A stretch of 64,000 nucleotides of DNA from an uncultured Solobacterium sp. Lineage in GTDB: Bacteria > Bacillota_I > Bacilli_A > Erysipelotrichales > Erysipelotrichaceae. The notes beneath the pieces were generated by a model. That model had not been told where the DNA came from. It was given only the letters and a program-made list of their open reading frames with translations, and made no database searches. The stretch lies in NCBI GenBank assembly GCA_938036765.1, contig CALHWI010000119.1, positions 5,964-69,963 on the forward strand, in the 5' to 3' direction. This document shows positions 1-64,000 of the stretch, in pieces (positions within the stretch are counted from its first letter, which is position 1; every line of letters starts with the position of its first letter). The translations under genes were made by a program, and so were the position numbers.

Positions 1-215
1 CCAATTCTTCCTATAACGGATGATTTTTCTGTAAGACTTGCATTTTCAATCTTAACTTTTGAATCTTTGTTCGTATATTCATGCCATGGAATGTCCATGT
101 GGTTGTTCATAAGATCATCTCCTATATCATTTATATATAATACACATAGTATAAATATATATTCGATATTTAATTCCATGAATAGTATAGTCAAGAAAAA
201 AAAGAAGTCAATTTC

Positions 216-578
216 TTAATCAACTTCTTTATGAATCCATGTCATTAATACTTTAACGATATAGGCCTTTTGTCTAGGGCCTAGTGGCTGATTGAGTTTG
301 ATCTTATGCCACTTATATAGGCATTGTCTACAACAACAGCCAGTAGCATGTTGGGCAATGAATACAGGATGTCCTTTGAATGGTGTTTGTTTACCATCGT
401 TGGGTATATAGGCTGGAGCTAATCGTTTTTCAACAAAGTCGATGGCATGTTTTTCAATGGTATCCATTCCTTTGGCTTGAATATACTTTTTATCTTTTTG
501 TTTCAGATGAAAACTGCTCCTAAATTTGGAGTGGGATAGACGATTAAAAAGTTGTTCAAACCATTCGGATTCTGTCAT
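216..578 (-). CDS. Conserved Cys-rich hypothetical protein (DUF4186-like)
   Basis: 120-aa ORF with a conserved-looking HATGCCCRQC cysteine cluster. Family assignment is from memory only. Confidence 0.45.
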   Translation of the reverse strand: MTESEWFEQLFNRLSHSKFRSSFHLKQKDKKYIQAKGMDTIEKHAIDFVEKRLAPAYIPNDGKQTPFKGHPVFIAQHATGCCCRQCLYKWHKIKLNQPLGPRQKAYIVKVLMTWIHKEVD

Positions 579-599
579 AAATGCTCCTTATATATAATA

Positions 600-624
600 A
601 AAAAACCAGCATTGCTGGTTTTAT
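600..624 (-). terminator. Rho-independent terminator downstream of tRNA-Asn copy 1
   Basis: On the minus strand, CCAGCAATGCTGG hairpin followed by a T-run immediately 3' of the tRNA. Confidence 0.6.
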
Positions 625-631
625 AATCAAG

Positions 632-707
632 TGGCGCCTGAAACAAGACTCGAACTTGTGACCTGCCGGTTAACAGCCGGATGCTCTACCGACTGAGCTA
701 TTCAGGC
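632..707 (-). tRNA. tRNA-Asn (anticodon GUU), CCA encoded
   Basis: Reverse complement reads GCCTGAATAGCTCAGTCGGTAGAGC...CTGTTAA...GGTTCGAGTCTTGTTTCAGGCGCCA. Cloverleaf is satisfied with a 7-bp acceptor stem, GTT in the anticodon loop and a TpsiC arm GTTCGAGTC. Confidence 0.85.
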
Positions 708-806
708 ATTTGTTTTTCACTTGACTGCTTAAATATAATACCAAAAGATTTAGAGTTGTGCAAGCACTTTTTTTTATTTTTTTAGATAAATTTTAATTCA
801 GAAATA

Positions 807-831
807 AAAAAACCGGCAATGCTGGTTTCAT
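807..831 (-). terminator. Rho-independent terminator downstream of tRNA-Asn copy 2
   Basis: CCAGCATTGCCGG hairpin plus T-run on the minus strand. Confidence 0.55.
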
Positions 832-838
832 AATCAAG

Positions 839-914
839 TGGCGCCTGAAACAAGACTCGAACTTGTGACCTGCCGGTTAACAGCCGGATGCTCTACCAAC
901 TGAGCTATTCAGGC
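839..914 (-). tRNA. tRNA-Asn (GUU), second tandem copy
   Basis: Near-identical to copy 1 with one D-loop substitution. The 207-bp unit is duplicated, each copy with its own TTGCA(C/T)-17-TATTAT promoter on the minus strand. Confidence 0.85.
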
Positions 915-1020
915 ATTTGTGTTTCACTTGATGCCTGTATATAATATCAAAAGATGTTGTATTATGCAAGTACTTTTTGTAAAATTATAATATATTATTA
1001 TCTAAACGGAGGAATGGATT

Positions 1021-1896
1021 ATGTTAGATGCGATTGTAATGGATATGGATGGAACTTTATTGGATCCAAATAATAAGATTTTGCCAGAAACAAAAGAGGC
1101 TTTAATTGCTTGTCAAAAGCAGGGGACAAAGCTTGTGCTTGCTAGCGGTAGAAGTTATACAAGATTGCTTCCTTATGCTAAAGAATTAGAGATGGATGTA
1201 TATGGTGGCTATTTGTTAGAGGTAGATGGTATTGCGTATTATGATGTAAAGAAAGATGAGCGTCATGTTTTAAAACAGATGTATAAGGAAGATGTTGAGC
1301 CTGTATATGCGTATTTGATGCATAAAAATTGTGAAACGATGGCTGTATTTAGTGATGGTCTATTTGATTATATTCCTGATCATATTATGGAAAAGAAAAA
1401 AGAATTGAGAAATTCAAAGGATTATCCAGAAGATTTTCCTTGGACGGGTGGTCCTTGGTCTTGGCTTGCGGATATGCGTGATGGTTATCCTAAGATTACG
1501 TATATTAAGGATCTTAGTGAAATCAAGTATCCTGTAAATAAGATTCAAACTATTGAGGATGAAGAGGTTACTACCCAATTGGCTTTGGATATTCAAAATG
1601 AATTTAAAGATCAATATGAAGTGTTCCGTACTTGTCCTAGAGAACTTGAAGTATTGCCTAAAGGATATAGTAAAGGAGCTACTCTAGTTCGTATGATGGA
1701 TATGTTTGGTTGGGACAAGGATAAAGTCTTCACATTTGGTGATGGTGAAAATGATGTGAGTATGTTTGGTGTTGTAACGCATAGTTTTGCGATGGGTCAG
1801 GCTTTGGATTATGTAAAAGAAAAAGCAGCTCATGTGACCAAGTCCAATGTGGAACAGGGAATTGTAGCTGCTTTAAAGGATTTTAATATTTTGTGA
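1021..1896 (+). CDS. HAD-superfamily hydrolase, Cof-type (HAD-IIB)
   Basis: MDMDGTLLD motif I. SD GGAGG 8 nt upstream of the ATG. 291 aa. Confidence 0.85.
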   Translation: MLDAIVMDMDGTLLDPNNKILPETKEALIACQKQGTKLVLASGRSYTRLLPYAKELEMDVYGGYLLEVDGIAYYDVKKDERHVLKQMYKEDVEPVYAYLMHKNCETMAVFSDGLFDYIPDHIMEKKKELRNSKDYPEDFPWTGGPWSWLADMRDGYPKITYIKDLSEIKYPVNKIQTIEDEEVTTQLALDIQNEFKDQYEVFRTCPRELEVLPKGYSKGATLVRMMDMFGWDKDKVFTFGDGENDVSMFGVVTHSFAMGQALDYVKEKAAHVTKSNVEQGIVAALKDFNIL

Positions 1897-2920
1897 TATA
1901 GCTAACAACAAGCTTCATTGTGCTTTCTACACCATCATAGTGTGTTCTTTCCATTCCGTGGCTTGCATGAACACCTGGGCCAATCAAGGCTCCTTTAATG
2001 TCATTACCACCGCGTAATGCGGCACTGACATCTGAACCATATTGTGGGTAGATATCAACGGCATAATTAAGCTTGTTTTCTTTTGATAGTTCGACTAGAC
2101 GAGTAATCATTTCGTAGTCGTATGGTCCGCTTGAATCTTTTGCACAGATTGAAACATCTTGTTCAGTACAAGCTAAATCTGTACCAATACATCCCATATC
2201 AACGGCTAACAATTCTTCGACTTCTTCTGGTAAACAACTTGCTCCGTGTCCAACTTCTTCATATGTACTGAACATAATGACCAAGTCTCTTTGAGGTGTA
2301 ATGTTGTTGTCTTTTAAGTATTTTAGTACGCCCATTAAAGCTGTAGCTGAAATCTTATCGTCTAAGAATCTAGATTTAATAAATCCACTTTCTGTGATTT
2401 GTGTTTTTGTATCAATACAAATGAAGTCTCCGTTGCAGATACCTAATTTTTCAACATCTACTTTTGAGTGAACAACTTCGTCGATACGAACTTCCATTGT
2501 ATCTTCTTTTCTTTCTACTGTTGAAGCATCTGGATATACGTGAACGCTTGGTGAACAAGAAAGAATTGTTCCTGTATATACCTTTCCATCGCGAGTATAG
2601 ATCTTACAATATTCTCCGTCTAATGTTGGTAAGCAGGGCCCTCCAACTTTAGTAATGGCAAGTTTTCCATTGTCTTTAATGGAACGAACCATAAGTCCTA
2701 ATGTATCTAGGTGAGCACTCAATCCTAGTGTGTGTTCAGAATCTTTTCCGTCTACATAGATCAACAAGTTTCCTTTTTGGTTGCGTCCTGTTGTATAGCC
2801 TAATTTTTTGGCTTCTTCGTCCATGAAATCAATGGCTCTTTTTGTATAGCCTGTTGGTGAATCAATATTCAAAATTTGTTTGGCGATGTCACAGACATAT
2901 TCTTTATCAAATGGTTGCAT
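1883..2920 (-). CDS. M42 family aminopeptidase (FrvX/glutamyl aminopeptidase-like)
   Basis: 345 aa. HLDTLGLMVRSIKDNGKL...GG pattern typical of M42 peptidases. Confidence 0.75.
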   Translation of the reverse strand: MQPFDKEYVCDIAKQILNIDSPTGYTKRAIDFMDEEAKKLGYTTGRNQKGNLLIYVDGKDSEHTLGLSAHLDTLGLMVRSIKDNGKLAITKVGGPCLPTLDGEYCKIYTRDGKVYTGTILSCSPSVHVYPDASTVERKEDTMEVRIDEVVHSKVDVEKLGICNGDFICIDTKTQITESGFIKSRFLDDKISATALMGVLKYLKDNNITPQRDLVIMFSTYEEVGHGASCLPEEVEELLAVDMGCIGTDLACTEQDVSICAKDSSGPYDYEMITRLVELSKENKLNYAVDIYPQYGSDVSAALRGGNDIKGALIGPGVHASHGMERTHYDGVESTMKLVVSYITKY

Positions 2921-3030
2921 ATTTTAAAACTCCTCCTGTATGTATTATACGCTTTTATACAAATTCTAAACAATGTATTAAACTTTTTTTTGAATTTTGT
3001 GCTATTGTACAAGAAAAGGAGGCTAATTGT

Positions 3031-3501
3031 ATGGAATTAAATGTAAGAGAAGAAAAGTTAAAAGGTTTATTTAAACAGTTTCAAGTGGAACATAATGAGA
3101 ATTGTAAGACAGTATTTATTGATAATAATGATGAAAATTTAGAAAACTATTTAAATGAATCGAATATGGTATATTTACATATGGTGGATAAAGAAGTAAG
3201 ACATCTTGATTTGACTAAAGTAAATACAATATTTGTGAATAAAGAATATGCGAGTAAATTAGAAAATGGAATTCAGGATGAACAAAGAATTCTAGAACTA
3301 CTATTAAATAAATATCCCAATCTTAGAGTTGTATTAATTACAGATAAAAAGGGTGCTTATTATAAAGATAAGGACATGATGATTTACCAGAAAGAATTGG
3401 TCTCTAATTTTGATAAAGACTTATTCTTAGTTAAATATATGGCTTCAGAATTAAAGGGGAATTCAGAAATGACATCTCTATATCGAGGTGTAAATCAGTA
3501 A
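3031..3501 (+). CDS. Hypothetical protein (156 aa). True start probably ATG 3031 inside the longer ORF 2842..3501
   Basis: AAAAGGAGG SD upstream of ATG 3031. The upstream part of the ORF overlaps the divergent promoter region of the M42 gene. No recognisable family. Confidence 0.5.
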   Translation: MELNVREEKLKGLFKQFQVEHNENCKTVFIDNNDENLENYLNESNMVYLHMVDKEVRHLDLTKVNTIFVNKEYASKLENGIQDEQRILELLLNKYPNLRVVLITDKKGAYYKDKDMMIYQKELVSNFDKDLFLVKYMASELKGNSEMTSLYRGVNQ

Positions 3502-3707
3502 AGACTACTAGATATGTTAGAGTACCTAAGACAAAAACTTGAATTCGCGTACGTCTTTGGAATTAAAAGACTTTGGAGGTAGATTAATCCATGAAAACCA
3601 CCCTACATATCTAGTAGTCATTTCCATTATAAAGGTCCAATGTGAAAAGATTATTAAAAGTCAAAAGTTTTTCAAAATATTTTAAAATAGATGTGTAAAT
3701 CGGTAAG

Positions 3708-3736
3708 TTGATATTTATCATCTTTCTCGTTATAAT
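3708..3736 (+). promoter_or_regulatory. Consensus sigma-A promoter TTGATA-17-TATAAT
   Basis: TTGATA 3708-3713 and TATAAT 3731-3736 with exact 17-bp spacing. No protein-coding gene downstream on this strand. Confidence 0.6.
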
Positions 3737-3742
3737 ACAAGT

Positions 3743-3830
3743 ACAGAAAAGACTACTAGATATGGTGGTCACTCTGGATTAGGTTATAGCGCTAATCCCG
3801 TTACGAGTGGGTGGTTAGCGCTTTTTGTTT
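3743..3830 (+). ncRNA. Candidate orphan small RNA (~88 nt) with nested hairpins and an intrinsic terminator
   Basis: Predicted TSS about 7 nt after the -10. Transcript contains AAGACUACUAGAUAUG, nested stems CACUC/GAGUG and GGAUUAG/CUAAUCC, and terminator AGCGCUAA..UUAGCGCU followed by UUUUUGUUUUG (3788-3832). It ends about 8 nt from the stop of the convergent 339-aa gene. Confidence 0.45.
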
Positions 3831-3837
3831 TGCCGTT

Positions 3838-4857
3838 TCATTCATGATTGTATTGGTTTGCAGCATTTAAATAGGAGCTTTTAAATTCTGTTGCCAAAAC
3901 CTTTGGACTGATGATTTTTATGTCTTTTGCAAAAATATAGAAAAAGGTTTTTGCCTGGAAATAGGAACAGTCAAACTCTAATAGATATTCATTATTTTCT
4001 AATTGTGTTGTTTTTATTGGCATAGGTTTATTTAAATATCTAATTTTAAATAGTTCATATGCTTTTTGGTTAAATTGAATAATAATATGTTCTTCATTAT
4101 CTCCATATTTGAATTGAACACCATTTTTAATCATTTTATGAAAAGTTTTGAAATCTGTATCAGAAAATGTAATGTCAGATTCACTATTGAAGTGAACAGA
4201 CACTTCAGTAATATTCATTAATTTTCTTGTTGCGATTTCATAACAACCATTTTGATTGTTTCTAACTTTTCCAATCACGTAATTATATATTTTTTCTTTA
4301 TGTTCCATAATTAGGTAAGGCTTCATTTCAAAAATACTATTATCATTTGTTTTAATGGAAATTGATTTTTGTTGATCAATCGCATTTTGTATTTTTGAAT
4401 AGTTTTCTTTAAATAAGTAGATTTCTCTTTTATATATTGGTAATTGAAAAAAAGAATCAATCAACATTCTAATGTATATAGGAAAGCTCAAGTTGAGTGG
4501 AGTAATGAAATTAGATTGGATATTATCTAATAATACGGAGATATCTTTTTGAGGTTTAAATGATATAGTTCTATTTTTCTTTTCACCACTAGACTCTAGA
4601 GAAATATCATAAAACATCGTTTTTAATTTAATCTGTATAGTTTGATCATAAACGGTATCTACTACGGAAATATAATCCTTTATAGGATTTAGTTTTGTGC
4701 ATTCAAAATCAGAATGATAATTTCGAATCAATATATTAATAAATCGATTTATGTTTGGTTTGTTTTTATTGCATATTTGAAATCTGTTCGCATCTTCTAA
4801 AATAGAATTGTATTGAGAATTTGTGAAATATAATCGTATTGGGTCAATAAAATCCAT
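3838..4857 (-). CDS. Hypothetical protein, 339 aa, with WYL-like middle segment and WCX-like C-terminus (putative ligand-sensing regulator)
   Basis: Very AT-rich ORF. KPYLIMEHKEKIYNYVIGKV...CYEIATRKLMNITEV resembles a WYL core. C-terminal DIKIISPKVLATEFKSSYL resembles the xVLeP.eLr tail of WYL/WCX regulators. No clear HTH. Confidence 0.5.
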   Translation of the reverse strand: MDFIDPIRLYFTNSQYNSILEDANRFQICNKNKPNINRFINILIRNYHSDFECTKLNPIKDYISVVDTVYDQTIQIKLKTMFYDISLESSGEKKNRTISFKPQKDISVLLDNIQSNFITPLNLSFPIYIRMLIDSFFQLPIYKREIYLFKENYSKIQNAIDQQKSISIKTNDNSIFEMKPYLIMEHKEKIYNYVIGKVRNNQNGCYEIATRKLMNITEVSVHFNSESDITFSDTDFKTFHKMIKNGVQFKYGDNEEHIIIQFNQKAYELFKIRYLNKPMPIKTTQLENNEYLLEFDCSYFQAKTFFYIFAKDIKIISPKVLATEFKSSYLNAANQYNHE

Positions 4858-5058
4858 GATAATTTCCTCCTTTTTTCAAATAAATTATAACATATACTAA
4901 TTAAAGTAGTACATAAATATATAATATTATTCGTAATATAATGTTATAAGCAATAAATAAGTAGTACATAAAATGAAAAAAGTATCCATATTAAAACTAC
5001 TTTTATTCTGCTATTATTCATGTGTAAACAGGGATGACCTGTAGGAGGAAAAAATAGT

Positions 5059-6048
5059 ATGAATAAAGATCAAAAAAATTATGAATCAAATGTATCTACA
5101 GGATTGAATTCTGTACAAACAATTTATGAAGGAAGTGTGAATGCACGTGTCGTTGAAAGAGCGGGAAATCTAGCTTCTTCACAAAGTAAGGGTATTGCGC
5201 ATGAAATTATGTATGCAGATAAATTAAATGTTACACGTCCAGAACTTGGTGTGACAAAACTATCTACAAAAACCAATGCAGTGCGTGATGATTTAGTGAG
5301 TGTAAAGGATGGTGTAGTCAAGTATCGTGCACAACTTAAGGATACTGTATCTTCTTCTGGAGTGAACAAAACGGTAACTCAGGGAATGAATGGAAAGTAT
5401 CAGGGAACGAATTTTATGGGGACAAAAGAAACCACAGAACTTTACAATGCAGCAACTAAAAATACGGCTGCTCAGAAAACGAGTTCAACAGGAATCTCAT
5501 CAAAGGATACTTCTAGAATTACAGAGTCTTTTTCAGGAAAGATGACAAGCTTAGAAAATATCGCACACAATTCAACTCGAGCAGGATCATTCGGCGCAGT
5601 TGCAAACGTTGCGGTTGGAGCCGTTGAAGATATTGTGAATAGTGAATCTGGCGATGAAATGTTAGCTCATGCAGCAGCAAATGGTGCTAGAGGTTTTGCC
5701 TCAGGCTATGTAGGGTCTGCAGCAGCTACTGTAGCAACTTCAGCAACAGCAGCTGGAATCGCATCTGTACCAGCATTAGCTGCAGCACCATTAGTAGCGG
5801 TAGCAGCACCAGTAGCCGCAGGTATTGTGGCTGCAACTGTTGCAGGAAAGGTTGTTATGGATGCCACAGATGGAGAAGTCAAAGAAGTATTAGAAGATAT
5901 TGGTCGAGGTGTTGGAGACTTTATTTCTGATGCAGCTGACGAAGTCGCTTATAGGGTTGTCGATAGTATTGGTGAAGGACTAGATAGAGTTGGCGACAAG
6001 GTTGATGACTTTATCGACAGTGTCAGTCTATTCTTCAATTTATTCTAG
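5059..6048 (+). CDS. Hypothetical protein, 329 aa: polar S/T/N/K-rich region, ~95-aa Gly/Ala/Val hydrophobic domain, acidic DxIGxG-repeat tail
   Basis: AGGAGG SD 9 nt upstream. Uninterrupted GAVANVAVGAV...AAAPLVAVAAPVAAGIVAATVAGKVV segment suggests glycine-zipper membrane insertion. No signal peptide and no assignable family. Confidence 0.55.
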   Translation: MNKDQKNYESNVSTGLNSVQTIYEGSVNARVVERAGNLASSQSKGIAHEIMYADKLNVTRPELGVTKLSTKTNAVRDDLVSVKDGVVKYRAQLKDTVSSSGVNKTVTQGMNGKYQGTNFMGTKETTELYNAATKNTAAQKTSSTGISSKDTSRITESFSGKMTSLENIAHNSTRAGSFGAVANVAVGAVEDIVNSESGDEMLAHAAANGARGFASGYVGSAAATVATSATAAGIASVPALAAAPLVAVAAPVAAGIVAATVAGKVVMDATDGEVKEVLEDIGRGVGDFISDAADEVAYRVVDSIGEGLDRVGDKVDDFIDSVSLFFNLF

Positions 6049-6199
6049 GGAAAGGAAGGTGAATATCATGGATAATCAAACAGTTGGAGTTGAACATTAG
6101 AGTAATATAAAGCTAATGTTTTAAAATATAACTCAAATTAATGAAAAACGCTTTATATAAAGTGTATGCTACGAGCATACATTTCAATTTTTATATATA

Positions 6200-6242
6200 A
6201 ATTTATAGGAAACGGCTTACATAAGTGATATAATGCATGTAA
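6200..6242 (+). promoter_or_regulatory. cas9 promoter (extended -10 TGATATAAT)
   Basis: TGnTATAAT at 6226-6234, followed by SD GGAGGG 6257-6262. Confidence 0.5.
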
Positions 6243-6269
6243 CATAATTACTTTATGGAGGGTATTGAA

Positions 6270-9200
6270 ATGGATAATAAGTATGTATTAGGCCTGGATA
6301 TTGGAATTACATCAATAGGTTGGTCAATAATTGATGAAGTTAGGGGAAAACTATTGGATATGGGAGTTCATATGTTTGAACAGGCAATCCCTGCACAAGA
6401 AGTTAGATTGAATCGTTCGGCAAGAAGAACATTGAGAAGAAGAAATTGGAGAAAGAAACAATTAAAGAATGCGTTTGTAGAATTTGGATTGATTTCAAAA
6501 GAGGAATTAAATCAAAGAGACTATTTGAGTTATACTGCAAATTCAGATACATTTTCTCGTCCTGAAGAGGATACGGTTTACCATTTAAGATTGAAAGCGT
6601 TGAAGGAACAAATATCTTTAAGAGAGCTTTTGTTGTGTTTGTATAATATTTGCGGTACTCGTGGACATTTCTTAATGGAGAATATTAATTTTACCTCCAG
6701 TGAACCAATTACTTTTGATTTCTTTGTTGAGCAATTTTATGAGTTTACACATGAATATGTGAATTTTGAAGAAGATACAAAAGAATTTGAGCAGACAATA
6801 CTAAAACCTATTTTTGAAAAGGGAAAAGTAAAATCTAATGAATTAAAGTCTTTGTTGAAGGATGAATATACAGTGGAATCTGAGGATAATGATGCATTAT
6901 TAGAAATATTGAAATTGATCTGTGGATTTAAATGTGATTTAAAGAAAATTAGTGAGTCTGTTGTACTCGTTCAAGAGGATAAAACTAAAGAATCTGTAAA
7001 ATTAGATGAATTATTGAAGATGGATAGCTTAAATGAATTTTTGAACAATGCAGTAGAACTTCATGATGTAATTGCGGTTTCTCAGATTTTAAAGGATCAT
7101 AATTATATTTGTGAAGTGGCTGTAGAGAAATTAAATGAAGTTCTAAATGTTCAAAAATTAGAACATTCAGATCCAGATAAATATAAAGAAGAAAAGAACA
7201 ATATTCAGAAAAAAATGAGTAAGGCAGTTGGAGAGCGTTTGCGTGTTGTAAAAAATATGGAGAATAAGTATCCGAATGGCTTGTATGTAAAAGAAGCTAG
7301 TGAAATTTTGCATAAACAACAAGAATTTTATCCTAATTTGATTACGGATAATTTCATTGAAGCATGTATTTCTACAATTAAAGCACGTATTCCTTACTAT
7401 ATTGGACCATTGTCTTCACAAGCTAAGAATAGTTGGATTGATCGTAAAGATGGTACATTTAAGTATGGATATGACTATTGTAAGGATGCTTTAGTAAATG
7501 AAGAAGAGAGTATTCAAAATTGGAAGTTGAATATGATTTCACATTGTACGTATTTACCCGAAGAATATGCACTTCCAAAAGGATCATTTATTGCAGAGAC
7601 ATTTAGCTTATTAAATGAATTGAATATTCTTACCGCAATTGATAAGAATGAAAATCGATATTATTTAACTCGTGAAGATAAATTAAAAGTATTTGATGAA
7701 TTATTCTTGAAGCGTACAGATTATGTTTCGCATAAAGAAATTGCAGAATTATTAAACTTAAAATCTTTTGGTCCTAAAGACTCTCGTAAAGAAGGTAAGT
7801 TTAAAAATAGATATACTTTGTACCAAAATATAATTTCTGTTTTCCCTCAATTTGAATTGCATTCTATTCTTGATTTATTTAATGAATATGAGAAAGAAAA
7901 AGTAGATAAGATTGAAGATATTATTTTGAATTTAAACTTATTTGATGAAGAACAATCAAAAATTAATTATTTCACTAAGAAGTTGAATTTAGATGAAAAA
8001 GATGCGAAGAAGTTAGCAAGATGTAAATCAAATGGATTTTATGCTTTCTCTAAACGATTTATTATGGAAACAAAAATGAATGTTGATGGAGAAACATTAC
8101 TTGAGGAAATGTTAAGGGACAATTCAGAAAATCAAAAGAATGAACAGATGACTTTGATTACTGAAGCAACGGACTTGGATGGAAATAGAATTAATTTTGA
8201 GTCTAACAAGTATATGACTTTACTAAAGAACACTAACGAGTTGTCTATCGATTTATTGATACAAGATGGTAAACCATTTATTCCAATTGCTAGACCAGTT
8301 ATTAGAGCTTTGAATGAATGTTTTAAACTATATGAAGAAGTTATCAGAACATATGGAGTTCCTGATCGTGTTGTTATTGAAACAGCAAGAGACTTAAAAG
8401 ATAGTTCTCAAGATGGAGATGTACCAGCTAAACATTTTGATCAGATGAAAAAGTTGTATGATTACTTAAATAATCAAATGAAAGAGCAGAAGAAAAAGGC
8501 CAAACTTTCAAAACAATATATGGAAGATTGGGATGTTATTGAGCCTTATTTAGAAAAGAATAAGCGTAAGGTTGAACTATATATACGTCAAAATGGCCGT
8601 GATATGGTAACAGGAGATACAATTGATATTCAACATTTAGAAGATTATGAAATGGATCATATTTTGCCTCGTGGATTTGGAGATAATTCCATGGATAACT
8701 TGATGTTGATTAAAAAAGAAATCAATGGAAAAAAAGCAGACAGACTTCCATTAGAATATATTGAATCGGAAACAGTGGAGAATGAAAACGGAAAACGTAT
8801 CTTATCTAGTGATTTCAAACGTAGATGTTACGAATTGAATGAAATGAAGTTGATTTCAGATAAGAAATTAAAACGTTTATTATTAGCATCCACAGATGAA
8901 GCAATGGGATTTATTAATCGTAATCTAGTAGATACTCGTTATATTATTCGTGAACTAATGGCTATTTTAAGAGCTTATAACACAGTTAATAATTATGATA
9001 CTCATATTGTTTCATTGCGTTCTTCATTTACAACGGTGTATAGAAATGCATTTAATATGAAGAAAAATCGTGATACTGGTGATCAACACCATGCTCATGA
9101 TGCTTCAATTGTTGCCATTGCAGATATGGTTTTATCGACATATTTTCCAAATTATGATGAACGTGGAAATAATAAGTATTATCAAGAATTCTTGAAGAGA

Positions 9201-10322
9201 ATGATGGAATCACAAGGACCAGATAGTGATAAATCGGAAAATCAAAAATTGTATGGATTCATAAAATATGCATATTTTAAGAGATTTGGTAATTATCCAA
9301 ATGATAATGATTCATTAATTTCTCAAATAAGAGCTACAGTACCTTTATATTCTATAAAAGCAGAGAAAAACTATAAAGGTGCATTCTTTGATGCGACTAT
9401 TTATCCGCAAATGGATAAGAAGAAAAACATACCTAGAGAAAAAGGTGTATTAGGTCTTTTAGGTGTAAACAATGATAAACGTATCTATAGCTCAATAAAT
9501 TGTGTTGCAGTAGATTTCTATAAATATACAGATAAGAAGGGAAAGAAGGTCCATGTTGGAATTCATATTCCAAAAGTCATCGTAAATAACAATGGTGAAA
9601 TCAATAAAGAGCAATATGTTAAGTTAATTAGAGATTACTATAAAGTACCTGAATTATTAGATGAAAATGGGAATGTGAAGGAATGTTATTTCCGTATGCG
9701 TGTATTTAAAAATGATTTGATTTATGATACAAATAACTACACAATTCAAAAGTTTAATATAGGTTCTATAGTGAATAAAAAATTAGAAATGAAGCATTTG
9801 TATGTATTTAGTTATGATGAAATCTATAAACAAGTTAATTTCTATAAGAAAGAGTTAGCTGCGCAATTTGATTTTAAAATGGCAAAAATCAATCCGGAAG
9901 GAAAGAAAAAATTCTCGGATTACAAAATTACTGAAATCATTAGTTATTGTGTAGATAACTTAATGGATATTCATGATTTGAATCGTTATAAGGGAACAAT
10001 TGAGAAACTATTAAAAGAAAAGACAGGCTATCAGGAATTTTTAGAAACCATGGCTTATTTAGATTTGATTGTGAATCGAAATTGTACTCCACCTACCATT
10101 GTAGGACAATACATGCCTGTCGCAAGCACAATTGATGATAAATCGGATGTTGAAAATAAAATACAATACATCAAAATCAAATCAAGCATTCTAGGTATTC
10201 GTTATATTTATAATGAAAATGGTAAGTTATTAATATCAGGTCCTAGAAAGGCGCCTGGAAAGTATTCTAAGATTAAAAAGGAAAAGTTCTCTTGGAAAAT
10301 TTGTAGCGACGTGCTACAATGA
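6270..10322 (+). CDS. cas9: Cas9, type II-A CRISPR endonuclease (about 1350 aa)
   Basis: N-terminal RuvC-I MDNKYVLGLDIGITSIGWSII. HNH motif DMDHILPRGFGDNSMDNLMLI. RuvC-III DQHHAHDA. Followed by cas1-cas2-csn2 and the array. Start taken as ATG 6270 (SD spacing 7) rather than 6255. Confidence 0.95.
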   Translation: MDNKYVLGLDIGITSIGWSIIDEVRGKLLDMGVHMFEQAIPAQEVRLNRSARRTLRRRNWRKKQLKNAFVEFGLISKEELNQRDYLSYTANSDTFSRPEEDTVYHLRLKALKEQISLRELLLCLYNICGTRGHFLMENINFTSSEPITFDFFVEQFYEFTHEYVNFEEDTKEFEQTILKPIFEKGKVKSNELKSLLKDEYTVESEDNDALLEILKLICGFKCDLKKISESVVLVQEDKTKESVKLDELLKMDSLNEFLNNAVELHDVIAVSQILKDHNYICEVAVEKLNEVLNVQKLEHSDPDKYKEEKNNIQKKMSKAVGERLRVVKNMENKYPNGLYVKEASEILHKQQEFYPNLITDNFIEACISTIKARIPYYIGPLSSQAKNSWIDRKDGTFKYGYDYCKDALVNEEESIQNWKLNMISHCTYLPEEYALPKGSFIAETFSLLNELNILTAIDKNENRYYLTREDKLKVFDELFLKRTDYVSHKEIAELLNLKSFGPKDSRKEGKFKNRYTLYQNIISVFPQFELHSILDLFNEYEKEKVDKIEDIILNLNLFDEEQSKINYFTKKLNLDEKDAKKLARCKSNGFYAFSKRFIMETKMNVDGETLLEEMLRDNSENQKNEQMTLITEATDLDGNRINFESNKYMTLLKNTNELSIDLLIQDGKPFIPIARPVIRALNECFKLYEEVIRTYGVPDRVVIETARDLKDSSQDGDVPAKHFDQMKKLYDYLNNQMKEQKKKAKLSKQYMEDWDVIEPYLEKNKRKVELYIRQNGRDMVTGDTIDIQHLEDYEMDHILPRGFGDNSMDNLMLIKKEINGKKADRLPLEYIESETVENENGKRILSSDFKRRCYELNEMKLISDKKLKRLLLASTDEAMGFINRNLVDTRYIIRELMAILRAYNTVNNYDTHIVSLRSSFTTVYRNAFNMKKNRDTGDQHHAHDASIVAIADMVLSTYFPNYDERGNNKYYQEFLKRMMESQGPDSDKSENQKLYGFIKYAYFKRFGNYPNDNDSLISQIRATVPLYSIKAEKNYKGAFFDATIYPQMDKKKNIPREKGVLGLLGVNNDKRIYSSINCVAVDFYKYTDKKGKKVHVGIHIPKVIVNNNGEINKEQYVKLIRDYYKVPELLDENGNVKECYFRMRVFKNDLIYDTNNYTIQKFNIGSIVNKKLEMKHLYVFSYDEIYKQVNFYKKELAAQFDFKMAKINPEGKKKFSDYKITEIISYCVDNLMDIHDLNRYKGTIEKLLKEKTGYQEFLETMAYLDLIVNRNCTPPTIVGQYMPVASTIDDKSDVENKIQYIKIKSSILGIRYIYNENGKLLISGPRKAPGKYSKIKKEKFSWKICSDVLQ
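10292..10320 (+). promoter_or_regulatory. tracrRNA promoter inside the cas9 3' end (TTGGAA-17-TACAAT)
   Basis: TTGGAA 10292-10297 and TACAAT 10315-10320, 17-bp spacing. The -10 overlaps the cas9 stop codon. Confidence 0.5.
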
Positions 10323-10325
10323 GTG

Positions 10326-10416
10326 TGTCAAATAATACAAATGAATTTAGTCTGGAAGAATAAGATTTAAATTCGAAAACTATTAGAGATAGCTAATTGT
10401 GGCTATCTCATTTTTT
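10326..10416 (+). ncRNA. tracrRNA: tracrRNA (anti-repeat plus terminator hairpin)
   Basis: 10328-10360 TCAAATAATACAAATGAATTTAGTCTGGAAGAA is an imperfect reverse complement of the CRISPR repeat, about 26 of 33 nt with the typical internal bulge. It ends with GAGATAGC..GCTATCTC hairpin and T6 (10386-10416). Same orientation as the cas operon, between cas9 and cas1. Confidence 0.8.
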
Positions 10417-10433
10417 ATTATAGTTTTATTAAT

Positions 10434-11336
10434 ATGGGCTGGAAAACAGTAGTAATTGGAACTGAGTGTACAGTGTCATTAACATTAAATCGAATGAAAA
10501 TTACAATAGGAAATGAATATCAGAATATACCATTATGCGATTTGGATACAGTGATTTTTTCACACAATCGAATTACTATGACAATTCCAATGTTGTCAAA
10601 ATTGGTAGAGAATAATATTAATGTAATAATTTGTGATTCAAAGAATGATCCAATTGGTATTTTTCAACCATTCAACAATCATTCTTTGGTATTTAAGCAA
10701 TTGAATAAACAGATTAATTGGAAAATAACTCGGAAAAAGAAATTATGGAAATTTATAATAGAACAAAAAATACAATCTGAAATAGATGTTTTGGATTTGA
10801 TTTATGAGGATTGTGATGAATTAGAAACTTTAATTGGCTATAAGAATTCAGTTTATAATGATGATCAAACAAATCGTGAAGCAGTGAGTGCAAAGTGTTA
10901 TTTTGGAAAGATGTTTGGGACAAAGTTTTATAGAGATGATAAGAAGGATGTTAGAAATTTTGCACTAAATTATGGATATAAGATTTTAGCTAGTTATATT
11001 TCAAAATGTATAACAGCTAGAGGATTATTAACTCAACTAGGAATTCATCATATTGGTGAATCGAATGCGTTTAATTTAACATACGATTTTATAGAACCAT
11101 TAAGAGTGATAGTAGATGTATGGGTTGAAGAAAATATTAAAGATAGTTTCAATGTGGCTCAAAAACAAGAGTTGATTGGTCTATTAGAAACGAAGGTTTA
11201 TATAGATAAGAAATGGATGCGTCTAAAAGATGCAATTGAAGATTTAATTGATTCTTATATTGGTTTCTTGAATGAAAAAACAGATGATATTTTGAAAATT
11301 GATTTTTCAAAAGGAATTCGTTATGGAGGGGAGTAG
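10434..11336 (+). CDS. cas1: Cas1 integrase (type II)
   Basis: MGWKTVVIGTECTVSL... N-terminus characteristic of type II Cas1. 300 aa. Correct position in the operon. Confidence 0.9.
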   Translation: MGWKTVVIGTECTVSLTLNRMKITIGNEYQNIPLCDLDTVIFSHNRITMTIPMLSKLVENNINVIICDSKNDPIGIFQPFNNHSLVFKQLNKQINWKITRKKKLWKFIIEQKIQSEIDVLDLIYEDCDELETLIGYKNSVYNDDQTNREAVSAKCYFGKMFGTKFYRDDKKDVRNFALNYGYKILASYISKCITARGLLTQLGIHHIGESNAFNLTYDFIEPLRVIVDVWVEENIKDSFNVAQKQELIGLLETKVYIDKKWMRLKDAIEDLIDSYIGFLNEKTDDILKIDFSKGIRYGGE

Positions 11337-11679
11337 TAGATTTGTGAGATTAGTATTATTCTTTGATTTACCTCAAGAAACGAAAACAGATCAAAGACAT
11401 TACAGACAATTTGTAAAATATTTAAAAACTGAAGGATTTATACGAATCCAATATTCAGTTTATGCAAAATTATGTATAAATAATGACTCAGCTAAAACGA
11501 TTCAAAAAAGACTTAAAAACAATGTTCCTGATAATGGGGATATACGATATTTAATAATAACTGAGAGGCAATATCAAAACATTGTGAATATGAATAGTAA
11601 TTATACTTTACAAGAAAACATTACAACAACAGATCGTACTTTAATTATAGGAGGACTAAATAGTGAAAATAATACATGA
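11323..11679 (+). CDS. cas2: Cas2
   Basis: RFVRLVLFFDLP...IQYSVYAK Cas2 pattern. Likely start ATG 11323 overlapping the cas1 stop (longer ORF from 11299). Confidence 0.85.
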   Translation: MEGSSRFVRLVLFFDLPQETKTDQRHYRQFVKYLKTEGFIRIQYSVYAKLCINNDSAKTIQKRLKNNVPDNGDIRYLIITERQYQNIVNMNSNYTLQENITTTDRTLIIGGLNSENNT

Positions 11680-12538
11680 GAAATCTGTCTACTTGATTCC
11701 GGAAGATAATAATATAGTAGTACTAGCAGGTGCTAAACAAAAAGATATAATAGATTGTTTTATAAATCAATTCGTTAAAAAGAAAAGAAATTATTGTAAA
11801 GTATTAGATTCTGAAAATCAGTCAATTAAACCAACTGAGCTTAATTTTATTTATTACCCATATGGTAGTGATATTAATTCTAATTTTGAATTTGGAACAA
11901 AATCTATATTCAATATTGAAACAACTAATCTTATTCAAGAAAATGAAAATGATTTTAAATCACTTGAATTTATTAGAGAAGGACTCAGAAACTTAACAAC
12001 TGATCATGGCATGTATAAACTGAGAGAGATATTAACACGAAATATAGAATGTAATATTAATTTTGAAATGTCGAACTTTGATGTTTCTAAGTTTTTATCG
12101 ATGTTAGACATAAGCCTAGATGATGTTTCAAATGGTGAACGATATGTTATGGTTTATAATCTTTTGTTGTTCATTAATAGAAATCAATTTAACGTTATAT
12201 ACATTGATTTTCCAATTACACAAACTGTATTAAAATGGTTAAAATCATTTGATCAAGATAATATTTTGTTTCTTTTAAATAATGATTATATAGTTTGTGA
12301 TTCTATTAAAGAACTAGAAAAATTATCGATGCTGATTGTTTCTGATAAAGATTATATTGAAAAATATGAATATGATTTAAACCAATTTAATAACATTTCC
12401 TATATACAAAACCCTTATACTATGCTTCATAAGCAACAACAAACAGAAAAAAACATTCGATTAATGGAACAATTTGAAGATAAAAATACAACTTTTTATC
12501 TAACTTTTAATGATACTTATACTCAAGATATACTGTAA
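11663..12538 (+). CDS. csn2: Csn2 (type II-A signature gene), 291 aa, GTG start
   Basis: Position between cas2 and the array defines subtype II-A. AGGAGG SD 9 nt upstream of the GTG. Weak direct sequence recognition. Confidence 0.7.
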   Translation: MKIIHEKSVYLIPEDNNIVVLAGAKQKDIIDCFINQFVKKKRNYCKVLDSENQSIKPTELNFIYYPYGSDINSNFEFGTKSIFNIETTNLIQENENDFKSLEFIREGLRNLTTDHGMYKLREILTRNIECNINFEMSNFDVSKFLSMLDISLDDVSNGERYVMVYNLLLFINRNQFNVIYIDFPITQTVLKWLKSFDQDNILFLLNNDYIVCDSIKELEKLSMLIVSDKDYIEKYEYDLNQFNNISYIQNPYTMLHKQQQTEKNIRLMEQFEDKNTTFYLTFNDTYTQDIL

Positions 12539-12571
12539 ATAAAGCATAAATATGCTATAATAAGGCTGACA
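12539..12571 (+). promoter_or_regulatory. CRISPR leader (33 bp) with extended -10 TGCTATAAT promoter
   Basis: TGnTATAAT at 12553-12561. Predicted pre-crRNA TSS a few nt before repeat 1. Confidence 0.5.
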
Positions 12572-14511
12572 GTTCTTGAGGACTAAGTTTATTTGTATTA
12601 TTTGAACTGTTAAATGCAGGAAAGTATTCAAAACGTAGTTCTTGAGGACTAAGTTTATTTGTATTATTTGAACCTATCCCACATGTCCTGACAGAGAATA
12701 AGCAGTTCTTGAGGACTAAGTTTATTTGTATTATTTGAACACCCACTTCAAAGTGTCATATGTTTTATTGTTCTTGAGGACTAAGTTTATTTGTATTATT
12801 TGAACTCTTTTACGCTGTGTAACTCGTCCATAATAGTTCTTGAGGACTAAGTTTATTTGTATTATTTGAACTTGGAATTGCAAGAGCATTTAACATGCCT
12901 AGTTCTTGAGGACTAAGTTTATTTGTATTATTTGAACCCAAAAGACTTATAATAAATCATATCAAATGTTCTTGAGGACTAAGTTTATTTGTATTATTTG
13001 AACCTGATTTCCATATGCTTGTTCACGGGCATGTTCTTGAGGACTAAGTTTATTTGTATTATTTGAACTTGATATTGGACTGTTTCATATCCGAAAATGT
13101 TCTTGAGGACTAAGTTTATTTGTATTATTTGAACACATGACACGTATTCCACTGGCACGAACGCGTTCTTGAGGACTAAGTTTATTTGTATTATTTGAAC
13201 TTCCATACAGCATTAGCACTAGGAGTAGCTAGTTCTTGAGGACTAAGTTTATTTGTATTATTTGAACCTGTGATAAAAAATAAACAAGGAGGATATAGTT
13301 CTTGAGGACTAAGTTTATTTGTATTATTTGAACCTGCACAGGTAAATTATTCTGTGCAAAATAGTTCTTGAGGACTAAGTTTATTTGTATTATTTGAACC
13401 GAATCGAATGCATAATCAGATTGTCCGTCGTTCTTGAGGACTAAGTTTATTTGTATTATTTGAACTATTAAGTAATCGTACATGCTTCGGATACGTTCTT
13501 GAGGACTAAGTTTATTTGTATTATTTGAACAGGCAGATCAAGAACAGCAGCCGAACTGGGTTCTTGAGGACTAAGTTTATTTGTATTATTTGAACCTATG
13601 GACCAAAAGGGCCTTGAACAGGCCTGTTCTTGAGGACTAAGTTTATTTGTATTATTTGAACAACAACAGGCAGACAGTTTGAAGTCGAGGAGTTCTTGAG
13701 GACTAAGTTTATTTGTATTATTTGAACAAAAGAAAGACACAAAAAAAGAAAAGTTGTGTTCTTGAGGACTAAGTTTATTTGTATTATTTGAACAAAAAAG
13801 AAAAACATAGGCTAAATGTACATGTTCTTGAGGACTAAGTTTATTTGTATTATTTGAACAGAAAAAAAGAAAGATCTACAAATTACGAGTTCTTGAGGAC
13901 TAAGTTTATTTGTATTATTTGAACTTGGAAGAAAAAAGAGACGAGTTAGAAGAGTTCTTGAGGACTAAGTTTATTTGTATTATTTGAACTGTAATATATT
14001 TATGTACAAATCAACACGGTTCTTGAGGACTAAGTTTATTTGTATTATTTGAACAAATTACAGAATATCAGTAGAAAGTTGTGAGTTCTTGAGGACTAAG
14101 TTTATTTGTATTATTTGAACAAATGATAAAAAAGGCGAAGAAGCATACTGTTCTTGAGGACTAAGGTTATTTGTATTATTTGAACTTTTGAGCGTTTCGC
14201 ACGTCTTAAAATATGTTCTTGAGGACTAAGTTTATTTGTATTATTTGAACTGTAATATATTTATGTACAAATCAACACGGTTCTTGAGGACTAAGTTTAT
14301 TTGTATTATTTGAACAAATTACAGAATATCAGTAGAAAGTTGTGAGTTCTTGAGGACTAAGTTTATTTGTATTATTTGAACAAATGATAAAAAAGGCGAA
14401 GAAGCATACTGTTCTTGAGGACTAAGGTTATTTGTATTATTTGAACAATTATCAACAATGTGCCAGTCATCACATGTTCTTGAGGACTAAGTTTATTTGT
14501 ATTATTTGAAT
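12572..14511 (+). CRISPR. CRISPR array: 30 repeats of 36 bp (GTTCTTGAGGACTAAGTTTATTTGTATTATTTGAAC) and 29 spacers of 29-31 bp
   Basis: Period about 66 bp. Repeat starts at 12572, 12638, 12705 ... 14476. Terminal repeat degenerate (ends GAAT). Repeats at 14150 and 14411 carry a T-to-G variant (CTAAGGTTAT). Transcribed on the + strand according to the tracr anti-repeat. Confidence 0.97.
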
Positions 14512-15553
14512 TTATTTGTCTTGTGTTACATTGACTACCACATACTCACATATACCCTCTGTTCTTATTGGAAAACCCCAACCAACAAGGCCTGAGCTAA
14601 TGATTTTTGTGTAATGTTTGAATGTTTCTTTGCCATAGTTACCCGCAAAATCGGGTTGTAGATGGTAAGAATAAGAGAGTGGAAACATTTGTCCGTTATG
14701 AGTATGACCGCTGAGTTGAAGGTCGACATTGTTTTTTAATGTTTTCTTTTGTTTCTTGTGGTTGATGGTCTAGGACGATGTTGTAGGTTTTATTTGTAAG
14801 ATTGTAATCTTTTGTTTTCTTTCGATTTTTGTTTGTGTAATCCTTTCTACCAATAAGAATGATGTTATCTAATTGTACTTCTTGATCATTTAGAATGGTA
14901 ATGTTGTTTTTATTAATTTCTTGATTGAGTTTGGCTCTTGTGAATTTTATCTTGTTTTCATGATTACCATATACATAATAAACAGGGGCTACTTTAGTTA
15001 GTCGTCCAAGTTGTTTAAATAGTACATTCATATCTTCTTCTGATGTGGATTCATCGACAAAGTCTCCTCCTAATAGATAAAAGTCGGGTTTAACTTTCAT
15101 TAATGTATTTGTGATTTCTTTTAATCTTTGAGGATTATTCGCATTTGGATAATGAACATCCGAAATGAAACAGATCTTAGTTGGATTTATGCTTTTTTCT
15201 GTTTTTAGATTATATGTGGTTTGATGGATCGTGTACATATTGACATATCCGAATGTTACGATGGATGTGGATATTATAGCTGATACTATTATGCAGAATA
15301 TTGGTCTTCTTTTTTTGAATAATGCTAGTAATACAAGTAAACAGAATAATGTATGTATTGCCCACATAGCTTGATACATACGCATATTCCAACAGTTTAA
15401 TACTAATGCGATACAGATAGCGTATCGTATTTTTTTGTTTAATTTATCTTTTAATAGATTGTTTAGTATTATGCATAAAATGATTTCTAGAATGAAGATT
15501 CCTATTTGAAGATAGATCATACTATCGCTTCCTTTTTCTTTATTGTATATCAT
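14512..15553 (-). pseudogene. Membrane-anchored metallophosphoesterase (calcineurin-like) with a frameshift at a T6/A6 homopolymer
   Basis: ORF 14696..15553 encodes an N-terminal TM region plus GDFVD and GNHE motifs. The C-terminal segment with SGHTHNGQ lies in another reading frame, offset by one nucleotide, downstream of 14732-14737 and runs to a TAA at 14512-14514, abutting the last CRISPR repeat. A sequencing error cannot be excluded. Confidence 0.6.
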
Positions 15554-15631
15554 GAATAAAGTATATATAATATTTTTTGAGGTTATAAAATTTTAGGGTA
15601 ATTTAAAAATAGGGAAAGGGTATTAGATATA

Positions 15632-16108
15632 ATGAAAAAGGCGATATTAATAGCACTTAAGATATGCTTGGTTATTTTCTTTGGTTTTTTCTTATGCAAT
15701 GAATTAAGTGGACCAAGTATGAGTGATACGGATTTTAGTGTGGTTGAAGAAAATGTAATAAAAACCATGGGTACGTATGAATTAGAAAAACAGGGTGGGC
15801 AGGCAATAAAAAAATATTTGTCTATTAACTCAGCTGATTATGAGAATATTCAATACTATAAATCATCTGATCCGATGAATGTTCGTGAAATTGTGATTGT
15901 GAAATTTAAAGATCCTAATCAAGGAGAAGCGTTTAAAGAGGCTATGCAACAGCGTATTGATACACAAATCAATGCATTTAATGGGTATGGTGTAGAACAG
16001 GTTGCTTTATTAAAAAAGGCTGTTATTTCTTTAGATATGAATTATGCAATCTATGTAACTTGTGAAACGGCAAATGATGTTGTTTCTATATATAAAGAAC
16101 AGTTGTAG
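15632..16108 (+). CDS. Small secreted/lipoprotein-like protein (DUF4358-like), first gene of the acylation cluster
   Basis: Signal-peptide-like N-terminus. 158 aa. Co-oriented immediately upstream of the MBOAT gene. Confidence 0.5.
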   Translation: MKKAILIALKICLVIFFGFFLCNELSGPSMSDTDFSVVEENVIKTMGTYELEKQGGQAIKKYLSINSADYENIQYYKSSDPMNVREIVIVKFKDPNQGEAFKEAMQQRIDTQINAFNGYGVEQVALLKKAVISLDMNYAIYVTCETANDVVSIYKEQL

Positions 16109-16116
16109 GAGGAATT

Positions 16117-17490
16117 ATGGTATTTAATAGTTTAATCTTTATATTTATGTTTTTACCTATAGTATATTTGGCATATACTTTTATTCCTACATGGACATGT
16201 AAGTGTAGTATATTAGTTATTTGTTCTTTATTATTTTATTCATGGGGACAACCTGCATCTTTAGTTTTAATGCTTGTGACTATTTTATGGGATTATTTTA
16301 CTGGTTTAGAGTTATCTCTTTATGAAGGTAAAAAGCGAAAAGTTATTTTCTGGATTGGCGTATTGTTTCATGTGTTGATTTTGATGGTTTATAAATATTT
16401 CAATTTCATTTTTGGCTTTACTTCCATTCATGTTCAGTTGGCATTGCCAGTTGGATTATCATTTTTTACGTTCAGTGCCATTTCTTATTTGGCAGATGTC
16501 TATCTAGGAAAAAGTAATGCACAAAATAATATTTTGTCATTGGCTTTATACTTATCATTCTTTGGCAAAGTCAGCATGGGACCCATTGTTCAATATCATG
16601 ATATGGAAGCATTTTTGGCTAAACAACATAAAATTACTGTTGTACAATTTGGAGAAGCTTTTCAAAGAATTATTAAAGGCCTAGCGAAAAAAGTGATTGT
16701 CGCTGATCAATTATCTTCGATGTATTCTACATTGTCTACAAATACAACTTGTTTAGGTACTTGGTTATGTGCCATTGCGTATATGCTTCAAATTTATTTT
16801 GATTTTAGTGGATACTCAGATATGGCAATTGGAATCAGTCGATTATTTGGTTTTGAATTTGATGAAAACTTTGATCATCCATATATCGCAAATAGTGTGC
16901 AGAATTTTTGGCGCAGATGGCATATTTCTTTATCAAGATGGTTCAGAGATTATATATACATTCCTCTAGGAGGAAATCGTGTTTCAGATTCATTGTATAT
17001 TAGAAATATATTTGTGGTTTGGTTTCTAACTGGCATTTGGCATGGTGCAAGCATGAATTTTATTGTATGGGGATTGTACTATGGCGTGTTATTGTTGATA
17101 GAAAGATTTGTATGGAAAGATAAGCTTTCTCAACTACCTAAATTTATACAGCATATATATACATTATTTCTTGTGTTGATTGGATGGGTATTCTTCTATA
17201 GTTCAAGCTTAAAAGATGCGGGTTCAACAATTTTAGCTTTGTTTGGCATTGGTACAAATGGTATTTGGGATAATCAAGTACTGTTCTCTTTGAGACAAAA
17301 TTTAATTTTGATTGTGATTGCCATCATTTTTAGTATGCCAATATTTGACGTGATTGAAAAACGTATTGTATATATTTGGAAACAAAAAGCTGTGGTATTT
17401 AATGTTTGTTTCTGGTGTGTACTTTTCTTGATTAGTTTGGCATTTATTGTTGGAAATACATTTCAGTCGTTCTTGTATTTCGCGTTTTAG
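16117..17490 (+). CDS. MBOAT-family membrane O-acyltransferase (AlgI/DltB-like)
   Basis: Polytopic membrane protein. WRRWHISLSRWFRDYIYIPLGG MBOAT signature with conserved His. Confidence 0.85.
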   Translation: MVFNSLIFIFMFLPIVYLAYTFIPTWTCKCSILVICSLLFYSWGQPASLVLMLVTILWDYFTGLELSLYEGKKRKVIFWIGVLFHVLILMVYKYFNFIFGFTSIHVQLALPVGLSFFTFSAISYLADVYLGKSNAQNNILSLALYLSFFGKVSMGPIVQYHDMEAFLAKQHKITVVQFGEAFQRIIKGLAKKVIVADQLSSMYSTLSTNTTCLGTWLCAIAYMLQIYFDFSGYSDMAIGISRLFGFEFDENFDHPYIANSVQNFWRRWHISLSRWFRDYIYIPLGGNRVSDSLYIRNIFVVWFLTGIWHGASMNFIVWGLYYGVLLLIERFVWKDKLSQLPKFIQHIYTLFLVLIGWVFFYSSSLKDAGSTILALFGIGTNGIWDNQVLFSLRQNLILIVIAIIFSMPIFDVIEKRIVYIWKQKAVVFNVCFWCVLFLISLAFIVGNTFQSFLYFAF

Positions 17491-17501
17491 AGGGTGGATG
17501 T

Positions 17502-18635
17502 ATGAAAAAATATCAAAAAAGAATAAAAAGAATGCTTGCGCTACTAATGCCTTTATTCATTCTCCTTGCACTTGTGATCAATATAATTGTTCCAGATAAA
17601 GATATTTTATTTGTGGAAAATCGTTCTCTACAAAAATTTCCTGAGATAAATAAAACATCATTCGTTGATGGTTCTTTTGAAAATAAAATGTCAAATTGGT
17701 TTGGAGATCAATTTGTGGGTCGAAACGGATTGATTCACCTTCGCTATGGAGTTTTAAAATTAATGGGACAAAAAAAGATCAATGATATTTATCTATGTGG
17801 TAAGCAGTTGATTGAAGATACAAAACTTCCAAATAAAACACAATTATCAAGAAATTTAAATGCGATCAATGCATTTACAGAAAAGCATTCTGATGTGGAT
17901 ACTTCATTTATGTTGATTCCTAATGCAGTATATGTACAAAATAAGCGATTACCTTATTTTTCAGATGAGAATGATCAAGGAAAAATTATGGATTCAATCT
18001 ATAATACTTTAGATAGTTCTGTTTATTCGTTTGATGCAAGAAAAACTTTAAAAAAGCACAGTGAAGAATATTTGTACTATAAGAGTGACCATCATTGGAC
18101 AAGCTTAGGTGCTTTCTATACATATCAAGCTTGGCAAAAACAACAAGGAAATGATGATGTTTCATTAAAAGATTATGATCAATATGTCGTTTCGAATAAT
18201 TTCCGTGGTACTTTAGCAAATGGTAGTGGCAGTTTTGGAATTAAGGATGATATTACTATTTTTGTAAATAAGAATTTAAGTGATTATTATGTTCAAGAAC
18301 CTAAACAAAAAAATAAAGGATCGATTTATGATTCAAGTTTCTTAAAGACAAAGGATCAATATAGTGTATTTTTAGGCGGGAATAAAGATATTCAAAGAAT
18401 TGAGTTAAACAATGATTCAAAACGTCATTTATTATTGTTTAAAGATTCTTATGCGAATAGCTTTGTTCAATTTATCATGAATGATTATCGTAGTATTACG
18501 ATTGTGGATCCAAGATATTATCGTGATGATATTGAAAAGGTGATGCAGGAAGATTTAATTACGGATGTAATGTATTTATATAACACAAATACGTTTGTAG
18601 AAGATACATCTTTAGCGGATGTGTTGGGAGAATAG
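17502..18635 (+). CDS. DHHW-motif protein (AlgJ/AlgX-like extracellular acyltransferase partner)
   Basis: N-terminal TM anchor. SDHHWTSLGAFY motif. Confidence 0.7.
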   Translation: MKKYQKRIKRMLALLMPLFILLALVINIIVPDKDILFVENRSLQKFPEINKTSFVDGSFENKMSNWFGDQFVGRNGLIHLRYGVLKLMGQKKINDIYLCGKQLIEDTKLPNKTQLSRNLNAINAFTEKHSDVDTSFMLIPNAVYVQNKRLPYFSDENDQGKIMDSIYNTLDSSVYSFDARKTLKKHSEEYLYYKSDHHWTSLGAFYTYQAWQKQQGNDDVSLKDYDQYVVSNNFRGTLANGSGSFGIKDDITIFVNKNLSDYYVQEPKQKNKGSIYDSSFLKTKDQYSVFLGGNKDIQRIELNNDSKRHLLLFKDSYANSFVQFIMNDYRSITIVDPRYYRDDIEKVMQEDLITDVMYLYNTNTFVEDTSLADVLGE

Positions 18636-18637
18636 CA

Positions 18638-19384
18638 ATGAAAAAAATAAGGAAAAAACATTTTAGCATATTAATTCTTGGGGTGATTATCGTATGTGTG
18701 TTTGTGTCTTTTTTTCAAAACAGTCCTAAAAAAGGGGTTGAATATATTGAGGCACAAGAACATAGAAATTTAAAAAAAGTCACACAAAAAATTGCGAAAA
18801 ATAAGGAGAAAGAAAGAGAAAAAGCTATTTTAGAAGGAAAATTAGATCCATTTTCTTTATTAGGTGATTTTGTGTTTTATGGAGATTCAAGGGTGCTTCA
18901 TTATTGTTCTTATGGCTTTTTAGATTCTTCACGCATTTTTGCGGATAATGGAGAAACCTTCGCAAATACATCTAAATATAATGATCGATTGAAAGAATTG
19001 AATCCAAAACGTGTACTAATGGCATATGGAGTAAATGATATTTACTATAAGGTTGGAGACGATGAAGAGGGTGGTTATCCACAAGTTGTGCGTAATGCCT
19101 TGGAAGAAATACATGAAATAGTGCCAAAGGCTACAATTTATGTGTGTGGAATGATTCCTATTAGTCCATATGGATTACAACGTTTAAAAATGGTTGAAAA
19201 TTCAGGTGAATTTAATTCTGTATTAAAGGAAATTGTCGATGAATATGATTTTGTTGAATATATTGATGATGAAACATTAAGCGTAGGTGGATTAGCATAT
19301 ATATATGCAGATGATGGCTATCACTTTAAAAGCGATTTCTATCCAACATGGACTCAATATTTAGTATCTTGTATGGACAACTAA
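18638..19384 (+). CDS. SGNH/GDSL-like hydrolase or acyltransferase, membrane-anchored
   Basis: FYGDSR (block I-like), GVNDI and DGYH blocks. N-terminal TM segment. Confidence 0.6.
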   Translation: MKKIRKKHFSILILGVIIVCVFVSFFQNSPKKGVEYIEAQEHRNLKKVTQKIAKNKEKEREKAILEGKLDPFSLLGDFVFYGDSRVLHYCSYGFLDSSRIFADNGETFANTSKYNDRLKELNPKRVLMAYGVNDIYYKVGDDEEGGYPQVVRNALEEIHEIVPKATIYVCGMIPISPYGLQRLKMVENSGEFNSVLKEIVDEYDFVEYIDDETLSVGGLAYIYADDGYHFKSDFYPTWTQYLVSCMDN

Positions 19385-19466
19385 GAATGCGTATGTGTTC
19401 TTAGTTTTTTCTTTTTCTTACACCATTGTTAGAAAGAATTTTTGTGCTTTGCAGTATAATAAAGTG

Positions 19467-20144
19467 GGTGAGACTATGTATAAAATAATGATTGTAGAAG
19501 ATGATGAACTCATCTCAAAAAAATTAGAATCGTTTCTTAAATCTTGGAACTATGATGTTAATCGAGTTGTTGATTTTTATAATGTGTTGGATGCATTTCA
19601 TTCCTTTAATCCAGACTTAGTATTAATGGATATAACACTGCCTTATTTAAATGGATATTTATGGACGGAAAAGATTCGTGAAGAATCCAAAGTTCCAATT
19701 ATCTTTATTTCAAGTGCTACAGACAATATGAGTATTGTGATGGCTATATCTAAGGGTGCAGATGATTTTGTGTGTAAACCATTTGATTTGAATGTTCTTG
19801 CCGCTAAAATCACCGCTATATTAAGACGTAGCTATGACTTTGTATCCAATTATAATGTACTAGAATATCAAGGTGTACGCTTTAATTTAGATGATAATAC
19901 TGTAAGTTTTCAATCTATGAATATTGAACTTAGCAAGAATGAGGCGAAGATACTTCGACTGCTTATGGAAAAGAAGGGGACGATTGTATCTCGTGATAGT
20001 TTAATGGAATATTTGTGGAAGACGGATTTTTATGTGGATGAAAATGCATTAAGTGTGAATGTGAATCGTTTGCGTAAAAAGTTAGAGAGTATTGGCATTG
20101 TGGATTTTATTCAAACTAAAAAAGGATTGGGATATAAAATATGA
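19467..20144 (+). CDS. OmpR-family response regulator (BceR/GraR-like)
   Basis: MYKIMIVEDDE receiver start, conserved D and K. C-terminal winged helix LGYKI. Start ATG 19467 inside ORF 19395. Confidence 0.85.
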   Translation, partial: GETMYKIMIVEDDELISKKLESFLKSWNYDVNRVVDFYNVLDAFHSFNPDLVLMDITLPYLNGYLWTEKIREESKVPIIFISSATDNMSIVMAISKGADDFVCKPFDLNVLAAKITAILRRSYDFVSNYNVLEYQGVRFNLDDNTVSFQSMNIELSKNEAKILRLLMEKKGTIVSRDSLMEYLWKTDFYVDENALSVNVNRLRKKLESIGIVDFIQTKKGLGYKI

Positions 20145-21130
20145 AGTTGCTTAGTCATTATTTAAAAGATCGATTGTTTTTTATAATGATTTATGTTGTA
20201 AGTGTTTTGATCTGTTTATGTGTATTTAAACTCTATAATCTAGAACTTGAAGCTTTTACATATGCCTTTATGATTTTATGTGTTTTGTTGGTGGTTTGTT
20301 TCTGTGTGGATTACTACAAATATTATAAGAAACACCAAACCTTAGTAACACTTCAATCCAATAGTAATGTTTCTTTGTCTTGTGATCTTCAAGATTCTTC
20401 ATTGATGGGAGAAGACTATCATAAAATCTTAGTGGCTATGAAAGAGTATCATGATGAGTATGTTATTTCTTCGGAAAATAAAATGCATGATCTAGAAGAT
20501 TATTTTACGATGTGGGTGCATCAGGCTAAACTTCCTATTGCTGCTATGAAATTGTTACTTGAAGACGAGAAATTGAGTCGTAGTGAAATTAAGCTTCAGC
20601 TCTTACGTATGGATCAATATACAGATATGGTTTTAGCCTATTTACGCTTAAATAGTACGCACACGGATTTCTTATTTAAAGAATTAGAATTGGATGATTT
20701 GATTCGACAATCGATTCGTCGCTTTTCTACAGAATTTATTCGTAAACACATTCAGTTGAGTTTTAAAGAAACCGGGGATGTTATTTTGAGTGATGAAAAG
20801 TGGCTTGTGTTTGTGTTGGAACAAATTCTTTCAAATAGTCTTAAATATACAAAAGAAAATGGTTTGATATCTATATATATGAAGTCTAAACATATTTTAG
20901 TGATTGAAGATAATGGGATTGGTATTAGTGCAAGTGATTTAACTCGTGTGTTTGAAAAGGGATATACGGGCATAAATGGGCGTAGTGATAAAACCGCAAG
21001 TGGTCTAGGTCTATATTTATGTAAGAATATTTTGAATATGTTAAATCATAAAATAACAATTGAATCAAGTGTTGGTGAAGGCACTCGAGTGATATTAGAT
21101 CTTACGCATTTTGAAGGAAGAATTGAGTAA
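20141..21130 (+). CDS. Intramembrane-sensing histidine kinase (BceS-like)
   Basis: Two N-terminal TM helices with almost no extracellular loop. HATPase motifs VIEDNGIGI and GLGLYLC. Start overlaps the RR stop. Confidence 0.85.
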   Translation: MKLLSHYLKDRLFFIMIYVVSVLICLCVFKLYNLELEAFTYAFMILCVLLVVCFCVDYYKYYKKHQTLVTLQSNSNVSLSCDLQDSSLMGEDYHKILVAMKEYHDEYVISSENKMHDLEDYFTMWVHQAKLPIAAMKLLLEDEKLSRSEIKLQLLRMDQYTDMVLAYLRLNSTHTDFLFKELELDDLIRQSIRRFSTEFIRKHIQLSFKETGDVILSDEKWLVFVLEQILSNSLKYTKENGLISIYMKSKHILVIEDNGIGISASDLTRVFEKGYTGINGRSDKTASGLGLYLCKNILNMLNHKITIESSVGEGTRVILDLTHFEGRIE

Positions 21131-21221
21131 TCTTACAATCTTGTAAGGATAGTGTTAGCTGAATCGATGGCTGCATTTTTGAATTCTTTGTAGAATTTTG
21201 GTGTACATGGAGGTAATGAAT

Positions 21222-21989
21222 ATGGCATTATTGGAAGTAAAAAATTTGAAAAAAGTATATACAACAAGATTTACACAGAATCAAGTACAGGCATTGAGTA
21301 ATGTGAATTTTAGTGTGAATAAAGGCGAATATGTAGCTATCATGGGTGAATCTGGTTCGGGTAAGACAACCTTATTAAATATCTTGGCGGCTTTAGATAA
21401 ACCAACAAGTGGACAAGTCTTGCTGCATGGTAAAGATATTACGCATATTTCAGAAAAGGAAATTGCGAACTTTCGAAGAGAACATTTAGGATTTGTATTT
21501 CAAGACTTTAATTTATTAGATAATTTTAATAATCGCGATAATATTTTCTTGCCTTTAGTTTTAAGTAAGAAAAAATATCCGGAAATGAAAGAAAGATTGA
21601 CTCCAATCGCCAAACAATTAGGGATTGAAGATATTTTAGATAAGTTTCCATATGAAATTAGTGGTGGACAAAAACAGCGTGTAGCTGTTGCTCGTGCTAT
21701 CATCACAAATCCAGATCTAATTTTGGCGGATGAGCCAACAGGGGCTTTGGATTCAAAGAGTACAGAGGAACTTTTACATTTGTTTGGAACCATCAATGAA
21801 AATCAACAGACGATCGTAATGGTAACCCATTCGACAAAGGCTGCCAGTCATGCGTCTCGCGTTCTATTTATTAAGGATGGAAAGATCTTCCATGAAATTT
21901 ATAAGGGTAACAAGAATTTAGATCAGATGTACCAATGTATTAGTGATACGTTGACATTACTAGCTACAGGTGGTGTTCATCATGAGTAG
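21222..21989 (+). CDS. ABC transporter ATP-binding protein (BceA-like)
   Basis: Walker A GESGSGKTT, signature LSGGQKQR, Walker B LILADEPTGALD. Start ATG 21222 after a GGAGG SD. Confidence 0.9.
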   Translation: MALLEVKNLKKVYTTRFTQNQVQALSNVNFSVNKGEYVAIMGESGSGKTTLLNILAALDKPTSGQVLLHGKDITHISEKEIANFRREHLGFVFQDFNLLDNFNNRDNIFLPLVLSKKKYPEMKERLTPIAKQLGIEDILDKFPYEISGGQKQRVAVARAIITNPDLILADEPTGALDSKSTEELLHLFGTINENQQTIVMVTHSTKAASHASRVLFIKDGKIFHEIYKGNKNLDQMYQCISDTLTLLATGGVHHE

Positions 21990-23949
21990 AGCTTTCTATT
22001 TAAATTTAGCAGTAGATAACTTGAAAAAGAATGCGCGTACCATCATTCCTTATATATTAACGAGTGTCTTAACGACAATGATGTTGTATATGGTCGTTTC
22101 TTTGGCAACTAATCCGCATTTAGATGAAATTGTAGGAGGAACATCTATAAAGCAGTTATTAGGTTTTGGCATTGTGATTATTGAAATCTTTGCGTTTATC
22201 TTCTTGTTCTATACACATAGTTTCTTGATTAAAAGAAGACAAAAAGAGTTTGCGTTATTTTCTATATTAGGAATGGAAAAGAAACACTTAGCTCGCGTCT
22301 TGTTTTATGAGACATTAATAACTCTACTTGTTTCATTAATTTTAGGGATTGGATTAGGTGTTTTATTGGATAAAGCGATGTTTTTAATCATCGCAAAAAT
22401 GATTGGTGCAGATATTGTACTCGGCTTCTACTTTTCTTTTTTTGGCATGAGACAATGCGTTCTTGTGATTGGATTGATTTATGTATTGATCTATTTCTAT
22501 TCTATGATTCGTATTCATATTTCAAGTCCAATTGAATTGCTTCATTCCGATCATATGGGCGAAAAAGAGCCTAAGGCCAAATGGGTTCTTTCTATTATTG
22601 GTATTCTTTGTCTAGGCATTGGATACTATTTATCAATTACGACTAAAAATCCTTTAAGCGCACTCTACGTCTTTTTTGTGGCTGTAGTACTTGTCATTAT
22701 TGGAACCTATTTATTATTTACATCGATTTCGATCACTTTCTTAAAATTAATGAAGAAAAACAGGAATTATTATTATAAGACGAATCACTTTATTAGTATT
22801 TCTGGCATGATGTATCGTATGAAACAAAATGCCGTAGGACTAGCCAATATTTGTATTCTTTCAACAATGGTTTTAGTGATGTTGTCTACAACACTCAGTA
22901 TGTGGTCAGGTATTGATGAAATTGTGGATTCGCAATACCCTAGAAGTGTAATGGGAAATGGATATGGGGAAGCTGCCAATATTGATTTTGATGAAATGAA
23001 TGAAGAATTGATTCGTATGGGCATTGTTCCAAAGAATCTTCTTGCGTATAAAGAATTGAGCTATGCTGGATATTTAAAGAATGGAACTTTGATTACAGAT
23101 TACCAGAATGAGGGGATGAATGCCGTAAATGAGATTCAAGAATTTTATTGCCTTCCACTAAAGGATATTCAGGATTATGAAAATATTAAGGGGTCTTTAA
23201 AGCCAAATGAAATCTATGTGTATTCCAACGTAGAAACAATCAAAGAAAAGACTTTATCTTTATTTGGAAAAGAATATGTTGTGAAGAAACAATTGGACCA
23301 CTTGAAGATGGATGAGAGCAATCCCAATGTGACAGAACATTATTATATTATTGTGGATTCAGAAAAGACTTTAGAGAGGATGCAAGAAGATCAGACAAAT
23401 GTGTATGGCGACAACGCGAGTACAATATTTGCGAGTTATTCATTTGATTGTGATGCGAATGAGCGTGAAGTTATTAAAAAGTTAGGCCAGAATGAGAATA
23501 TAAATGATTTTATTTGGATGAATAAATCGGATCAGAAACAACGCTTGATTGAATTATATGCAGGCATCTTATTTATTGGAATCTTCTTAAGCTTTTTATT
23601 TATCATGGCAACCATTCTAATTATGTACTACAAGCAAATTACAGAAGGCTATGAAGATAAGGATCGTTTTGAGATTATGCAAAAAGTAGGACTTGAACAA
23701 AGTGATGTAAAGAAGGCTATTCATTCACAGGTATTAACGGTATTCTTTATGCCATTACTTGTGGCAGGGCTTCATGTTTGTTTTGCGTATCCAATGATTG
23801 AAAAGCTACTTCATTTGTTGTTTGTGAGTGATGCTTGGCTTTATATTCGAACAACAGCTATGTGTTTTGTGGCTTTTGCCCTAGTCTACATTGTGATTTA
23901 TGTATTAACTTCAAAAGTTTATTATGGAATTGTAAAGAGAAATGCTTAA
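21982..23949 (+). CDS. ABC transporter permease, FtsX family with large extracellular domain (BceB-like)
   Basis: About 655 aa, multi-TM with a central soluble loop. Adjacent to the BceA-like ATPase and BceRS-like TCS. Confidence 0.8.
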   Translation: MSRAFYLNLAVDNLKKNARTIIPYILTSVLTTMMLYMVVSLATNPHLDEIVGGTSIKQLLGFGIVIIEIFAFIFLFYTHSFLIKRRQKEFALFSILGMEKKHLARVLFYETLITLLVSLILGIGLGVLLDKAMFLIIAKMIGADIVLGFYFSFFGMRQCVLVIGLIYVLIYFYSMIRIHISSPIELLHSDHMGEKEPKAKWVLSIIGILCLGIGYYLSITTKNPLSALYVFFVAVVLVIIGTYLLFTSISITFLKLMKKNRNYYYKTNHFISISGMMYRMKQNAVGLANICILSTMVLVMLSTTLSMWSGIDEIVDSQYPRSVMGNGYGEAANIDFDEMNEELIRMGIVPKNLLAYKELSYAGYLKNGTLITDYQNEGMNAVNEIQEFYCLPLKDIQDYENIKGSLKPNEIYVYSNVETIKEKTLSLFGKEYVVKKQLDHLKMDESNPNVTEHYYIIVDSEKTLERMQEDQTNVYGDNASTIFASYSFDCDANEREVIKKLGQNENINDFIWMNKSDQKQRLIELYAGILFIGIFLSFLFIMATILIMYYKQITEGYEDKDRFEIMQKVGLEQSDVKKAIHSQVLTVFFMPLLVAGLHVCFAYPMIEKLLHLLFVSDAWLYIRTTAMCFVAFALVYIVIYVLTSKVYYGIVKRNA

Positions 23950-24056
23950 TTGGATATTGGGGTTTCTTTTGATTGGATTATGTATCTATATATATTATGT
24001 GAATCATCATGGAAATTAGTACTCGAATAGAGTACTATTTTTCTTAGGTGATATAT

Positions 24057-24767
24057 ATGTTTATAAATGGATTTGACATCTTGTGGGATGAAATTGATGA
24101 TTATGTGGCAGATATTAAAAGCCTACGAAGTATTGATCAATTCATGTTTACTAAGCCGGTAACTTTCTTTTGTGGAGAAAATGGAAGTGGTAAATCCACC
24201 TTATTAGAGGCTCTTGCGATTAAAAATGGATTGAATCCAGAAGGCGGAACAAAAAACTATAATTTTTCTACGTATGATTCGTATTCTAGTTTACACAAAC
24301 ATATGCGTTTATGGCGTTCTAGAAAACCGGATTGGATGTATTTTTTGCGTGCAGAAAGCTTTTATAATGTGGCAACTAAGGAAATGGAATATCGTGGTGT
24401 TTTTTCTGAAAGATACCATGATCAATCGCATGGTCAGAGTTTCTTTTCTGTATTGATGAAACAAACAAATAAAAATGGATTATACTTTCTAGATGAACCG
24501 GAAGCAGCTTTATCTTGTCAGAATCAATTGGCCTTACTCTATTTGATTGAGGAATGTGTGAAACAGAATTGTCAGTTTATCATTGCGACACATTCACCTA
24601 TATTATTGGGCTTTCCCAATGCTCAAATCTTATCGTTTGATGATGGTAAGGTAGAAGAAGTGGATTATAAATCAACTTCTAGCTATCAAACGATGAAATT
24701 GTTTTTGGATCGGTATGATTATTTTGTGAAAGACATTCAAGAGAATAATGAAGGAGGGATATTGTGA
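24057..24767 (+). CDS. Stand-alone AAA/ABC-type ATPase (AAA_15/21-like)
   Basis: Walker A GENGSGKSTLLEAL and Walker B FLDEPEAALS. SD AGGTGA 6 nt upstream of ATG 24057. Confidence 0.55.
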   Translation: MFINGFDILWDEIDDYVADIKSLRSIDQFMFTKPVTFFCGENGSGKSTLLEALAIKNGLNPEGGTKNYNFSTYDSYSSLHKHMRLWRSRKPDWMYFLRAESFYNVATKEMEYRGVFSERYHDQSHGQSFFSVLMKQTNKNGLYFLDEPEAALSCQNQLALLYLIEECVKQNCQFIIATHSPILLGFPNAQILSFDDGKVEEVDYKSTSSYQTMKLFLDRYDYFVKDIQENNEGGIL

Positions 24768-25237
24768 TTAAATTAATTGCGATTGGAAAGAATAAAGATA
24801 AGGCATTACAGTCTTTGGAAAAAGAATATATGAAGCGATTGTCGGCTTTTTGTAAGTTTAGTGAAATCGAAGTCAAGGATGAAGCAAATGAGCATGTTTC
24901 TAGAGAAGCCGAGGTTTTATTGGTGAAAGAAAAAGAGGGGAATCGTGTTCTAGAAAAATTATCGGATCAAGATTTTGTGGTATTACTTGATCTTCATGGC
25001 AAAATGATTGATTCCGAAACATTTGCGAAAAATTTGGATATGTGGCAAATGAAGCATTCAAATATTGTTTTTGTGATTGCAGGAAGTCTAGGACCAAGTG
25101 AAAAATTAGTTTCTAGAGCGAATTATCGTTGGAAATTATCGGATCTAACTTTTACACATTTAATGACGCGTGTCTTGATGTTGGAACAGATTTATCGTGG
25201 TTTTATGATCAATAATGGTCGTAATTACCACAAGTAA
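24764..25237 (+). CDS. rlmH: 23S rRNA (pseudouridine1915-N3)-methyltransferase RlmH (SPOUT)
   Basis: 157 aa. MIKLIAIGK N-terminus. GTG start after GGAGGG. Confidence 0.75.
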   Translation: MIKLIAIGKNKDKALQSLEKEYMKRLSAFCKFSEIEVKDEANEHVSREAEVLLVKEKEGNRVLEKLSDQDFVVLLDLHGKMIDSETFAKNLDMWQMKHSNIVFVIAGSLGPSEKLVSRANYRWKLSDLTFTHLMTRVLMLEQIYRGFMINNGRNYHK

Positions 25238-25345
25238 GTGATGTAAGCGCTTTTTGTGAAAGATTTTACTTGTGAAAAACTAGTCAATCAATTTATGTAG
25301 TGATATAATGGATGTGCAAAAAAATGACAGTAGGAGGAATATACA

Positions 25346-26529
25346 TGACAAAGAGAACTGTTAAAGACCTTGATGTTGCTGGAAAAAAGGTCATCGTACG
25401 TTGTGATTTTAACGTGCCAAGAAAAGATGGTGTTATCACAGATGATAACCGTATCGTAATGGCTTTACCTACAATTAAATATTTAGTAGAAAACAAAGCT
25501 AAAGTTATTTTGATGTCTCACTTAGGAAAAGTTAAGACTGAAGAAGACAAAGCTAAAAACAACTTGGAATGCGTAGCTGTACGTTTACAAGAATTGTTAC
25601 CAGATGTAAAAGTAACTTTCTGCCCAGTAACTCGTGGTGAAGAGTTAGAAAACGCTGTAAATGCATTAGCTGATGGAGAAATCGTATTAATGCAAAATAC
25701 TCGTTACGAAAAAGGCGAAAGCAAAAACGATCCTGAATTAGGTGCATATTGGGCTAGCTTAGGTGAAGTATTCGTTGAAGATGCATTCGGATCTGTTCAC
25801 CGTGCTCACGCTTCTACTGTAGGTATCCCTACAAATATTAAAGAAAATGGATTAGGATTCTTAGTTGAAAAAGAAGTTACAATGTTAGGAAAAGCTGTTG
25901 ATGAACCAGCTCACCCATTCGTAGCTATCATTGGTGGATCTAAAGTATCTAGTAAGATCGATGTTGTTGACAACTTATTGAAAAAAGCTGACAAAGTTAT
26001 CATCGGTGGTGGAATGGCATATACATTCTCTAAAGCTGTTGGTGGTTCAATCGGTACTTCATTAGTTGAAGATGACAAATTGGATTTAGCTAAAGAATAT
26101 TTAGAAAAAGCTGGAGACAAATTAGTTCTTCCTGTAGATAACGTAATCGCTGATGCATTCAGTGAAGATGCTAACACTTCTGTTGCAGATGCTGGACAAA
26201 TTCCTGATGGATGGATGGGATTAGATATTGGTCCTAAATCTGTTGAATTGTTCAGAAATACTTTAGCTGGTGCTAAAACTGTAGTATGGAATGGACCTAT
26301 GGGTGTATTCGAAATGCCTAAATTCGCTAAAGGTACTGAAGAAGTATGTAAAGCAATCTCTGAATTACCAGATGCTATTACAGTAATCGGTGGTGGAGAT
26401 TCTGCTGCTGCTGCAAAACAATTAGGATATGCAGACAAATTCTCTCACGTTTCAACTGGTGGTGGAGCTAGTTTGGAATACATGGAAGGTAAAACATTAC
26501 CTGGTATCGCTATTATCAGCGAAAAGTAA
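25346..26529 (+). CDS. pgk: Phosphoglycerate kinase
   Basis: Full-length Pgk homology. Start ATG 25346 ([16 protein letters not shown]). High codon bias. Confidence 0.95.
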
Positions 26530-26547
26530 TAAGGAGATGTACTTAAA

Positions 26548-27294
26548 ATGAGAAAACCTATTATCGTTGGAAACTGGAAAATGAATAAAAACAACGCTGA
26601 AACAAAAGCTTTCTTCGAAGCTGTTGACGGTGTTGCTGCTAGCGAAAATGCTACTTATGGAATTGGATGTCCATTTACTGATTTAAGAACTGCATTGGAT
26701 CACGCTAAAAACTTAGTTGTAGCTGCTGAAAACTGCCACTTTGAAGATAGTGGAGCTTTCACAGGTGAAGTTAGTGTTCCTATGTTAGAAGAAATGGGTG
26801 TTAAATACTGCATTATCGGTCACTCAGAACGTCGTGAAATGTTTGGTGATACTGATGAAACAGTAAACAAAAAAGCAAAACGTTTAATCAAAGCTGGAAT
26901 CACTCCAATCTTATGTGTTGGTGAAACAGAAGCTGATTACGATGCTGGAAACTCAGAAAAAGTAATTCGTGAAGAATTAGCTGGTTCATTAGCTGACTTA
27001 TGTCCAAAATGTGTTGGTGAAATGGTAATTGCCTACGAACCAATCTGGGCTATTGGAACTGGAAAATCTGCTTCAGTTGAAATTGCTGAAAACTGCTGTA
27101 AGATTGTACGTGACCAAGTTAAGGTTATGTATGGTGAAGAAGCTGCTGAAAAAGTACGTATCCAATATGGTGGAAGTGTTAAACCTAACAATATCGTTGA
27201 ATATATGGCTCAACCAGATATCGATGGTGCATTAATTGGTGGTGCTAGTTTAAAAGAAGATAGCTTCACAGAAATCATTGAAAAAACAAAATAA
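26548..27294 (+). CDS. tpiA: Triosephosphate isomerase
   Basis: IVGNWKMN and AYEPIWAIGTG motifs. Confidence 0.95.
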   Translation: MRKPIIVGNWKMNKNNAETKAFFEAVDGVAASENATYGIGCPFTDLRTALDHAKNLVVAAENCHFEDSGAFTGEVSVPMLEEMGVKYCIIGHSERREMFGDTDETVNKKAKRLIKAGITPILCVGETEADYDAGNSEKVIREELAGSLADLCPKCVGEMVIAYEPIWAIGTGKSASVEIAENCCKIVRDQVKVMYGEEAAEKVRIQYGGSVKPNNIVEYMAQPDIDGALIGGASLKEDSFTEIIEKTK

Positions 27295-27305
27295 TTAATG
27301 ATGAT

Positions 27306-27334
27306 TTAGGCCTCGAAAGAGGCCTTTAATTTTA
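27306..27334 (+). terminator. Terminator after tpiA
   Basis: AGGCCTC-GAAA-GAGGCCT hairpin followed by a T-rich tail. Confidence 0.55.
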
Positions 27335-27428
27335 GTGGCTTCTAACCAAAAATAAAATAAAGGGTTGTTTGTGAGGCGGTTTCATGGTAAAATACTCATG
27401 AACTATTTTAAATAGGGGGTAGAATAAA

Positions 27429-28442
27429 ATGAACTTTGTAGAAAATAATGGTAAAAAAGTCGCAGCAATTCTTTGCGTGGCATCTGCTTTCCCTGTTGTA
27501 GCAACAGTAGTTGCAGCCAAGGAAGAACCAGGATGGCATGGCGATCGTTACGTAAATGAAGATAAAACTGTAGCTAAAGGATGGCAAGAAATCGAAGGAA
27601 AATCTTACTACTTCTCAGAAGATGGTACAGTAAATTCTTCTAAAACTGAAAATGCTACTACAGCTAGTGTTTCCAGTAACATTACAGGGGAAGTTAAAGA
27701 AACAGTGGCTACAGCAAGCCAAGAAGCTGTGAAACAAGAAACAGAAGAAAAAGCAGCTGTTGAAGAAGCACCTGTTGAAACTCCAGAAGTTACACCTGAA
27801 GAAACAACAGACACAACTGATACTACTGAAACTCCAGAAGCTCCTGCAGCACCAGTAGAAACACCAAGTGTAGACACAAATACAACAGTTACTCCAGACA
27901 CTTCAACTGATCAAGTAACTCCAGAAGCTCCTGCAGCTCCAGCAGCACCAGTAGAAACACCAAGTGTAGACACAAACACAACAGTTACTCCAGACACTTC
28001 AACTGATCAAGTAACTCCAGAAGCTCCTGCAGCTCCTGTTACACCAGAAGCTCCAGCAGTTCCTGAAACTCCAGCTACACCAGAAGCACCAGCTGATTCA
28101 ACATTAGGTGATCGAATTTCAGCTGCTGCTCAAGAATTAGTAGGTGTTACAGATGGATTATGGTGTACACAAGTTGTTCAACAAGCGTTAGCTAATGCAG
28201 GTGTAAGTGATGCATATCAATTATGGCCAGATCAATATGCTGGTGTATACGGATATTATACTGATTCTCCTCAAGCAGGTGACTTATTGTATTACAACAA
28301 TGGTGGACGTGGAATTGATCACATTGCGATTTATATCGGTAATGGAATGGCAGTACATGGAAACTATAATGGTAAGACTGTAATTGCTAGTGCATATGTA
28401 CCTGGAGCAGCTAACCCACAATTCATTCGTGTTGTTAGATAA
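27429..28442 (+). CDS. Secreted cell-wall-binding-repeat protein with Pro/Thr-rich linker and C-terminal NlpC/P60-like endopeptidase domain
   Basis: Signal peptide. GWHGDRY...GWQEIEGKSYYF cell-wall-binding repeats. C-terminal WCTQ (Cys), IDHIAIYIGNGMAVHG (His motif). Confidence 0.7.
   Translation: MNFVENNGKKVAAILCVASAFPVVATVVAAKEEPGWHGDRYVNEDKTVAKGWQEIEGKSYYFSEDGTVNSSKTENATTASVSSNITGEVKETVATASQEAVKQETEEKAAVEEAPVETPEVTPEETTDTTDTTETPEAPAAPVETPSVDTNTTVTPDTSTDQVTPEAPAAPAAPVETPSVDTNTTVTPDTSTDQVTPEAPAAPVTPEAPAVPETPATPEAPADSTLGDRISAAAQELVGVTDGLWCTQVVQQALANAGVSDAYQLWPDQYAGVYGYYTDSPQAGDLLYYNNGGRGIDHIAIYIGNGMAVHGNYNGKTVIASAYVPGAANPQFIRVVR
27831..28040 (+). repeat. In-frame tandem repeat (87-96 bp unit, about 2.2 copies) encoding TPEAPAAPVETPSVDTNTTVTPDTSTDQV
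   Basis: Near-identical DNA copies at 27831-27917 and 27918-28013, plus a partial third. Confidence 0.85.
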
Positions 28443-28454
28443 TTTGAATTTATA

Positions 28455-28488
28455 AGCTTGGCTTTGACCAAGCTTTTTTTTTAATGTT
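28455..28488 (+). terminator. Strong rho-independent terminator
   Basis: AAGCTTGGC-TTTGA-CCAAGCTT hairpin followed by T9. Confidence 0.85.
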
Positions 28489-28529
28489 TTGTATTGTATA
28501 ATATGAGGTAGTTTTGGAGGCTAAATCTT

Positions 28530-29045
28530 ATGAATGAAGCATATAAAAATATAATCGATAGAAGAAGTGTTAGAAATTTTAATGATATAAAAGTAAGTCA
28601 TGATGTAATTGAAAAAATCGTGTATGCTGGTCAGTGTGCACCAAGTGGAATGAATCGTCAAATTTTTGCCTTTGTGGTTGTAGAAAATGAAGAGTTGATT
28701 GAAAAATTGTCAAAAATGAATGCTGAAGTAATGAATTCAACATCAGATCCTTTCTATGGTGCTAAAAGCATGATTATTGTTTTTGCCGATTCTAATGCAC
28801 CAACCTATTTATATGATGGCGCTTTAGCTATGGGCAATCTAATGAATGCGGCGAATGCACTTGGTGTAGATTCATGTTGGATTCATCGTGCTAAAGAGGT
28901 ATTTGAAACTGAATTTGGTAAAAAATTAAAGAGGAAGTGGCAAATTCCCGAATCATATGAAGGGATTGGACATTGTATATTAGGATATCGTGCGCAAGAG
29001 CTACCAGAACGTGCTCAAAGAACTTCTAAGGTGATTTATGCATAG
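28530..29045 (+). CDS. Nitroreductase-family protein
   Basis: IIDRRSVRNF N-terminus typical of NADH/FMN nitroreductase fold. 171 aa. Confidence 0.7.
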   Translation: MNEAYKNIIDRRSVRNFNDIKVSHDVIEKIVYAGQCAPSGMNRQIFAFVVVENEELIEKLSKMNAEVMNSTSDPFYGAKSMIIVFADSNAPTYLYDGALAMGNLMNAANALGVDSCWIHRAKEVFETEFGKKLKRKWQIPESYEGIGHCILGYRAQELPERAQRTSKVIYA

Positions 29046-29523
29046 TATACGTATTGGACAAGCTGTAGATATTCATCAGCTTGTAGAGAACAGAAAACTA
29101 ATTCTGGGCGGTGTTGAAATAGAGCATTCGAAAGGTTTATTAGGACATTCAGATGCAGATGTTTTAACTCATGCGATTGGTGAAAGTATTTTAGGAGCAC
29201 TTTCTTTAGGAGATCTAGGAAAACACTTTCCGGATACGGATCCAAAATTTAAAGGAGCCAATAGTTTGGTATTATTAGGTCATATTTATGACATGATGGA
29301 TGATATGGGATATCAAATTGGTAATGTGGATGCGACCATTTTAGCTGAAAGACCTAAAATGGCACCTCATATCATTCAAATGCGAACAAATATCGCACAT
29401 GTTTTACATTGTGATATAGAAGATGTCTCTATTAAGGCAACTCGTGGAGAAAAACTAGGCTTTGTAGGGAATGAAGAGGGTATTGTTAGTTTAAGTGTTT
29501 GTATATTGGAGAGAAAAGCATGA
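29038..29523 (+). CDS. ispF: 2-C-methyl-D-erythritol 2,4-cyclodiphosphate synthase
   Basis: IGQAVDIHQL...GHSDADVLTHAI motifs. 161 aa. Confidence 0.9.
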   Translation: MHSIRIGQAVDIHQLVENRKLILGGVEIEHSKGLLGHSDADVLTHAIGESILGALSLGDLGKHFPDTDPKFKGANSLVLLGHIYDMMDDMGYQIGNVDATILAERPKMAPHIIQMRTNIAHVLHCDIEDVSIKATRGEKLGFVGNEEGIVSLSVCILERKA

Positions 29524-29969
29524 GAGTTGTAATTCAAAGAGCAAAAAACGCAAAATGTACAGTAGAGGGTCAAATTACAGGTCAAATTGATCATGGATAT
29601 TGTATTTTTGTTGGTTTTAATAATGAGGATACAGATGAAATTATTGATAAAATGATCCATAAAATTTTATTTTTACGTATTTTTGAAGACGAAAATGGCA
29701 AGATGAATAAATCAATACAGGATGTCGATGGAAGCATTCTATCTATTTCACAATTTACTTTATATGCGGATTGCAAAAAGGGAAATCGTCCAAGTTTTAC
29801 AAATGCTGGTAAGCCAGATTTGGCTACGGCATTATATGATCAATTTAATCTAAAACTTCAAGAGCAAGGCATGCATGTTGAAACAGGTATCTTTGGAGCA
29901 GATATGAAGATTGAATTGTTGAACGATGGTCCTGTAACGATTGTGTTAGATTCAAAGGAGTTGTTTTAA
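29520..29969 (+). CDS. dtd: D-aminoacyl-tRNA deacylase
   Basis: MRVVIQRAKNAKCTVEG N-terminus. 149 aa from ATG 29520. Confidence 0.9.
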   Translation: MRVVIQRAKNAKCTVEGQITGQIDHGYCIFVGFNNEDTDEIIDKMIHKILFLRIFEDENGKMNKSIQDVDGSILSISQFTLYADCKKGNRPSFTNAGKPDLATALYDQFNLKLQEQGMHVETGIFGADMKIELLNDGPVTIVLDSKELF

Positions 29970-30823
29970 TGGAAATTATTTATGGAAATATAATTGCGGA
30001 TAACATCAAGTCTTCAATGAAGCAAAAAATTGATGATATTCGTGCCCAAGGAAAAAGACTACCATTATTAAGTGTGGTTCTTGTTGGTAATAATGCGGCA
30101 AGTAATTCTTATGTTCGGGGTAAAGAAAAGGCATGTGCCTCAATTGGTATGCTTCAACAAACGATTCGTTTAGATGAAAATGTATCGCAAAAAGAATTAA
30201 GTGATGTAATTGTAAATTTAAATCTAGATCCTGAAGTTGATGGTATTTTAGTACAAATGCCACTTCCTGAACATTTAGATGAAACAGCTGTATTAGAACT
30301 GATTGATCCACAAAAAGATGTGGATGGCTTACACCCTATGAATGCAGGGTGTTTATTAACAAATCGACCTGGATTTATTCCTTGTACACCACAAGGTGTC
30401 ATGGCAATGTTAGATTCAATTGGCTATAAAGATTTATCTGGAAAGCGTGCGGTTGTTTGTGGGAGAAGTAATTTAGTGGGTAAACCAGTTGCGTTACTCC
30501 TTCAAAATCGCAATGCGACAGTCACGGTTGTACACTCAAAAACACCAGATATCGAAACAATTGCTTCACAAGCAGATATTTTGATTGTTGCGATGGGTGT
30601 TAGTCAAATGGTCAATGAAAATTGGGTAAAAGAAGGTGCCGTTGTAATCGATGTAGGAATTAATCGTGTAAATGGAAAACTTGTTGGTGATTGCGACTTT
30701 GAATCTGTGTCAAAAAAGGCTAGTTATGTAAGTCCAGTGCCAAAAGGTGTTGGTCCAATGACGGTTTGTATGTTATTATCGAATACGTTAGATGCATATA
30801 AAATGCATATACAAGGAGAATAA
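29969..30823 (+). CDS. folD: Bifunctional methylenetetrahydrofolate dehydrogenase/cyclohydrolase
   Basis: YVRGKEKA, PLP, GRSNLVGKP motifs. 284 aa. Confidence 0.9.
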   Translation: MEIIYGNIIADNIKSSMKQKIDDIRAQGKRLPLLSVVLVGNNAASNSYVRGKEKACASIGMLQQTIRLDENVSQKELSDVIVNLNLDPEVDGILVQMPLPEHLDETAVLELIDPQKDVDGLHPMNAGCLLTNRPGFIPCTPQGVMAMLDSIGYKDLSGKRAVVCGRSNLVGKPVALLLQNRNATVTVVHSKTPDIETIASQADILIVAMGVSQMVNENWVKEGAVVIDVGINRVNGKLVGDCDFESVSKKASYVSPVPKGVGPMTVCMLLSNTLDAYKMHIQGE

Positions 30824-30825
30824 TT

Positions 30826-31017
30826 ATGGATTATGGATTAAATGATATTGTAGAAATGAAAAAAGAGCATCCTTGTCATAAGTCCAAAGAATGGAAAATT
30901 ATTCGTATGGGTGCTGATATTCGAATTAAATGTTTAGGTTGTGGTGCCAGTGTTTTGATGCCTAGACAAAAATTTGAAAAAAAATTAAAAAAAGTAATTC
31001 GACATGAAGAAGAATAG
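30826..31017 (+). CDS. Small conserved protein (DUF951-like)
   Basis: 63 aa with CxxC...CxxC. Translationally coupled downstream of folD. Confidence 0.5.
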   Translation: MDYGLNDIVEMKKEHPCHKSKEWKIIRMGADIRIKCLGCGASVLMPRQKFEKKLKKVIRHEEE

Positions 31018-31034
31018 AGAGGATGTATAAATTT

Positions 31035-32138
31035 ATGCCATTAACTGCTGGAATCGTTGGTCTTCCAAACGTTGGAAAGTCAACGTTATTTAACGCTATT
31101 ACTAAATCTCAGGTAGAAGCTGCAAACTATCCATTTGCGACAATTCAACCTAACGTAGGAGTTGTAGAAGTACCAGACTATCGTATTGATCGTTTAGTTG
31201 AAATCTTCAATCCAAAAAAGACAATCTATACTACATTTGAATTTACAGATATTGCTGGATTGGTTAAAGGTGCTAGTCAAGGTGAAGGTTTAGGAAACCA
31301 ATTTTTATCAAACATTCGTTTAACAGATGCGATTTGTCACGTGGTTCGTTGTTTTGATAACCCTGATATTACACATGTTGAAAATAGTGTAGATCCAATT
31401 CGTGATATTGAAATCATTAACTTAGAACTAACTTTAGCAGATTTGCAAACTATTGAAAATCGTAGAAGTAAGATTGAACGTAAAGCTAAGACAAACAAAG
31501 ACAAGGAATCTTTAGATGAATTGGCTTTATTAGATCGTCTTCAACCTGTTTTAGAAGAAGGAAAACCAGCTCGTTCTCTAGAATTGAATGAAGAAGAACA
31601 AATTTTGATGAAGGGCTATAACTTATTAACCGCAAAGCCAATGATCTATGTTGCTAACTTAGATGATGAAGGTATTATGGATCCAGATTCATGTGCTTAC
31701 TATAATCAAGTAAAAGAATATGCGCAAAGCCAAAATAATCAGGTTGTTGCCTTATGTGCTCAGATGGAAGAAGAATTGTCTGGCTTGGATAAAGAAGAAA
31801 AAGATGCATTCTTAGAAGAATTAGGTGTAGAAACATCAGGATTGGATCAATTGATTCAAAAGGCATATTCAGTATTGGATTTATGCACATTCTTGACTGC
31901 TGGAGAAGATGAGTGTCGTGCATGGACATTTAAAAAGGGTATGAAAGCACCTGATTGTGCCGGTATTATTCATACAGACTTTAAAAAAGGCTTTATTCGT
32001 GCAGAAGTATATCGTTTTGACGATATTGATGAATTAGGTAGTGAATTAGCTATTAAAGAAGCAGGGCGCTTGCGCTTAGAAGGAAAAGATTATGTCGTTC
32101 AAGATGGCGATGTAATGCATTTTAGATTTAATGTTTAA
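31035..32138 (+). CDS. ychF: Ribosome-binding ATPase YchF
   Basis: GIVGLPNVGKSTLFNA P-loop. TGS domain at the C-terminus. Start ATG 31035. Confidence 0.9.
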   Translation: MPLTAGIVGLPNVGKSTLFNAITKSQVEAANYPFATIQPNVGVVEVPDYRIDRLVEIFNPKKTIYTTFEFTDIAGLVKGASQGEGLGNQFLSNIRLTDAICHVVRCFDNPDITHVENSVDPIRDIEIINLELTLADLQTIENRRSKIERKAKTNKDKESLDELALLDRLQPVLEEGKPARSLELNEEEQILMKGYNLLTAKPMIYVANLDDEGIMDPDSCAYYNQVKEYAQSQNNQVVALCAQMEEELSGLDKEEKDAFLEELGVETSGLDQLIQKAYSVLDLCTFLTAGEDECRAWTFKKGMKAPDCAGIIHTDFKKGFIRAEVYRFDDIDELGSELAIKEAGRLRLEGKDYVVQDGDVMHFRFNV

Positions 32139-32772
32139 TTTTCAAAATATAATTTATTTGATTATTGCCGTAGTATTGTCTATGTCCATTCATGAAATGG
32201 CACATGGTTTAGTTTCTTATTGGATGGGAGATCCTACAGCTAAAATCGAAGGAAGATTGAGCTTAAATCCATTTAAGCATGTAGACTGGGTTGGTCTAGT
32301 TTGTTTGTTGATATGTGGATTTGGATGGGCAAAACCAGTACCAATCGATTCGAGATATTATAAAGACGCAAAAACAGGAATTATATGGACAAGCTTTGCG
32401 GGTCCAGTTGCTAATTTTCTTTTAAGCTTTATTTGTGTGTTTCTGTTTTATGCATTATATAAATTTGCTCCTTATTTTATGATGTCAAATGTAGGTTATT
32501 TTGTATCAAATGCATTAACTTATACAGGACTTATTTCAACAGGTTTTGGAATATTTAATTTAATTCCAGTACCTCCATTAGATGGTTCTAAGGTGCTATT
32601 TTCATTCTTGCCGGATGATAAATATTATAAGTTTATCAATGGAGCACCATGGATGAATTTATTGTTTATCTTTATGATTTTTACAGGTATCTTAGATTAT
32701 CCATTAGGCATGTTACGCTCGAATATGATTCAATTTTTTGAGATGATTGCAAAGATGATTTTAGGTTTCTAA
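32131..32772 (+). CDS. Membrane zinc metalloprotease (site-2 protease/M50-like)
   Basis: Polytopic membrane protein with HEMAHG zinc-binding motif in TM1. Confidence 0.6.
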   Translation: MFNFQNIIYLIIAVVLSMSIHEMAHGLVSYWMGDPTAKIEGRLSLNPFKHVDWVGLVCLLICGFGWAKPVPIDSRYYKDAKTGIIWTSFAGPVANFLLSFICVFLFYALYKFAPYFMMSNVGYFVSNALTYTGLISTGFGIFNLIPVPPLDGSKVLFSFLPDDKYYKFINGAPWMNLLFIFMIFTGILDYPLGMLRSNMIQFFEMIAKMILGF

Positions 32773-32931
32773 AGTCATCTTTTTTTAAACGCTTTCAGAA
32801 AAAAATACCATTTAACTAAAAATTAACATAAATTTAATATTGTTTTGACATTATTTTTATTGCATAATAAAGGCGTCGCGATATGCGTAAAAATTGAAAA
32901 TAAAATAATTCATTTATAAAAGGAGTTCGAG

Positions 32932-34740
32932 ATGGAAATAGTTACAATGGTCTTATCCCTATTAGGTGGCATTGCGTTATTTTTGTTCGGTATGTCTTTA
33001 ATGGGCGATGGACTAAAAAGCGTAGCCGGTAATAAATTAGAAGCATTCTTGTACAAAATGACAAACACAAGTTTAAAAGGTGTTGCCCTAGGTGCAGGTG
33101 TTACTTCCGTTATTCAATCTAGTAGTGCTACGACAGTAATGGTCATTGGTTTTGTTAACTCAGGTATGATGAAACTAAGACAAGCAATCGGTATTATTAT
33201 GGGTGCTAATATTGGTACAAGTATTACTGGTTGGATATTGTGTTTATCTTATGTTGGTGGATCAAATGGTATCGCAAGCTTATTTTCGACAGCTACGATT
33301 ACAACGTTGTTTGCGTTTATTGGTATTTGTTTAAAAACATTTGGAAAACGTACAACACATAAAAATGTTGGTAATATCATGCTTGGATTTGCGATTTTAA
33401 TGACGGGTATGCAACAAATGAGTGGAGCTGTTTCACCTTTAAGAACAAATGAAACATTCATTAGTATGCTTACAATGTTCTCAAATCCAGTCATGGGTAT
33501 TCTTGTTGGTATTTTGTTTACAGCGGTTCTACAAAGTGCAAGTGCTGCAATTGGTATTTTGCAGGCACTATCTATGACAGGCTCATTGACATTTGCGGCA
33601 GCATTCCCAATTAACTTGGGTATTGGTATTGGTGCTGCATGTCCAGTGTTGATTTCTGCTTTAAGTGCAAACAAGAATGGTAAACGTACCGCATTAGAAT
33701 ATTTGATCAATGACTTATTTGGTATGATTATTTGGTCTATCTTATTCTATGGTTCAAATCTATTTATGCACTATGATTTTGTGAATAAAGTTATGTCTCC
33801 AATAAATATTGCATTAATGAATACAGCGATTCGTTGTGGAAATGTATTAGTTTTATTCTGGTTCATTCCTCAAATTGAAAAATTATTGATGCGTATTGTC
33901 AAAGACAGTCCAGAAGATCTAGCAGAACAGGCTGACTTTGATTTATTAGAAGAACGTTTGATTCCTTATCCTGCCTTAGCTATTGCTCAATGTCATCGTG
34001 TTATGAATGGTATGGCTAAAAAGGTTCGTAATAATGTGAATCGTTCAATGAACTTGATCAATGAATTTAGACCTGAAAAATATGAGAAGGTACATCGTAA
34101 AGAAACATTGATTGATAAATATGAAGCGCGTTTAGGTTCTTATTTGATGCAACTTACAAAACAAGCATTAAATACTGAACAAACAAGACAAGCCTCATTA
34201 TATCTTCATACTATTAGTGACTTTGAAAGAATCGGTGATCACGCGGCAGATATTGCCGAGATGTCAAAGAGTATCAATGAAAATCGTATGGAAATGTCAG
34301 AAGCTGCCATGAATGAGTTAAACCTTGTCATGGAAGCAGTTCGTGAATCGATGAATATGACATACCATGCATATCTAGAAGATGATTTCGATTTGGCTCG
34401 ACGTGTATCTCCACTTGGAATTGTCATTCGTGGACTATGTGATGAAATGAAATTACGTCACGTTGAACGTTTATCTCAAGGAAACTGTGGACTTGAAGAA
34501 GGTACAGTATTCAATGATTTATTGAATAGTTTAAACCGTATTGCCACACACTGTGCAAGTAGTATGGTGGCCTTGGTCAAGATTCGTGAAAAAGATACAG
34601 ATATCCACATTCACGATTCAAAAGTATATGCGATTGAGGGTGATGATTATAAAACGACGTTGGCTGAATATCGCGAAAAATATGATCTTGGACAAAGAGA
34701 AGGTCGTATTGTAAGTATGGAAGACGATCAAGTTGAATAG
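32932..34740 (+). CDS. Na/Pi-cotransporter family protein with C-terminal PhoU-like domain
   Basis: Duplicated transporter halves (GANIGTSITG and LGIGIGAA) plus a C-terminal soluble helical domain. 602 aa. Confidence 0.7.
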   Translation: MEIVTMVLSLLGGIALFLFGMSLMGDGLKSVAGNKLEAFLYKMTNTSLKGVALGAGVTSVIQSSSATTVMVIGFVNSGMMKLRQAIGIIMGANIGTSITGWILCLSYVGGSNGIASLFSTATITTLFAFIGICLKTFGKRTTHKNVGNIMLGFAILMTGMQQMSGAVSPLRTNETFISMLTMFSNPVMGILVGILFTAVLQSASAAIGILQALSMTGSLTFAAAFPINLGIGIGAACPVLISALSANKNGKRTALEYLINDLFGMIIWSILFYGSNLFMHYDFVNKVMSPINIALMNTAIRCGNVLVLFWFIPQIEKLLMRIVKDSPEDLAEQADFDLLEERLIPYPALAIAQCHRVMNGMAKKVRNNVNRSMNLINEFRPEKYEKVHRKETLIDKYEARLGSYLMQLTKQALNTEQTRQASLYLHTISDFERIGDHAADIAEMSKSINENRMEMSEAAMNELNLVMEAVRESMNMTYHAYLEDDFDLARRVSPLGIVIRGLCDEMKLRHVERLSQGNCGLEEGTVFNDLLNSLNRIATHCASSMVALVKIREKDTDIHIHDSKVYAIEGDDYKTTLAEYREKYDLGQREGRIVSMEDDQVE

Positions 34741-34749
34741 AAATTAAAA

Positions 34750-34775
34750 AAGGGCCTGAGAAATCAGGCCTTTGA
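34750..34775. terminator. Bidirectional terminator between convergent genes
   Basis: GGCCTGA-GAAA-TCAGGCC hairpin flanked by an A-run and a T-run. Overlaps the stop of the minus-strand gene. Confidence 0.65.
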
Positions 34776-35798
34776 TGTATTAATTTGAATGTCACATTTG
34801 TCTTGGATTGAAAAAGTATTAAAATAGGCTTCTTCTAAAGGAATCCAGCGTTGAATGAAATTATTCAACATCTTTGGATTTCTTTTTCTTAGTCTTTCTA
34901 TTTGTTCATCTTTATTGACTGTTAAGAAAACGGAAAAATCATAATATTTTTGAAGACTAGAATGCATAGAATAAGAGCCTTCTATAATATTGAATGTTTT
35001 ATATGGAATCAAGATAGTATGCTCTATAGACATAGTTGAACAATTAAATTTACACAACTTCACATCTTCATGTTTTGATAATGGAATCAATATCTCTTGT
35101 TCAAAACGCTCATGATCCACGTTTTCTCCTGGACTTGTAAGTCTTTCTGTTGTCCTTTGATGGGGTTGCAAGAAAAAGTCGTCCATTTTAAATACGTTGC
35201 AGTCATATACTAGTTTTAAAAGATTTGAAAGTGTTGTCTTACCCGAAGCACAACGTCCATCAATTGAAATCATAGAAGGGTGGTTGTTGTCTATATATTT
35301 GAATAGTTCTAAAAATGGAACATATTTTTTGTGAATCAGACGATATGCAGGATGATACAATTGATTGAATGTATCGGAATGATGAATGGCCGGATAATTA
35401 TCTTCTTTCCATTTAGAAAGAATGCATTTTGATTCTTCTACTGAAAAGGGAAGTTCGTTATTTGAAATTAAATCCATAAGAGATTGATTTTTTTCTTCGA
35501 GTTGTTTTATTCCATTTTTTTCTTGTTGACTCGATAATATAAATAAAGTGCTCAACGTGTCTACACTTAAACCATAATTTAAATGGATACGAACATAGTC
35601 TCCGTCTAATTCTTCTATAGAATTAAAAGAATCTTTATTGTCTTGTAGTTCATGTTCAATATTTGATTTGACTTTAGAAAAATCAGAAACAAGGTGTTCA
35701 CAACCAAAACAACTTTGATACAAGAATTTCATAAGGTCTTGTAGTTCTAATTTAGGATAGATTTTAAATTGATTGAGGATATATTCTTTGGTGTTCAT
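34764..35798 (-). CDS. P-loop kinase-like protein (uridine kinase/nucleoside kinase-like C-terminal domain)
   Basis: GRCASGKTTLSNLL Walker A in the C-terminal half. N-terminal domain unknown. Confidence 0.4.
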   Translation of the reverse strand: MNTKEYILNQFKIYPKLELQDLMKFLYQSCFGCEHLVSDFSKVKSNIEHELQDNKDSFNSIEELDGDYVRIHLNYGLSVDTLSTLFILSSQQEKNGIKQLEEKNQSLMDLISNNELPFSVEESKCILSKWKEDNYPAIHHSDTFNQLYHPAYRLIHKKYVPFLELFKYIDNNHPSMISIDGRCASGKTTLSNLLKLVYDCNVFKMDDFFLQPHQRTTERLTSPGENVDHERFEQEILIPLSKHEDVKLCKFNCSTMSIEHTILIPYKTFNIIEGSYSMHSSLQKYYDFSVFLTVNKDEQIERLRKRNPKMLNNFIQRWIPLEEAYFNTFSIQDKCDIQINTSKA

Positions 35799-35924
35799 AG
35801 AAATTATTTTATCATATTCTTCTCTTTTTTATTATAGATAAAAACTATAACGGGCGTATATTATTAAATATTATCAATAATCATTTAGAAATGATAGAAT
35901 AATGTCATTGGAGGAAATTTACTT

Positions 35925-37025
35925 ATGTTGAATATAAAATATGATATTGTAGGATCTTTTTTAAGACCACAAGAAATTAAAGAGGCTCGTGCTAAATTTA
36001 ATAATAATGAAATCACATATGAACAATTGCGTGATATTGAAGATGAACAAATCGCAAAATTGGTTGCCAAAGAAGTACAGCACGGCTTGAAGTTTGTGAC
36101 AGATGGAGAATTCCGTCGTCGCTGGTGGCATTTGGATTGGTTAAAAGAATTTGATGGTTTTACCACAAAACACTTAGATAAGTTTATTAATGGAAGAAAC
36201 AATCATATTGAATTGGGGATGATTGAAGGAAAGATCTTCTATGATCCAAATAAAGCACATAAAGAAATGTACGCATGGGATTTTTTGAAGAATGAGGCTA
36301 GTAAATATGGAGTAGAGGCCAAGAAATGTATTTCTGGACCAAATATGATTTTGATTGATCATTTCTTACAATTAGGCATTAAAGATACACCATATTATGG
36401 TACGGATATTGAAGCTGTGATTGAAGATATTGGTTTGGCATATCAAGCAGCCATTCGTGATTTTTATAATCATGGATGTCGCTATATTCAAATTGATGAT
36501 ACTTCATGGACATATATGATTGATGATACGTTTGTATCCAAAGTAGAAGGTTTGGGTTATACAAAAGCTCAGATATTAGATTGGTTTGTACGTGTAAGTA
36601 CAAAGGCATTAGAAAATCGTCCTGAAGATATGCAGATTGCGACGCATTTCTGTAAAGGAAACTTTAAAGGAAATCCTTTATTCCATGGATTCTATGATAC
36701 GATTGCAAAATCTGTCGCAAGTATTCCATATGATGGCTATTTTGTAGAATATGATGATGCTCGTAGTGGAACCTTTGATCCATGGGCTATTTTAAAAGGC
36801 ACAGACCGCACATTTGTGGCTGGATTGATTTCTACAAAACGTCCAGAATTAGAAGAACATGATGTGATTAAAGCTCGTTATGAACAAGCTAAAGCAGTTG
36901 TAGGAGATAACATTGCTCTTTCTCCACAATGTGGATTTGCCTCTGTAGAAGAAGGAAACTGTATTGATGAAGAAACACAGTGGAAGAAAATTGATTTATT
37001 GGTATCTTGCCAAGACTTCATTTAA
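35925..37025 (+). CDS. Cobalamin-independent methionine synthase family protein (MetE C-terminal-like, YxjG/YxjH type)
   Basis: 366 aa, size and motifs of the short MetE-like family. SD GGAGG upstream. Confidence 0.6.
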   Translation: MLNIKYDIVGSFLRPQEIKEARAKFNNNEITYEQLRDIEDEQIAKLVAKEVQHGLKFVTDGEFRRRWWHLDWLKEFDGFTTKHLDKFINGRNNHIELGMIEGKIFYDPNKAHKEMYAWDFLKNEASKYGVEAKKCISGPNMILIDHFLQLGIKDTPYYGTDIEAVIEDIGLAYQAAIRDFYNHGCRYIQIDDTSWTYMIDDTFVSKVEGLGYTKAQILDWFVRVSTKALENRPEDMQIATHFCKGNFKGNPLFHGFYDTIAKSVASIPYDGYFVEYDDARSGTFDPWAILKGTDRTFVAGLISTKRPELEEHDVIKARYEQAKAVVGDNIALSPQCGFASVEEGNCIDEETQWKKIDLLVSCQDFI

Positions 37026-37052
37026 GAGAAATCGTTCGATTTCTCTTTTTTT
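37025..37052 (+). terminator. Terminator for the metE-like gene
   Basis: AGAGAAATCG-TTC-GATTTCTCT hairpin followed by T7. Confidence 0.8.
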
Positions 37053-37057
37053 CACAA

Positions 37058-37085
37058 AAAAAGGAACAATTATTTGTTCCCGTAG
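37058..37085 (-). terminator. Terminator for tgt (opposite strand)
   Basis: On the minus strand, GGAACAA-ATAAT-TGTTCC hairpin followed by T7. Confidence 0.75.
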
Positions 37086-38281
37086 TATGAATTTAAGAAA
37101 GATTCTTTGAATTCTTTAAATGTACCATCTAAAATAGCTTGTCTAGCCTGTTCTGTAAGACGGATGATGAAGCGAAGATTATGCATGGAAGCTAGTTCAA
37201 AATATTTAGCAGATTCAGTACGATCTTGCGATTTCCATAGTCTTCTTAATTCGCCTAATGTGATTTTACTTTGACATGTAGGGCAATCACAATCTTCATC
37301 AATTAGCAAATCACTATCTCTATATTTAGATAAATTGATAGGTCCATGCATTGTATATAATCTTCCATGCCTTGCCTCTCTTGTGGGGGCAACACAATCA
37401 AATGTATCCGCTCCATTTTCAGTTCCAATTAAAATATCATCTGGATGGGATAAACCTAATAAGTGTCTTGGTTTATTTTCTGGAAGTTCTTCATTGCACC
37501 AAGTTAAAATATCGCCTAATGTTTCTTTCAAGAAAGCTCCGCCTAAGCCATAGCCATCAAAATCCATTTGTGCGTATTTTTTACAAGTAGATCTTCTCAA
37601 GTCTTCCCAACGACCACCTTGGATAACTCCATACAAAGATTGGTGATAGCCTAAATCATCACAATGTTTCTTATGTTCATCTAGACTTCTTTTTGCCCAA
37701 CGCTCAGTTCTTGCCAAGGATTCAACATTATATTCATATGTATCCGCTAAAGAAGTTAATTCATCATAAGCCATATGGATATCAGCTCCAATACGACATT
37801 GAATCTGCATACTTTCTTCAGGACCAATAAAATCTTCCTGTCCTGTAAATGGATCATGAAAGTGTACTCCATCTTCTGTGACATGAGCCAAACGTTTTTC
37901 TTCTTCGGTATTTTTCATGTTGTCTTCACGTTTCATGCTGACAACTTTTCCACAACCTGAACCTAAAGACATGACCTGAAATCCACCAGAATCTGTTAGA
38001 GTAGGACCATTCCATTTTGACCATGCAGATAAGCCTCCATTAGCGGCAATCTCAGGGGAAATGTTTCGTAAATGATATCCATTACTTAACATGGCTTGAG
38101 CATTGATGCTCTTTAATTCTTCCATAGAAACAAAACGAACTTCCCCATGTGTTCCCACACACATAAATGCCGGCGTTTTAATGTCTCCATGAGGTGTATG
38201 TATAATTCCGGCTCTTCCTAAATGGCCAGGAATTCTTTTTTCAATTTCAAAATAAAATTTATTGTCATTTTTATATTCCAT
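37070..38281 (-). CDS. tgt: Queuine tRNA-ribosyltransferase
   Basis: Full-length Tgt homology with zinc-binding CxCxxC...H (CDCPTC) near the C-terminus. Start ATG 38281 after GGAGG. Confidence 0.9.
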   Translation of the reverse strand: MEYKNDNKFYFEIEKRIPGHLGRAGIIHTPHGDIKTPAFMCVGTHGEVRFVSMEELKSINAQAMLSNGYHLRNISPEIAANGGLSAWSKWNGPTLTDSGGFQVMSLGSGCGKVVSMKREDNMKNTEEEKRLAHVTEDGVHFHDPFTGQEDFIGPEESMQIQCRIGADIHMAYDELTSLADTYEYNVESLARTERWAKRSLDEHKKHCDDLGYHQSLYGVIQGGRWEDLRRSTCKKYAQMDFDGYGLGGAFLKETLGDILTWCNEELPENKPRHLLGLSHPDDILIGTENGADTFDCVAPTREARHGRLYTMHGPINLSKYRDSDLLIDEDCDCPTCQSKITLGELRRLWKSQDRTESAKYFELASMHNLRFIIRLTEQARQAILDGTFKEFKESFLNSYYGNK

Positions 38282-38313
38282 AAATGCCTCCAACCCATTT
38301 ATTCTATCACATA

Positions 38314-38652
38314 TTAGCGTCGGCTTATATAAAAGATTATGCCAAGTATACTGATTATACCTGCAACATATCCGATGGATTGAATATTCATCAAATTAAT
38401 GGTTTGTCCTCCAATAAAAGATCCTAATCCAATACCTAGATTAAAGATGCCTGAAAAAATCGACATCGCAACAGAACTTGTATTTTCATCAGTTGCTAAC
38501 ATTGTTTCTGATTGACAAGCCACATTAAATGCAGTAGAGCTAGTTCTCCATACAATACACATCAAAGAGAATAGTGAAATTAAGATGAATCTCTTTCTGT
38601 TCTTATTGAAATTTGAGGACAATATACTTTTGCCGATTCTGGCAACATCCAA
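38314..38652 (-). pseudogene. Remnant of an MFS transporter gene (C-terminal about 110 aa only)
   Basis: Encodes only the last TM helices (GIGLGSFIGG...). No intact N-terminal part upstream. The 38653-38800 region is in other frames. Confidence 0.4.
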
Positions 38653-38850
38653 TAAAGAAAGTACAAATGTAATTGTTGTATTGGATAAGTTTGCCTCTTG
38701 CGATAAGTAGGGTTCAATATAGTTATAGGTAATATATAGTACGCACTAACAAACAATAAATATTTATCTTTCAAAAACAATTTTTATTTTGCCATAAGTT
38801 TTATTGAAAACCCCATTTTTTCTTTCTATAATATATATCGGTGATAATTT

Positions 38851-39426
38851 ATGAAGAAAACAATTTGGATAGCAACGAGCAATGCTCATAAGGTTGAAGA
38901 ATTTCAGACAATGTTGAAGGATTGTGATGTGAAATGTTTAAAGGATTTAGATCATAAAATCAATATTATTGAAGATGGAACAACTTTTGAAGAAAATGCA
39001 TTGATCAAAGCTCGTACATTATTTAACGAACTACATGAACCTGTCATTAGTGATGATTCAGGTTTAGAAGTGGATGCGATGGATAAAAAGCCTGGTGTTT
39101 ATTCGGCTCGTTTTTTAGGTGAAGACACGAGCTATGATATTAAGAATCAATATATTATAGATCAAGTGCAAGGAAAGACGCGTACAGCTCGTTATGTATG
39201 TGTGATTGCGTATATTGATGAAGAAGGAAAAGAACATGTGTATCGCGGTGAATGTGAAGGTTTGATCCATGATAAATTGGAAGGGGAAAATGGATTTGGA
39301 TATGATCCTATCTTCTATTATCCTGAATTTAAGACAACACTTGCCAGTGTGAGTGAAGAAAAGAAAAATAGTGTATCTCATAGAGGAATCGCTTTAGAAA
39401 AATTTTTGAAAGATTGGAGTAAATAA
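38851..39426 (+). CDS. rdgB: Non-canonical purine NTP pyrophosphatase (Ham1/RdgB family)
   Basis: ATSNAHKVEEF, SDDSGLEVDA, FGYDPIF motifs. Confidence 0.85.
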   Translation: MKKTIWIATSNAHKVEEFQTMLKDCDVKCLKDLDHKINIIEDGTTFEENALIKARTLFNELHEPVISDDSGLEVDAMDKKPGVYSARFLGEDTSYDIKNQYIIDQVQGKTRTARYVCVIAYIDEEGKEHVYRGECEGLIHDKLEGENGFGYDPIFYYPEFKTTLASVSEEKKNSVSHRGIALEKFLKDWSK

Positions 39427-39428
39427 GT

Positions 39429-39950
39429 ATGTTGCATGTTGTATTGTATGAACCGGAAATTCCACAAAATACAGGAAATATTATTCGAACTTGTATGGCG
39501 ACAGGTTCTCGTCTACATTTGATTGAACCATTAGGTTTTTCTTTGGATGAAAAACATTTGCGCCGTTCAGGAATGGATTATATTAAAGATGCCGATATTC
39601 ATATTCATAAAAATTGGGATGCGTTTGTAGCTGAAAATCCAAGTGAACATTATTATTTTATGACACGCTATGGAAAAAAAGCTCCAAGCGAATTTGACTT
39701 CACAAAAGAAGAGGGCGATGTTTATTTAGTACTTGGAAAAGAAAGTACAGGTGTAGATAAAAAGATCCTTCAAGCACATTTAGATACTTGTATGCGTCTT
39801 CCTATGGTCGCAAACGCAAGAAGCTTGAACTTATCCAATTGTGCTGCCATTATTGTGTATGAAGTGTTACGTCAACTTGATTATCCTGGACTTAGTACAC
39901 ATGAAGAGCTTAAGGGAGAGGATTGGCTTGAAAATCTTAAGGTCGATTGA
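39429..39950 (+). CDS. trmL: tRNA (cytidine/uridine-2'-O)-methyltransferase TrmL (SPOUT)
   Basis: VLYEPEIPQNTGNIIRTC N-terminus. 173 aa. Confidence 0.85.
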   Translation: MLHVVLYEPEIPQNTGNIIRTCMATGSRLHLIEPLGFSLDEKHLRRSGMDYIKDADIHIHKNWDAFVAENPSEHYYFMTRYGKKAPSEFDFTKEEGDVYLVLGKESTGVDKKILQAHLDTCMRLPMVANARSLNLSNCAAIIVYEVLRQLDYPGLSTHEELKGEDWLENLKVD

Positions 39951-39957
39951 TAAATGT

Positions 39958-40461
39958 ATGGATTCGTTTGAAAAACGAATCTTTCTTTTTATATTTTTTC
40001 TTTGTCTATATTGGTTGTGGCAGAATCTATGGCAGCTGATTCTGTTTGGCAAATTATTTTTTGTGTATGATTATGAAAGTTTATTTAACATACAGGCAAA
40101 ACTTAGTTCGTATGAATCTAGTGTTTTTATTCGTATCATATATTATGTGATTTCAAACCCAACATTGAATTTGTTAAGTTTAATTCGATGTATAAAATTA
40201 ATAGACATATTGGCTATTGCAGGCATTGTTTTATTGATAAAAAAGTGTCGAATTGTGGTTGTTTTTAATGGAATTAAATATGTTTGGGGCTTGTTTTGGA
40301 TCATAAAAGCATTACACTCAAAAAGTGTATATTTGGTAATTAATTGCTTAAAATGGCTTTCTTTAGGCCTTTTTATATGTGTTTTAATAAGTGTATGTAT
40401 ATGGTTGTATACGCTTGCAGAACTTATTGTTGATTTTAATAAAACTGTTCACGATTTATAG
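39958..40461 (+). CDS. Hypothetical polytopic membrane protein
   Basis: Hydrophobic 167-aa ORF. Start ATG 39958 chosen downstream of the trmL stop. No family recognised. Confidence 0.35.
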   Translation: MDSFEKRIFLFIFFLCLYWLWQNLWQLILFGKLFFVYDYESLFNIQAKLSSYESSVFIRIIYYVISNPTLNLLSLIRCIKLIDILAIAGIVLLIKKCRIVVVFNGIKYVWGLFWIIKALHSKSVYLVINCLKWLSLGLFICVLISVCIWLYTLAELIVDFNKTVHDL

Positions 40462-40666
40462 ACATTATTATACATTTCATAAATTATGTGCAATTTTTTA
40501 TAAAATCACATAATATACCATAATTCATATTTAAACCCTTTAAATAAAGGGCATTAAGAAAAATATTAAGAAATAAATTACTAAAAAGTGCAAACGAATT
40601 TTTATCGGAAATTTGCATCAAAAAAAAAACCTTGTTAAACTTCAGGTGTTGTAACGAAGAGGTGAT

Positions 40667-41911
40667 ATGATGAATTTTATCGAAAAACATAGTAAAATTT
40701 TAGCCGTAAGTCTATGTCTATTAACTTCAGGACCAATTGTTTCGACAATGTATGCTAAAGAAGTTCAACCTGGATGGCATGGTGAAGGCGCAGATCGTTA
40801 TTATATTTTAGAATCAAATCGTCAGACAGCGACTGGTTTAACAAAAATCGATACTCAACTTTATTATTTCAATAGTAAAGGAGAGATGCAGTTTGGATGG
40901 CAAACAGTTTCTGATCAAACTTATTATTTCAAAAAAGATGGAACTGCTGCTACTGGTACTGTTACAATTCAGGGTAGTGAATATAATTTCCAAAAAGAAG
41001 GTATCCTACTTCATGGATGGAGTGAAGATGGTAAATCATTCTATGATGAAAAGGGTAAAAAGACTTCAACAAATTGGGTTGAAGACAATGGTGTTAAATA
41101 TTATTTTGATGAAAATGGAAATTGTGTAACAGGATGGCAAGAAATTGAAGGCCAGGAATATTATTTTGGTTCAGATGGTAAGATGGCTACAGGTCAATTC
41201 GATGTAGACGGAACGACATATTTCACAGACTCAGATGGTGTGTTCCGTACAGGATGGCAAGTCATTAACGGTCAGGATTATTATTATGCAAAAAATGGTG
41301 AAGTTACAAAGAATCAAATTTTAGATATCGATGGTACTAAATGGGCATTCGATGAAAATGGTAACTTGATTAAAAATGCAGAAAAAGATGGATATAAAAT
41401 TGATGAAAATGGTGTTGCGACTGAAATAACTCCTGAACAAACTCAGACTCCAACACAAAATACAACTACAAGTACTCCAACACAAAATACTACTACAAGT
41501 ACTCCAGCTCAAAGTAGTACAACGAATACAAATACTACTCAAGCTCCAGTGCAAAACAATACTGGTAGTTCGACAAACAATAATTATGTACCATCAACTT
41601 CAAATGTGAATGCTTCAGCAATTGCTTCTGCAGCATTAGCACAGATTGGGGTTACACAAGATTGTACAATGTTAGTAACCAATTCTTTAAAGGCTGTTGG
41701 AATTAATTTCCACGGATGGCCAGAAGATTATTTGAGTTTAGGAACAATTACATCAAATCCAGTTCCAGGCGACATTATTGTATACTCAGGGCATGTTGCA
41801 ATTTATATTGGAAATGGAATGGCAGTTCATGGTGGATTCTACGGAAGCCAAACAGTAAAATATTCTGCTAATTGTGGTAATACAATACTTGGTTATGTTC
41901 ATATAGGTTAG
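40667..41911 (+). CDS. Secreted cell-wall-binding-repeat protein with Thr-rich linker and C-terminal NlpC/P60-like domain (paralog of 27429..28442)
   Basis: Signal peptide. Multiple GWQ...YYF repeats. TTSTPTQNTTTSTP linker. DCTM Cys and SGHVAIYIGNGMAVHG His motif. Confidence 0.7.
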   Translation: MMNFIEKHSKILAVSLCLLTSGPIVSTMYAKEVQPGWHGEGADRYYILESNRQTATGLTKIDTQLYYFNSKGEMQFGWQTVSDQTYYFKKDGTAATGTVTIQGSEYNFQKEGILLHGWSEDGKSFYDEKGKKTSTNWVEDNGVKYYFDENGNCVTGWQEIEGQEYYFGSDGKMATGQFDVDGTTYFTDSDGVFRTGWQVINGQDYYYAKNGEVTKNQILDIDGTKWAFDENGNLIKNAEKDGYKIDENGVATEITPEQTQTPTQNTTTSTPTQNTTTSTPAQSSTTNTNTTQAPVQNNTGSSTNNNYVPSTSNVNASAIASAALAQIGVTQDCTMLVTNSLKAVGINFHGWPEDYLSLGTITSNPVPGDIIVYSGHVAIYIGNGMAVHGGFYGSQTVKYSANCGNTILGYVHIG

Positions 41912-41979
41912 AATACAATTCTAGCCTTTTTTTTAACTTTTGTGGTAAAATCAATAATATATTTTCAAGGAGGTCTTGT

Positions 41980-43179
41980 ATGAACTATATTCAAACGCAA
42001 AAATTTAGCGATGTTTATGTTTCTTGTAAAACAATGATGCCTTTTAATCGAAACACAATTACTGCATTAAATATTCTTGTGTATATGATGAAGGCGAAAA
42101 CACAAAAGATGAATTCCAAGCAAAAACTTGCATCAACATTGAATCTAGCTTATGGAACGAAAGTATCCTATGGATTAACTTCTTATGGAGATTTAATTCA
42201 GGTAGATGTTCGTTTTCAATTTGTTCGTCCAGACTGGATTGAAGATGATAGTTATGTCAATAAAATCAAAGATATAATGGATCAAGTTCTTTACCATTCT
42301 GTGTTGGATGAAGAAAACTTTAAAGAATCAGTATATCTTTTGCAAAATAGATTGTTAGCACAGATGGATGATCCAGCTAATTTGTCGTGCATGTATGCAT
42401 TTGAAATGGCACATGAAAAACACTCTATTTCAATTCCTGTACAGGGAAGTTTAAAAGATTTAAATAAGCTAACATTGGAAGATGTGAAACAAGTTTATAC
42501 ATTATATATGGATATGGCGAAACACTTCTATATTTGTGGATACATAACACAAGATTTGTATGATTATATTGATTCATTAGATTCTCATTGTGCTTTTATT
42601 TCTGAAAGAACATTATTACCTAAAGTAGAGTCTAGTTATAAAATGTATGAAAAAGATATTTCGCAGACATGCATATCGCAAGTGTATTCTACTGGGGTAG
42701 ATATTTCTAGTCTTGATTATGAGGCAGAATTGATTTTAAATAGTATATTAGGACAAAGCCAAAAAAACTTGATGTTTGATGAAATTCGTGAAAAGAATAG
42801 CTTATGTTATTCGATTAACTCTTCTGTAATTCGCTTTGATGGCGCTTTATTGATTCATACGGGTGTGAATCGTAAGGATGTTAATAAAGTACTAAATTTG
42901 ATTGAAACACAAATTGATCGATTATTGAATATGGATTATGATGACTCTTATTTGGAAATAGCGAAAATGGATTTTAAAGATCGGATTATTAGTGGCTTAG
43001 ATAGACCTTTATCTTTGATTGCACAAGCTTTTTTAGATGATTTGTTGCATCGTGAGCTTACGACTGAACAAAGAATAGAGAGAATTATGCAGGTGACAAA
43101 AGAAGATATATCTCGTGTTGCCTTACAAATGAATCTGGCATCAGTTGCCATTGTTGCGGAGAAAGAAAATGAATTATAA
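41980..43179 (+). CDS. M16-family peptidase-like protein (probably non-catalytic subunit, no HxxEH)
   Basis: Insulinase-fold homology without the zinc motif. Paired with the next gene. Confidence 0.6.
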   Translation: MNYIQTQKFSDVYVSCKTMMPFNRNTITALNILVYMMKAKTQKMNSKQKLASTLNLAYGTKVSYGLTSYGDLIQVDVRFQFVRPDWIEDDSYVNKIKDIMDQVLYHSVLDEENFKESVYLLQNRLLAQMDDPANLSCMYAFEMAHEKHSISIPVQGSLKDLNKLTLEDVKQVYTLYMDMAKHFYICGYITQDLYDYIDSLDSHCAFISERTLLPKVESSYKMYEKDISQTCISQVYSTGVDISSLDYEAELILNSILGQSQKNLMFDEIREKNSLCYSINSSVIRFDGALLIHTGVNRKDVNKVLNLIETQIDRLLNMDYDDSYLEIAKMDFKDRIISGLDRPLSLIAQAFLDDLLHRELTTEQRIERIMQVTKEDISRVALQMNLASVAIVAEKENEL

Positions 43180-44422
43180 TTTGAATATAAAAAAAGAAAC
43201 ATTACCGAATGGCTTACAGGTTATTCTTGTTCATAAGCCAGATTATCAAAGATCTTTATTTCTTTTAGGAGCAAAAGTAGGGGGCTTTGATATTGATCAA
43301 AATGTAGATGGATCTATCGTACATCATAAAAGTGGATTGGCACATTATTTAGAACATCAAATGTTTTATTTGGATGGAGAAGATGTAAGTGAGTTATTTG
43401 CGAATTTACAATGCTCTACAAATGCCTATACATCCTATACAGAAACAGCATTTTATTTTTCGACAACGGTAGATGTGAAAAAACCATTGAAGTTGTTGTT
43501 GGAATTTGTAGAAAATTTAGATGTGACAGAAGATACGATTGAAAAAGAAAAAGGTATCATTTTGAGTGAATATGATATGTATCAACAATCACCAGAACAG
43601 CGTCTTTTCAAAGAAACATTAGTTTCGTTGTATAAATATCATCCGATGAAAGTGGATGTTCTTGGTTCGAAAGAAGATATTCAAAATATGAATATGGAAG
43701 ATTTAAAACAATTTTATGAATTGAATTATGATTCGAGTAAATTGTGCCTTGTTGGAGTAACTGGTAAAGATACAGATGATGTAATGAATTGGATAAAAGA
43801 ATGTCAAAAAGATGTTGTAAGTAAGTGTGATAAGAATATTTCACGAGTTTTTAAAACAGAGCCTGTGGAAGTGAATCGTCAAGAATATGTGGATACAATG
43901 GATATTCATCAGCCTTTTGTTTGCGTAGGCTTTAAAATGCTGCCTTGTACAAATAAAATCGAAGCGTTTGAGAAGGATTTTGCGGTAAATGTATGGCTTG
44001 ATTCTATTATGGGGCCATTGAATCCTCAATTTCAAGAATGGCTTGATCAAAGAGTCTTCACGCAGTTTGTTGGGGCAGAAGCCGATTTTACTATAGATCA
44101 TAGTTATGTTTTGTTTTATGCACAAACTTCAAATCCGGATGAGTTTATTGAACTTATAAAAAAACAAGTGACGAATCTAGAAATATCAAAGGATGATTAT
44201 CAGTCTTTGCATGCACAGGCTATTGCGAATAATTTGCGTGGATTAGATCACTTTGATGGTTTGGCTAATGACTTGTTGAGAAGTTATTTTGAGGAATATG
44301 ATTATCTAGATAGTTTAAATTGTATTCAAACTATGACTTTAGAAAAGGTGTTAGAATATATTAAGTCTTTAGACTTTTCAAATATATGTGTCACTAAAAT
44401 TCTTCCAAATGACTCTATTTGA
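43169..44422 (+). CDS. M16-family zinc peptidase (HxxEH present)
   Basis: AHYLEHQMF inverted zincin motif. Start ATG 43169 (MNYNLNIKK) after a GGAGAAAG SD. Overlaps the previous gene. Confidence 0.7.
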   Translation: MNYNLNIKKETLPNGLQVILVHKPDYQRSLFLLGAKVGGFDIDQNVDGSIVHHKSGLAHYLEHQMFYLDGEDVSELFANLQCSTNAYTSYTETAFYFSTTVDVKKPLKLLLEFVENLDVTEDTIEKEKGIILSEYDMYQQSPEQRLFKETLVSLYKYHPMKVDVLGSKEDIQNMNMEDLKQFYELNYDSSKLCLVGVTGKDTDDVMNWIKECQKDVVSKCDKNISRVFKTEPVEVNRQEYVDTMDIHQPFVCVGFKMLPCTNKIEAFEKDFAVNVWLDSIMGPLNPQFQEWLDQRVFTQFVGAEADFTIDHSYVLFYAQTSNPDEFIELIKKQVTNLEISKDDYQSLHAQAIANNLRGLDHFDGLANDLLRSYFEEYDYLDSLNCIQTMTLEKVLEYIKSLDFSNICVTKILPNDSI

Positions 44423-44596
44423 TCTAATTAGCTTGATTTTAATCAAATTAGAGGCTGTAAAACACGAAAATATGTAAAAAATAACGACCTATAGAGCAAA
44501 TAGGTCGTTTGTTTTATTATGGGCATATTTGTAGAATATTCTTGAAGAAGGATGGTGATGAAAATGGTGGTCAAATTTGAAGGAGGATAATTAATT

Positions 44597-44905
44597 ATGA
44601 ATGCGTTTAGTATTGTAGGAAAAATTACGGACATGCCAGTTTTAAAGGAAACAACAAATGGATTAAAGACTTGTGAACTTCCGATTTCTGTGCAGCGTAA
44701 CTTTCCAAATTCGGAAGGTATTTATGAAAATGATGATATGATCATTGAAGTATGGAGAGGTCTTGCGGAAACGGTTAGTGCCTCATGTAAAATTGGTGAT
44801 TATGTCGGTATTAATGGTCGTATTCATTCGCGTAAATACCAAAAGGATGAAAGAATATACTTAAACTATGGCTTTGTAGCTGAAAAAATCGATTTTTTAC
44901 GTTAG
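44597..44905 (+). CDS. Short single-stranded DNA-binding protein (SsbB-like OB-fold)
   Basis: 102 aa, OB-fold SSB pattern (IVGKIT...RNF...W.G...VNGRI). Lacks the acidic C-tail. Confidence 0.65.
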   Translation: MNAFSIVGKITDMPVLKETTNGLKTCELPISVQRNFPNSEGIYENDDMIIEVWRGLAETVSASCKIGDYVGINGRIHSRKYQKDERIYLNYGFVAEKIDFLR

Positions 44906-44992
44906 TAAAAAGAAGAAATACATGAATTATGAAAACACATCCACAAAAAAAGAAGCGATATAATTCGCTTCTTTCTTGTCTTATGTCTAAGA

Positions 44993-45601
44993 TTAACGGT
45001 TGTAGAATTCTACTACTAACAATTCGTTGATTTCTTGAGCTGTGAACAATTCTTTACGTTCTGGGTAACGAACATAAGTACCTTTTTTAGCATCTTTGTT
45101 AACTTCTACAAAATCAACAGTAGCTGTTGCAGCTTCTAAAGCTTCGTTGATTACGCTTAAGTTTCTAGCGCGTTCACGAATTTCGATAACTTGTCCTGGT
45201 TTTACTTGGAAACTAGGGATATCTACTTTCTTACCATCTACTAATACGTGTCCGTGGTTTACTAACTGACGGCTAGCACGACGAGTACGTGCAAATCCCA
45301 TACGATAAACGATGTTATCTAAACGAGATTCCAACATTACTAAGAAGTTTTCACCAGCAGAACCAGCTTTTTTACTTGCTTTTAAGTAAGTGTTGTAGAA
45401 TTGTTTTTCACTTAATTGGTAAGTGTGACGAATTCTTTGTTTTTCCTGTAATTGGATACCGTAGTTTGTTAATTTTGGACGACGAGCATTTCCGTGTTGT
45501 CCTGGAATAGTGTTACGACGAGTTAATTCTTCACCAGTTTCTAAAACTGAGAATCCAAGACGGCGTGACTTTTTCCAAACGCTTCCTGTGTTTCTTGACA
45601 T
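44993..45601 (-). CDS. rpsD: 30S ribosomal protein S4
   Basis: Unambiguous S4 sequence (MSRNTGSVWKKSRRLG...). 202 aa. Confidence 0.95.
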   Translation of the reverse strand: MSRNTGSVWKKSRRLGFSVLETGEELTRRNTIPGQHGNARRPKLTNYGIQLQEKQRIRHTYQLSEKQFYNTYLKASKKAGSAGENFLVMLESRLDNIVYRMGFARTRRASRQLVNHGHVLVDGKKVDIPSFQVKPGQVIEIRERARNLSVINEALEAATATVDFVEVNKDAKKGTYVRYPERKELFTAQEINELLVVEFYNR

Positions 45602-45867
45602 AATTTTTCCTCCTATTGTTTTATATCATTCACAAAACAATAACAGTACAAATCTTTAAAGGTTGTGTTGACAATGATACTTTCCGCTATCAGCTATTAG
45701 CTTACTCATATCGCTTATATAGGCTGTAACGCATTTCCTTTAACTTTGTATGCTGCTATCAATTTATGCTTATGTATCATATCAAAGAACATTAATAAAA
45801 TCAAGAAAATGATGCAATGATTTTGAAGTTTTGCTATAATAAGAATGGTTTGCAAGGAGGTACCACT

Positions 45868-47643
45868 ATGGATAGTGTTTTGAATTTCTTTCGATCAGTA
45901 TACGCATTTATAAAGAATCAACTTTCTGTGACTGTAATCATCTATCTTTGTATAGCAATTTTAGTCTTGATATTGATTTGGATCCTTATGCGTATGATCA
46001 AACGTAAAAAGGCGTCGAAACGACTTTCAGATCTTGAAATTGAAATGAATGAAATTCGTAACAATTCCTTGGCCTATAAATTCAACAAAGCATCTGCATT
46101 TGCTAGAGTGAACGACGATATCATGGATAAAGTAAAAAACTTAACTCCAAAATATGATACTTGTCAAAATAACTTAAGTGCATGTGATGATTTGTTTAAT
46201 GAAGCTGATGATTATGTTTCTAGACATCGTCTTCGCAAGTCTGTACGTGCAATGGATGATTTAGAAACAATGATGGATGAAACGAAAGAAAGAATTCGTA
46301 TTGTTACGCAATCTTTGGATCACATCCTAGCTCGTGAAACAGAAGTTCGTGAATCGGCAAATGCTTTAAAAGAGCGTTTTCGCAATGTAAAAACTGTTTA
46401 TCAAGATAATCGTTCTTCATTCTATGGATCTGTAAATTATGTGGATTCATGTTTAGAGGAGATTGAAAATGAATTCTCTAATTTCGAAGAATGGATGTTT
46501 GCTTCTGAATTTAATAAGGCAAAGGAAGAACAAGAAAAAATCTCAAAAATGGTGGATGAGATCAGCTCTAAAATTGCAGCCTTCCCTGGACTCTACGAAA
46601 AGGCCAAAAATGTACTGCCTCGTGCTATCAACGAAGTTCGTTTGCACATTAAGGAATTACAAGAAAAAGATATTGACTTATCTTATTTAGAACCAGAAGA
46701 AAAATTAACAACCATTCAAAATGCATTGGCAAGCTCAATTGATCAATTGGATGCTGGTGACTTTGAAGTGGCTCAAGAAAACTTGGAAGTCATTGGAGAT
46801 CACATTCTAGCTTTACAGGATGATGTGACAAATGAAAAACAGGCATATGAAGAAATTCATGTGAGTCTTCAATCAAATTTAGATATTGTTAATGTAATTG
46901 GTCAGGAACTTGAGGAAATCATGGCGCTTTATGCCAATATTAAAGATCGTTTTGGTCTAGAAGATTGGACACACCGCTTCTCTTTGGCACAAATTCAAAT
47001 GGAAGATTTAGAAGCTCGTCGTGATGAAATTCAAAAAGAATTGAAACAAAATCAACGTCCAAGCGTAGATGTAATTCATGGTTATCGTAAATTTTCAGAA
47101 GATGTTAATGAATTCCACGATCAAGTCAAGGATATGAAAGAGATGCTAGTGGGAGCAAGCAGTGATGAATCACGTGCTAAAAAACAATTAACTAAATTAC
47201 AGTTGATTTTAAATGAGGTGCGTCTAAATACAGTAACACGTCATTTACCTAGTATTTCATCTCAATTTTCTGCAGATTTAAAAGAAGGCGAACGCTTGAT
47301 TCAACGTGTTCGTGTCGTGTTGGATCACTCACCATTAGATGTACAAACATTAAATGCAGATTTGCAGGATGCCATCGACTTTGTGTATAAGTTATACAAT
47401 AACGCAAACAATTTAGTCGGTGTTGCCGTTATGGTAGAAAATGCGATTGTGTTTGGTAACCGTTTCCGTAGTACGCATGCACAAATGGATTCGGATTTAA
47501 CTCGTGCAGAGCTATGTTTCCAAAATGGAGAATATACTCGTGCACTTAAGATTGCAATTCAAGCAATCGAAAACATGCACCCAGGAATTTATGAGAAGTT
47601 AGTAGCTCAAAAAGATCCTGCTGTCATGAATCAGGTGCAGTAA
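45868..47643 (+). CDS. ezrA: Septation ring formation regulator EzrA
   Basis: N-terminal TM helix followed by about 560 aa of coiled coil. Size and architecture of EzrA. Start ATG 45868 after GGAGG. Confidence 0.75.
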   Translation: MDSVLNFFRSVYAFIKNQLSVTVIIYLCIAILVLILIWILMRMIKRKKASKRLSDLEIEMNEIRNNSLAYKFNKASAFARVNDDIMDKVKNLTPKYDTCQNNLSACDDLFNEADDYVSRHRLRKSVRAMDDLETMMDETKERIRIVTQSLDHILARETEVRESANALKERFRNVKTVYQDNRSSFYGSVNYVDSCLEEIENEFSNFEEWMFASEFNKAKEEQEKISKMVDEISSKIAAFPGLYEKAKNVLPRAINEVRLHIKELQEKDIDLSYLEPEEKLTTIQNALASSIDQLDAGDFEVAQENLEVIGDHILALQDDVTNEKQAYEEIHVSLQSNLDIVNVIGQELEEIMALYANIKDRFGLEDWTHRFSLAQIQMEDLEARRDEIQKELKQNQRPSVDVIHGYRKFSEDVNEFHDQVKDMKEMLVGASSDESRAKKQLTKLQLILNEVRLNTVTRHLPSISSQFSADLKEGERLIQRVRVVLDHSPLDVQTLNADLQDAIDFVYKLYNNANNLVGVAVMVENAIVFGNRFRSTHAQMDSDLTRAELCFQNGEYTRALKIAIQAIENMHPGIYEKLVAQKDPAVMNQVQ

Positions 47644-48773
47644 TGATTTATTTTGATAATGCTTCGACAACCTCTGTACGTACAGAGGTTCGTCGTGTTT
47701 ATGGGCAAATGTTAGAAACTTGTTATGGCAACTCAGACAGTTTGCATGCGGCTGGACGTCAGGCAAGTACGCTCATGGAAAAAAGTCGATCAAATATTGC
47801 TTCTATGCTTCATGTAGATCCAAGTGAAATCATCTTTACTTCAGCAGCTAGTGAATCCAATACGCTAGCTATTGTTGGATATGCTTTGGCAAATGAACAT
47901 AGGGGTCATCATGTATTAACAAGTAATGTTGAACATTCGAGTGTTCGTCATGCGATGGAATTTTTAAAGCGTTTTGGCTTTGAAGTTGAATTTCTTCCAA
48001 TTAACGAAGAAGGTATCGTTACACCGGAATGTTTAAAAGCGCATATGCGTAAAGATACGATTTTAGTTTCTGTTATGCATGTGAATAATGAAATGGGTGC
48101 AATCAACCCAATTTCAGAATTAGAAAAAATTGTACACCAAAATCCTACTTGTGTATTTCATGTAGATTGTGTACAGAGCTTCTCAAAAATTGATATTCCT
48201 TTTGGAAAATTAGATATGGCTACAATCTCTGCACATAAGATCCATGGTCTAAAGGGAAGTGCCATTTTAATGAAAAAAAAGAAGATTCAACTTGTTCCAA
48301 TTATTCAAGGTGGTCAACAAGAGCAAGGTCTTCGTGGAGGAACAGAGAATGCACCAGCTAATATTGTTTTGGCAAAAACGATTCGTTTGGCTTTAGAAGA
48401 ACAATCTAGTGCGTATGCTCATGTTTTAAAGATCAATCAATATTTGCGTGAAGAATTGGCGAAAATCGATGGTGCACATATTCATTCTCCTTTGAGTGCG
48501 ATTCCATATATTCTAAATATTTCATTTGATCAAATTACAAGTGAAGTCTTATTGAATGCATTGGATCAAAAGGGAATTTGTGTATCCGCAAAAAGTACTT
48601 GTTCTTCACAAAACACCAATGCTTCTGAAGTCTTATTGGCTATGCATAAGTCGGAATTTGATGCGACACATGGAATTCGCTTATCTTTTTCTTATGAGAA
48701 TACTTTGGAAGAGGCAAAATATTTTATAAAAACATGTAAGGAGATTATAGAGAATTATGGCTTATCGTTATAA
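47643..48773 (+). CDS. Cysteine desulfurase (NifS/IscS-like)
   Basis: PLP-lysine motif SAHKIHGLKG and active Cys region SAKSTCSS. Immediately upstream of thiI as in many Firmicutes. Confidence 0.85.
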   Translation: MIYFDNASTTSVRTEVRRVYGQMLETCYGNSDSLHAAGRQASTLMEKSRSNIASMLHVDPSEIIFTSAASESNTLAIVGYALANEHRGHHVLTSNVEHSSVRHAMEFLKRFGFEVEFLPINEEGIVTPECLKAHMRKDTILVSVMHVNNEMGAINPISELEKIVHQNPTCVFHVDCVQSFSKIDIPFGKLDMATISAHKIHGLKGSAILMKKKKIQLVPIIQGGQQEQGLRGGTENAPANIVLAKTIRLALEEQSSAYAHVLKINQYLREELAKIDGAHIHSPLSAIPYILNISFDQITSEVLLNALDQKGICVSAKSTCSSQNTNASEVLLAMHKSEFDATHGIRLSFSYENTLEEAKYFIKTCKEIIENYGLSL

Positions 48774-49947
48774 TCATATCTTGATTCGTTATGGCGAATT
48801 GAGTTTAAAAGGAAAAAACCGTAACAACTTTATTAAGGCGCTTTATGATAATGTTCGTAAGGCTTTAAAAGCATTCCCAACATTAGAATTTGAAAAACAA
48901 CATGATCGTATGTATATTTACCTTCATGATGAAGATTCAAAACAGGTTAGTGACATTTTAGCAAAAGTCTTTGGGATTTCATCTTTCTCATTGGCTATTA
49001 AAGTGGAACCAGATTTAGATCAAATCATTGATGCTTGTTATGAATCTTTAGATTTAACAACGCCAAAAACATTTAAGGTGGCTGCTCGTCGTAGTGATAA
49101 ATTATTCCCTTATATTTCAGATGAAATCAATCGTAAGGTTGCTACTAAAATTTTAAAGAACAGTGACTGGAAAGTAGATGTGCATAATCCGGATGTTAAA
49201 ATTGTTGTAGAAGTTCATCAAGATGCAGCTTACATTATGACAGATCGTATTCAAGGAGCTGGTGGATATCCAGTCGGTGTTGGTGGAAAGGCCATGGTTT
49301 TATTGAGTGGTGGAATTGATTCTCCAGTTGCCTGCTACTTAATGATGAAGCGTGGTGTACACATTGAATGCATTCACTATGCTTCTCCTCCATATACTTC
49401 ACAAAATGCACAAGAAAAAGTTATGGAACTGGCAAGACTTGTATCTGGCTATCAAGGTGATGTTTTAGTTCATGTTGTTCCATTTACAGATCTTCAATTA
49501 GCTATCTATCAAAATGCAGATGAAAGCTATGCGATCACATTGATGCGTCGTATGATGATGCGTATTGCAACAGGTCTTGCTAAAAAAAGACATGCACAAG
49601 CTATCGCAACAGGTGAATCGATTGGACAGGTTGCTAGTCAAACTCTAGAGAGTATGCTTACAATCAATGATGTCACAAATATGCCAATCATTCGTCCAGT
49701 GGTTTGTATGGATAAAGTTGAAATTATTGATCTATCTAAAAAGATTGGAACTTATGAAACAAGTATTCTTCCTTATGAAGATTGTTGTACAATTTTTACA
49801 CCTAAAAATCCAGTCACAAAACCTCGTGTTGATAAATGCGAAAAATATGAGGCAAAATGGGATTTTGACAAGATGGTACAAGATTGTATAGATAATACAG
49901 AAGATATTTGGGTACATCCAGTTAAGGTTGAAGAGGATTTGTTCTAA
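48757..49947 (+). CDS. thiI: tRNA 4-thiouridine synthase ThiI
   Basis: THUMP N-terminus plus PP-loop LLSGGIDSPVA. Confidence 0.9.
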   Translation: MAYRYNHILIRYGELSLKGKNRNNFIKALYDNVRKALKAFPTLEFEKQHDRMYIYLHDEDSKQVSDILAKVFGISSFSLAIKVEPDLDQIIDACYESLDLTTPKTFKVAARRSDKLFPYISDEINRKVATKILKNSDWKVDVHNPDVKIVVEVHQDAAYIMTDRIQGAGGYPVGVGGKAMVLLSGGIDSPVACYLMMKRGVHIECIHYASPPYTSQNAQEKVMELARLVSGYQGDVLVHVVPFTDLQLAIYQNADESYAITLMRRMMMRIATGLAKKRHAQAIATGESIGQVASQTLESMLTINDVTNMPIIRPVVCMDKVEIIDLSKKIGTYETSILPYEDCCTIFTPKNPVTKPRVDKCEKYEAKWDFDKMVQDCIDNTEDIWVHPVKVEEDLF

Positions 49948-49998
49948 GAGAAGTGAAAATTAAGCACTTCTCTTTTTCTTTTATGTTATAATCTTTTT

Positions 49999-50760
49999 AT
50001 GTTGATATGTCCGGTGTGTAAAGAGAAACTAATAAAAGAAAATAAAACATTTCGATGCGTAAATAATCACTCTTTTGATTGTGCCAAACAAGGCTATGTG
50101 AACTTATCTCGTAAACAGACAAAGAATCATGGAGACAATGCTTTAATGGTCAAAGCGCGTACGGATTTTTTAGAAAAAGATTATTATGATTTTATGCGTC
50201 AATATGTAAAGGAAAAGGCAAAAGGAAATGTTTATTTAGATGCTGGCTGTGGTCAGGGTTACTATACAAAAGAGATAGGTGCAAACTTTGAACATAGCTA
50301 TGGAATCGATTTAAGTAAGGAAGCAATTCTTCATGCTTCTAAACAAGATAAACATACACAATATATTGTGGGGAGTTTATTTGATATGCCTTTTTCAAAT
50401 GCGAGTATTGATTGTGTTACCAGTATTTTTGTGCCGTTAGGACAAAATGAAATTTATCGTATTCTAAAAGAAAATGGATATTGGATCGTTGTGGGTCCGG
50501 GCCCTAAGCATTGTTTTGAATTAAAAGAAGTATTGTATGACACACCCTATGAGAATGAAATGCCTGAAATACAAGAACAATATGAGTTGGTGAGTCAAGA
50601 AATCATTCGAGAAACGAAAATGGTTGATGATGTATGGGCATTATTGGAAATGACACCATATCGATATAAAACGAGTCAAGCTGGTCTTGGGCGTGTAAAA
50701 GAATTAGAAAGGTTTGAGGTTACGTTTGAATTTGTCGTAACTGTGTACAAAAAAATATGA
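49999..50760 (+). CDS. rRNA (guanine-N1)-methyltransferase, RlmA/RrmA-like
   Basis: N-terminal Zn ribbon CPVC...C..NH and SAM motif [10 protein letters not shown]. Confidence 0.6.
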
Positions 50761-52394
50761 AAACAACAATAAAAAAATGGGGAATCAACGGTGAAGGGAT
50801 TGCGTTCCATGAAGGCAAACCGGTATTTATTGAAAATGCTATTCCTGAAGAAGTCATCGAATTTGATATTAAAAGTGATGAAAATACATACTTGATTGGT
50901 GAAATGACTCGTTTAGTTGAACAAAGTTCAAAGCGTCGTTATCCTTTATGTCCAATTTGGAAAGAGTGTGGTGGATGTGCCTTGATGCATGTGAAGTATC
51001 CGGCTCAATGTAAAATGAAAGAAGGAAATCTAAAGGAGACATTAATTAAGTATGCGGATTATAATGGTCGAATCTTACCGATTCTAAAAAATCCAGAACC
51101 ATTGTCTTATCGTAATAGTTGCAAGCTTCCATTTGGTGAAGAATATGGTGAGTTATATACAGGAATGTATGAGCGTGACACAAATCATTTCCAAAAGATG
51201 GAAAGATGTTATGTACACTCAAAACTTTTAGAACAGACGCGTCAGGCTGTTTTAAAAATCATGAATGAACATCACTTGAAAATGTATGATGATAAAAAGA
51301 AAACGGGCTATCGTACGTTGGTTATGAAAGAATTTGATTCTAAGATTCAAATTATTTTTGTGACAGGAAAAGAAGATTTAAGTGAAGAATTTATTCATGA
51401 TATTGCACAGTTAGAGGGTGTTGTATCTATCTGGCAAAGTGTAAAAACAGAAACGAAGCGTGAAGTGTTTGGCGATATGCGTTTTATTTGGGGAGAAGAA
51501 AAGATGCATCTTCAATTAGAAGATATTCAATTGTCTTTACTTCCTAGATCCTTCTTTCAGTTAAACACGAAACAATCCGTAAATCTTTATAATGTGGTTA
51601 AAGACTGGATGCCAAGATCAAAGACTACGGTTGAAGCCTATAGTGGTATTGGTGCCATCAGTTTATTTGTGAAAGATAAGGCACAAGAAATTATAGGTGT
51701 TGAATCCATTCAAGATGCGGTCGATAATGCTAATGAAAATGCGATGTTGAATCATGCCGATAATGTATCTTTTATTTGTGAAGATGCGGGTAGTGCACTA
51801 GCACATTTAGTAAAAGAAAAAGATGTGGATACATTGATTGTGGACCCTCCTCGTTCTGGTTTGGATGATACAATGAAGGAAACAATTTTAAAATCAAAGA
51901 TCAAAACGATGATCTATGTTTCTTGTAACCCTGCTACTTTGGCAAAAGACTTGGGCGTATTAAAGAAAGAATATCGCATTGTTAAGATTCAGCCAGTCGA
52001 TATGTTTAGTCAAACGCCTCATGTAGAAAGTGTTACACTTCTTGTTCGTAATGATGACTATAGACCAAGACGTCGTTTTGATGATAGAAAAGATGGAGAC
52101 TTCAAGCCAAGACGCCGCTTCGATGATGATAAGCCAAGAAGACGTTTTGATGATAAAAAAGATGGAGACTTCCAACCAAGACGCAGATTCAATGATGATA
52201 AACCAAGACGTCGCTTTGATGATCGAAAAGACGGTGACTTTAAACCTAAACGTAGCTTTGACGATGCCAAGCCAAGACGTCGATTCGATGATCGAAAAGA
52301 TGGTGATTTCAAACCAAGACAAAGATTTGATGATGATAAACCAAGACGTCGATTTGATGATGATCGTAAACCAAATCGTAGATACGGAAAATAA
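50757..52394 (+). CDS. TRAM-domain 23S rRNA (uracil-C5)-methyltransferase (RlmD/RumA-like) with ~110-aa Arg/Asp-rich repeat tail
   Basis: TRAM N-terminus, Fe-S cysteines [10 protein letters not shown], MTase motifs. The C-terminal 110 aa are PRRRFDD(R/K)KDGDFK repeats. Confidence 0.75.
52063..52380 (+). repeat. In-frame tandem repeats (about 69-bp unit, about 4.5 copies) encoding [23 protein letters not shown]
   Basis: Periodic DNA. All six frames stay open here, producing spurious overlapping ORFs. Confidence 0.85.
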
Positions 52395-52402
52395 ACATGC
52401 TA

Positions 52403-52432
52403 GGATTTCAGATTGACTGAAATCCTTTTCTT
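52403..52432 (+). terminator. Terminator after the rlmD-like gene
   Basis: GGATTTCAG-ATTGAC-TGAAATCC hairpin followed by TTTTC. Confidence 0.75.
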
Positions 52433-52639
52433 ATTGGATTCTTGTTAAGTATACCTAACTAAAAAAGTTCACAAATTAACTAAATAGATAGCTTTATGTT
52501 AACAAATGCGTTATACTAAAATCGATAGCGCATTCTTTTTATTTTTTTCATAATAATTAATATTAAAAAAATTGGATATTCTTTTAATGTGCCAATTTGT
52601 GAATAAAATAATCTGAATCAATGAGGAGGAGTTTAGAAA

Positions 52640-54562
52640 ATGAATAATTTTCCACATTTATTTGAACCAATTGAAATTGGAAAAACAACTGTAAAAAACC
52701 GTATTTTTATGCCACCTATTTCAACTAACATGGCCGATAAGGGATATGTTACAGATGATTTAGTGGCACACTATTCTGCACGTGCAAAAGGTGGAGTTGG
52801 ACTTATCGTTACTGAAGTTGTAACTGTAGAACCAACTTATGTATATCTTCCAGGAGATATGTCAATTTATGATGATAGTTTTATTCCAGGATGGAAAAAA
52901 TTGGTGGATGGCGTACACCAATATGGAACTAAAATCTTAGCACAATTGTTCCACCCAGCTTATATGGCATTCCCAGTTCCAGGAACACCTCAATTGATTG
53001 CACCAAGCTGTGTAGGACCTTATTATGCAAAAAGTGCACCAAGACCAGCAACCATTGAAGAATTACACACAATTGTTGATCAATTTGGTCAAGCGGCTCA
53101 CCGTGTACAGATTGCCGGTGGTGATGGTGTTGAAATTCAATGTGCTCATGCCCATGGATTATTAGGTGGCTTCTTAACACCTTTATATAATAAACGTACG
53201 GACGAATATGGTGGAAATATTGATGGACGTTTACGCTTATGCTTAGAAGTAATCGCATCTGTTCGTAAATACTGTGGAGATGACTTCATTATTGATGTTC
53301 GTATTAGTGGTGATGAATATAGTGAAGGTGGATTGACATTAAATGATCAGATCTATGTTTGTAAGCAATTAGAAAAAGCCGGTGTTGATTTTATTCACGT
53401 ATCAGGTGGTAACACAATCAAACGTGGATCAAGTATGCCAGCTCCTGGTACAAGTGCTGCACCTCACGCTCATTCAAGTGAAGAAATCAAAAAGCATGTA
53501 AATATCCCAGTCGCTACTGTTGCTCGTATCAACGAACCTTGGATGGCAGAAGAATTAATCGCAAACGGAAAATGTGATATGTGTATGATTGGACGTCCAA
53601 ACTTATGTGATAGTGAATTTGCGAATAAGGCATTTGAAGGTAAAGTAGACGATATTCGTCCATGTATTGGATGTGGACGTTGTTTGACAGGTATCATGAT
53701 GGGTAAACGCATTTCTTGTACAGTAAATCCAAGCGTTGAAGATGATACGATTGAAGAAGCTACAGATAAGAAAAAAGTATTAGTCATTGGTGGTGGTCCT
53801 GCTGGTATGGAAGCGGCATATGTTGCTAAAAAACGTGGACACAAAGTTGTTCTTTGTGAAAAATCAAATGAACTTGGTGGACAATTAAGACTTGCCGCGG
53901 TTCCAATCGCGAAACAAGAATTGTGTAAAGTTATTAAATTCATGATTCGTCGTTTAGATCATGAAGGTATTGATGTTCGCTTAAATACAGAAGTCACAAA
54001 AGAAATGCTTGAAAATGAATTTAAAGATTACGAAATCGTATGTTCAAGTGGAGCTACTCCAAAAGAAATTCCTCCATTTAAAGTATTTAAAAACTGGATG
54101 ACTGCAGACGATGTATTGTCTGGAAAGAAATATCCAGGACGTAATATTGTCGTATTAGGTGGTGGAAGTGTTGGATGTGAAACAGCTGATTATTTAGCAC
54201 CATTAATCAATGACTTATTCCCAATGAATCGTAAGATTACATTATTAGAAATGACAAATAACTTAATGCCTGGTGAAGGTGGAGCTGCAAAATCTAGATT
54301 GACTCAAAGATTGATGCAGAAAGGTGTTCGCATCGAATTGAATGCACAAGTAACAAGTGTGGATGAAAATACAATTACGTATGTAAAAGAGGGTGTTGAA
54401 CACAAGCTTACAGAAGCGGATACTTTAATTTTCGCAGTTGGATATGCACCTAAGAAAGTGGAAGTAGAAAGTGAAAATGTACACTACATTGGTGATTGTG
54501 AAAAAGTAGGAACTTTAAAAGATGCGATCACAAATGCGCATGAAATCGCAAAAAATATCTAG
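52640..54562 (+). CDS. NADH:flavin oxidoreductase, OYE/FMN domain fused to FAD/NAD(P)-binding domain (2,4-dienoyl-CoA reductase/enoate reductase/BaiCD-like)
   Basis: N-terminal OYE TIM barrel (FMPPIST, HAHGLLGGFL), 4Fe-4S cysteines CIGCGRC, two Rossmann motifs VIGGGPAG and VLGGGSVG. 640 aa. Confidence 0.8.
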   Translation: MNNFPHLFEPIEIGKTTVKNRIFMPPISTNMADKGYVTDDLVAHYSARAKGGVGLIVTEVVTVEPTYVYLPGDMSIYDDSFIPGWKKLVDGVHQYGTKILAQLFHPAYMAFPVPGTPQLIAPSCVGPYYAKSAPRPATIEELHTIVDQFGQAAHRVQIAGGDGVEIQCAHAHGLLGGFLTPLYNKRTDEYGGNIDGRLRLCLEVIASVRKYCGDDFIIDVRISGDEYSEGGLTLNDQIYVCKQLEKAGVDFIHVSGGNTIKRGSSMPAPGTSAAPHAHSSEEIKKHVNIPVATVARINEPWMAEELIANGKCDMCMIGRPNLCDSEFANKAFEGKVDDIRPCIGCGRCLTGIMMGKRISCTVNPSVEDDTIEEATDKKKVLVIGGGPAGMEAAYVAKKRGHKVVLCEKSNELGGQLRLAAVPIAKQELCKVIKFMIRRLDHEGIDVRLNTEVTKEMLENEFKDYEIVCSSGATPKEIPPFKVFKNWMTADDVLSGKKYPGRNIVVLGGGSVGCETADYLAPLINDLFPMNRKITLLEMTNNLMPGEGGAAKSRLTQRLMQKGVRIELNAQVTSVDENTITYVKEGVEHKLTEADTLIFAVGYAPKKVEVESENVHYIGDCEKVGTLKDAITNAHEIAKNI

Positions 54563-54570
54563 GAGAAAAT

Positions 54571-56574
54571 ATGACAAGTAAATTATTACAACCAATTCAA
54601 GTTGGTAATTTAACATTTAAAAATAGAATTATGTTTCCCCCTTTGACAACAGGATATGAAGAAAGAGATGGATCGATTGGACCTCGTTCATTAGCTTTCT
54701 ATACAAGACTTGCCAAAGGTGGATGTTCTTATATTGTTATTGGTGATGTGGCTCCTGTTCGTACAGCAAGTCCAACACCAAAACTATATGATGAATCACA
54801 AATTGAAATGTATAAAAAATTGGCAGATGCCTTACATGAACACGATTGTAAAGTCGCTTTACAATTGTTCCATCCAGAATATGATGTTCAAGGCGTAGGA
54901 AAAATGATTATGGAAGCTGGTATTGCTGGTCAATTGGCTGCAAAAGCGAAGGCTGCCAATGATTTAGAAGAGGCTGAAAAACAACAAAAGATCTGTGATG
55001 AATTGACAAAAGGTGCATACGCAAAATTACATCATGATATGCAGCACTTTGTGACTGAAGCAAGTGTTGAACAATTAACAGCTATTAAAAACAGTATTGC
55101 CCAATGTGCTAGAAAAGCACAAAAAGCAGGTATTGATGCGATTGAAATTCATGGTGACCGTTTACTTGGTTCATTATGTTCAACCGTATTAAATCATCGT
55201 ACAGATAACTATGGTGGTAGCTTAGAAAATCGTACTCGTTATGCATTAGAAGTTTTACAAGCGATTAAAGAAGCGGCTCCATCAATGATGGTCGAATATA
55301 AACTTCCAATCATTACTGTCAATCCAGATGGATCTTTACGTGGTAAAGGTGGTTTATTGGAAGATGAAGCGGTTGAATTCGCAAAAATGTTAGATGCAGC
55401 AGGAATTGATATGATTCAAGTGGCTCAAGCTAACCACACAGGAAATATGGGAGATACAATTCCTCCTATGGGGGCGGTTCCATATAACTGGACTTTAGGT
55501 GCTTGTGAAAAAGTCAAGGCTGTTGTACATTGTCCAGTCGCAACAGTGGGTCGTGTAGTCAGTGTGGAAGCTGGTGAAAAGATTCTAGAAGATGGTACAG
55601 CAGATATCATTGGTTATGGAAGAAGTTTATTAACAGATCCAGATATCGCAAATAAAGTAGGCTCAGGTGAATGCATTCGTGAATGTTTGAATTGTAATAA
55701 AGGTTGTGTAGATGCTATCCAATCTCGTCGTTATTTAAGTTGTGTATTAAATGCAGAAAATGGAGATGAAGAAACAATCTTTATTAAACCATGTACAGAA
55801 ACTAAGAATGTTGTCGTAGTTGGTGCAGGTCTTGCGGGTTTAGAAGCCGCTCGTGTAGCTTATAAACGTGGACATACAGTGACGGTATTTGAAAAATCAG
55901 ATCGTTTAGGTGGACAAATCAATATCGCATCAGTTCCACCTAGAAAAGATGAAATTTTACGTTCGGTTCAATACTACGAAAAATTCTTGCCTGGTAAAGT
56001 GGACATTCAATTAAACCACAAACCAACAATGGAAGAATTGAATGGATTTGATCATGTGATCTTGGCCATTGGGGCTCACAATATGGATCTTCCTATGCCT
56101 GTAGAAAATTCAAATGTAGTATCCAGCTGGGATATCTTGAATGGTCAAGAAGTATCTGGTAAATGTGTAGTATTAGGCGGTGGATTAGTTGGTGCTGAAA
56201 CCGCTGAATATTTGGCAAATAAAGGTCTAGAAGTTTCAATCGTTGAAATGATGGATAAAATTGCAGCACAAGAATCTGAAACTGTATTACCTTTGATGGA
56301 AGCTGATTTTGAAAAACACAATGTTCAAAAATTTGTGAATACACGTGTTAGTGAAATTAAAGATAATGTCATCTATGCAGTGAATACAAAAGATGAAACA
56401 AATGTTGAAATTGCTGCAGATACAATTGTAAATGCATTAGGTTCTAAAAAGAATGTATTTGATGATAGTAAGTTAAGTGTTCCATTTACTTATGTAGGTG
56501 ACTGCAGTGGTGAAAGAACAGCAGATATCGCAAGTGCAATTCGTACAGGATATAAGGCTGCCAATGAAATCTAA
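54571..56574 (+). CDS. Second NADH:flavin oxidoreductase paralog of the same fused architecture (BaiH/FadH-like), 667 aa
   Basis: Same domain order, with an about 60-aa insertion in the OYE barrel. VVGAGLAG and VLGGGLVG Rossmann motifs. Confidence 0.8.
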   Translation: MTSKLLQPIQVGNLTFKNRIMFPPLTTGYEERDGSIGPRSLAFYTRLAKGGCSYIVIGDVAPVRTASPTPKLYDESQIEMYKKLADALHEHDCKVALQLFHPEYDVQGVGKMIMEAGIAGQLAAKAKAANDLEEAEKQQKICDELTKGAYAKLHHDMQHFVTEASVEQLTAIKNSIAQCARKAQKAGIDAIEIHGDRLLGSLCSTVLNHRTDNYGGSLENRTRYALEVLQAIKEAAPSMMVEYKLPIITVNPDGSLRGKGGLLEDEAVEFAKMLDAAGIDMIQVAQANHTGNMGDTIPPMGAVPYNWTLGACEKVKAVVHCPVATVGRVVSVEAGEKILEDGTADIIGYGRSLLTDPDIANKVGSGECIRECLNCNKGCVDAIQSRRYLSCVLNAENGDEETIFIKPCTETKNVVVVGAGLAGLEAARVAYKRGHTVTVFEKSDRLGGQINIASVPPRKDEILRSVQYYEKFLPGKVDIQLNHKPTMEELNGFDHVILAIGAHNMDLPMPVENSNVVSSWDILNGQEVSGKCVVLGGGLVGAETAEYLANKGLEVSIVEMMDKIAAQESETVLPLMEADFEKHNVQKFVNTRVSEIKDNVIYAVNTKDETNVEIAADTIVNALGSKKNVFDDSKLSVPFTYVGDCSGERTADIASAIRTGYKAANEI

Positions 56575-56771
56575 GAGGGTGTGAAAACACCTTCTTTTTT
56601 TGCACAAAAAATGACCGTAGTTCATAAATATATAAATAATATATAATATATATCTCAAAACAGTATAAAAATAATGACCATAGTTCATAAATATTACACA
56701 TTTGAAAATTTGTGTATTGAAAAATCATTTTTAAAGAACTAGAATGAAACAATAAAAAGGGAGGAAGAGTT

Positions 56772-58115
56772 ATGAATTTTAGTTCTTTACAGAGTAGTGT
56801 TCAAAAGTTTGGTATGAATCAAGCCTTGAAGTATTTGGAGAAGGATCCAGAAACCAATATTCCTAAATTAATGAATTTAGTAGATAAGGTTATGCCTGAA
56901 GGTTGGTATGGTTCGCAGCGTAAATTGATTCGTGAACAAATCGATGAAAAAGGTGTTTGGTATGACTACATTTTAAAGTTGTATGATTTGGATGCAGGCG
57001 TTCGTCAGGCTGTATTTAAAAACTTTATTTTTAATGCAACACTAAATGGTAGTACAAAACAAGAGGAATTGTCAGAAAAATACAATTGTAATATTCCATG
57101 GGCTGTATTATTAGATCCAACATCTGCATGTAATTTACATTGTACAGGTTGTTGGGCTGCTGAATATGGTCATCAATTAAATTTGTCTTTGGATGATATT
57201 GATTCAATTATTCGTCAAGGAAAAGAATTAGGAACTTACATGTATATTTATACGGGTGGAGAACCTTTAACACGTAAAAAAGATGTTATTAAAATTTGTG
57301 AAATGCACCCAGACTGTGCTTTCTTATCTTTCACAAATGGTACTTTGATTGATGAAGAGTTCTGTCAGGATATGTTGCGTGTGAAAAACTTTGTGCCAGC
57401 CATTAGTTTGGAAGGCTTTGAAACAGCGAATGATTCTAGACGTGGTGAAGGTTGTTACAATTCTGTAAAACGTGCCATGGAATTATTAAAGAAACACAAA
57501 TTGCCTTTTGGAATTAGTACTTGTTATACAAGTGCAAACTATAAAGATATCGCAAGTGATGAATTCTTTGATTTAATGATTGATTCAGGTGCTTTATTCT
57601 GCTGGTTCTTCCACTATATGCCAGTAGGCAATGGGGCTGTTAAAGAATTACTTCCAACGCCAGAACAAAGAGCGTATGTTTATCATCAGATTCGTAAGTT
57701 CAGAAGTGAAAAACCAATTTTCACTATGGATTTCCAAAATGATGCGCAATATGTTGGTGGATGTATTGCCGGAGGAAGAAGATATCTTCATATCAATGCC
57801 AAAGGGGATGTAGAACCATGTGTATTTATTCATTATTCAAACTGTAATATTCATGACACGACATTACTCGATGCACTTAGATCTCCTTTATTCCAGGCTT
57901 ATCATGATAATCAACCATTTAATGAAAATATGTTAAGACCTTGTCCGATGCTTGAAAATGCAGGTCGCATTCAAGAATTGGTGAAACAAAGTAAAGCAGT
58001 TAATACAGATTATGAATCACCAGAAGATGTAGATCACTTATTAGAAAAGACAGTTCCATATGCAAAAAATTGGAAGCCAATGGCTGACAAACTTTGGAAT
58101 GAACAAAAGAAGTAG
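56772..58115 (+). CDS. Radical SAM protein with SPASM/twitch C-terminal domain (anSME-like maturase family)
   Basis: CNLHCTGCW radical-SAM cluster motif. C-terminal Cys-rich CVFIHYSNCN...CP region. 447 aa. Confidence 0.75.
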   Translation: MNFSSLQSSVQKFGMNQALKYLEKDPETNIPKLMNLVDKVMPEGWYGSQRKLIREQIDEKGVWYDYILKLYDLDAGVRQAVFKNFIFNATLNGSTKQEELSEKYNCNIPWAVLLDPTSACNLHCTGCWAAEYGHQLNLSLDDIDSIIRQGKELGTYMYIYTGGEPLTRKKDVIKICEMHPDCAFLSFTNGTLIDEEFCQDMLRVKNFVPAISLEGFETANDSRRGEGCYNSVKRAMELLKKHKLPFGISTCYTSANYKDIASDEFFDLMIDSGALFCWFFHYMPVGNGAVKELLPTPEQRAYVYHQIRKFRSEKPIFTMDFQNDAQYVGGCIAGGRRYLHINAKGDVEPCVFIHYSNCNIHDTTLLDALRSPLFQAYHDNQPFNENMLRPCPMLENAGRIQELVKQSKAVNTDYESPEDVDHLLEKTVPYAKNWKPMADKLWNEQKK

Positions 58116-58165
58116 ACAAATTAAAAAAATGAGTATAAAATTTTCAGCTAAGAAGGAGGGATGTT

Positions 58166-59086
58166 ATGAAGAAGAATAATAAGCGTTTTTCGGGAATATC
58201 CAAACTTCCAAATGGAAATACTTCAAATAAAATTGTTCCTGGGTGTATTGTCCTTGAAGGAGGTGCCTTTCGAGGATTATATACATCAGGAGTATTAGAT
58301 GCTTTGATGCAGTTTGAAATCAATATGCAGTGTACAGTAGGTACAAGTGCAGGGGCACTAAACGGATTTAACTATGTGGCTGGTCAAATTGGTCGTAGTG
58401 CTAGAATTAATTTAGGGTATCGTCATGATTCTCGATATGTTGGTTTAGAAGCTTTTAAAAACAACAAAGGAATCATTGGATTTGATTTTTTGATGAAAGG
58501 AACTCAATATTTTGATCCATTAAATACGCCTCGTTTTATGAATCCAACGCGTGATTTTATTGCGGTATGTACGAATTGTAAAACGGGAAGACCCGAATAT
58601 TTTAGTAAGAATAAAACGCAAGATATTTTTAAAGCCGTACAAGCCAGTGCAACCATGCCTTATGTTTCAAAGATGGTTGAAATTGAAGATGGTTTATATT
58701 TAGATGGTGGCTGCAGTGATAAGATAGCGTATCAATGGGCGTTGGATCATGATTTTGAAAAGATTATTGTCGTTCGTACACGTCAAAGAGAGTATCGTAA
58801 AAGTGAAGTAAATCCTTTGGTTCAAAAAATGACGAAAAGATTGTATGCAGGCTATCCAGCTTTAGAACAGAAACTAGAATCAATGAATAGTGACTACAAT
58901 AAACAGTGTGATGAATTAGCAAGACTTGAAAATGAAGGTAGAATCTTTACGATTGCCCCAAGCAAGCCTGTGAATGTATCGCGTGTAGAGAGGGATGTGG
59001 ATAAACTCGCCGATCTTTATTACATGGGATATTTGGATGGCTTGAATCAGATTCAAAGAATCAAAGAATATTTAGAAATTGATTAA
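58166..59086 (+). CDS. Patatin-like phospholipase
   Basis: GGAFRGLYTSGVLD oxyanion motif, GTSAGA nucleophile elbow, DGG catalytic Asp. Confidence 0.85.
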   Translation: MKKNNKRFSGISKLPNGNTSNKIVPGCIVLEGGAFRGLYTSGVLDALMQFEINMQCTVGTSAGALNGFNYVAGQIGRSARINLGYRHDSRYVGLEAFKNNKGIIGFDFLMKGTQYFDPLNTPRFMNPTRDFIAVCTNCKTGRPEYFSKNKTQDIFKAVQASATMPYVSKMVEIEDGLYLDGGCSDKIAYQWALDHDFEKIIVVRTRQREYRKSEVNPLVQKMTKRLYAGYPALEQKLESMNSDYNKQCDELARLENEGRIFTIAPSKPVNVSRVERDVDKLADLYYMGYLDGLNQIQRIKEYLEID

Positions 59087-59137
59087 GAGGCCATGCCTCT
59101 TTTTCATTTTGTGTTAGAATAAGTGTAGGTGATTTTT

Positions 59138-59431
59138 ATGGTACAAGAAAGACAACAAGAAATCGTAAATGAATTATTAAATTATATGGATACATTAGAA
59201 GATGGTAGCGAAGTAAGTACTTGGGATTTAATGGATGAAGTATTTAACTATCAGCGTTTCAATGATGGATATTGTTTTAATGATTTTAAAATTAGCGAAG
59301 AAGAATTTATTTCGTTAGATTCACTATTAAAGGAAAGTGCAATGAAAGAGGGGTTCTTTATTGATGACTCTATTTATCAAGATGTGATTGGAGCTTTTCC
59401 TTTTAGTTTGACATTTGTAGTAAGGAAATAG
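59138..59431 (+). CDS. Small acidic hypothetical protein (about 97 aa)
   Basis: AGGTGA SD 6 nt upstream of ATG 59138. Between the patatin and macro genes. No family. Confidence 0.4.
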   Translation: MVQERQQEIVNELLNYMDTLEDGSEVSTWDLMDEVFNYQRFNDGYCFNDFKISEEEFISLDSLLKESAMKEGFFIDDSIYQDVIGAFPFSLTFVVRK

Positions 59432-59433
59432 GT

Positions 59434-60324
59434 ATGGAAAAATTAGAAACATTGATTCAAGAATTATATCAAGACGGGACTCGTGAAAAGAATATGGAGG
59501 TTCTTTCGCATATTCGTAAACTGGCAAAAGAAGAAAAACAATTTATTATTCCTGTTGGCGATGCAAATGGTGAAAAGGTCTATCGAAGATTATCTTTAGA
59601 TGATGGTCAAGATGTATTTGTAGCCTTTACCACTCAGAATCAAGTGGATTTGGGTCAGGCTACAGAAACATTAAATCAAAGTGTGATGGATGTACTCCAT
59701 ATGGTGCATGATACACAAGGTGTAAGTGGAGTTGTATTAAATCCTTGGAAAGATTCGTATTTTTTACCAAAGGTTTTAATTGAAATGATTTTAGACAATA
59801 AGAATTTAGAGAGTGAAATCAAAGTAGTTAAAGGAGATATTACTACTTTTGATGGAGATTGTATTGTCAATGCAGCGAATGAATCGCTTTTGGGTGGCGG
59901 CGGTGTAGATGGTGCTATTCATAGAGCGGCTGGTCCCATGTTACTTGAAGAATGTAAATTATTAAATGGTTGTCATACAGGTCAGGCCAAAATTACTAAA
60001 GGGTATGATTTAAAGGTAAAGTATGTAATTCATACTGTGGGTCCGGTGTATTCTGGTAAACATGAAGATGAGCATATGTTGAGGGATTGTTATTGGAATA
60101 GTTTGAGTTTAGCTCGTAAGTATGATATTCATACAATCGCTTTTCCAGCTATTTCATGTGGCGTTTATGGCTATCCAGTAGAAAAGGCAGTGCCATTAGT
60201 ATTAAAGACAATTGCGGATTGGTTGGATGCGAATAGTGATTATACAATGAAAATCAGTTTGTATTGTTTTGATGAAGAAACGACAAAGGAATATCAAAAA
60301 TATACATCGTATCAGGGAGAATAA
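59434..60324 (+). CDS. Macro-domain protein (MacroD/YmdB-like ADP-ribose hydrolase) with about 110-aa N-terminal extension
   Basis: CIVNAANESLLGGGGVDGAIHRAAG canonical macro motif in the C-terminal 180 aa. Confidence 0.8.
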   Translation: MEKLETLIQELYQDGTREKNMEVLSHIRKLAKEEKQFIIPVGDANGEKVYRRLSLDDGQDVFVAFTTQNQVDLGQATETLNQSVMDVLHMVHDTQGVSGVVLNPWKDSYFLPKVLIEMILDNKNLESEIKVVKGDITTFDGDCIVNAANESLLGGGGVDGAIHRAAGPMLLEECKLLNGCHTGQAKITKGYDLKVKYVIHTVGPVYSGKHEDEHMLRDCYWNSLSLARKYDIHTIAFPAISCGVYGYPVEKAVPLVLKTIADWLDANSDYTMKISLYCFDEETTKEYQKYTSYQGE

Positions 60325-60435
60325 TCTTCCTGATTCTTTTTATTAACTATTTAGAAAAATTTCTAAATAGTATTGAAATAATATTTAAAAGGTATATAAT
60401 CTATTTAGAAATATTTCTAAATAGGTGGTGATATT

Positions 60436-60714
60436 TTGTTTGAAAAAACATTTAAAGCGCTAGGTGCGCCAGTACGAAGAGACATATTGAATTTATTAAA
60501 GAAAGGCAAAATGTCAGCTGGAGATATCGCAAGTCATTTTGATATGAGCCAGGCTACTGTTTCTTATCATTTATCCTTATTAAAGGATGCAGGTTTGATT
60601 TGTGAAGAGAAGGATAAAAATTTTATCTTTTATCAAATTAACGCATCTGTTTTTGAGGAGATGTTGTGTTATTTTAAATCTTTTATTGGAGGGAATGAAG
60701 ATGTTGAAGAATAA
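60436..60714 (+). CDS. ArsR/SmtB-family transcriptional regulator (SdpR-like)
   Basis: PVRRDILNLL...SQATVSYHLSLLKDAGL wHTH. TTG start. 92 aa. Confidence 0.75.
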   Translation: MFEKTFKALGAPVRRDILNLLKKGKMSAGDIASHFDMSQATVSYHLSLLKDAGLICEEKDKNFIFYQINASVFEEMLCYFKSFIGGNEDVEE

Positions 60715-61327
60715 ATGGTTTATGTTTAGTTTAGCTTTGTTTGTGATTCCTTTAGTATTGAATCTAGTTTTCTATAATCAACTTCCAGATGTTGTGCCAA
60801 CACATTTTGATGTAAATGGACAAGTCGATGGTACAATGCCTAAGTTTATGGGGTTATTTGGCATGTTATTTTTGTGTTTGGCAATTCATGTATTTACTTG
60901 TTTTGTGAGTGTAAAAGATCCAAAGCGAAATAATATTCCAGATTTTATGATGAATATTTTATTTATGATTTGTCCAGTCATCTGTATCATTATCGATATG
61001 ACAATCATTTATTTTGGTTTGGGCTATTCTTTTGATGTTAGTTTTGTGATGAATATTCTAGTGGGTGTATTACTAATTGTATTAGGAAATTATTTGCCAA
61101 AAGTAAAACGGAATTATGCAGTTGGAATTAAAACATCGTGGGCATTGAATAGTGATGAAAACTGGGTGTTGTCAAATCGTGTGGGTGGCTATTGTATGGT
61201 GATAGCTGGAATCTTATATATAGTACTTGGATTACTTGGCTATATGACAATGGGAATTGTTGTGATTCTTGTAGCGACTATTATTCCGTGTATCTATAGT
61301 TATATATTATTTAAGCGAGGAATTTAG
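60701..61327 (+). CDS. SdpI/YhfL-family membrane protein (DUF1648-type N-terminus)
   Basis: LPDVVPTHFDVNGQVDG motif after the first TM helix. Overlaps the ArsR stop. About 208 aa. Confidence 0.55.
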   Translation: MLKNKWFMFSLALFVIPLVLNLVFYNQLPDVVPTHFDVNGQVDGTMPKFMGLFGMLFLCLAIHVFTCFVSVKDPKRNNIPDFMMNILFMICPVICIIIDMTIIYFGLGYSFDVSFVMNILVGVLLIVLGNYLPKVKRNYAVGIKTSWALNSDENWVLSNRVGGYCMVIAGILYIVLGLLGYMTMGIVVILVATIIPCIYSYILFKRGI

Positions 61328-62430
61328 AATCCTCGCTTGATTTCATTTTGGATGCATTTGAATAAGACTTGAATCGTTTCACTAATCATTTTCTTCGTTT
61401 GACTATCCATATTTTGAATGGATTTGATCATCTCAACCATATCGATATTCTTCCTTAAATCCTTTGGATTTTCATAATCTGAAAAGACAGAATAAATGGT
61501 ATCAATGACTTGTTTGCGGGTATTGACATCAATGGATTTAAGCCAATTGGATAGTGTGGATTGTGTATGTTTGGATAGTTGATCATTTTGTTTAAGATAA
61601 ATAAAATCACCGTTTTCAACGCACCACGTAAATGGATCGTGTTGAAGGATGGATATGGCATCACTTTGAATGATTTGATAATTATTTGTTTCTTCAAGTA
61701 AGAGTCCAATAATACTCGATTGTGGTATGGTCTTAAATACTTTCTTATCCGTTTGATAAGGTGTAAGAAATCCAGGCCCATCATGGTTGTATATACAATA
61801 AATTGGATTATGTGTATGTATGCCTGCATATAGGGCAAGATTTGCTCCTTTGGAGTGTCCTCCTAAGATGAGTTTGTGTTTTGTCTTATAATTATTCACA
61901 TAGTTTAAGGCAGAAATTTGACTTGGAATATTTTCTTGAAAACATAGATTGAAGTCTTCTTTCCATCCTACAAAACTAGCGTCTGTACCGCGAAAGGCAA
62001 TGTAATCTATTTGGTTGGGTAAATGAAAAGTCATAGCACAGAATTGTTTTTCATTATCTTTGTCAAAATTAGTTTGTAGATGAGAAATGGTAATGGCTTC
62101 ATAGCGAAGGGAGTGTATGAATTGAAGAAATAATTCTTCGTTTAATTCAGGTACTCGGGTATCCATGCATAAAGTATCAATTTCATTTTCAAAATCATTT
62201 AATAAATGGATTTCGGATTCGATATCAATGCTTGAGTTTTCAAATTTAATATAGGAAATTTGTGAGAGAATCAAAGAGTCCACATTATTAAATGGGTATT
62301 CTTCAAGGGTTAAATTTCCGTATTCTTTGATGTAGTCAATGATGTTTTTCATAGCTTTATTGTAGTTCAGAAATACATTTATTGAAATATGTTCATCGTG
62401 ATTTTTAAAATAATCCAAGTTCGTATACAA
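61324..62430 (-). CDS. Mbeg1-like/DUF2974 alpha-beta hydrolase (lipase-like)
   Basis: GGHSKGANLA nucleophile elbow typical of DUF2974. Confidence 0.5.
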   Translation of the reverse strand: MYTNLDYFKNHDEHISINVFLNYNKAMKNIIDYIKEYGNLTLEEYPFNNVDSLILSQISYIKFENSSIDIESEIHLLNDFENEIDTLCMDTRVPELNEELFLQFIHSLRYEAITISHLQTNFDKDNEKQFCAMTFHLPNQIDYIAFRGTDASFVGWKEDFNLCFQENIPSQISALNYVNNYKTKHKLILGGHSKGANLALYAGIHTHNPIYCIYNHDGPGFLTPYQTDKKVFKTIPQSSIIGLLLEETNNYQIIQSDAISILQHDPFTWCVENGDFIYLKQNDQLSKHTQSTLSNWLKSIDVNTRKQVIDTIYSVFSDYENPKDLRKNIDMVEMIKSIQNMDSQTKKMISETIQVLFKCIQNEIKRGF

Positions 62431-62454
62431 TAAAGTAAGTGAGGGTGGATTGTT

Positions 62455-63012
62455 ATGTTGATATTTGGGATTTTGAGTATTTGTCTGAGTTTAGATGTAT
62501 TTGTATGTGCACTAGAACAGGGGGCTTCAATTCGTAATATTCGCTTTTCAAAAGCATTGGTTTATGGATTGATTTTTGCGCTATGCAGTTCGGGTATGTT
62601 TTTATTAGGACATGGAATGTCCACACATATTTTTGGACGTCCATTGGCAATATTGAATAAATATGTTGCGATATTTGTCTTTTTGATTCTTGGAAATGGA
62701 ATGGTCATTTATAGTTTTAAGCGTGGAAAGTTTGTGGAAAGACTACAAGAGTTTGATACAAAACAAATTATTAAATTGGCTCTTATTGGAGGACTCGACT
62801 GTTTCTTTGTTGGAGTTGGCTGTTATTATATGAATCTTCCTTATTTGATGGAGTCTTTAGTCTTATTTTTAATTGTACTTGCTGGCTATATGATTCATTT
62901 TTATATTGGATATTATAATGGGGCCGGATATCAAAAGGCTTATTATTTTCTTTGCGGAGTCGTATACTTATTTATGAGCTTATCATTAATTTTTAAATTA
63001 ATTCGATTGTAG
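62455..63012 (+). CDS. MntP/YtaF-like (DUF204) small membrane protein, possible Mn efflux pump
   Basis: 185 aa, LSLDVFVCAL in TM1 resembling the LSMDAFAVS motif of MntP. Duplicated halves. Confidence 0.4.
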   Translation: MLIFGILSICLSLDVFVCALEQGASIRNIRFSKALVYGLIFALCSSGMFLLGHGMSTHIFGRPLAILNKYVAIFVFLILGNGMVIYSFKRGKFVERLQEFDTKQIIKLALIGGLDCFFVGVGCYYMNLPYLMESLVLFLIVLAGYMIHFYIGYYNGAGYQKAYYFLCGVVYLFMSLSLIFKLIRL

Positions 63013-63022
63013 AGGTGATTTC

Positions 63023-63583
63023 ATGACATTTAATGAAAAGGTGACAATGAAAGATCTTCTGAGTGAGGGATTGTATATTTTGATGCAACAAAAGCCTTTC
63101 GAAAAGATCACAATCAAACAGATTTGCGATAAAACAGGCGTTATTCGTGGAACTTTCTATAATCATTTTATGGATAAGTATGAGGCATTGGAATATTTGA
63201 TTCATCGTATGTTTTATAAAGGGATTGAGCATGAATCAAATCCTCAAATTATAAAACATATCTTTCAGACTGTAAGTGATGATCGTGATTTCTTTAAGTC
63301 TTGTTATAGAATTACAGGGCAGAATGGTTTTGAAGATTTAATGAGTAATGTGTTTAAAGAAATATTTAGAAATGTATTTTCTTATTTAGATGTGAGTAGG
63401 ATGGATTCAAGATTCACAATAGATTTTTTAGTGGATTATTATGCGAATGATTTATTATACTTTTTAAAGTATTGGATTTTGCATAATTTTGAACCGGATG
63501 TAGAAACATATTATGCCAAGATCGATATTTTATTTAAAAACAGTATTAAAGAATTAAATATTCGATATATGGATAAATCTTAA
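63023..63583 (+). CDS. TetR/AcrR-family transcriptional regulator
   Basis: N-terminal HTH ITIKQICDKTGVIRGTFYNHF. Confidence 0.7.
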   Translation: MTFNEKVTMKDLLSEGLYILMQQKPFEKITIKQICDKTGVIRGTFYNHFMDKYEALEYLIHRMFYKGIEHESNPQIIKHIFQTVSDDRDFFKSCYRITGQNGFEDLMSNVFKEIFRNVFSYLDVSRMDSRFTIDFLVDYYANDLLYFLKYWILHNFEPDVETYYAKIDILFKNSIKELNIRYMDKS

Positions 63584-63590
63584 ATTGACA

Positions 63591-63873
63591 AATTGTGTAT
63601 TGTCTAGTAGGATAAAAGCGTATAAAAAGGCAATGAAGAGGGCGAGTACCTTTTAGAAATACTTTAGAGAGCTTTTGGTTGGTGAAAAAAAGCGTAGGAC
63701 TAATTGGGAATAAAGACTTGGAGCTATTTGTATTTCCTGCATTAAAGGAAGCGCTGTTTATAGACAGTGACTAAGGCTGGACAAAGTGATTTGTTTGGTA
63801 AATTAGGGTGGTAACACGAGCACTTCGTCCCTTTGTGGCAAGTGCCTTTTTTTATGGATAAAAGAAAAAGGAG
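63591..63873 (+). promoter_or_regulatory. T-box leader (promoter TTGACA-17-TAGGAT, specifier region with AAA, T-box sequence, terminator) upstream of lysS
   Basis: AATTAGGGTGGTAACACGAG matches the T-box consensus AATTAGGGTGGNACCGCG. Terminator GCACTT..AAGTGC followed by T7 at 63829-63868. GGTGAAAAAAAG in stem I offers a Lys AAA specifier. Confidence 0.7.
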
Positions 63874-63879
63874 AAAACA

Positions 63880-64000
63880 ATGGAAAAGTTAACGCAACAA
63901 GAACAAGTTCGTCGTCAAAAGATGCAAGATTTGATCGACATGGGTATTGATCCATTTGGATCTCGTTATGATCGTACTTCAAATTCGGGTATTATCAAAT
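63880..64000 (+). CDS. lysS: Lysine--tRNA ligase (class II), N-terminal fragment running off the window
   Basis: MEKLTQQEQVRRQKMQDLIDMGIDPFGSRYDRT is a typical LysS N-terminus. SD AAAGGAG. Confidence 0.8.
   Translation, partial: MEKLTQQEQVRRQKMQDLIDMGIDPFGSRYDRTSNSGIIK

Follow-up and report, generated by a model that had tools for sequence, protein, structure and literature searches.

A small RNA gene beside a type II-A CRISPR-Cas locus as the probable orphan antitoxin of a candidate type I toxin-antitoxin module of gut Holdemanella

The 64-kb stretch of DNA analysed here (the window) contains a type II-A CRISPR-Cas locus with cas9 (6255-10322, assigned with Pfam) and three other ORFs, and its 36-nt repeats form an array at 12571-14510. 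Local alignment of the repeat and its complement with the whole window located the sole anti-repeat within 10301-10390. It belongs to a tracrRNA gene at about 10325-10410 (plus strand), in which the hairpin GAGATAGCTAATTGTGGCTATCTC and a T-run come after the anti-repeat GTGTCAAATAATACAAATGAATTTAGTCTGGAAGAA, itself placed between the cas9 stop codon (10322) and the cas1 start codon (10434). To the left of cas9 lie a 329-aa ORF and, divergent from it, a WYL-like gene, followed further left by a small RNA gene, which is the subject of this study, and by a 156-aa ORF (ORF3) upstream of the small RNA, to which no family could be assigned. Rfam detected, in addition, a T-box leader at 63624-63835 (plus strand, 107 bits) and tRNA genes at 635-707 and 842-914 (minus strand), which are ordinary features.

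The small RNA gene is free-standing, as a preliminary description of this DNA had proposed, with a promoter and a terminator of its own. The sigma-A-type promoter TTGATA-17-TATAAT (3708-3736, plus strand) is the top promoter-like site within 2500-6500; it had been called a perfect consensus, but it matches at 11 of 12 positions and is thus near-consensus. Its conservation in relatives had been named as a check on the gene, and the promoter is intact in 107 of the 111 assessable homologous copies elsewhere. The predicted transcript of about 88 nt (3743-3831, plus strand), a putative type I antitoxin, begins with a 5' hairpin of eight pairs (GACUACUA-GAUA-UGGUGGUC, 3751-3770), which bears a recurring motif, and ends with an intrinsic terminator (3788-3831), the stem of which pairs AGCGCUAAUCCC (3788-3799) with GGUGGUUAGCGCU (3810-3822) and is followed by the U-tract U5GU4 (3823-3831). 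A 90-nt transcript has a minimum free energy (MFE) of -30.7 kcal/mol (z = -3.7), and none of 200 shuffled sequences was as stable. The covariance model of the small RNA gave 107 bits at 3743-3831, the sole genuine copy in the window; a match at 49888-49984, which is the terminator of a 396-aa gene, was rejected as chance.

There is no ORF on the plus strand downstream of the small RNA that could be its cognate coding gene, in agreement with the preliminary description, and the next gene, the WYL-like gene, is convergent. Its ORF ends at 3838, 6 nt past the U-tract, so that the proximity to the stop codon described earlier is correct and the small RNA overlaps the 3' side of this gene. Two small ORFs that overlap the small RNA or lie close to it (3539-3685, plus strand; 3611-3772, minus strand) were discarded; they have no Pfam match and are not conserved as ORFs. 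The Rfam covariance models gave no match to the small RNA at the gathering score in the window region, and relaxation to E <= 10 yielded chance-level matches only. The antitoxin and small RNA families of Rfam (RatA, SR4-type, Fst antitoxin and others) matched neither the window region nor an intact unit of the relatives described below.

Related loci were retrieved from Holdemanella genomes and human-gut metagenomes; the 98 loci contain 115 copies of the small RNA (nhmmer). A 20-nt core of the RNA matches three genomes, namely Holdemanella porci, H. hominis and Eubacterium sp. AF22-8LB, and a 21-nt core matches 87 human-gut metagenome stretches; the window is accordingly assigned to a Holdemanella-like member of the Erysipelotrichaceae. 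In the three genomes (loci L009-L011) the stop codon of ORF3 directly adjoins the small RNA promoter, and a unit of about 364 bp, often tandemly duplicated, is situated ahead of the region upstream of cas9. An intact convergent ORF of 33 codons follows 87 of the 115 RNA copies, and all intact 33-codon ORFs in the architecture table are adjacent to the RNA. The last codons and the stop codon of this ORF sit inside the terminator stem and the U-tract of the small RNA. Elsewhere the ORF has been lost by insertion of a TnpB-family IS, by frameshift or by cassette replacement, and the RNA gene persists; preferential loss of the toxin with retention of the RNA is the order of decay expected of a toxin-antitoxin (TA) pair. 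Neither the peptide nor the RNA core matched viral contigs, the peptide had no plasmid match (tblastn), and the whole DNA unit had no match in phage records (blastn).

The small RNA allele of the window is identical to that of 14 homologous copies on other contigs, save for the last base of the 90 nt compared, and copies of this variant elsewhere are mostly followed by an intact toxin ORF. Among 21 distinct sequences, 97.6% of the pairs of the hairpin-plus-terminator fold are kept. No compensatory base-pair changes were found in this set, because the sequences are too similar, and the three one-sided changes are all pair-preserving. The 5' hairpin is paired in 100% of the cells of the alignment, with two of these one-sided changes (U-G to C-G and C-G to U-G); the homologues, however, form a single narrow clade and were retrieved by an exact core of 20-21 nt that fixes the 5' half, and its conservation is therefore partly by construction and weak evidence for the fold.

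The 33-codon ORF has the consensus MQIQVNIDITIVLIAILQLIRVIIIIHEENKKR and is preceded by GGAGGA 7 nt upstream of its ATG. Residues 5-26 of the peptide are hydrophobic (GRAVY 2.5) and are followed by the charged tail HEENKKR; type I toxins are usually described as small hydrophobic peptides with a charged tail (PMC5961336). Variation among the 42 distinct DNA versions of the ORF comprises 12 synonymous variant types over 20.7 sites and 17 non-synonymous ones over 78.3 sites (ratio 0.37, binomial p = 0.01), with the proviso that the 29 variant types are phylogenetically non-independent. Apart from rare changes of I to T and V to A, the replacements exchange one of I, V, L, M and F for another. 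No toxin family of Pfam or NCBIfam matched the peptide at E <= 10, and no Fst-family toxin was among the results of the Pfam scan.

The promoter that would serve this ORF combines a good -10 box (TATAAT or TAGAAT) with a poor -35 box and is thus weaker than the antitoxin promoter with its 11 of 12 matches. The predicted start of the toxin mRNA, (A)UUGCUACUAGAUAUGGCAGGUGGUUUCCUCUGGAU, is found 7-8 nt downstream of the conserved TATAAT/TAGAAT. It has the same sense as GACUACUAGAUAUGGUGGUCACUCUGGAU of the small RNA, the motif being inverted in the DNA, and the same-sense similarity of the two 5' ends extends over about 35 nt with an indel; in every unit the motif is either invariant or compatible with wobble pairing. 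The 3' region of the toxin transcript would be antisense through the small RNA gene, and the two ends of the toxin mRNA are therefore complementary. A 261-nt model of this mRNA folds with -73.5 kcal/mol (z = -4.2), and in both the MFE and the centroid structure nucleotides 4-35 form a terminal helix with the 3' end, while the Shine-Dalgarno (SD) sequence is paired locally with CUUUC. The isolated 5'/3' duplex has -38 kcal/mol, compared with -15.4 +/- 3.5 kcal/mol for shuffled sequences, and is without covariation support. The duplex of the small RNA with nucleotides 1-110 of the toxin mRNA has -30 kcal/mol and is weaker than the shuffle mean of -39 kcal/mol. The antisense image of the small RNA terminator is devoid of a U-tract, and two A-C mismatches occur in the second hairpin. 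Among the features of type I systems, a hydrophobic putative toxin of fewer than 60 aa, in which a transmembrane helix precedes a charged C-terminus, is thus encoded in the relatives and is absent from the window, an antisense RNA with its own promoter follows from the sequence geometry, and cis elements that would silence the toxin mRNA (SD/anti-SD and 5'-3' pairing) are present as fold predictions.

The window itself contains no copy of the toxin in its 64 kb (tblastn). The sequence switches right after the U-tract, from the toxin-type sequence of the relatives (CTTCATGAATAATAATG...) to the WYL-like cassette, and the WYL-like gene (339-aa ORF, 3838-4857, minus strand), the first gene of the inserted cassette, occupies the site of the toxin ORF. 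The same junction, with an intact small RNA promoter, is common to about ten other contigs. Without a toxin ORF in the window the TA function is therefore inoperable here, unless a toxin copy exists outside the 64 kb.

A second unit, upstream of the small RNA, has decayed. The segment 3497-3624 (minus strand) is an inverted repeat with homology to the intact units of L011 and constitutes a remnant of a toxin gene, in which the -10 box of the promoter, the 5' UTR motif and the 3' end with its arm are retained, while the start codon ATG has mutated to ACG, no Shine-Dalgarno sequence is left, and the bulk of the ORF and the first small RNA copy have been deleted. The -10 box (TATAAT, 3626-3631, minus strand) is of the toxin type, precedes the motif copy at 3621 by 7 nt and is accompanied by a poor -35 box. 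The arms of the inverted repeat (3500-3517 and 3605-3622), extended by 6 extra complementary bases, would close the remnant RNA (-37.4 kcal/mol, z = -4.8). The remnant allele is common, and elsewhere the RNA copy that follows it usually has an intact toxin. A 3'-end segment of ORF3 is present as a direct repeat on the plus strand, at 3482-3501, the boundary of the tandem-duplication unit, and at 3687-3706, directly upstream of the small RNA promoter.

The preliminary description had noted that a 16-nt motif of the small RNA, AAGACTACTAGATATG, recurs twice more upstream. The copies exist, at 3501 (plus strand) and at 3606-3621, in addition to the one at 3749 (plus strand); however, that at 3606-3621 is on the minus strand, i.e. 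inverted, with one mismatch, which had not been mentioned. Four matches with at most three mismatches were found in comparison to 0.87 expected, and 0 of 100 shuffles reached four. As judged from the sequence, the recurring motif represents the predicted 5' end of the toxin mRNA and is explained by the putative architecture of that mRNA. The decayed upstream unit therefore accounts for all three motif copies as well as for the duplicated end of ORF3 (3482-3501 and 3687-3706).

The DNA directly 3' of the small RNA or of the TA unit (3832-14510 in the window; also L001, L058, L064, L040 and L021) is a hotspot of defence islands, which contain, depending on the contig, type II-A CRISPR-Cas, type III-A Csm or type I restriction-modification genes (N6_Mtase and HsdR). 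L021 represents a true empty site, with its RNA terminator directly adjoining the base that corresponds to window position 14511, the first one past the CRISPR array. Loci in which the region upstream of cas9 appeared to be followed by the region past the array were also considered as empty sites and were rejected, as about 7 kb of other DNA separates the two features. A segment of about 150 bp upstream of cas9 (6100-6254, with a hairpin at 6160-6184) is kept after TA units even when these are followed by III-A genes or by other DNA. It is thus retained without cas9 and therefore belongs to the flank of the TA unit and not to cas9.

Taken together, the anatomy of the gene and the degree to which it is conserved, the coding signature of the ORF and the fold predictions make it probable, with good though not full confidence, that the RNA at 3743-3831 is the orphan antisense antitoxin of an undescribed type I TA module of gut Holdemanella. 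In an intact unit, the strong promoter would drive the synthesis of the RNA of about 88 nt and keep the antitoxin in excess, while the weaker convergent promoter would yield an mRNA that encodes the 33-residue membrane peptide MQIQVNIDITIVLIAILQLIRVIIIIHEENKKR and that, with its stop codon and 3' UTR, would be antisense to the small RNA gene over its full length. The first 35 nt or so of the toxin mRNA share the 5' motif of the small RNA and would thereby pair with the mRNA's own 3' end in a 5'-3' lock, with the SD sequence paired locally. The antitoxin and the toxin 3' region could form a perfect duplex of up to about 88 bp that includes the last codons of the ORF. This duplex would displace the 5' arm of the lock and mark the mRNA for double-strand-specific and other RNases, and the presumed toxicity of the peptide would thus be neutralised by RNase-linked decay of its mRNA, by analogy with TxpA/RatA, BsrG/SR4 and the RCd RNAs of Clostridioides difficile. 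As far as can be read from the sequence, the module is organised like a 3'-overlapping type I TA system, yet it is not a member of any described toxin or antitoxin family by sequence. The earlier statement that the RNA belongs to no known family thus stands with regard to Rfam, while the kind of RNA can be matched, its anatomy being that of a putative type I antitoxin.

In the window, the cassette with the WYL-like and 329-aa genes has taken the place of the downstream toxin gene, the upstream unit has decayed to a non-coding hairpin, and the RNA would therefore be an orphan antitoxin in this genome. It is probably still expressed, and it is unavoidably antisense to any 3' UTR of the WYL-like mRNA. 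It may be a relic, it may neutralise toxin copies elsewhere in the genome, or its target may be the 3' end of the WYL-like mRNA. The assignment as an orphan antitoxin guards against misannotation as a CRISPR RNA or as a novel riboregulator beside cas9. The 33-aa toxin and the antitoxin of about 88 nt would constitute a candidate new type I TA family in Erysipelotrichaceae; the literature library that was searched contains no paper that combines "type I toxin" with this family of bacteria. The same-sense motif in the antitoxin and in the toxin 5' UTR suggests that the two might compete at the 5'-3' lock.

In TxpA/RatA and BsrG/SR4 of Bacillus subtilis, the toxin/antitoxin duplex triggers degradation of the toxin mRNA. 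As in the module described here, the antisense RNA is 3'-sided and overlaps the toxin 3' UTR and the end of the ORF; the differences are that no Rfam or Pfam match to these systems exists here and that the toxin is shorter. To our knowledge, an antitoxin motif with the same sense as the toxin 5' UTR has not been described for the two Bacillus systems. Fst/RNAII (par of Enterococcus faecalis pAD1) and SprA1/SprA1as likewise have a 33-aa toxin in which a single hydrophobic helix is joined to a charged tail, convergent genes that meet at a shared terminator region, and a repeat near both 5' ends. The par repeats, however, make the two RNAs complementary outside their overlap, whereas the repeat here is inverted in the DNA and thus gives the same sequence in both RNAs. 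In contrast to Fst/RNAII, no complementarity exists between the small RNA and the toxin 5' region, and the overlap takes in the end of the ORF; assignment to the Fst/par family was rejected on account of the same-sense motif and the lack of a match to the Fst profile. The predicted pairing of the mRNA ends, which closes the molecule, and the sequestration of the Shine-Dalgarno sequence resemble hok/Sok and AapA1/IsoA1. These systems are from Gram-negative bacteria and their antitoxins target the 5' part of the mRNA, while the antitoxin here would be antisense to the 3' arm of the lock.

The anatomy accords with the description of Gram-positive type I TA families, in which the antisense RNA is 3'-sided, SD/anti-SD and long-distance 5'-3' pairing occur, and the genes are often in tandem (PMC8594479). 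The closest parallels in setting are modules of C. difficile, i.e. CD2517.1/RCd8, CD2907.1/RCd9 and CD0956.2/RCd10 (PMC5961336), which share with the putative module convergent transcripts that overlap at their 3' ends, a toxin that is a small membrane protein charged at its C-terminus, and an antitoxin in the form of a structured antisense RNA, and are likewise located beside CRISPR-Cas in defence islands of a gut Firmicute. Type I TA modules adjoin the CRISPR arrays of C. difficile, and their toxin/antitoxin duplexes are RNase III substrates (PMC5961336). The C. difficile antitoxins are longer (134-350 nt, with overlaps of 131-283 nt; PMC5961336) than the antitoxin of about 88 nt that accompanies the 33-aa peptide here, and the arrays in question are inside prophages, whereas here the neighbours are cas genes and the edge of an island, and the toxin is absent from the window. 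No sequence relationship of the 33-aa module to the C. difficile modules was detected. Gut Holdemanella would be a second lineage, after C. difficile, with type I TA at the edge of CRISPR-Cas or defence islands.

It is unlikely, but worth considering, that the RNA acts in cis as an antisense regulator of the WYL-like gene, a role that it may have gained by co-option or have had here all along, with the duplex controlling the 3' end and the stability of the mRNA. The WYL-like stop codon is 6 nt from the U-tract, and the only minus-strand hairpins past this stop codon are the antisense images of the small RNA hairpins, the first of which has no U-tract. The WYL-like mRNA is thus without a terminator of its own and must therefore run into the region antisense to the small RNA. 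The retention of the junction and of an intact promoter in the other contigs mentioned above points in the same direction; however, these contigs are near-identical, and junction retention therefore says little about selection. Furthermore, the junction resembles a recombination scar directly after the U-tract, the convergent partner is the 33-aa hydrophobic ORF in most loci, and WYL homologues with 40% identity (L004-L008) occur without the small RNA, as determined with the covariance model. The last two observations also speak against the specific tie to the WYL-like gene or to CRISPR that had been suggested in the preliminary description.

A further reading, to which we assign a low probability, extends the role of the TA unit to the defence islands. 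The unit would be the fixed left border of a hotspot that exchanges type II-A CRISPR, type III-A CRISPR and type I restriction-modification systems, and after toxin loss the RNA would have been rewired as a 3'-UTR antisense regulator of a WYL1-like CRISPR accessory gene, or, alternatively, the intact TA would be an addiction module that guards the island. If the hotspot and rewiring were real, an RNA derived from a TA system would tune CRISPR-associated regulation.

Very little speaks for a trans-acting or ligand-sensing riboregulator with mutually exclusive folds and without any link to a toxin. The nested helices CACUC/GAGUG and GGAUUAG/CUAAUCC, on which the earlier proposal of a riboregulator was based, do exist in the window copy and compete there with the terminator stem, and the RNA is more structured than shuffled sequences. 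Nevertheless, the helices are not kept in the paralogous type 2 copies: the alternative pairs form in 78% of the cells (71% for helix 2), and roughly half of the sequences have lost four of the seven helix 2 pairs, while the terminator fold is kept at 97.6%. In addition, there is no co-directional downstream gene and no Rfam family, and the convergent ORF fully accounts for the anatomy. The proposal of a riboregulator with alternative folds is thus not supported, and neither is a riboswitch or attenuator, the alternative helices being unconserved and the next gene convergent.

It is similarly improbable that the motif acts at the level of the DNA, as an operator of both promoters or as a recombination (att-like) site at the island edge, with the "RNA" being incidental. 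The motif does closely follow the -10 box at both promoters, oriented the same way with respect to transcription, and II-A CRISPR, III-A CRISPR or type I restriction-modification islands, or nothing, are joined right after the terminator. However, the similarity spans about 35 nt with an indel, as would be expected of paired RNA arms, the arms of the remnant have been lengthened by 6 complementary bases, the island junctions are found after the U-tract and not at the motif, and no recombinase is encoded nearby. Finally, a guide-type RNA related to CRISPR (tracrRNA, tracr-L-like RNA or scaRNA) has next to no probability and was rejected as tracrRNA, because the small RNA, although it bears a terminator like a type II-A tracrRNA and lies 2.4 kb upstream of cas9, has no anti-repeat and no complementarity to the CRISPR repeat, the genuine anti-repeat and terminator are between cas9 and cas1, and the RNA is also present in loci with a III-A system, with a restriction-modification system or without CRISPR.

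Two neighbouring elements deserve mention in their own right. In L001 (7473-9032, plus strand), and also in L045 and L017, the 33-codon toxin ORF is split by a gene for a 519-aa TnpB-family protein, which matches NCBIfam guided_TnpB with 1.3e-12, below the curated cut-off, and has a weak Cas12f1-like TNB match. Two small RNA copies flank this gene in L001, and the duplication was considered as a cassette or att structure, a view that was rejected in favour of the insertion of a TnpB-family IS into the toxin ORF, with a normal tandem unit on either side.

The divergent pair of the WYL-like gene (3838-4857, minus strand) and the gene of the 329-aa protein (5059-6048, plus strand) forms a mobile cassette that is found beside II-A as well as III-A loci. 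The WYL-like protein has a weak WYL signature (PADLOC 7e-9; WYL1, PDB 6OAW, E = 0.0019) and few homologues, of which a 95%-identical one is encoded in L001 beside a type III-A Csm locus, not cas9. No family was detected for the 329-aa protein, and the 40%-identical WYL homologues of L004-L008 are likewise paired with a gene of about 327 aa. The pair may be an uncharacterised CRISPR accessory or defence module. Between the two divergent genes there are direct repeats at 4904-4941 and 4959-4996, which begin with AAGTAGTACATAAA and may be the operator for the WYL-like regulator.

Follow-up and report, generated by a model that had tools for sequence, protein, structure and literature searches.

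Signal-activated ancillary effectors are known from type III CRISPR systems in growing variety, membrane proteins being among them in several cases. WYL1, an accessory protein of Cas13d, binds single-stranded RNA and boosts the activity of its partner (PMC5935466, PMC6547453); for RspWYL1, a preference for ssRNA over dsDNA and a direct action on Cas13d have been reported (PMC6547453). WYL repressors and activators of defence systems typically have a divergent gene layout and repeats in the promoter region (PMC9122588, PMC9122601). Among small membrane-associated accessory proteins, Csx28 forms a pore and depolarizes the membrane after Cas13b activation (PMC12669027).

The gene pair described here lies directly upstream of cas9 in a 64 kb stretch of DNA from an uncultured Solobacterium sp. 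(the window). One gene encodes a full-length homologue of WYL1, and the other a membrane-type protein of an unannotated family. With a probability of roughly 55%, the two constitute a module of a WYL1-type sensor/regulator and a CRISPR-linked membrane effector, whose mechanism and effector activity we infer.

Layout of the divergent pair

As originally predicted, two genes encoding proteins of 339 aa (minus strand) and 329 aa (plus strand) diverge from a 201-bp spacer upstream of cas9. The features of the locus are as follows.

3838-4857, minus strand: 339-aa WYL1-type gene (ORF call)
Residues 7-11 and 96-100 of the 339-aa protein: strands of two N-terminal ribbon-helix-helix (RHH) motifs
Residues ~166-221 of the 339-aa protein: Sm-like WYL beta-barrel
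Residues ~258-338 of the 339-aa protein: WCX-like C-terminal domain
4858-5058, 201 bp: putative divergent intergenic control region common to both genes (sequence)
4904-4917, plus strand: operator-like box 1, AAGTAGTACATAAA, exact direct repeat of box 2, 55 bp apart
4959-4972, plus strand: operator-like box 2, AAGTAGTACATAAA, exact direct repeat of box 1
4996-5003, plus strand: inverted half-site ACTACTTT, complement of AAAGTAGT
5059-6048, plus strand: 329-aa gene, unannotated family (ORF call)
5059-5538, plus strand: conserved N-terminal soluble domain, residues 1-160
5704-5868, plus strand: Ala/Gly/Val-rich hydrophobic segment, residues ~216-270 (hydropathy)
5869-6045, plus strand: acidic C-terminal extension, residues 271-329, with 16 D/E, 5 K/R, and two D-x-IG-x-G-(V/L) motifs
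6099: synteny breakpoint 1 (blastn), against the III-A strains L012, L036, L040, L041, and L046, and also L007/L045
6160-6184, plus strand: terminator-like hairpin and T-run between the 329-aa gene and cas9
6255-14511, plus strand: type II-A locus, context outside the module
6255-10322, plus strand: cas9 of the type II-A locus
6310: synteny breakpoint 2 (blastn), just inside cas9, against strains with other type II cassettes
10328-10360: tracrRNA anti-repeat of the type II-A locus
10434-11336: cas1 of the type II-A locus
~11299-11679: cas2 of the type II-A locus
11663-12538: csn2-like gene of the type II-A locus
12572-14511: CRISPR array of the type II-A locus, 30 repeats

Both reading frames are real and intact, and they are under purifying selection whichever CRISPR type adjoins them (dN/dS of 0.09-0.23 for the 339-aa gene and 0.02-0.14 for the 329-aa gene). 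The AT-rich block pointed out earlier was recovered as well (GC content of 0.23-0.30 across ~2750-5000, compared to 0.35-0.40 in the left flank), the 329-aa gene itself lying above it at 0.36-0.46. No type III genes occur in the whole window, and an Rfam scan of positions 1-16000 returned two tRNAs only. A candidate tracrRNA upstream of the pair (3744-3830, with a nexus-like CUAAUCCCGUUA and a terminator) was rejected: the anti-repeat of the array lies between cas9 and cas1 instead, and neither the repeat of the window's cassette nor that of the L038-type cassette, which carries an anti-repeat of its own in the same position, matches 3400-3900. The stretch at ~3743-3830 is still a candidate for a small RNA.

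The repeat motifs suggested for 4904-5004 are present, i.e., AAGTAGTACATAAA at 4904 and 4959 together with the inverted half-site at 4996. Conservation of these operator-like boxes extends through Holdemanella, and they reappear in the L001 lineage. The intergenic region is conserved in H. biformis L012, where box 1 is kept despite the changed surrounding sequence, while the analogous region of L001 carries the same core motif in the form of AGTAGTAC / AGTAGTAT boxes with ~57-bp spacing. Judging from the sequence, box 2 probably overlies the -10 region of the promoter of the 329-aa gene; a consensus promoter scan returned nothing in 4858-5058, including box 2.

Homology to WYL1 extends over the whole length of the 339-aa protein, and this sharpens the WYL/WCX assignment made from the letters of the DNA. 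The PADLOC CRISPR WYL model matches residues 149-330 (E=7.2e-9), and a family profile of 67 relatives, compared with the PDB, matches WYL1 (6oaw_A, E=8.9e-31) over profile positions 7-329 and chain residues 26-390. In the AF2 model (pLDDT 93.9), strand-helix-helix units span 7-69 and 96-136, the beta-barrel occupies 166-221, and the C-terminal domain is of the alpha/beta type. The best Foldseek match of the model is 6OAW (6oaw_B, E~1e-16, TM 0.72 over 376 columns), which confirms the WYL fold; DriD (1.8e-9), PafBC (4.9e-8), BrxR (1.7e-4), and CapW (4.1e-4) follow, each matched in its WYL+WCX part, so that the protein is of the WYL/WCX ligand-sensor type, as had been proposed. Pfam WYL and WCX are not matched by the protein itself but by 29 and 16 of the 67 relatives, respectively. 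No helix-turn-helix match was obtained from Pfam, and the N-terminal part corresponds to a double RHH as in WYL1. The earlier statement that neither protein can be assigned to a family therefore fails in the case of the 339-aa protein, since the structure of a homologue has been solved.

The membrane-type partner and its family

Pfam, NCBIfam, and PADLOC contain no family for the 329-aa protein and reveal no CARF, SAVED, REC, or CorA-type sensor domain in it; all of its 75 close and 389 profile-level homologous clusters are labelled hypothetical. The N-terminal domain has a long series of invariant residues (R34, G36, K44, G45, H48, E49, D54, D78, Q92, K94, D95, Y114, G121, T122, E124, T125, I146, S147, and T151). 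Its alpha/beta arrangement, with the invariant E49, D78, and Q92-x-K94, putatively resembles PD-(D/E)xK nucleases, although the invariant motifs KGxxHE, GTxET, and GISS are untypical of that fold. For this domain, no significant match was obtained to nuclease families (by sequence or Foldseek) or to known cyclic-nucleotide sensors, and Pfam searches with 22 N-domains at E<=1 yielded no recurring family. The sole PDB match of the N-domain profile, a subtilisin prosegment (E=0.002, 55 residues), is treated as chance because its secondary structure disagrees with the model. Kinship to the neighbouring Csx20 and CARF proteins was likewise discarded (hhalign probability below 1%).

A membrane-type hydrophobic region is present, as expected from the original prediction, but the supposed uninterrupted Gly/Ala/Val stretch of ~95 aa is broken by 10 charged residues. 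Only ~45 aa (residues ~225-270) are strongly hydrophobic, and Kyte-Doolittle 19-residue windows exceed 1.4 solely at centres 234-261. Neither membership in the glycine-zipper toxin class nor pore formation is supported. No Pfam match was found at E<=1, and the segment is composed mostly of Ala and Val, Gly residues in register being few. It is conserved throughout the family and, judging from hydropathy, its length would be sufficient for a transmembrane helical hairpin; the AF2 model has low confidence in this segment and is unreliable past residue 160. The hydrophobic-hairpin module also occurs as stand-alone small paralogues. PF26373 annotations on some relatives represent weak precomputed 'MamC' matches to the hydrophobic part and are uninformative. 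The acidic tail with its repeats, correctly described at the outset, is restricted to the Holdemanella and L001 lineages.

The family is strongly linked to CRISPR, as had been anticipated, and the linkage is to type III, not to type II-A. A cas gene or an array is present in the fetched locus of 14 of the 26 independent lineages, nearly always of type III (III-D or III-A), and the recurrent neighbours include Cas10 (Cas10d), Csx10, Cas7-IIID, Cas6, Csx1/Csm6, CARF, and Cas1. As TRF missed most arrays, these were located with a k-mer spacing detector and then checked by repeat search; arrays lie within 3 kb of the family gene in 16 of 41 clusters at 90% identity and in 10 of 24 at 70%. Genuine arrays flank or abut the gene; the first repeat is often only 58-250 bp away and has the same orientation as the gene. 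In many type III loci the gene separates cas6 or cas1 from the array; in L005 it is placed between an array and a degenerate array. Often it comes directly after cas1 (181-496 bp in L023, L078, L085, L092, and L094), and in other loci it is found after cas6 or at the effector end. In an independent sample, the L106 family gene was found inside a III-D locus. A WYL1 neighbour is absent from 23 of the 26 lineages, and no universal small upstream partner was detected in the lineages devoid of it, where many naive ORFs are spurious. A phage origin was rejected (PHROGs gave nothing meaningful, and a single IMG/VR viral contig carries the family).

In the fetched DNA of the remaining 12 lineages, no cas gene or array was detected, so the CRISPR linkage could reflect clustering in defence islands. 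The non-CRISPR contexts are defence or mobile-element islands, with TIR, NYN, STAND kinase, and McrBC-like genes and integrases. The pair might be independent of CRISPR, a self-regulated toxin or abortive-infection module that shares defence islands and mobile-element hotspots with CRISPR systems but is not functionally coupled to any of them. The pair or the family gene is found apart from CRISPR in L001, L007, L018, L011/17/19, L022/72/104, L105, and L107, in such surroundings as serine and tyrosine recombinases or a dynamin-like GTPase operon; moreover, the pair in Holdemanella is unchanged while the CRISPR types swap, and purifying selection acts on it beside II-A. However, the tight, same-strand placement next to first repeats in type III loci, including the position between two arrays in L005, and the linkage in ~40-50% of lineages, far above the usual loose island clustering, make this explanation doubtful, if still a serious one. 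As the family lies inside type III loci in many other bacteria, the pair is a promising candidate for a new module that assists CRISPR or serves defence, though not one specific to Cas9.

Pair conservation and cassette exchange

The prediction of a conserved divergent unit was borne out: the pair is retained, with spacers of 175-250 bp, in three lineages, i.e., Holdemanella, L001-4 (39% identity), and L018 (Syntrophomonas), and in L001, L007, and L018 it has no CRISPR nearby. Within Holdemanella, the identical pair precedes a III-A locus in part of the strains and II-A cassettes of at least three kinds in others; in H. biformis, for instance, it is followed by Csx20, Csm6, Cas10, Csm2-5, and Cas6 (type III-A). 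According to blastn, the pair is syntenic at 94-97% identity across strains with different cassettes, and the 339-aa protein is 95-99% identical while its Cas partner changes type. As synteny breaks right after the unchanged pair (6099 or 6310, depending on the strains compared), the pair is the fixed neighbour of a CRISPR-cassette swap site, and the II-A cassette of the window is one of several alternatives in the slot downstream. The pair is thus not a II-A accessory, and it was not acquired together with cas9; both claims of the original prediction have to be abandoned. Its contiguity with cas9 in the window is explained by the position of the module at the fixed edge of this slot. The Holdemanella locus constitutes a clean natural case of CRISPR-Cas types (III-A and several II-A) swapped beside a fixed module.

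The same observations bear on the idea that the 339-aa protein might bind RNA and enhance the Cas effector encoded next to it (Cas9 or Csm) by direct contact, in the manner reported for RspWYL1, the 329-aa gene being an unrelated neighbour. Full-length homology to WYL1, with its reported ssRNA binding and boost of Cas13d (PMC5935466, PMC6547453), and the adjacency of the gene to cas operons in Holdemanella would agree with such a role. The divergent partnership, however, is kept in two lineages that showed no cas genes (L001 and L018), the operator-like boxes sit in the shared intergenic region, and the near-identity of the protein persists through changes of Cas partner type. The WYL1-like family comprises ~1260 representative clusters, in our judgement far above the number of Cas13d loci, which leaves this explanation unlikely. 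Least probable of all is a function of the 329-aa family in array or adaptation biology (a membrane tether of Cas1-Cas2 or of the array, or a locus-stabilizing addiction toxin), as the positions after cas1, abutting arrays, or between an array and a degenerate array (L005) might suggest, since elsewhere the gene follows cas6 or lies at the effector end, it is also found apart from any adaptation genes or arrays, and it bears no sequence sign of a DNA-integration function.

Proposed role and relation to described systems

If the pair is a two-gene module of sensor/regulator and membrane effector, the 339-aa protein would be a WYL1-type nucleic-acid or ligand sensor of RHH-RHH-WYL-WCX architecture, a dimer of which might bind the AGTAGTAC boxes of the 201-bp spacer between the genes and thereby control both its own gene and the divergent 329-aa gene. 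Binding of infection-made single-stranded nucleic acid, or a related signal, by the WYL/WCX part would release or switch this control. The 329-aa protein would expose its conserved domain to the cytoplasm, a helical hairpin rich in small residues anchoring it in the membrane. As its family recurs within or next to type III CRISPR-Cas loci, the protein would most likely be an ancillary or backup effector, which might halt the infected cell by membrane damage or by nucleic-acid cleavage at the membrane. In Holdemanella, the pair occupies the fixed edge of a chromosomal slot exchanging III-A and several II-A cassettes.

A bolder version is offered tentatively: the 329-aa family might be an unnamed type III ancillary effector, its N-domain being a new kind of sensor or sensor-nuclease for a Cas10-made messenger and its hairpin membrane-disrupting, with WYL1-type proteins in general as RHH transcription factors gating such effectors. 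If true, WYL1 would have to be seen as more than an enhancer dedicated to Cas13d, and the Holdemanella module would be retained and active beside Cas9, which implies a Cas10-independent trigger. A transcription-factor role is not established for the WYL1 clade, as RspWYL1 is reported to be ssRNA-preferring and to act directly on Cas13d. The divergent membrane-gene partner and the operator-like boxes make such a role testable for a protein used so far as a Cas13d enhancer. The 329-aa family is a new candidate for type III systems, with ~390 clusters, about half of its lineages in type III loci, and absence from Pfam, NCBIfam, and PADLOC, and it offers a new cytoplasmic domain for testing.

Csx28 and Csx27 of type VI-B are small membrane-associated CRISPR accessory proteins, as the 329-aa protein would be; they differ in CRISPR type and domain content, and PADLOC detected no sequence relationship to them. 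Cam1, Csx23, CorA, Cam2, and Cam3 combine a cytoplasmic domain with a membrane segment, as predicted for the 329-aa protein, and occur in type III loci together with Csx1/Csm6 and CARF proteins. This context applies to the 329-aa family overall (14 of 26 lineages) and not to the II-A window. Unlike these type III membrane effectors, the 329-aa protein has no CARF, SAVED, or REC domain and no match to a PADLOC model. Its predicted topology is opposite to that of Cam1, Csx23, and Cam2, the soluble domain being N-terminal and the hydrophobic hairpin C-terminal. Cam3 has six TM helices and always accompanies Cami1 in III-B loci, neither of which is true of the 329-aa family.

BrxR, CapW, DriD, and PafBC share with the 339-aa protein the WYL + WCX sensor module and the location of the gene beside defence genes. 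Their DNA-binding part is a winged HTH, in contrast to the double RHH found here, and WYL defence regulators control BREX or CBASS, whereas the presumed target here is one membrane-type protein. The closest counterpart is WYL1 (RspWYL1, 6OAW), with the same architecture of two RHH motifs, an Sm-like WYL barrel, and a C-terminal dimerization/WCX-like domain, at only ~18% identity in the structural alignment. Both are encoded beside CRISPR-Cas, WYL1 in type VI-D (Cas13d) loci and the 339-aa protein beside II-A (cas9-cas1-cas2-csn2) or III-A; no Cas13-like gene was seen beside the pair in any examined locus. Unlike WYL1, the 339-aa gene has a membrane-protein gene as its divergent partner, and operator-like repeats lie in between, which suggests transcriptional control instead of, or besides, direct stimulation of an effector.

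Genomic context and cassette exchange

The divergent genes upstream of cas9 probably encode a sensor/regulator and a membrane-type effector linked to type III CRISPR systems, a reading that comparative evidence supports and whose mechanism we infer. The original prediction proved largely correct in its observation, and its broader idea of such a CRISPR-linked couple has comparative support, pointing to type III systems; its reading of the pair as specific to type II-A is not supported.

Features of the locus
3838-4857, - strand: ORF of the 339-aa protein
5059-6048, + strand: ORF of the 329-aa protein, 201 bp from the divergent 339-aa ORF
6160-6184: terminator-like hairpin belonging to the pair
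6255-10322, + strand: cas9 (Cas9_REC, RuvC and HNH domains)
10328-10415, + strand: tracrRNA, between cas9 and cas1 (anti-repeat at 10328-10360)
3' of cas9: cas1, cas2 and a csn2-like gene of the type II-A locus
12572-14511: CRISPR array of 30 repeats

In the tracrRNA, the anti-repeat TCAAATAATACAAATGAATTTAGTCTGGAAGAA precedes a terminator made up of the hairpin GAGATAGC...GCTATCTC and a run of T. Close homologues carry the names Holdemanella porci and H. biformis. Compared with H. biformis DSM 3989 (locus L012), window positions 1-6099 are 94% identical, and the sequences diverge beyond that point: downstream, L012 encodes a type III-A locus (Csx20, a Csx1/Csm6 CARF-HEPN protein, Cas10, Csm2-5, and Cas6). 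The slot 3' of the pair carries alternative CRISPR-Cas cassettes across Holdemanella strains, as seen in a comparison of 15 Holdemanella-like contigs.

Content downstream of the pair in Holdemanella-like contigs (w, window position)
L012, L036, L040, L041, L046: type III-A; homology to the window stops at w6099
L042: window-type II-A; homology to the contig end, 89% identity
L043: II-A-type locus (Cas9, Cas1 and Csn2 homologues); continuous homology stops at w6280
L035, L037, L038, L039: another type II cassette; homology stops at w6310
L007: no CRISPR; homology stops at w6099

The cas genes of L043 match those of the window at the DNA level in short patches, at just about 68% identity. The cassette fully visible in L038 is of type II-A, with a 1122-aa Cas9 (1355 aa in the window) and its own repeat and anti-repeat. 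In L007, the upstream gene encodes an unknown 479-aa protein that is not of the WYL1 type. The breakpoints at w6099 and w6310 are sharp and recurrent among loci L012 and L035-L046. The differing cassettes and these breakpoints place the pair outside the exchanged segment, so the proposal that it was acquired together with cas9 does not hold.

GC content over approximately 2750-5000 is 0.23-0.30 vs 0.35-0.40 in the left flank. A 156-aa ORF within this AT-rich block (3031-3501, + strand) shows 95% conservation in H. biformis and matches no family. Two near-identical tRNA genes about 200 bp apart (635-707 and 842-914, - strand, 71.5 bits each) lie upstream of a HAD hydrolase gene, and their flanking segments of about 170 bp are duplicated too. 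Within 3700-3835 (+ strand), a near-consensus promoter (TTGATA-17-TATAAT, 3708-3736) precedes about 85 nt closing in a GC-rich hairpin and a T-run (~3785-3830); this stretch is a candidate small RNA that would run towards the 3' end of the 339-aa protein gene from the opposite side. Three copies of its 5' part, AAAGACTACTAGATATG, fall within 3496-3764, two of them direct and one inverted; related boxes lie at 3500-3517 and 3606-3624. The 350-nt region has a folding z of -3.9, and Holdemanella contigs retain the element, which is duplicated in L039 and L044. It has no match in Rfam, and its identity as a tracrRNA was ruled out, the tracrRNA being that at 10328-10415.

The WYL1-type protein and its partner

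Searches of the 339-aa protein against Pfam and NCBIfam returned nothing, while the PADLOC CRISPR-associated WYL model matches residues 149-330 (E=7e-9). An exhaustive profile search recovered 1263 related representative clusters, mostly full-length (~330 aa); among aligned relatives, Pfam WYL is found in 29/67 and WCX in 16/67. The profile of these 67 relatives matches PDB entry 6OAW (WYL1, the Cas13d accessory protein) over the entire length (E=8.9e-31). The same entry is the top structural match of the AF2 model (pLDDT 93.9; E~1e-16, TM 0.72), followed by DriD, PafBC, BrxR, and CapW, limited to their WYL and WCX parts. The PADLOC, profile, and structural matches thus bear out the predicted WYL/WCX assignment and specify it: the protein is a WYL1 family member in a new context. 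The two RHH motifs of RspWYL1 correspond to two strand-helix-helix units in the model (PMC6547453).

In three separate lineages, a gene of the 329-aa family has a WYL1-type gene 175-250 bp away in divergent orientation: Holdemanella; an uncultured relative, L001-L004, with protein identities of 39% and 56%; and a Syntrophomonas MAG (L018). The intergenic region has an exact AAGTAGTACATAAA box at two positions 55 bp apart, as well as an inverted half-site; H. biformis keeps the boxes despite altered surrounding sequence, and L001 has AGTAGTAC and AGTAGTAT boxes at similar spacing. Among strains, dN/dS of both genes is 0.02-0.23. This conservation fits a putative regulator and its putative target. 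Some Holdemanella strains have the WYL1-type gene broken into two ORFs or truncated (products of 205-252 aa), and the 329-aa gene is intact there (L041 8782-9800; L044 8781-9799; proteins P0002-P0005), which suggests occasional loss of the regulator. Adjoining the 39%-identity pair, L001 (6642-13089) encodes a protein of 1802 aa, whose C-terminal region is AAA/STAND-like (ATPase), together with a 359-aa partner; PADLOC has no matching model for either, and they possibly constitute another, uncharacterised defence system.

CRISPR linkage of the 329-aa family

The family profile retrieved 23 genome, 69 metagenome, and 1 viral loci. With family proteins clustered, an array lies within 3 kb in 16/41 informative clusters at 90% identity and 10/24 at 70%; several arrays were checked repeat by repeat. 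A random gene would be expected this near an array in well under 1% of cases. Once cas genes are counted too, 14/26 lineages (70% identity) are CRISPR-linked. Recurrent neighbours are Cas10d, Csx10/Cas5-IIID, two Cas7-IIID, Cas6, Csx1/Csm6, a small CARF protein, and Cas1. The family gene is typically 3' of cas6 or cas1, ending 58-250 bp ahead of the first repeat; in L005 it is flanked by an array and a degenerate array. Of four additional members drawn from the protein database, one (L106) is within a III-D locus, 331 bp upstream of an array, two lie in islands of mobile elements or defence genes, and the setting of the fourth is unclear.

Non-CRISPR settings look like defence or mobile DNA too.

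Neighbours of family members in non-CRISPR settings
L024, 7557-11998: two tandem TIR-domain proteins, divergent from the family member
L011: NYN, STAND kinase
L008: helicase accompanied by PLD nuclease and NUDIX genes
L009: VWA, PP2C, and kinase genes
L107: McrBC-like genes
L022, L072, L104, 6831-12386: operon in which the family gene is joined by those of an HTH-dynamin-like GTPase (762 aa) and a 240-aa protein

Downstream in L024, a 282-aa protein with CNYQCKYC (CxxxCxxC) may be radical-SAM/viperin-like. The GTPase operon directly adjoins a large serine recombinase, its 240-aa protein has a Ubiq_cyt_C_chap-like match, and L104 is an IMG/VR viral contig.

The 329-aa protein and known membrane effectors

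The 329-aa protein has no family in Pfam, NCBIfam, or PADLOC. Its homologues (75 clusters by single-sequence search, 389 by N-domain profile) are all 250-340 aa, labelled 'hypothetical', and no domain fusions occur among them. Conservation is strong over the N-terminal ~160 residues, with invariant R34, G36, K44, G45, H48, E49, D54, D78, Q92, K94, D95, Y114, G121, T122, E124, T125, I146, S147, and T151. AF2 is confident only over residues ~40-155, an alpha-beta-beta-beta-alpha-beta unit with E49 on helix 1, D78 starting strand 2, and Q92-x-K94 on strand 3, the layout of PD-(D/E)xK nucleases. Foldseek with this model gave no significant match, Pfam found no recurring family in the N-domains, and the sole PDB sequence match, a subtilisin prosegment, is probably spurious; a nuclease identity is therefore just a thin lead.

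The Gly/Ala zipper is less uniform than originally described: residues 165-270 include 10 charged residues; strong hydrophobicity is limited to ~225-270, a length sufficient for a helical hairpin. The acidic tail is present (residues 271-329), restricted to the Holdemanella and L001 lineages. Stand-alone proteins of 77-83 aa, comprising the Gly/Ala hydrophobic module alone, are encoded just 5' of a full-length family gene (L027 43-294; L028 1091-1342; L094, 77 aa, 69 bp upstream), which hints at an autonomous membrane unit.

Alignment by hhalign of the family with neighbouring CARF and Csx20 proteins gave no relation, and none of the unnamed membrane families in earlier neighbourhood surveys can be equated with it. 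Among published type III membrane effectors, Cam1 combines TM and CARF, Csx23 TM and a novel cA4 domain, and Cam2 TM and REC, while Cam3 lies beside Cami1 in III-B; these and CorA differ from the 329-aa family in architecture or context (PMC11229360). Given these differences and the hhalign result, the family is rated as new within a known kind, the CRISPR-linked membrane accessory/effector.

Follow-up and report, generated by a model that had tools for sequence, protein, structure and literature searches.

Positions 52441–56596 of the 64-kb window, the whole stretch of DNA that was analysed, hold what is, at a probability of about 0.9, a two-gene bilV–bilR operon on a Holdemanella (H. biformis group) chromosome, serving the conversion of unconjugated bilirubin to urobilinogen. 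By this reduction gut bacteria govern the excretion of bile pigment, and the reaction is relevant to jaundice. BilR was identified in 2024 (PMC10769871) and BilV in 2026 (PMC13252198; doi 10.64898/2026.06.10.731317). The pair found here represents a system already known, nothing unusual in a gut Firmicute and not of a new kind; the window provides a clean and complete bilV–bilR operon from a common human gut genus, whose sequences are already on the published BilV list. In the literature searched, nothing links Holdemanella to bilR or reports its urobilin(ogen) production, and the assignment predicts that H. biformis alone should turn bilirubin fully into urobilinogen. Gene structure, motifs, family membership, synteny and boundaries come from the present analysis, while enzyme activities come from the literature on the orthologues of M. 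gnavus and F. intestinalis (Faecalibacillus intestinalis); as orthologues, the Holdemanella BilV and BilR would be expected to share these activities.

The first-pass annotation placed tandem ORFs of 640 and 667 residues, followed by a radical SAM/SPASM gene, at 52640–54562, 54571–56574 and 56772–58115; all three were found exactly there, on the + strand, as are the hairpins, upstream region, junction, boxes and promoter match described below. The first is assigned here as bilV (bilinoid, or bilirubin, vinyl reductase) and the second as bilR (bilirubin reductase, a methine-bridge reductase, in its long form). The source is placed in Holdemanella by an identity of 97–99% to H. biformis DSM 3989 and to further genomes of the genus. 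An intrinsic-terminator-like hairpin (52402–52426), with a 10-bp stem followed by a T-run, ends the upstream trmA/rlmCD-like gene and marks the left boundary of the unit. A second such hairpin (56573–56596), which overlaps the bilR stop codon and is kept in all Holdemanella loci, marks its right boundary; a terminator scan found none between the two genes. At the bilV–bilR junction (54561–54573) the ribosome binding site AGGAG overlaps the bilV stop codon TAG (54560–54562), and the bilR ATG follows at 54571 after a gap of 8 nt, an arrangement consistent with co-transcription and translational coupling. Judged from this spacing and the two enclosing terminators, bilV and bilR would be co-transcribed as a single transcript and are probably translationally coupled.

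The region of ~200 nt upstream of bilV (52441–52639), by alignment, accompanies bilV in all Holdemanella genomes whichever gene precedes it; conservation begins at TTGTTAAGTA... even where the upstream gene is a different one (loci L004, L006, L007 and L008). The region presumably holds the bilV promoter or leader together with the ribosome binding site GAGGAGG. A consensus scan found no promoter match of at least 9/12 in 52441–52639 and no clear −35/−10 pair upstream of bilV, so the position of the promoter is only inferred. An Rfam scan of the intergenic regions before bilV and before the radical SAM gene returned no riboswitch or other known RNA. Across genera no shared regulatory motif is visible upstream of bilV, the promoter region differing by lineage.

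Both large proteins had been read as having an OYE-FMN, 4Fe-4S and FAD/NAD(P) architecture and as belonging to the FadH/BaiCD-like superfamily of OYE-FeS-FAD ene-reductases; Pfam domains and motifs match the architecture, and the superfamily was rightly named. In the 640-residue protein PF00724 (Oxidored_FMN, E = 1.3e-65) is followed by the pyridine-nucleotide-disulphide oxidoreductase domains PF07992/PF00070, with a four-cysteine 4Fe-4S motif (C342-x2-C-x2-C-x11-C360) and GxGxxG motifs at 384 (FAD motif, 384–389) and 507 (NAD(P)H motif, 507–512). The 667-residue protein has PF00724 (E = 5e-49) at 4–366 and PF07992 at 413–629, along with PF00070, its other Pfam matches being overlapping Rossmann families; its cysteine cluster motif is C372-x2-C-x3-C-x11-C391 and its GxGxxG motifs lie at 418 and 536. 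An alignment of the two proteins over 613 positions shows 34.6% identity; they are therefore old paralogues and did not arise by recent duplication. The idea that neighbouring paralogues each reduce different C=C bonds of one host-derived substrate class was also right.

On its sequence, the 667-residue protein is BilR. It passes both curated models, scoring 1038.7 bits against NF045599 (bilirubin reductase, long form; cut-off 750) and 533 bits against NF045592 (N-terminal domain of bilirubin reductase; cut-off 425). BilR requires PF00724 only in its short form, or PF00724 and PF07992 in its long form (PMC10769871), and the Holdemanella protein has both domains as well as the 4Fe-4S motif. In M. 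gnavus BilR an HGDR motif lies at 164–167, in which D166 and R167 are essential, the D166A/R167A mutation abolishing activity (Hall et al. 2024, PMC10769871). The motif is found here at 194–197, and the sequence around it, IHGDRLLGS, matches EVHG[DR]LIGSF, which the mutagenesis primer used in the same study encodes (PMC10769871). In contrast to the M. gnavus protein, that of Holdemanella has ~28–34 extra residues before the HGDR loop; this insertion, at ~130–163, measures 34 residues against BilV and ~28 against the NCBIfam profile. From this comparison of lengths the protein is probably of the ‘BilR-insertion’ subtype.

The 640-residue protein is BilV, as judged by identity, motif and gene order. 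The search of NCBIfam release 20.0 returned no model whose cut-off it reaches, and it falls below the BilR model (bilirubin reductase score 450.1 bits). Across its first 400 residues, identity is 97.7% to the Holdemanella sequences that Jiang et al. 2026 tabulate as BilV (PMC13252198) and 71.6–82.7% to the BilVs of F. intestinalis, M. gnavus, C. scindens and Collinsella. These authors’ criterion for BilV is a score of at least 1000 bits against their own profile HMM (PMC13252198), which the near-identical Holdemanella sequences passed, since they are present in the table. Identity is 82.7% to F. intestinalis BilV, 76.2% to that of C. scindens and 75.9% to that of M. gnavus. Published measurements of vinyl reductase activity cover M. 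gnavus BilV and the F. intestinalis bilR–bilV operon, which was expressed and assayed and yields urobilinogen (PMC13252198; doi 10.64898/2026.06.10.731317); the published evidence on BilV consists of these two preprints, the former of June 2026.

The AHAH motif of BilV occupies residues 169–172, in the FMN TIM barrel, with numbering identical to H170/H172 of M. gnavus. Both of these histidines are required, and the H170G/H172G mutation abolishes activity (Russell et al. 2026, doi 10.64898/2026.06.10.731317). In F. intestinalis and Collinsella, too, the gene lies directly upstream of bilR. Nothing substantive separates the protein from described BilVs; the residues preceding the motif are Q-C rather than H-A, as is common to the subgroup of Lachnospira, Schaedlerella and Bulleidia. 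Because the 667-residue protein passes a curated bilirubin reductase model and the 640-residue protein is a listed BilV, the substrate is taken to be bilirubin, in place of the bile acids, cinnamates or steroids proposed by the first-pass annotation.

The order bilV then bilR recurs in 20 of the 33 loci with a BilV of at least 69% identity, in two bacterial classes and with gaps of ~8–170 nt; Lachnospira, Schaedlerella, Mediterraneibacter and Bulleidia are among them. AHAH is present in every upstream gene sampled at bilV–bilR loci, and HGDR is kept in every downstream gene sampled. A universally conserved third gene next to the pair was sought and none was found; the neighbours are lineage-specific only (a MATE transporter, an AraC regulator, FUSC, DUF3169). 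In the window the pair is surrounded by ezrA, a gene for a cysteine desulfurase, thiI, two genes for RNA methyltransferases, the radical SAM gene, and genes for patatin and macro domain proteins. The GC3 of the pair is 0.19–0.20, compared with 0.22–0.27 for the neighbours, and this composition gives no sign of recent horizontal transfer. BilV is 83–89% identical to BilV from Lachnospiraceae, which suggests that bilV was transferred between classes at some time.

By analogy with the assayed orthologues, BilV would reduce both vinyl side chains, at C3 and C18, so that bilirubin would become mesobilirubin, and divinyl-urobilinogen would become urobilinogen. BilR, as the long-form methine-bridge reductase, would carry out the other step, and either of the two may come first. 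The mechanism expected of both enzymes is that of 2,4-dienoyl-CoA reductase, in which NAD(P)H reduces FAD; electrons would pass from FAD to the [4Fe-4S] cluster and on to FMN, which would give hydride to the C=C bond. The proton is predicted to come from the loop standing in place of FadH Tyr166, that is, from His172 (with His170) in BilV and from Asp196/Arg197 of the HGDR motif in BilR.

The radical SAM gene (56772–58115) adjoins bilR on the same strand in every Holdemanella locus, and it might be supposed to encode a third member of the system, acting for example on a bilin product toward stercobilinogen or on a propionate side chain. The step from urobilinogen to stercobilinogen is still without an identified enzyme, and the top NCBIfam matches of the 447-residue product are the tetrapyrrole-modifying NirJ2 (80 bits) and AhbD (75 bits). 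These scores are, however, far under their cut-offs of 500 and near those of unrelated SPASM maturases, and a fold search gave generic SPASM/twitch matches only. bilR closes with a terminator, and a promoter-like site and boxes of its own precede the radical SAM gene. None of the loci outside Holdemanella has a radical SAM homologue within 10 kb of bilV, and the family, which is 74–77% identical across Lachnospiraceae, Oscillospiraceae and other Clostridia, is found there next to TetR, a degenerate paralogue, DegV or MetK and never next to bilVR. Membership as a third component is on this evidence very improbable, and it is very doubtful that the urobilinoids made by BilV and BilR are substrates of the enzyme, whether for a step toward stercobilinogen or for another bilin derivative that lacks an enzyme. 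On the strength of synteny, the terminator and promoter, and the contexts in other genera, the gene lies outside the bil system and forms a transcription unit of its own. It had previously been described as partnerless, and rightly so, as it falls outside the bilVR unit altogether. It would have a promoter of its own and two candidate operator boxes, and its place beside bilVR reflects only a gene order specific to the genus.

The 447-residue protein matches PF04055 (Radical_SAM, E = 1.1e-16) and PF13186 (SPASM, E = 1.5e-5), and shares with the SPASM/twitch enzymes (anSME, SkfB, SuiB, PqqE, AhbD/NirJ) the CxxxCxxC core, here C120-x3-C124-x2-C127, and a C-terminal, cysteine-containing auxiliary domain, which is a partial SPASM/twitch domain. 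In fold it comes closest to SkfB and SuiB. Unlike the SPASM/twitch enzymes named above, it passes no curated family (best score 80 bits against 500), has an extra N-terminal helical domain of ~105 residues and lacks an adjacent peptide or sulfatase gene; in Clostridia, its family pairs with a paralogue that has no cluster motif. Scores were under all curated cut-offs tested: 47.6 bits for TIGR03942 (cut-off 349) and 75.2, 80 and 60.5 bits for TIGR04545, TIGR04055 and TIGR04051 (cut-offs 500–515). An identity as anaerobic sulfatase maturase, AhbD or NirJ was rejected, all scores being far below the cut-offs. The family is very highly conserved and has no curated model or assigned function in the sources searched, and it merits study regardless of any bilin link. 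Lipid-related neighbours (patatin here; DegV, PLD and DedA elsewhere) offer a lead toward the membrane-spanning lipid synthases (Mss). A sequence search of the PDB and one with Foldseek gave generic SPASM/twitch proteins only, with no lipid synthase among the matches listed. The degenerate paralogue partner in Clostridia and the candidate two-box operator architecture are further features of the family.

The gap before the radical SAM gene (56575–56771) spans 197 nt at 23.9% G+C, and the duplicated 22-bp boxes reported in this AT-rich stretch are real. Box 1 (56610–56631) and box 2 (56673–56694), 63 nt downstream of it, have the sequence AATGACC[G/A]TAGTTCATAAATAT; nowhere else in the window is there a match within 3 mismatches, and a match arose in 0/100 shuffles. 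Their core, ATGAC-N5-TTCAT, is an imperfect palindrome with 3 matches in the window, where 1.1 are expected, the third being unrelated. A sigma-70-like match, TTGAAA-17-TAGAAT (56717–56745), agrees with the consensus at 10/12 positions and is conserved in Holdemanella; as a consensus match only, it would be the promoter of the radical SAM gene, downstream of the boxes, which are a candidate operator. The boxes were also considered as operators of the TetR_C_8 regulator (63023–63583) and rejected as such, with no further box by that gene or elsewhere.

Turning to the flavoenzymes, the pair could be generic 2,4-dienoyl-CoA or enoate/cinnamate reductases, candidates of the first-pass annotation, with the bilirubin annotation an over-call. 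Among solved structures, the closest is that of E. coli FadH (1PS9, E = 2.4e-86, residues 4–520), with which BilV shares fold and cofactor chain (FMN barrel, 4Fe-4S, FAD/NADPH domains); all cofactor motifs are kept, and the four cluster cysteines of FadH all align with those of the 640-residue protein. Nevertheless, the catalytic Tyr166 of the G-Y-L loop (E. coli numbering) is replaced in both proteins, aligning with His172 in BilV and giving way to the shortened HGDR loop in BilR, and the substrate of these is a linear tetrapyrrole rather than an acyl-CoA. A search of 1.84 billion cluster representatives found the nearest full-length non-BilV clusters, which are FadH-like, at no more than 45% identity to BilV, and 108 of 141 of them keep the canonical His...Tyr. 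Placement in the FadH clade was checked with a neighbour-joining tree: the 640-residue protein falls inside the BilV clade and the 667-residue protein inside the HGDR clade, both apart from FadH. These discrete clades carry the motifs whose mutation (BilV H170G/H172G, BilR D166A/R167A) abolishes bilirubin-related activity, and a generic reductase pair is accordingly very unlikely.

It is just as hard to credit that the 640-residue paralogue is a urobilinogen reductase producing stercobilinogen rather than a vinyl reductase, a role that Jiang et al. considered at first, given the linkage to bilR (PMC13252198). M. gnavus, which has both genes, produces urobilinogen only (PMC13252198); lysates with BilV only give mesobilirubin and monovinyl products, and the F. 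intestinalis operon gives urobilinogen, with stercobilinogen unreported (PMC13252198; doi 10.64898/2026.06.10.731317).

Least credible is the other earlier proposal, that the pair are bile-acid 3-oxo-delta4 and delta6 reductases of the BaiCD/BaiH type: superfamily, length, domain order and gut-Firmicute habitat are all common to these and the pair, and BaiCD is the top NCBIfam match by E-value for the 640-residue protein, but the BaiCD equivalog model (NF041087; BaiH was not compared by sequence) gives 472.6 and 396.3 bits for the 640- and 667-residue proteins, well under the cut-off of 825 that rules the assignment out, the former score being no better than that for mycofactocin OYE-2 (469.9) or bilirubin reductase, while the 667-residue protein passes the bilirubin reductase model and the 640-residue protein is 76–83% identical to BilVs of measured vinyl reductase activity. 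Within ~15 kb the neighbours are housekeeping genes, none of which carries a bai-type Pfam assignment or evidently encodes a bai-type product, so that the context of a bai operon, with baiB, baiA, baiE, baiF, baiG and others, is lacking there. The practical value of identifying the pair as BilV and BilR lies in the right annotation, as generically named proteins are easily confused with Bai enzymes; in the sources searched, a few BilV homologues are named ‘FAD-dependent oxidoreductase’ or ‘dienoyl-CoA reductase-like’, and BilR homologues are unnamed.

Three consecutive plus-strand genes are considered here: bilV (52640–54562, 640 aa), bilR (54571–56574, 667 aa) and a gene for a radical SAM enzyme (56772–58115, 447 aa), exactly where the first-pass annotation had placed them. 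In Pfam the N-terminal part of both large proteins is an Oxidored_FMN barrel and the C-terminal part a Pyr_redox_2/Pyr_redox region; a cluster motif of four cysteines lies between these parts, and each protein has two GxGxxG motifs, in agreement with the OYE FMN barrel, 4Fe-4S cluster and FAD/NAD(P) domain claimed for each. All four cluster cysteines of BilV coincide with those of E. coli FadH when aligned to PDB 1PS9. At 34.6% identity to each other, the two proteins are paralogues of long standing and did not arise by recent duplication. The 447-aa protein has a Radical_SAM match and a weak SPASM match.

With 1038.7 bits (cut-off 750) the 667-aa protein passes the NCBIfam model ‘bilirubin reductase, long form’, and with 533 bits (cut-off 425) also the N-terminal bilirubin reductase model. 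Its residues 194–197 are HGDR, a motif nearly universal across the BilR clade and essential there, the D166A/R167A mutant having lost most activity (Hall et al. 2024). The mutagenic primer of that study encodes EVHG(DR)LIGSF, which is matched by IEIHGDRLLGS in the window protein. On these grounds the protein is assigned to BilR, bilirubin reductase, and the family assignment is secure. The window BilR has 34 residues more than BilV and about 28 more than the NCBIfam profile, and its HGDR comes 30 residues further along than that of M. gnavus BilR. A ‘BilR-insertion’ subtype has been linked to bilV (Jiang et al., PMC13252198) and, judged by length, the extra residues would fit this subtype.

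The 640-aa protein reaches no curated NCBIfam model; its scores against BaiCD (472.6 bits), mycofactocin OYE-2 (469.9) and bilirubin reductase (450.1) are all far under the cut-offs. According to two preprints of June 2026, the bilV gene found beside bilR encodes an OYE-family bilinoid vinyl reductase in which a loop with AHAH, three residues longer, stands in place of the HGDR loop, and whose H170G/H172G mutant is inactive (Jiang et al., PMC13252198; Russell et al., doi 10.64898/2026.06.10.731317). AHAH occupies residues 169–172 of the window protein, in the same numbering as the published BilV, and its His172 aligns with Tyr166, the proton donor of FadH. Supplementary Table 1 of Jiang et al. 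(PMC13252198) gives BilV sequences by species, several Holdemanella species among them, and comparison with its entries covers the first 400 residues only, the length given in the table. Over these, the window BilV is 97.7% identical to the listed Holdemanella references, 82.7% to F. intestinalis (whose bilR–bilV operon in E. coli yields urobilinogen), 76.2% to C. scindens (a culture of which converts divinyl-urobilinogen to urobilinogen), 75.9% to M. gnavus (assayed in lysates) and 71.6% to the listed Collinsella reference.

The first-pass annotation had called for a phylogeny. In a neighbour-joining tree of the barrel region, the window BilV falls within the BilV clade and BilR within the HGDR clade, both apart from FadH and other OYE-FeS-FAD proteins. 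When 1.84 billion cluster representatives were searched exhaustively, the closest full-length non-BilV clusters were at most 45% identical to the window BilV. Together, the model scores, motifs, identities, tree and this distance to the next clusters make both family assignments secure, the 640-aa protein being assigned to BilV, bilinoid vinyl reductase. Of 141 such non-BilV clusters, 108 keep the canonical His...Tyr where BilV has H170 and H172. The nearest ones (representatives P0271, P0272, P0273 and P0275, 41–45% identical) instead have the His-x-His loops AHDH, CHGH, AHAH and AHNH, not the canonical Gly-Tyr, and may represent clades sister to BilV that use different substrates.

A BaiCD identity was rejected for both proteins, at 472.6 bits for the 640-aa and only 396 bits for the 667-aa protein (cut-off 825), and no bai context was found among the genes around the pair. 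The earlier proposal of a BaiCD/BaiH-type family acting on bile acids, cinnamates or steroids was wrong; the NCBIfam and BilV comparisons point to bilirubin. Its domain architecture and its logic of two reductases for one substrate family were right. The bilV–bilR pair is a typical example of a system already described in publications of 2024 and 2026.

In FadH, electrons pass from NAD(P)H to FAD, then to the [4Fe-4S] cluster and on to FMN. By analogy with FadH, given the match to 1PS9, BilV and BilR would use the same route, as proposed by Hall et al. 2024, Jiang et al. (PMC13252198) and Russell et al. (doi 10.64898/2026.06.10.731317). A hydride from FMN N5 would then be delivered to the C=C bond and a proton donated by a nearby residue, predicted to be His172 in BilV and Asp196/Arg197 in BilR; BilV would saturate the C3 and C18 vinyl groups. 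From assayed orthologues 76–83% identical, we infer that Holdemanella BilV/BilR carry out vinyl/bilin reduction. In the literature searched, no paper ties Holdemanella to bilR or reports its urobilin(ogen) production. Holdemanella BilV sequences are already on the list of Jiang et al. (PMC13252198).

A terminator-like hairpin (52402–52426) closes the gene upstream of the pair. The stretch between about 52441 and the start of bilV is conserved in the alignment of all Holdemanella genomes, even with a different upstream gene, indicating that this block belongs to bilV. Only 8 nt separate the bilV stop from the bilR start, with AGGAG overlapping the bilV stop codon, and a second terminator-like hairpin (56573–56596) overlaps the bilR stop codon. 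Neither intergenic region matches an Rfam family. Among 33 loci with BilV of at least 69% identity, 20 have bilV followed by bilR, in Erysipelotrichales and Lachnospirales; in one further locus bilR is degraded. Several have bilV without bilR, as likewise described in the preprints (Jiang et al., PMC13252198; Russell et al., doi 10.64898/2026.06.10.731317). No further gene is universally linked to bilV(R) among the loci compared. A MATE transporter gene lies downstream in six Lachnospiraceae/Clostridia loci (e.g. L015 15975–17351), an AraC-family regulator directly after bilR in four Bulleidia-type loci (e.g. L028 6579–7382), and a FUSC-like membrane protein gene just upstream of solitary bilV genes (e.g. 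L017 8849–9895). In H. hominis L34 (locus L008, 11921–14130) the bilR region has 92% DNA identity to the window, but the alignment opens 8 gaps and the matching protein is spread over three frames beside an intact bilV, consistent with either a pseudogene or assembly indels. In this strain the trmA-like gene and bilV are separated by a 7.7-kb island with PTS EIIA/EIICB, RpiR and M20 peptidase genes.

H. biformis DSM 3989, H. hominis and several Holdemanella MAGs carry BilV homologues of 97–99% identity, and an identical contig comes from a human gut metagenome. The pair is set among housekeeping genes: upstream lie ezrA, a cysteine desulfurase gene, thiI and two RNA methyltransferase genes, and downstream the radical SAM, patatin-like and macro-domain genes, an ArsR-like/SdpI pair, and Mbeg1-like, MntP and TetR genes. 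Holdemanella BilV and BilR (52640–56574) are 80–89% and 74–82% identical, respectively, to proteins of Lachnospiraceae and other Clostridia (L013–L025), a different class, and this high identity suggests horizontal transfer of the pair. The GC3 of bilV/bilR (0.19–0.20, host 0.22–0.27) is not foreign. One upstream gene, a TrmA/RlmCD-like RNA (uracil-5) methyltransferase (50757–52394), has an Arg/Asp-rich repeat tail of about 115 aa (52051–52361) coded by a 69-nt tandem repeat (4.5 copies, 80% match). Its matched length differs between Holdemanella genomes, and overlapping ORFs at 51960–52416 are spurious products of the repeat.

The gap between bilR and the radical SAM gene, earlier described as an AT-rich stretch of some 200 bp with duplicated 22-bp boxes, proved to be 197 nt of 23.9% G+C in which a 22-nt box occurs twice, at a spacing of 63 nt. 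Nowhere else in the 64-kb window does the box match at up to 3 mismatches, and shuffles gave no match. The first-pass observation is thereby borne out in all its details. Both boxes lie upstream of a promoter-like site (56717–56745). Placed behind the bilR terminator, with its own promoter-like site and boxes, the radical SAM gene is predicted to be a separate transcription unit from bilV–bilR. Other Holdemanella species retain the half-sites (ATGAC ... TCAT) around a variable centre, the pattern that an operator would show; from genomes so closely related this is weak evidence, and the boxes are candidate operators.

No radical SAM homologue lies within 10 kb of bilV in bilV loci outside Holdemanella, and the evidence separates this family from the bil genes. 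The family is remarkably conserved, with members 74–77% identical in Lachnospiraceae, Oscillospiraceae and other Clostridia. In three clostridial contexts (L039 2706–5356, L041 2627–5362, L042 2701–5368) the homologue lies head-to-head with a paralogue of 341–355 aa, 19–23% identical, in which the CxxxCxxC motif is gone and to which no Pfam family matches. A TetR_C_8 regulator lies beside the paralogue, with DegV, MetK, PLD or DedA genes near. The intergenic region that homologue and paralogue share holds a pair of GGACA-N11-TGTCC-like palindromes separated by about 60 nt, a two-box spacing also seen in the window. The window protein reaches no curated NCBIfam family (top NirJ2, 80 bits, cut-off 500), and PDB sequence and fold searches give generic SPASM/twitch enzymes only. 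A lipid-related role, for example as an Mss-like synthase, is offered as a lead. Downstream of the radical SAM gene (58166–59086, 61324–63583) lie genes for a patatin-like phospholipase with DUF6363, a lipase-like Mbeg1 relative, MntP and a TetR_C_8 regulator. The MntP–TetR pair also stands beside the radical SAM homologue in the clostridial contig L039, which hints at an old association, split in Holdemanella by inserted genes.
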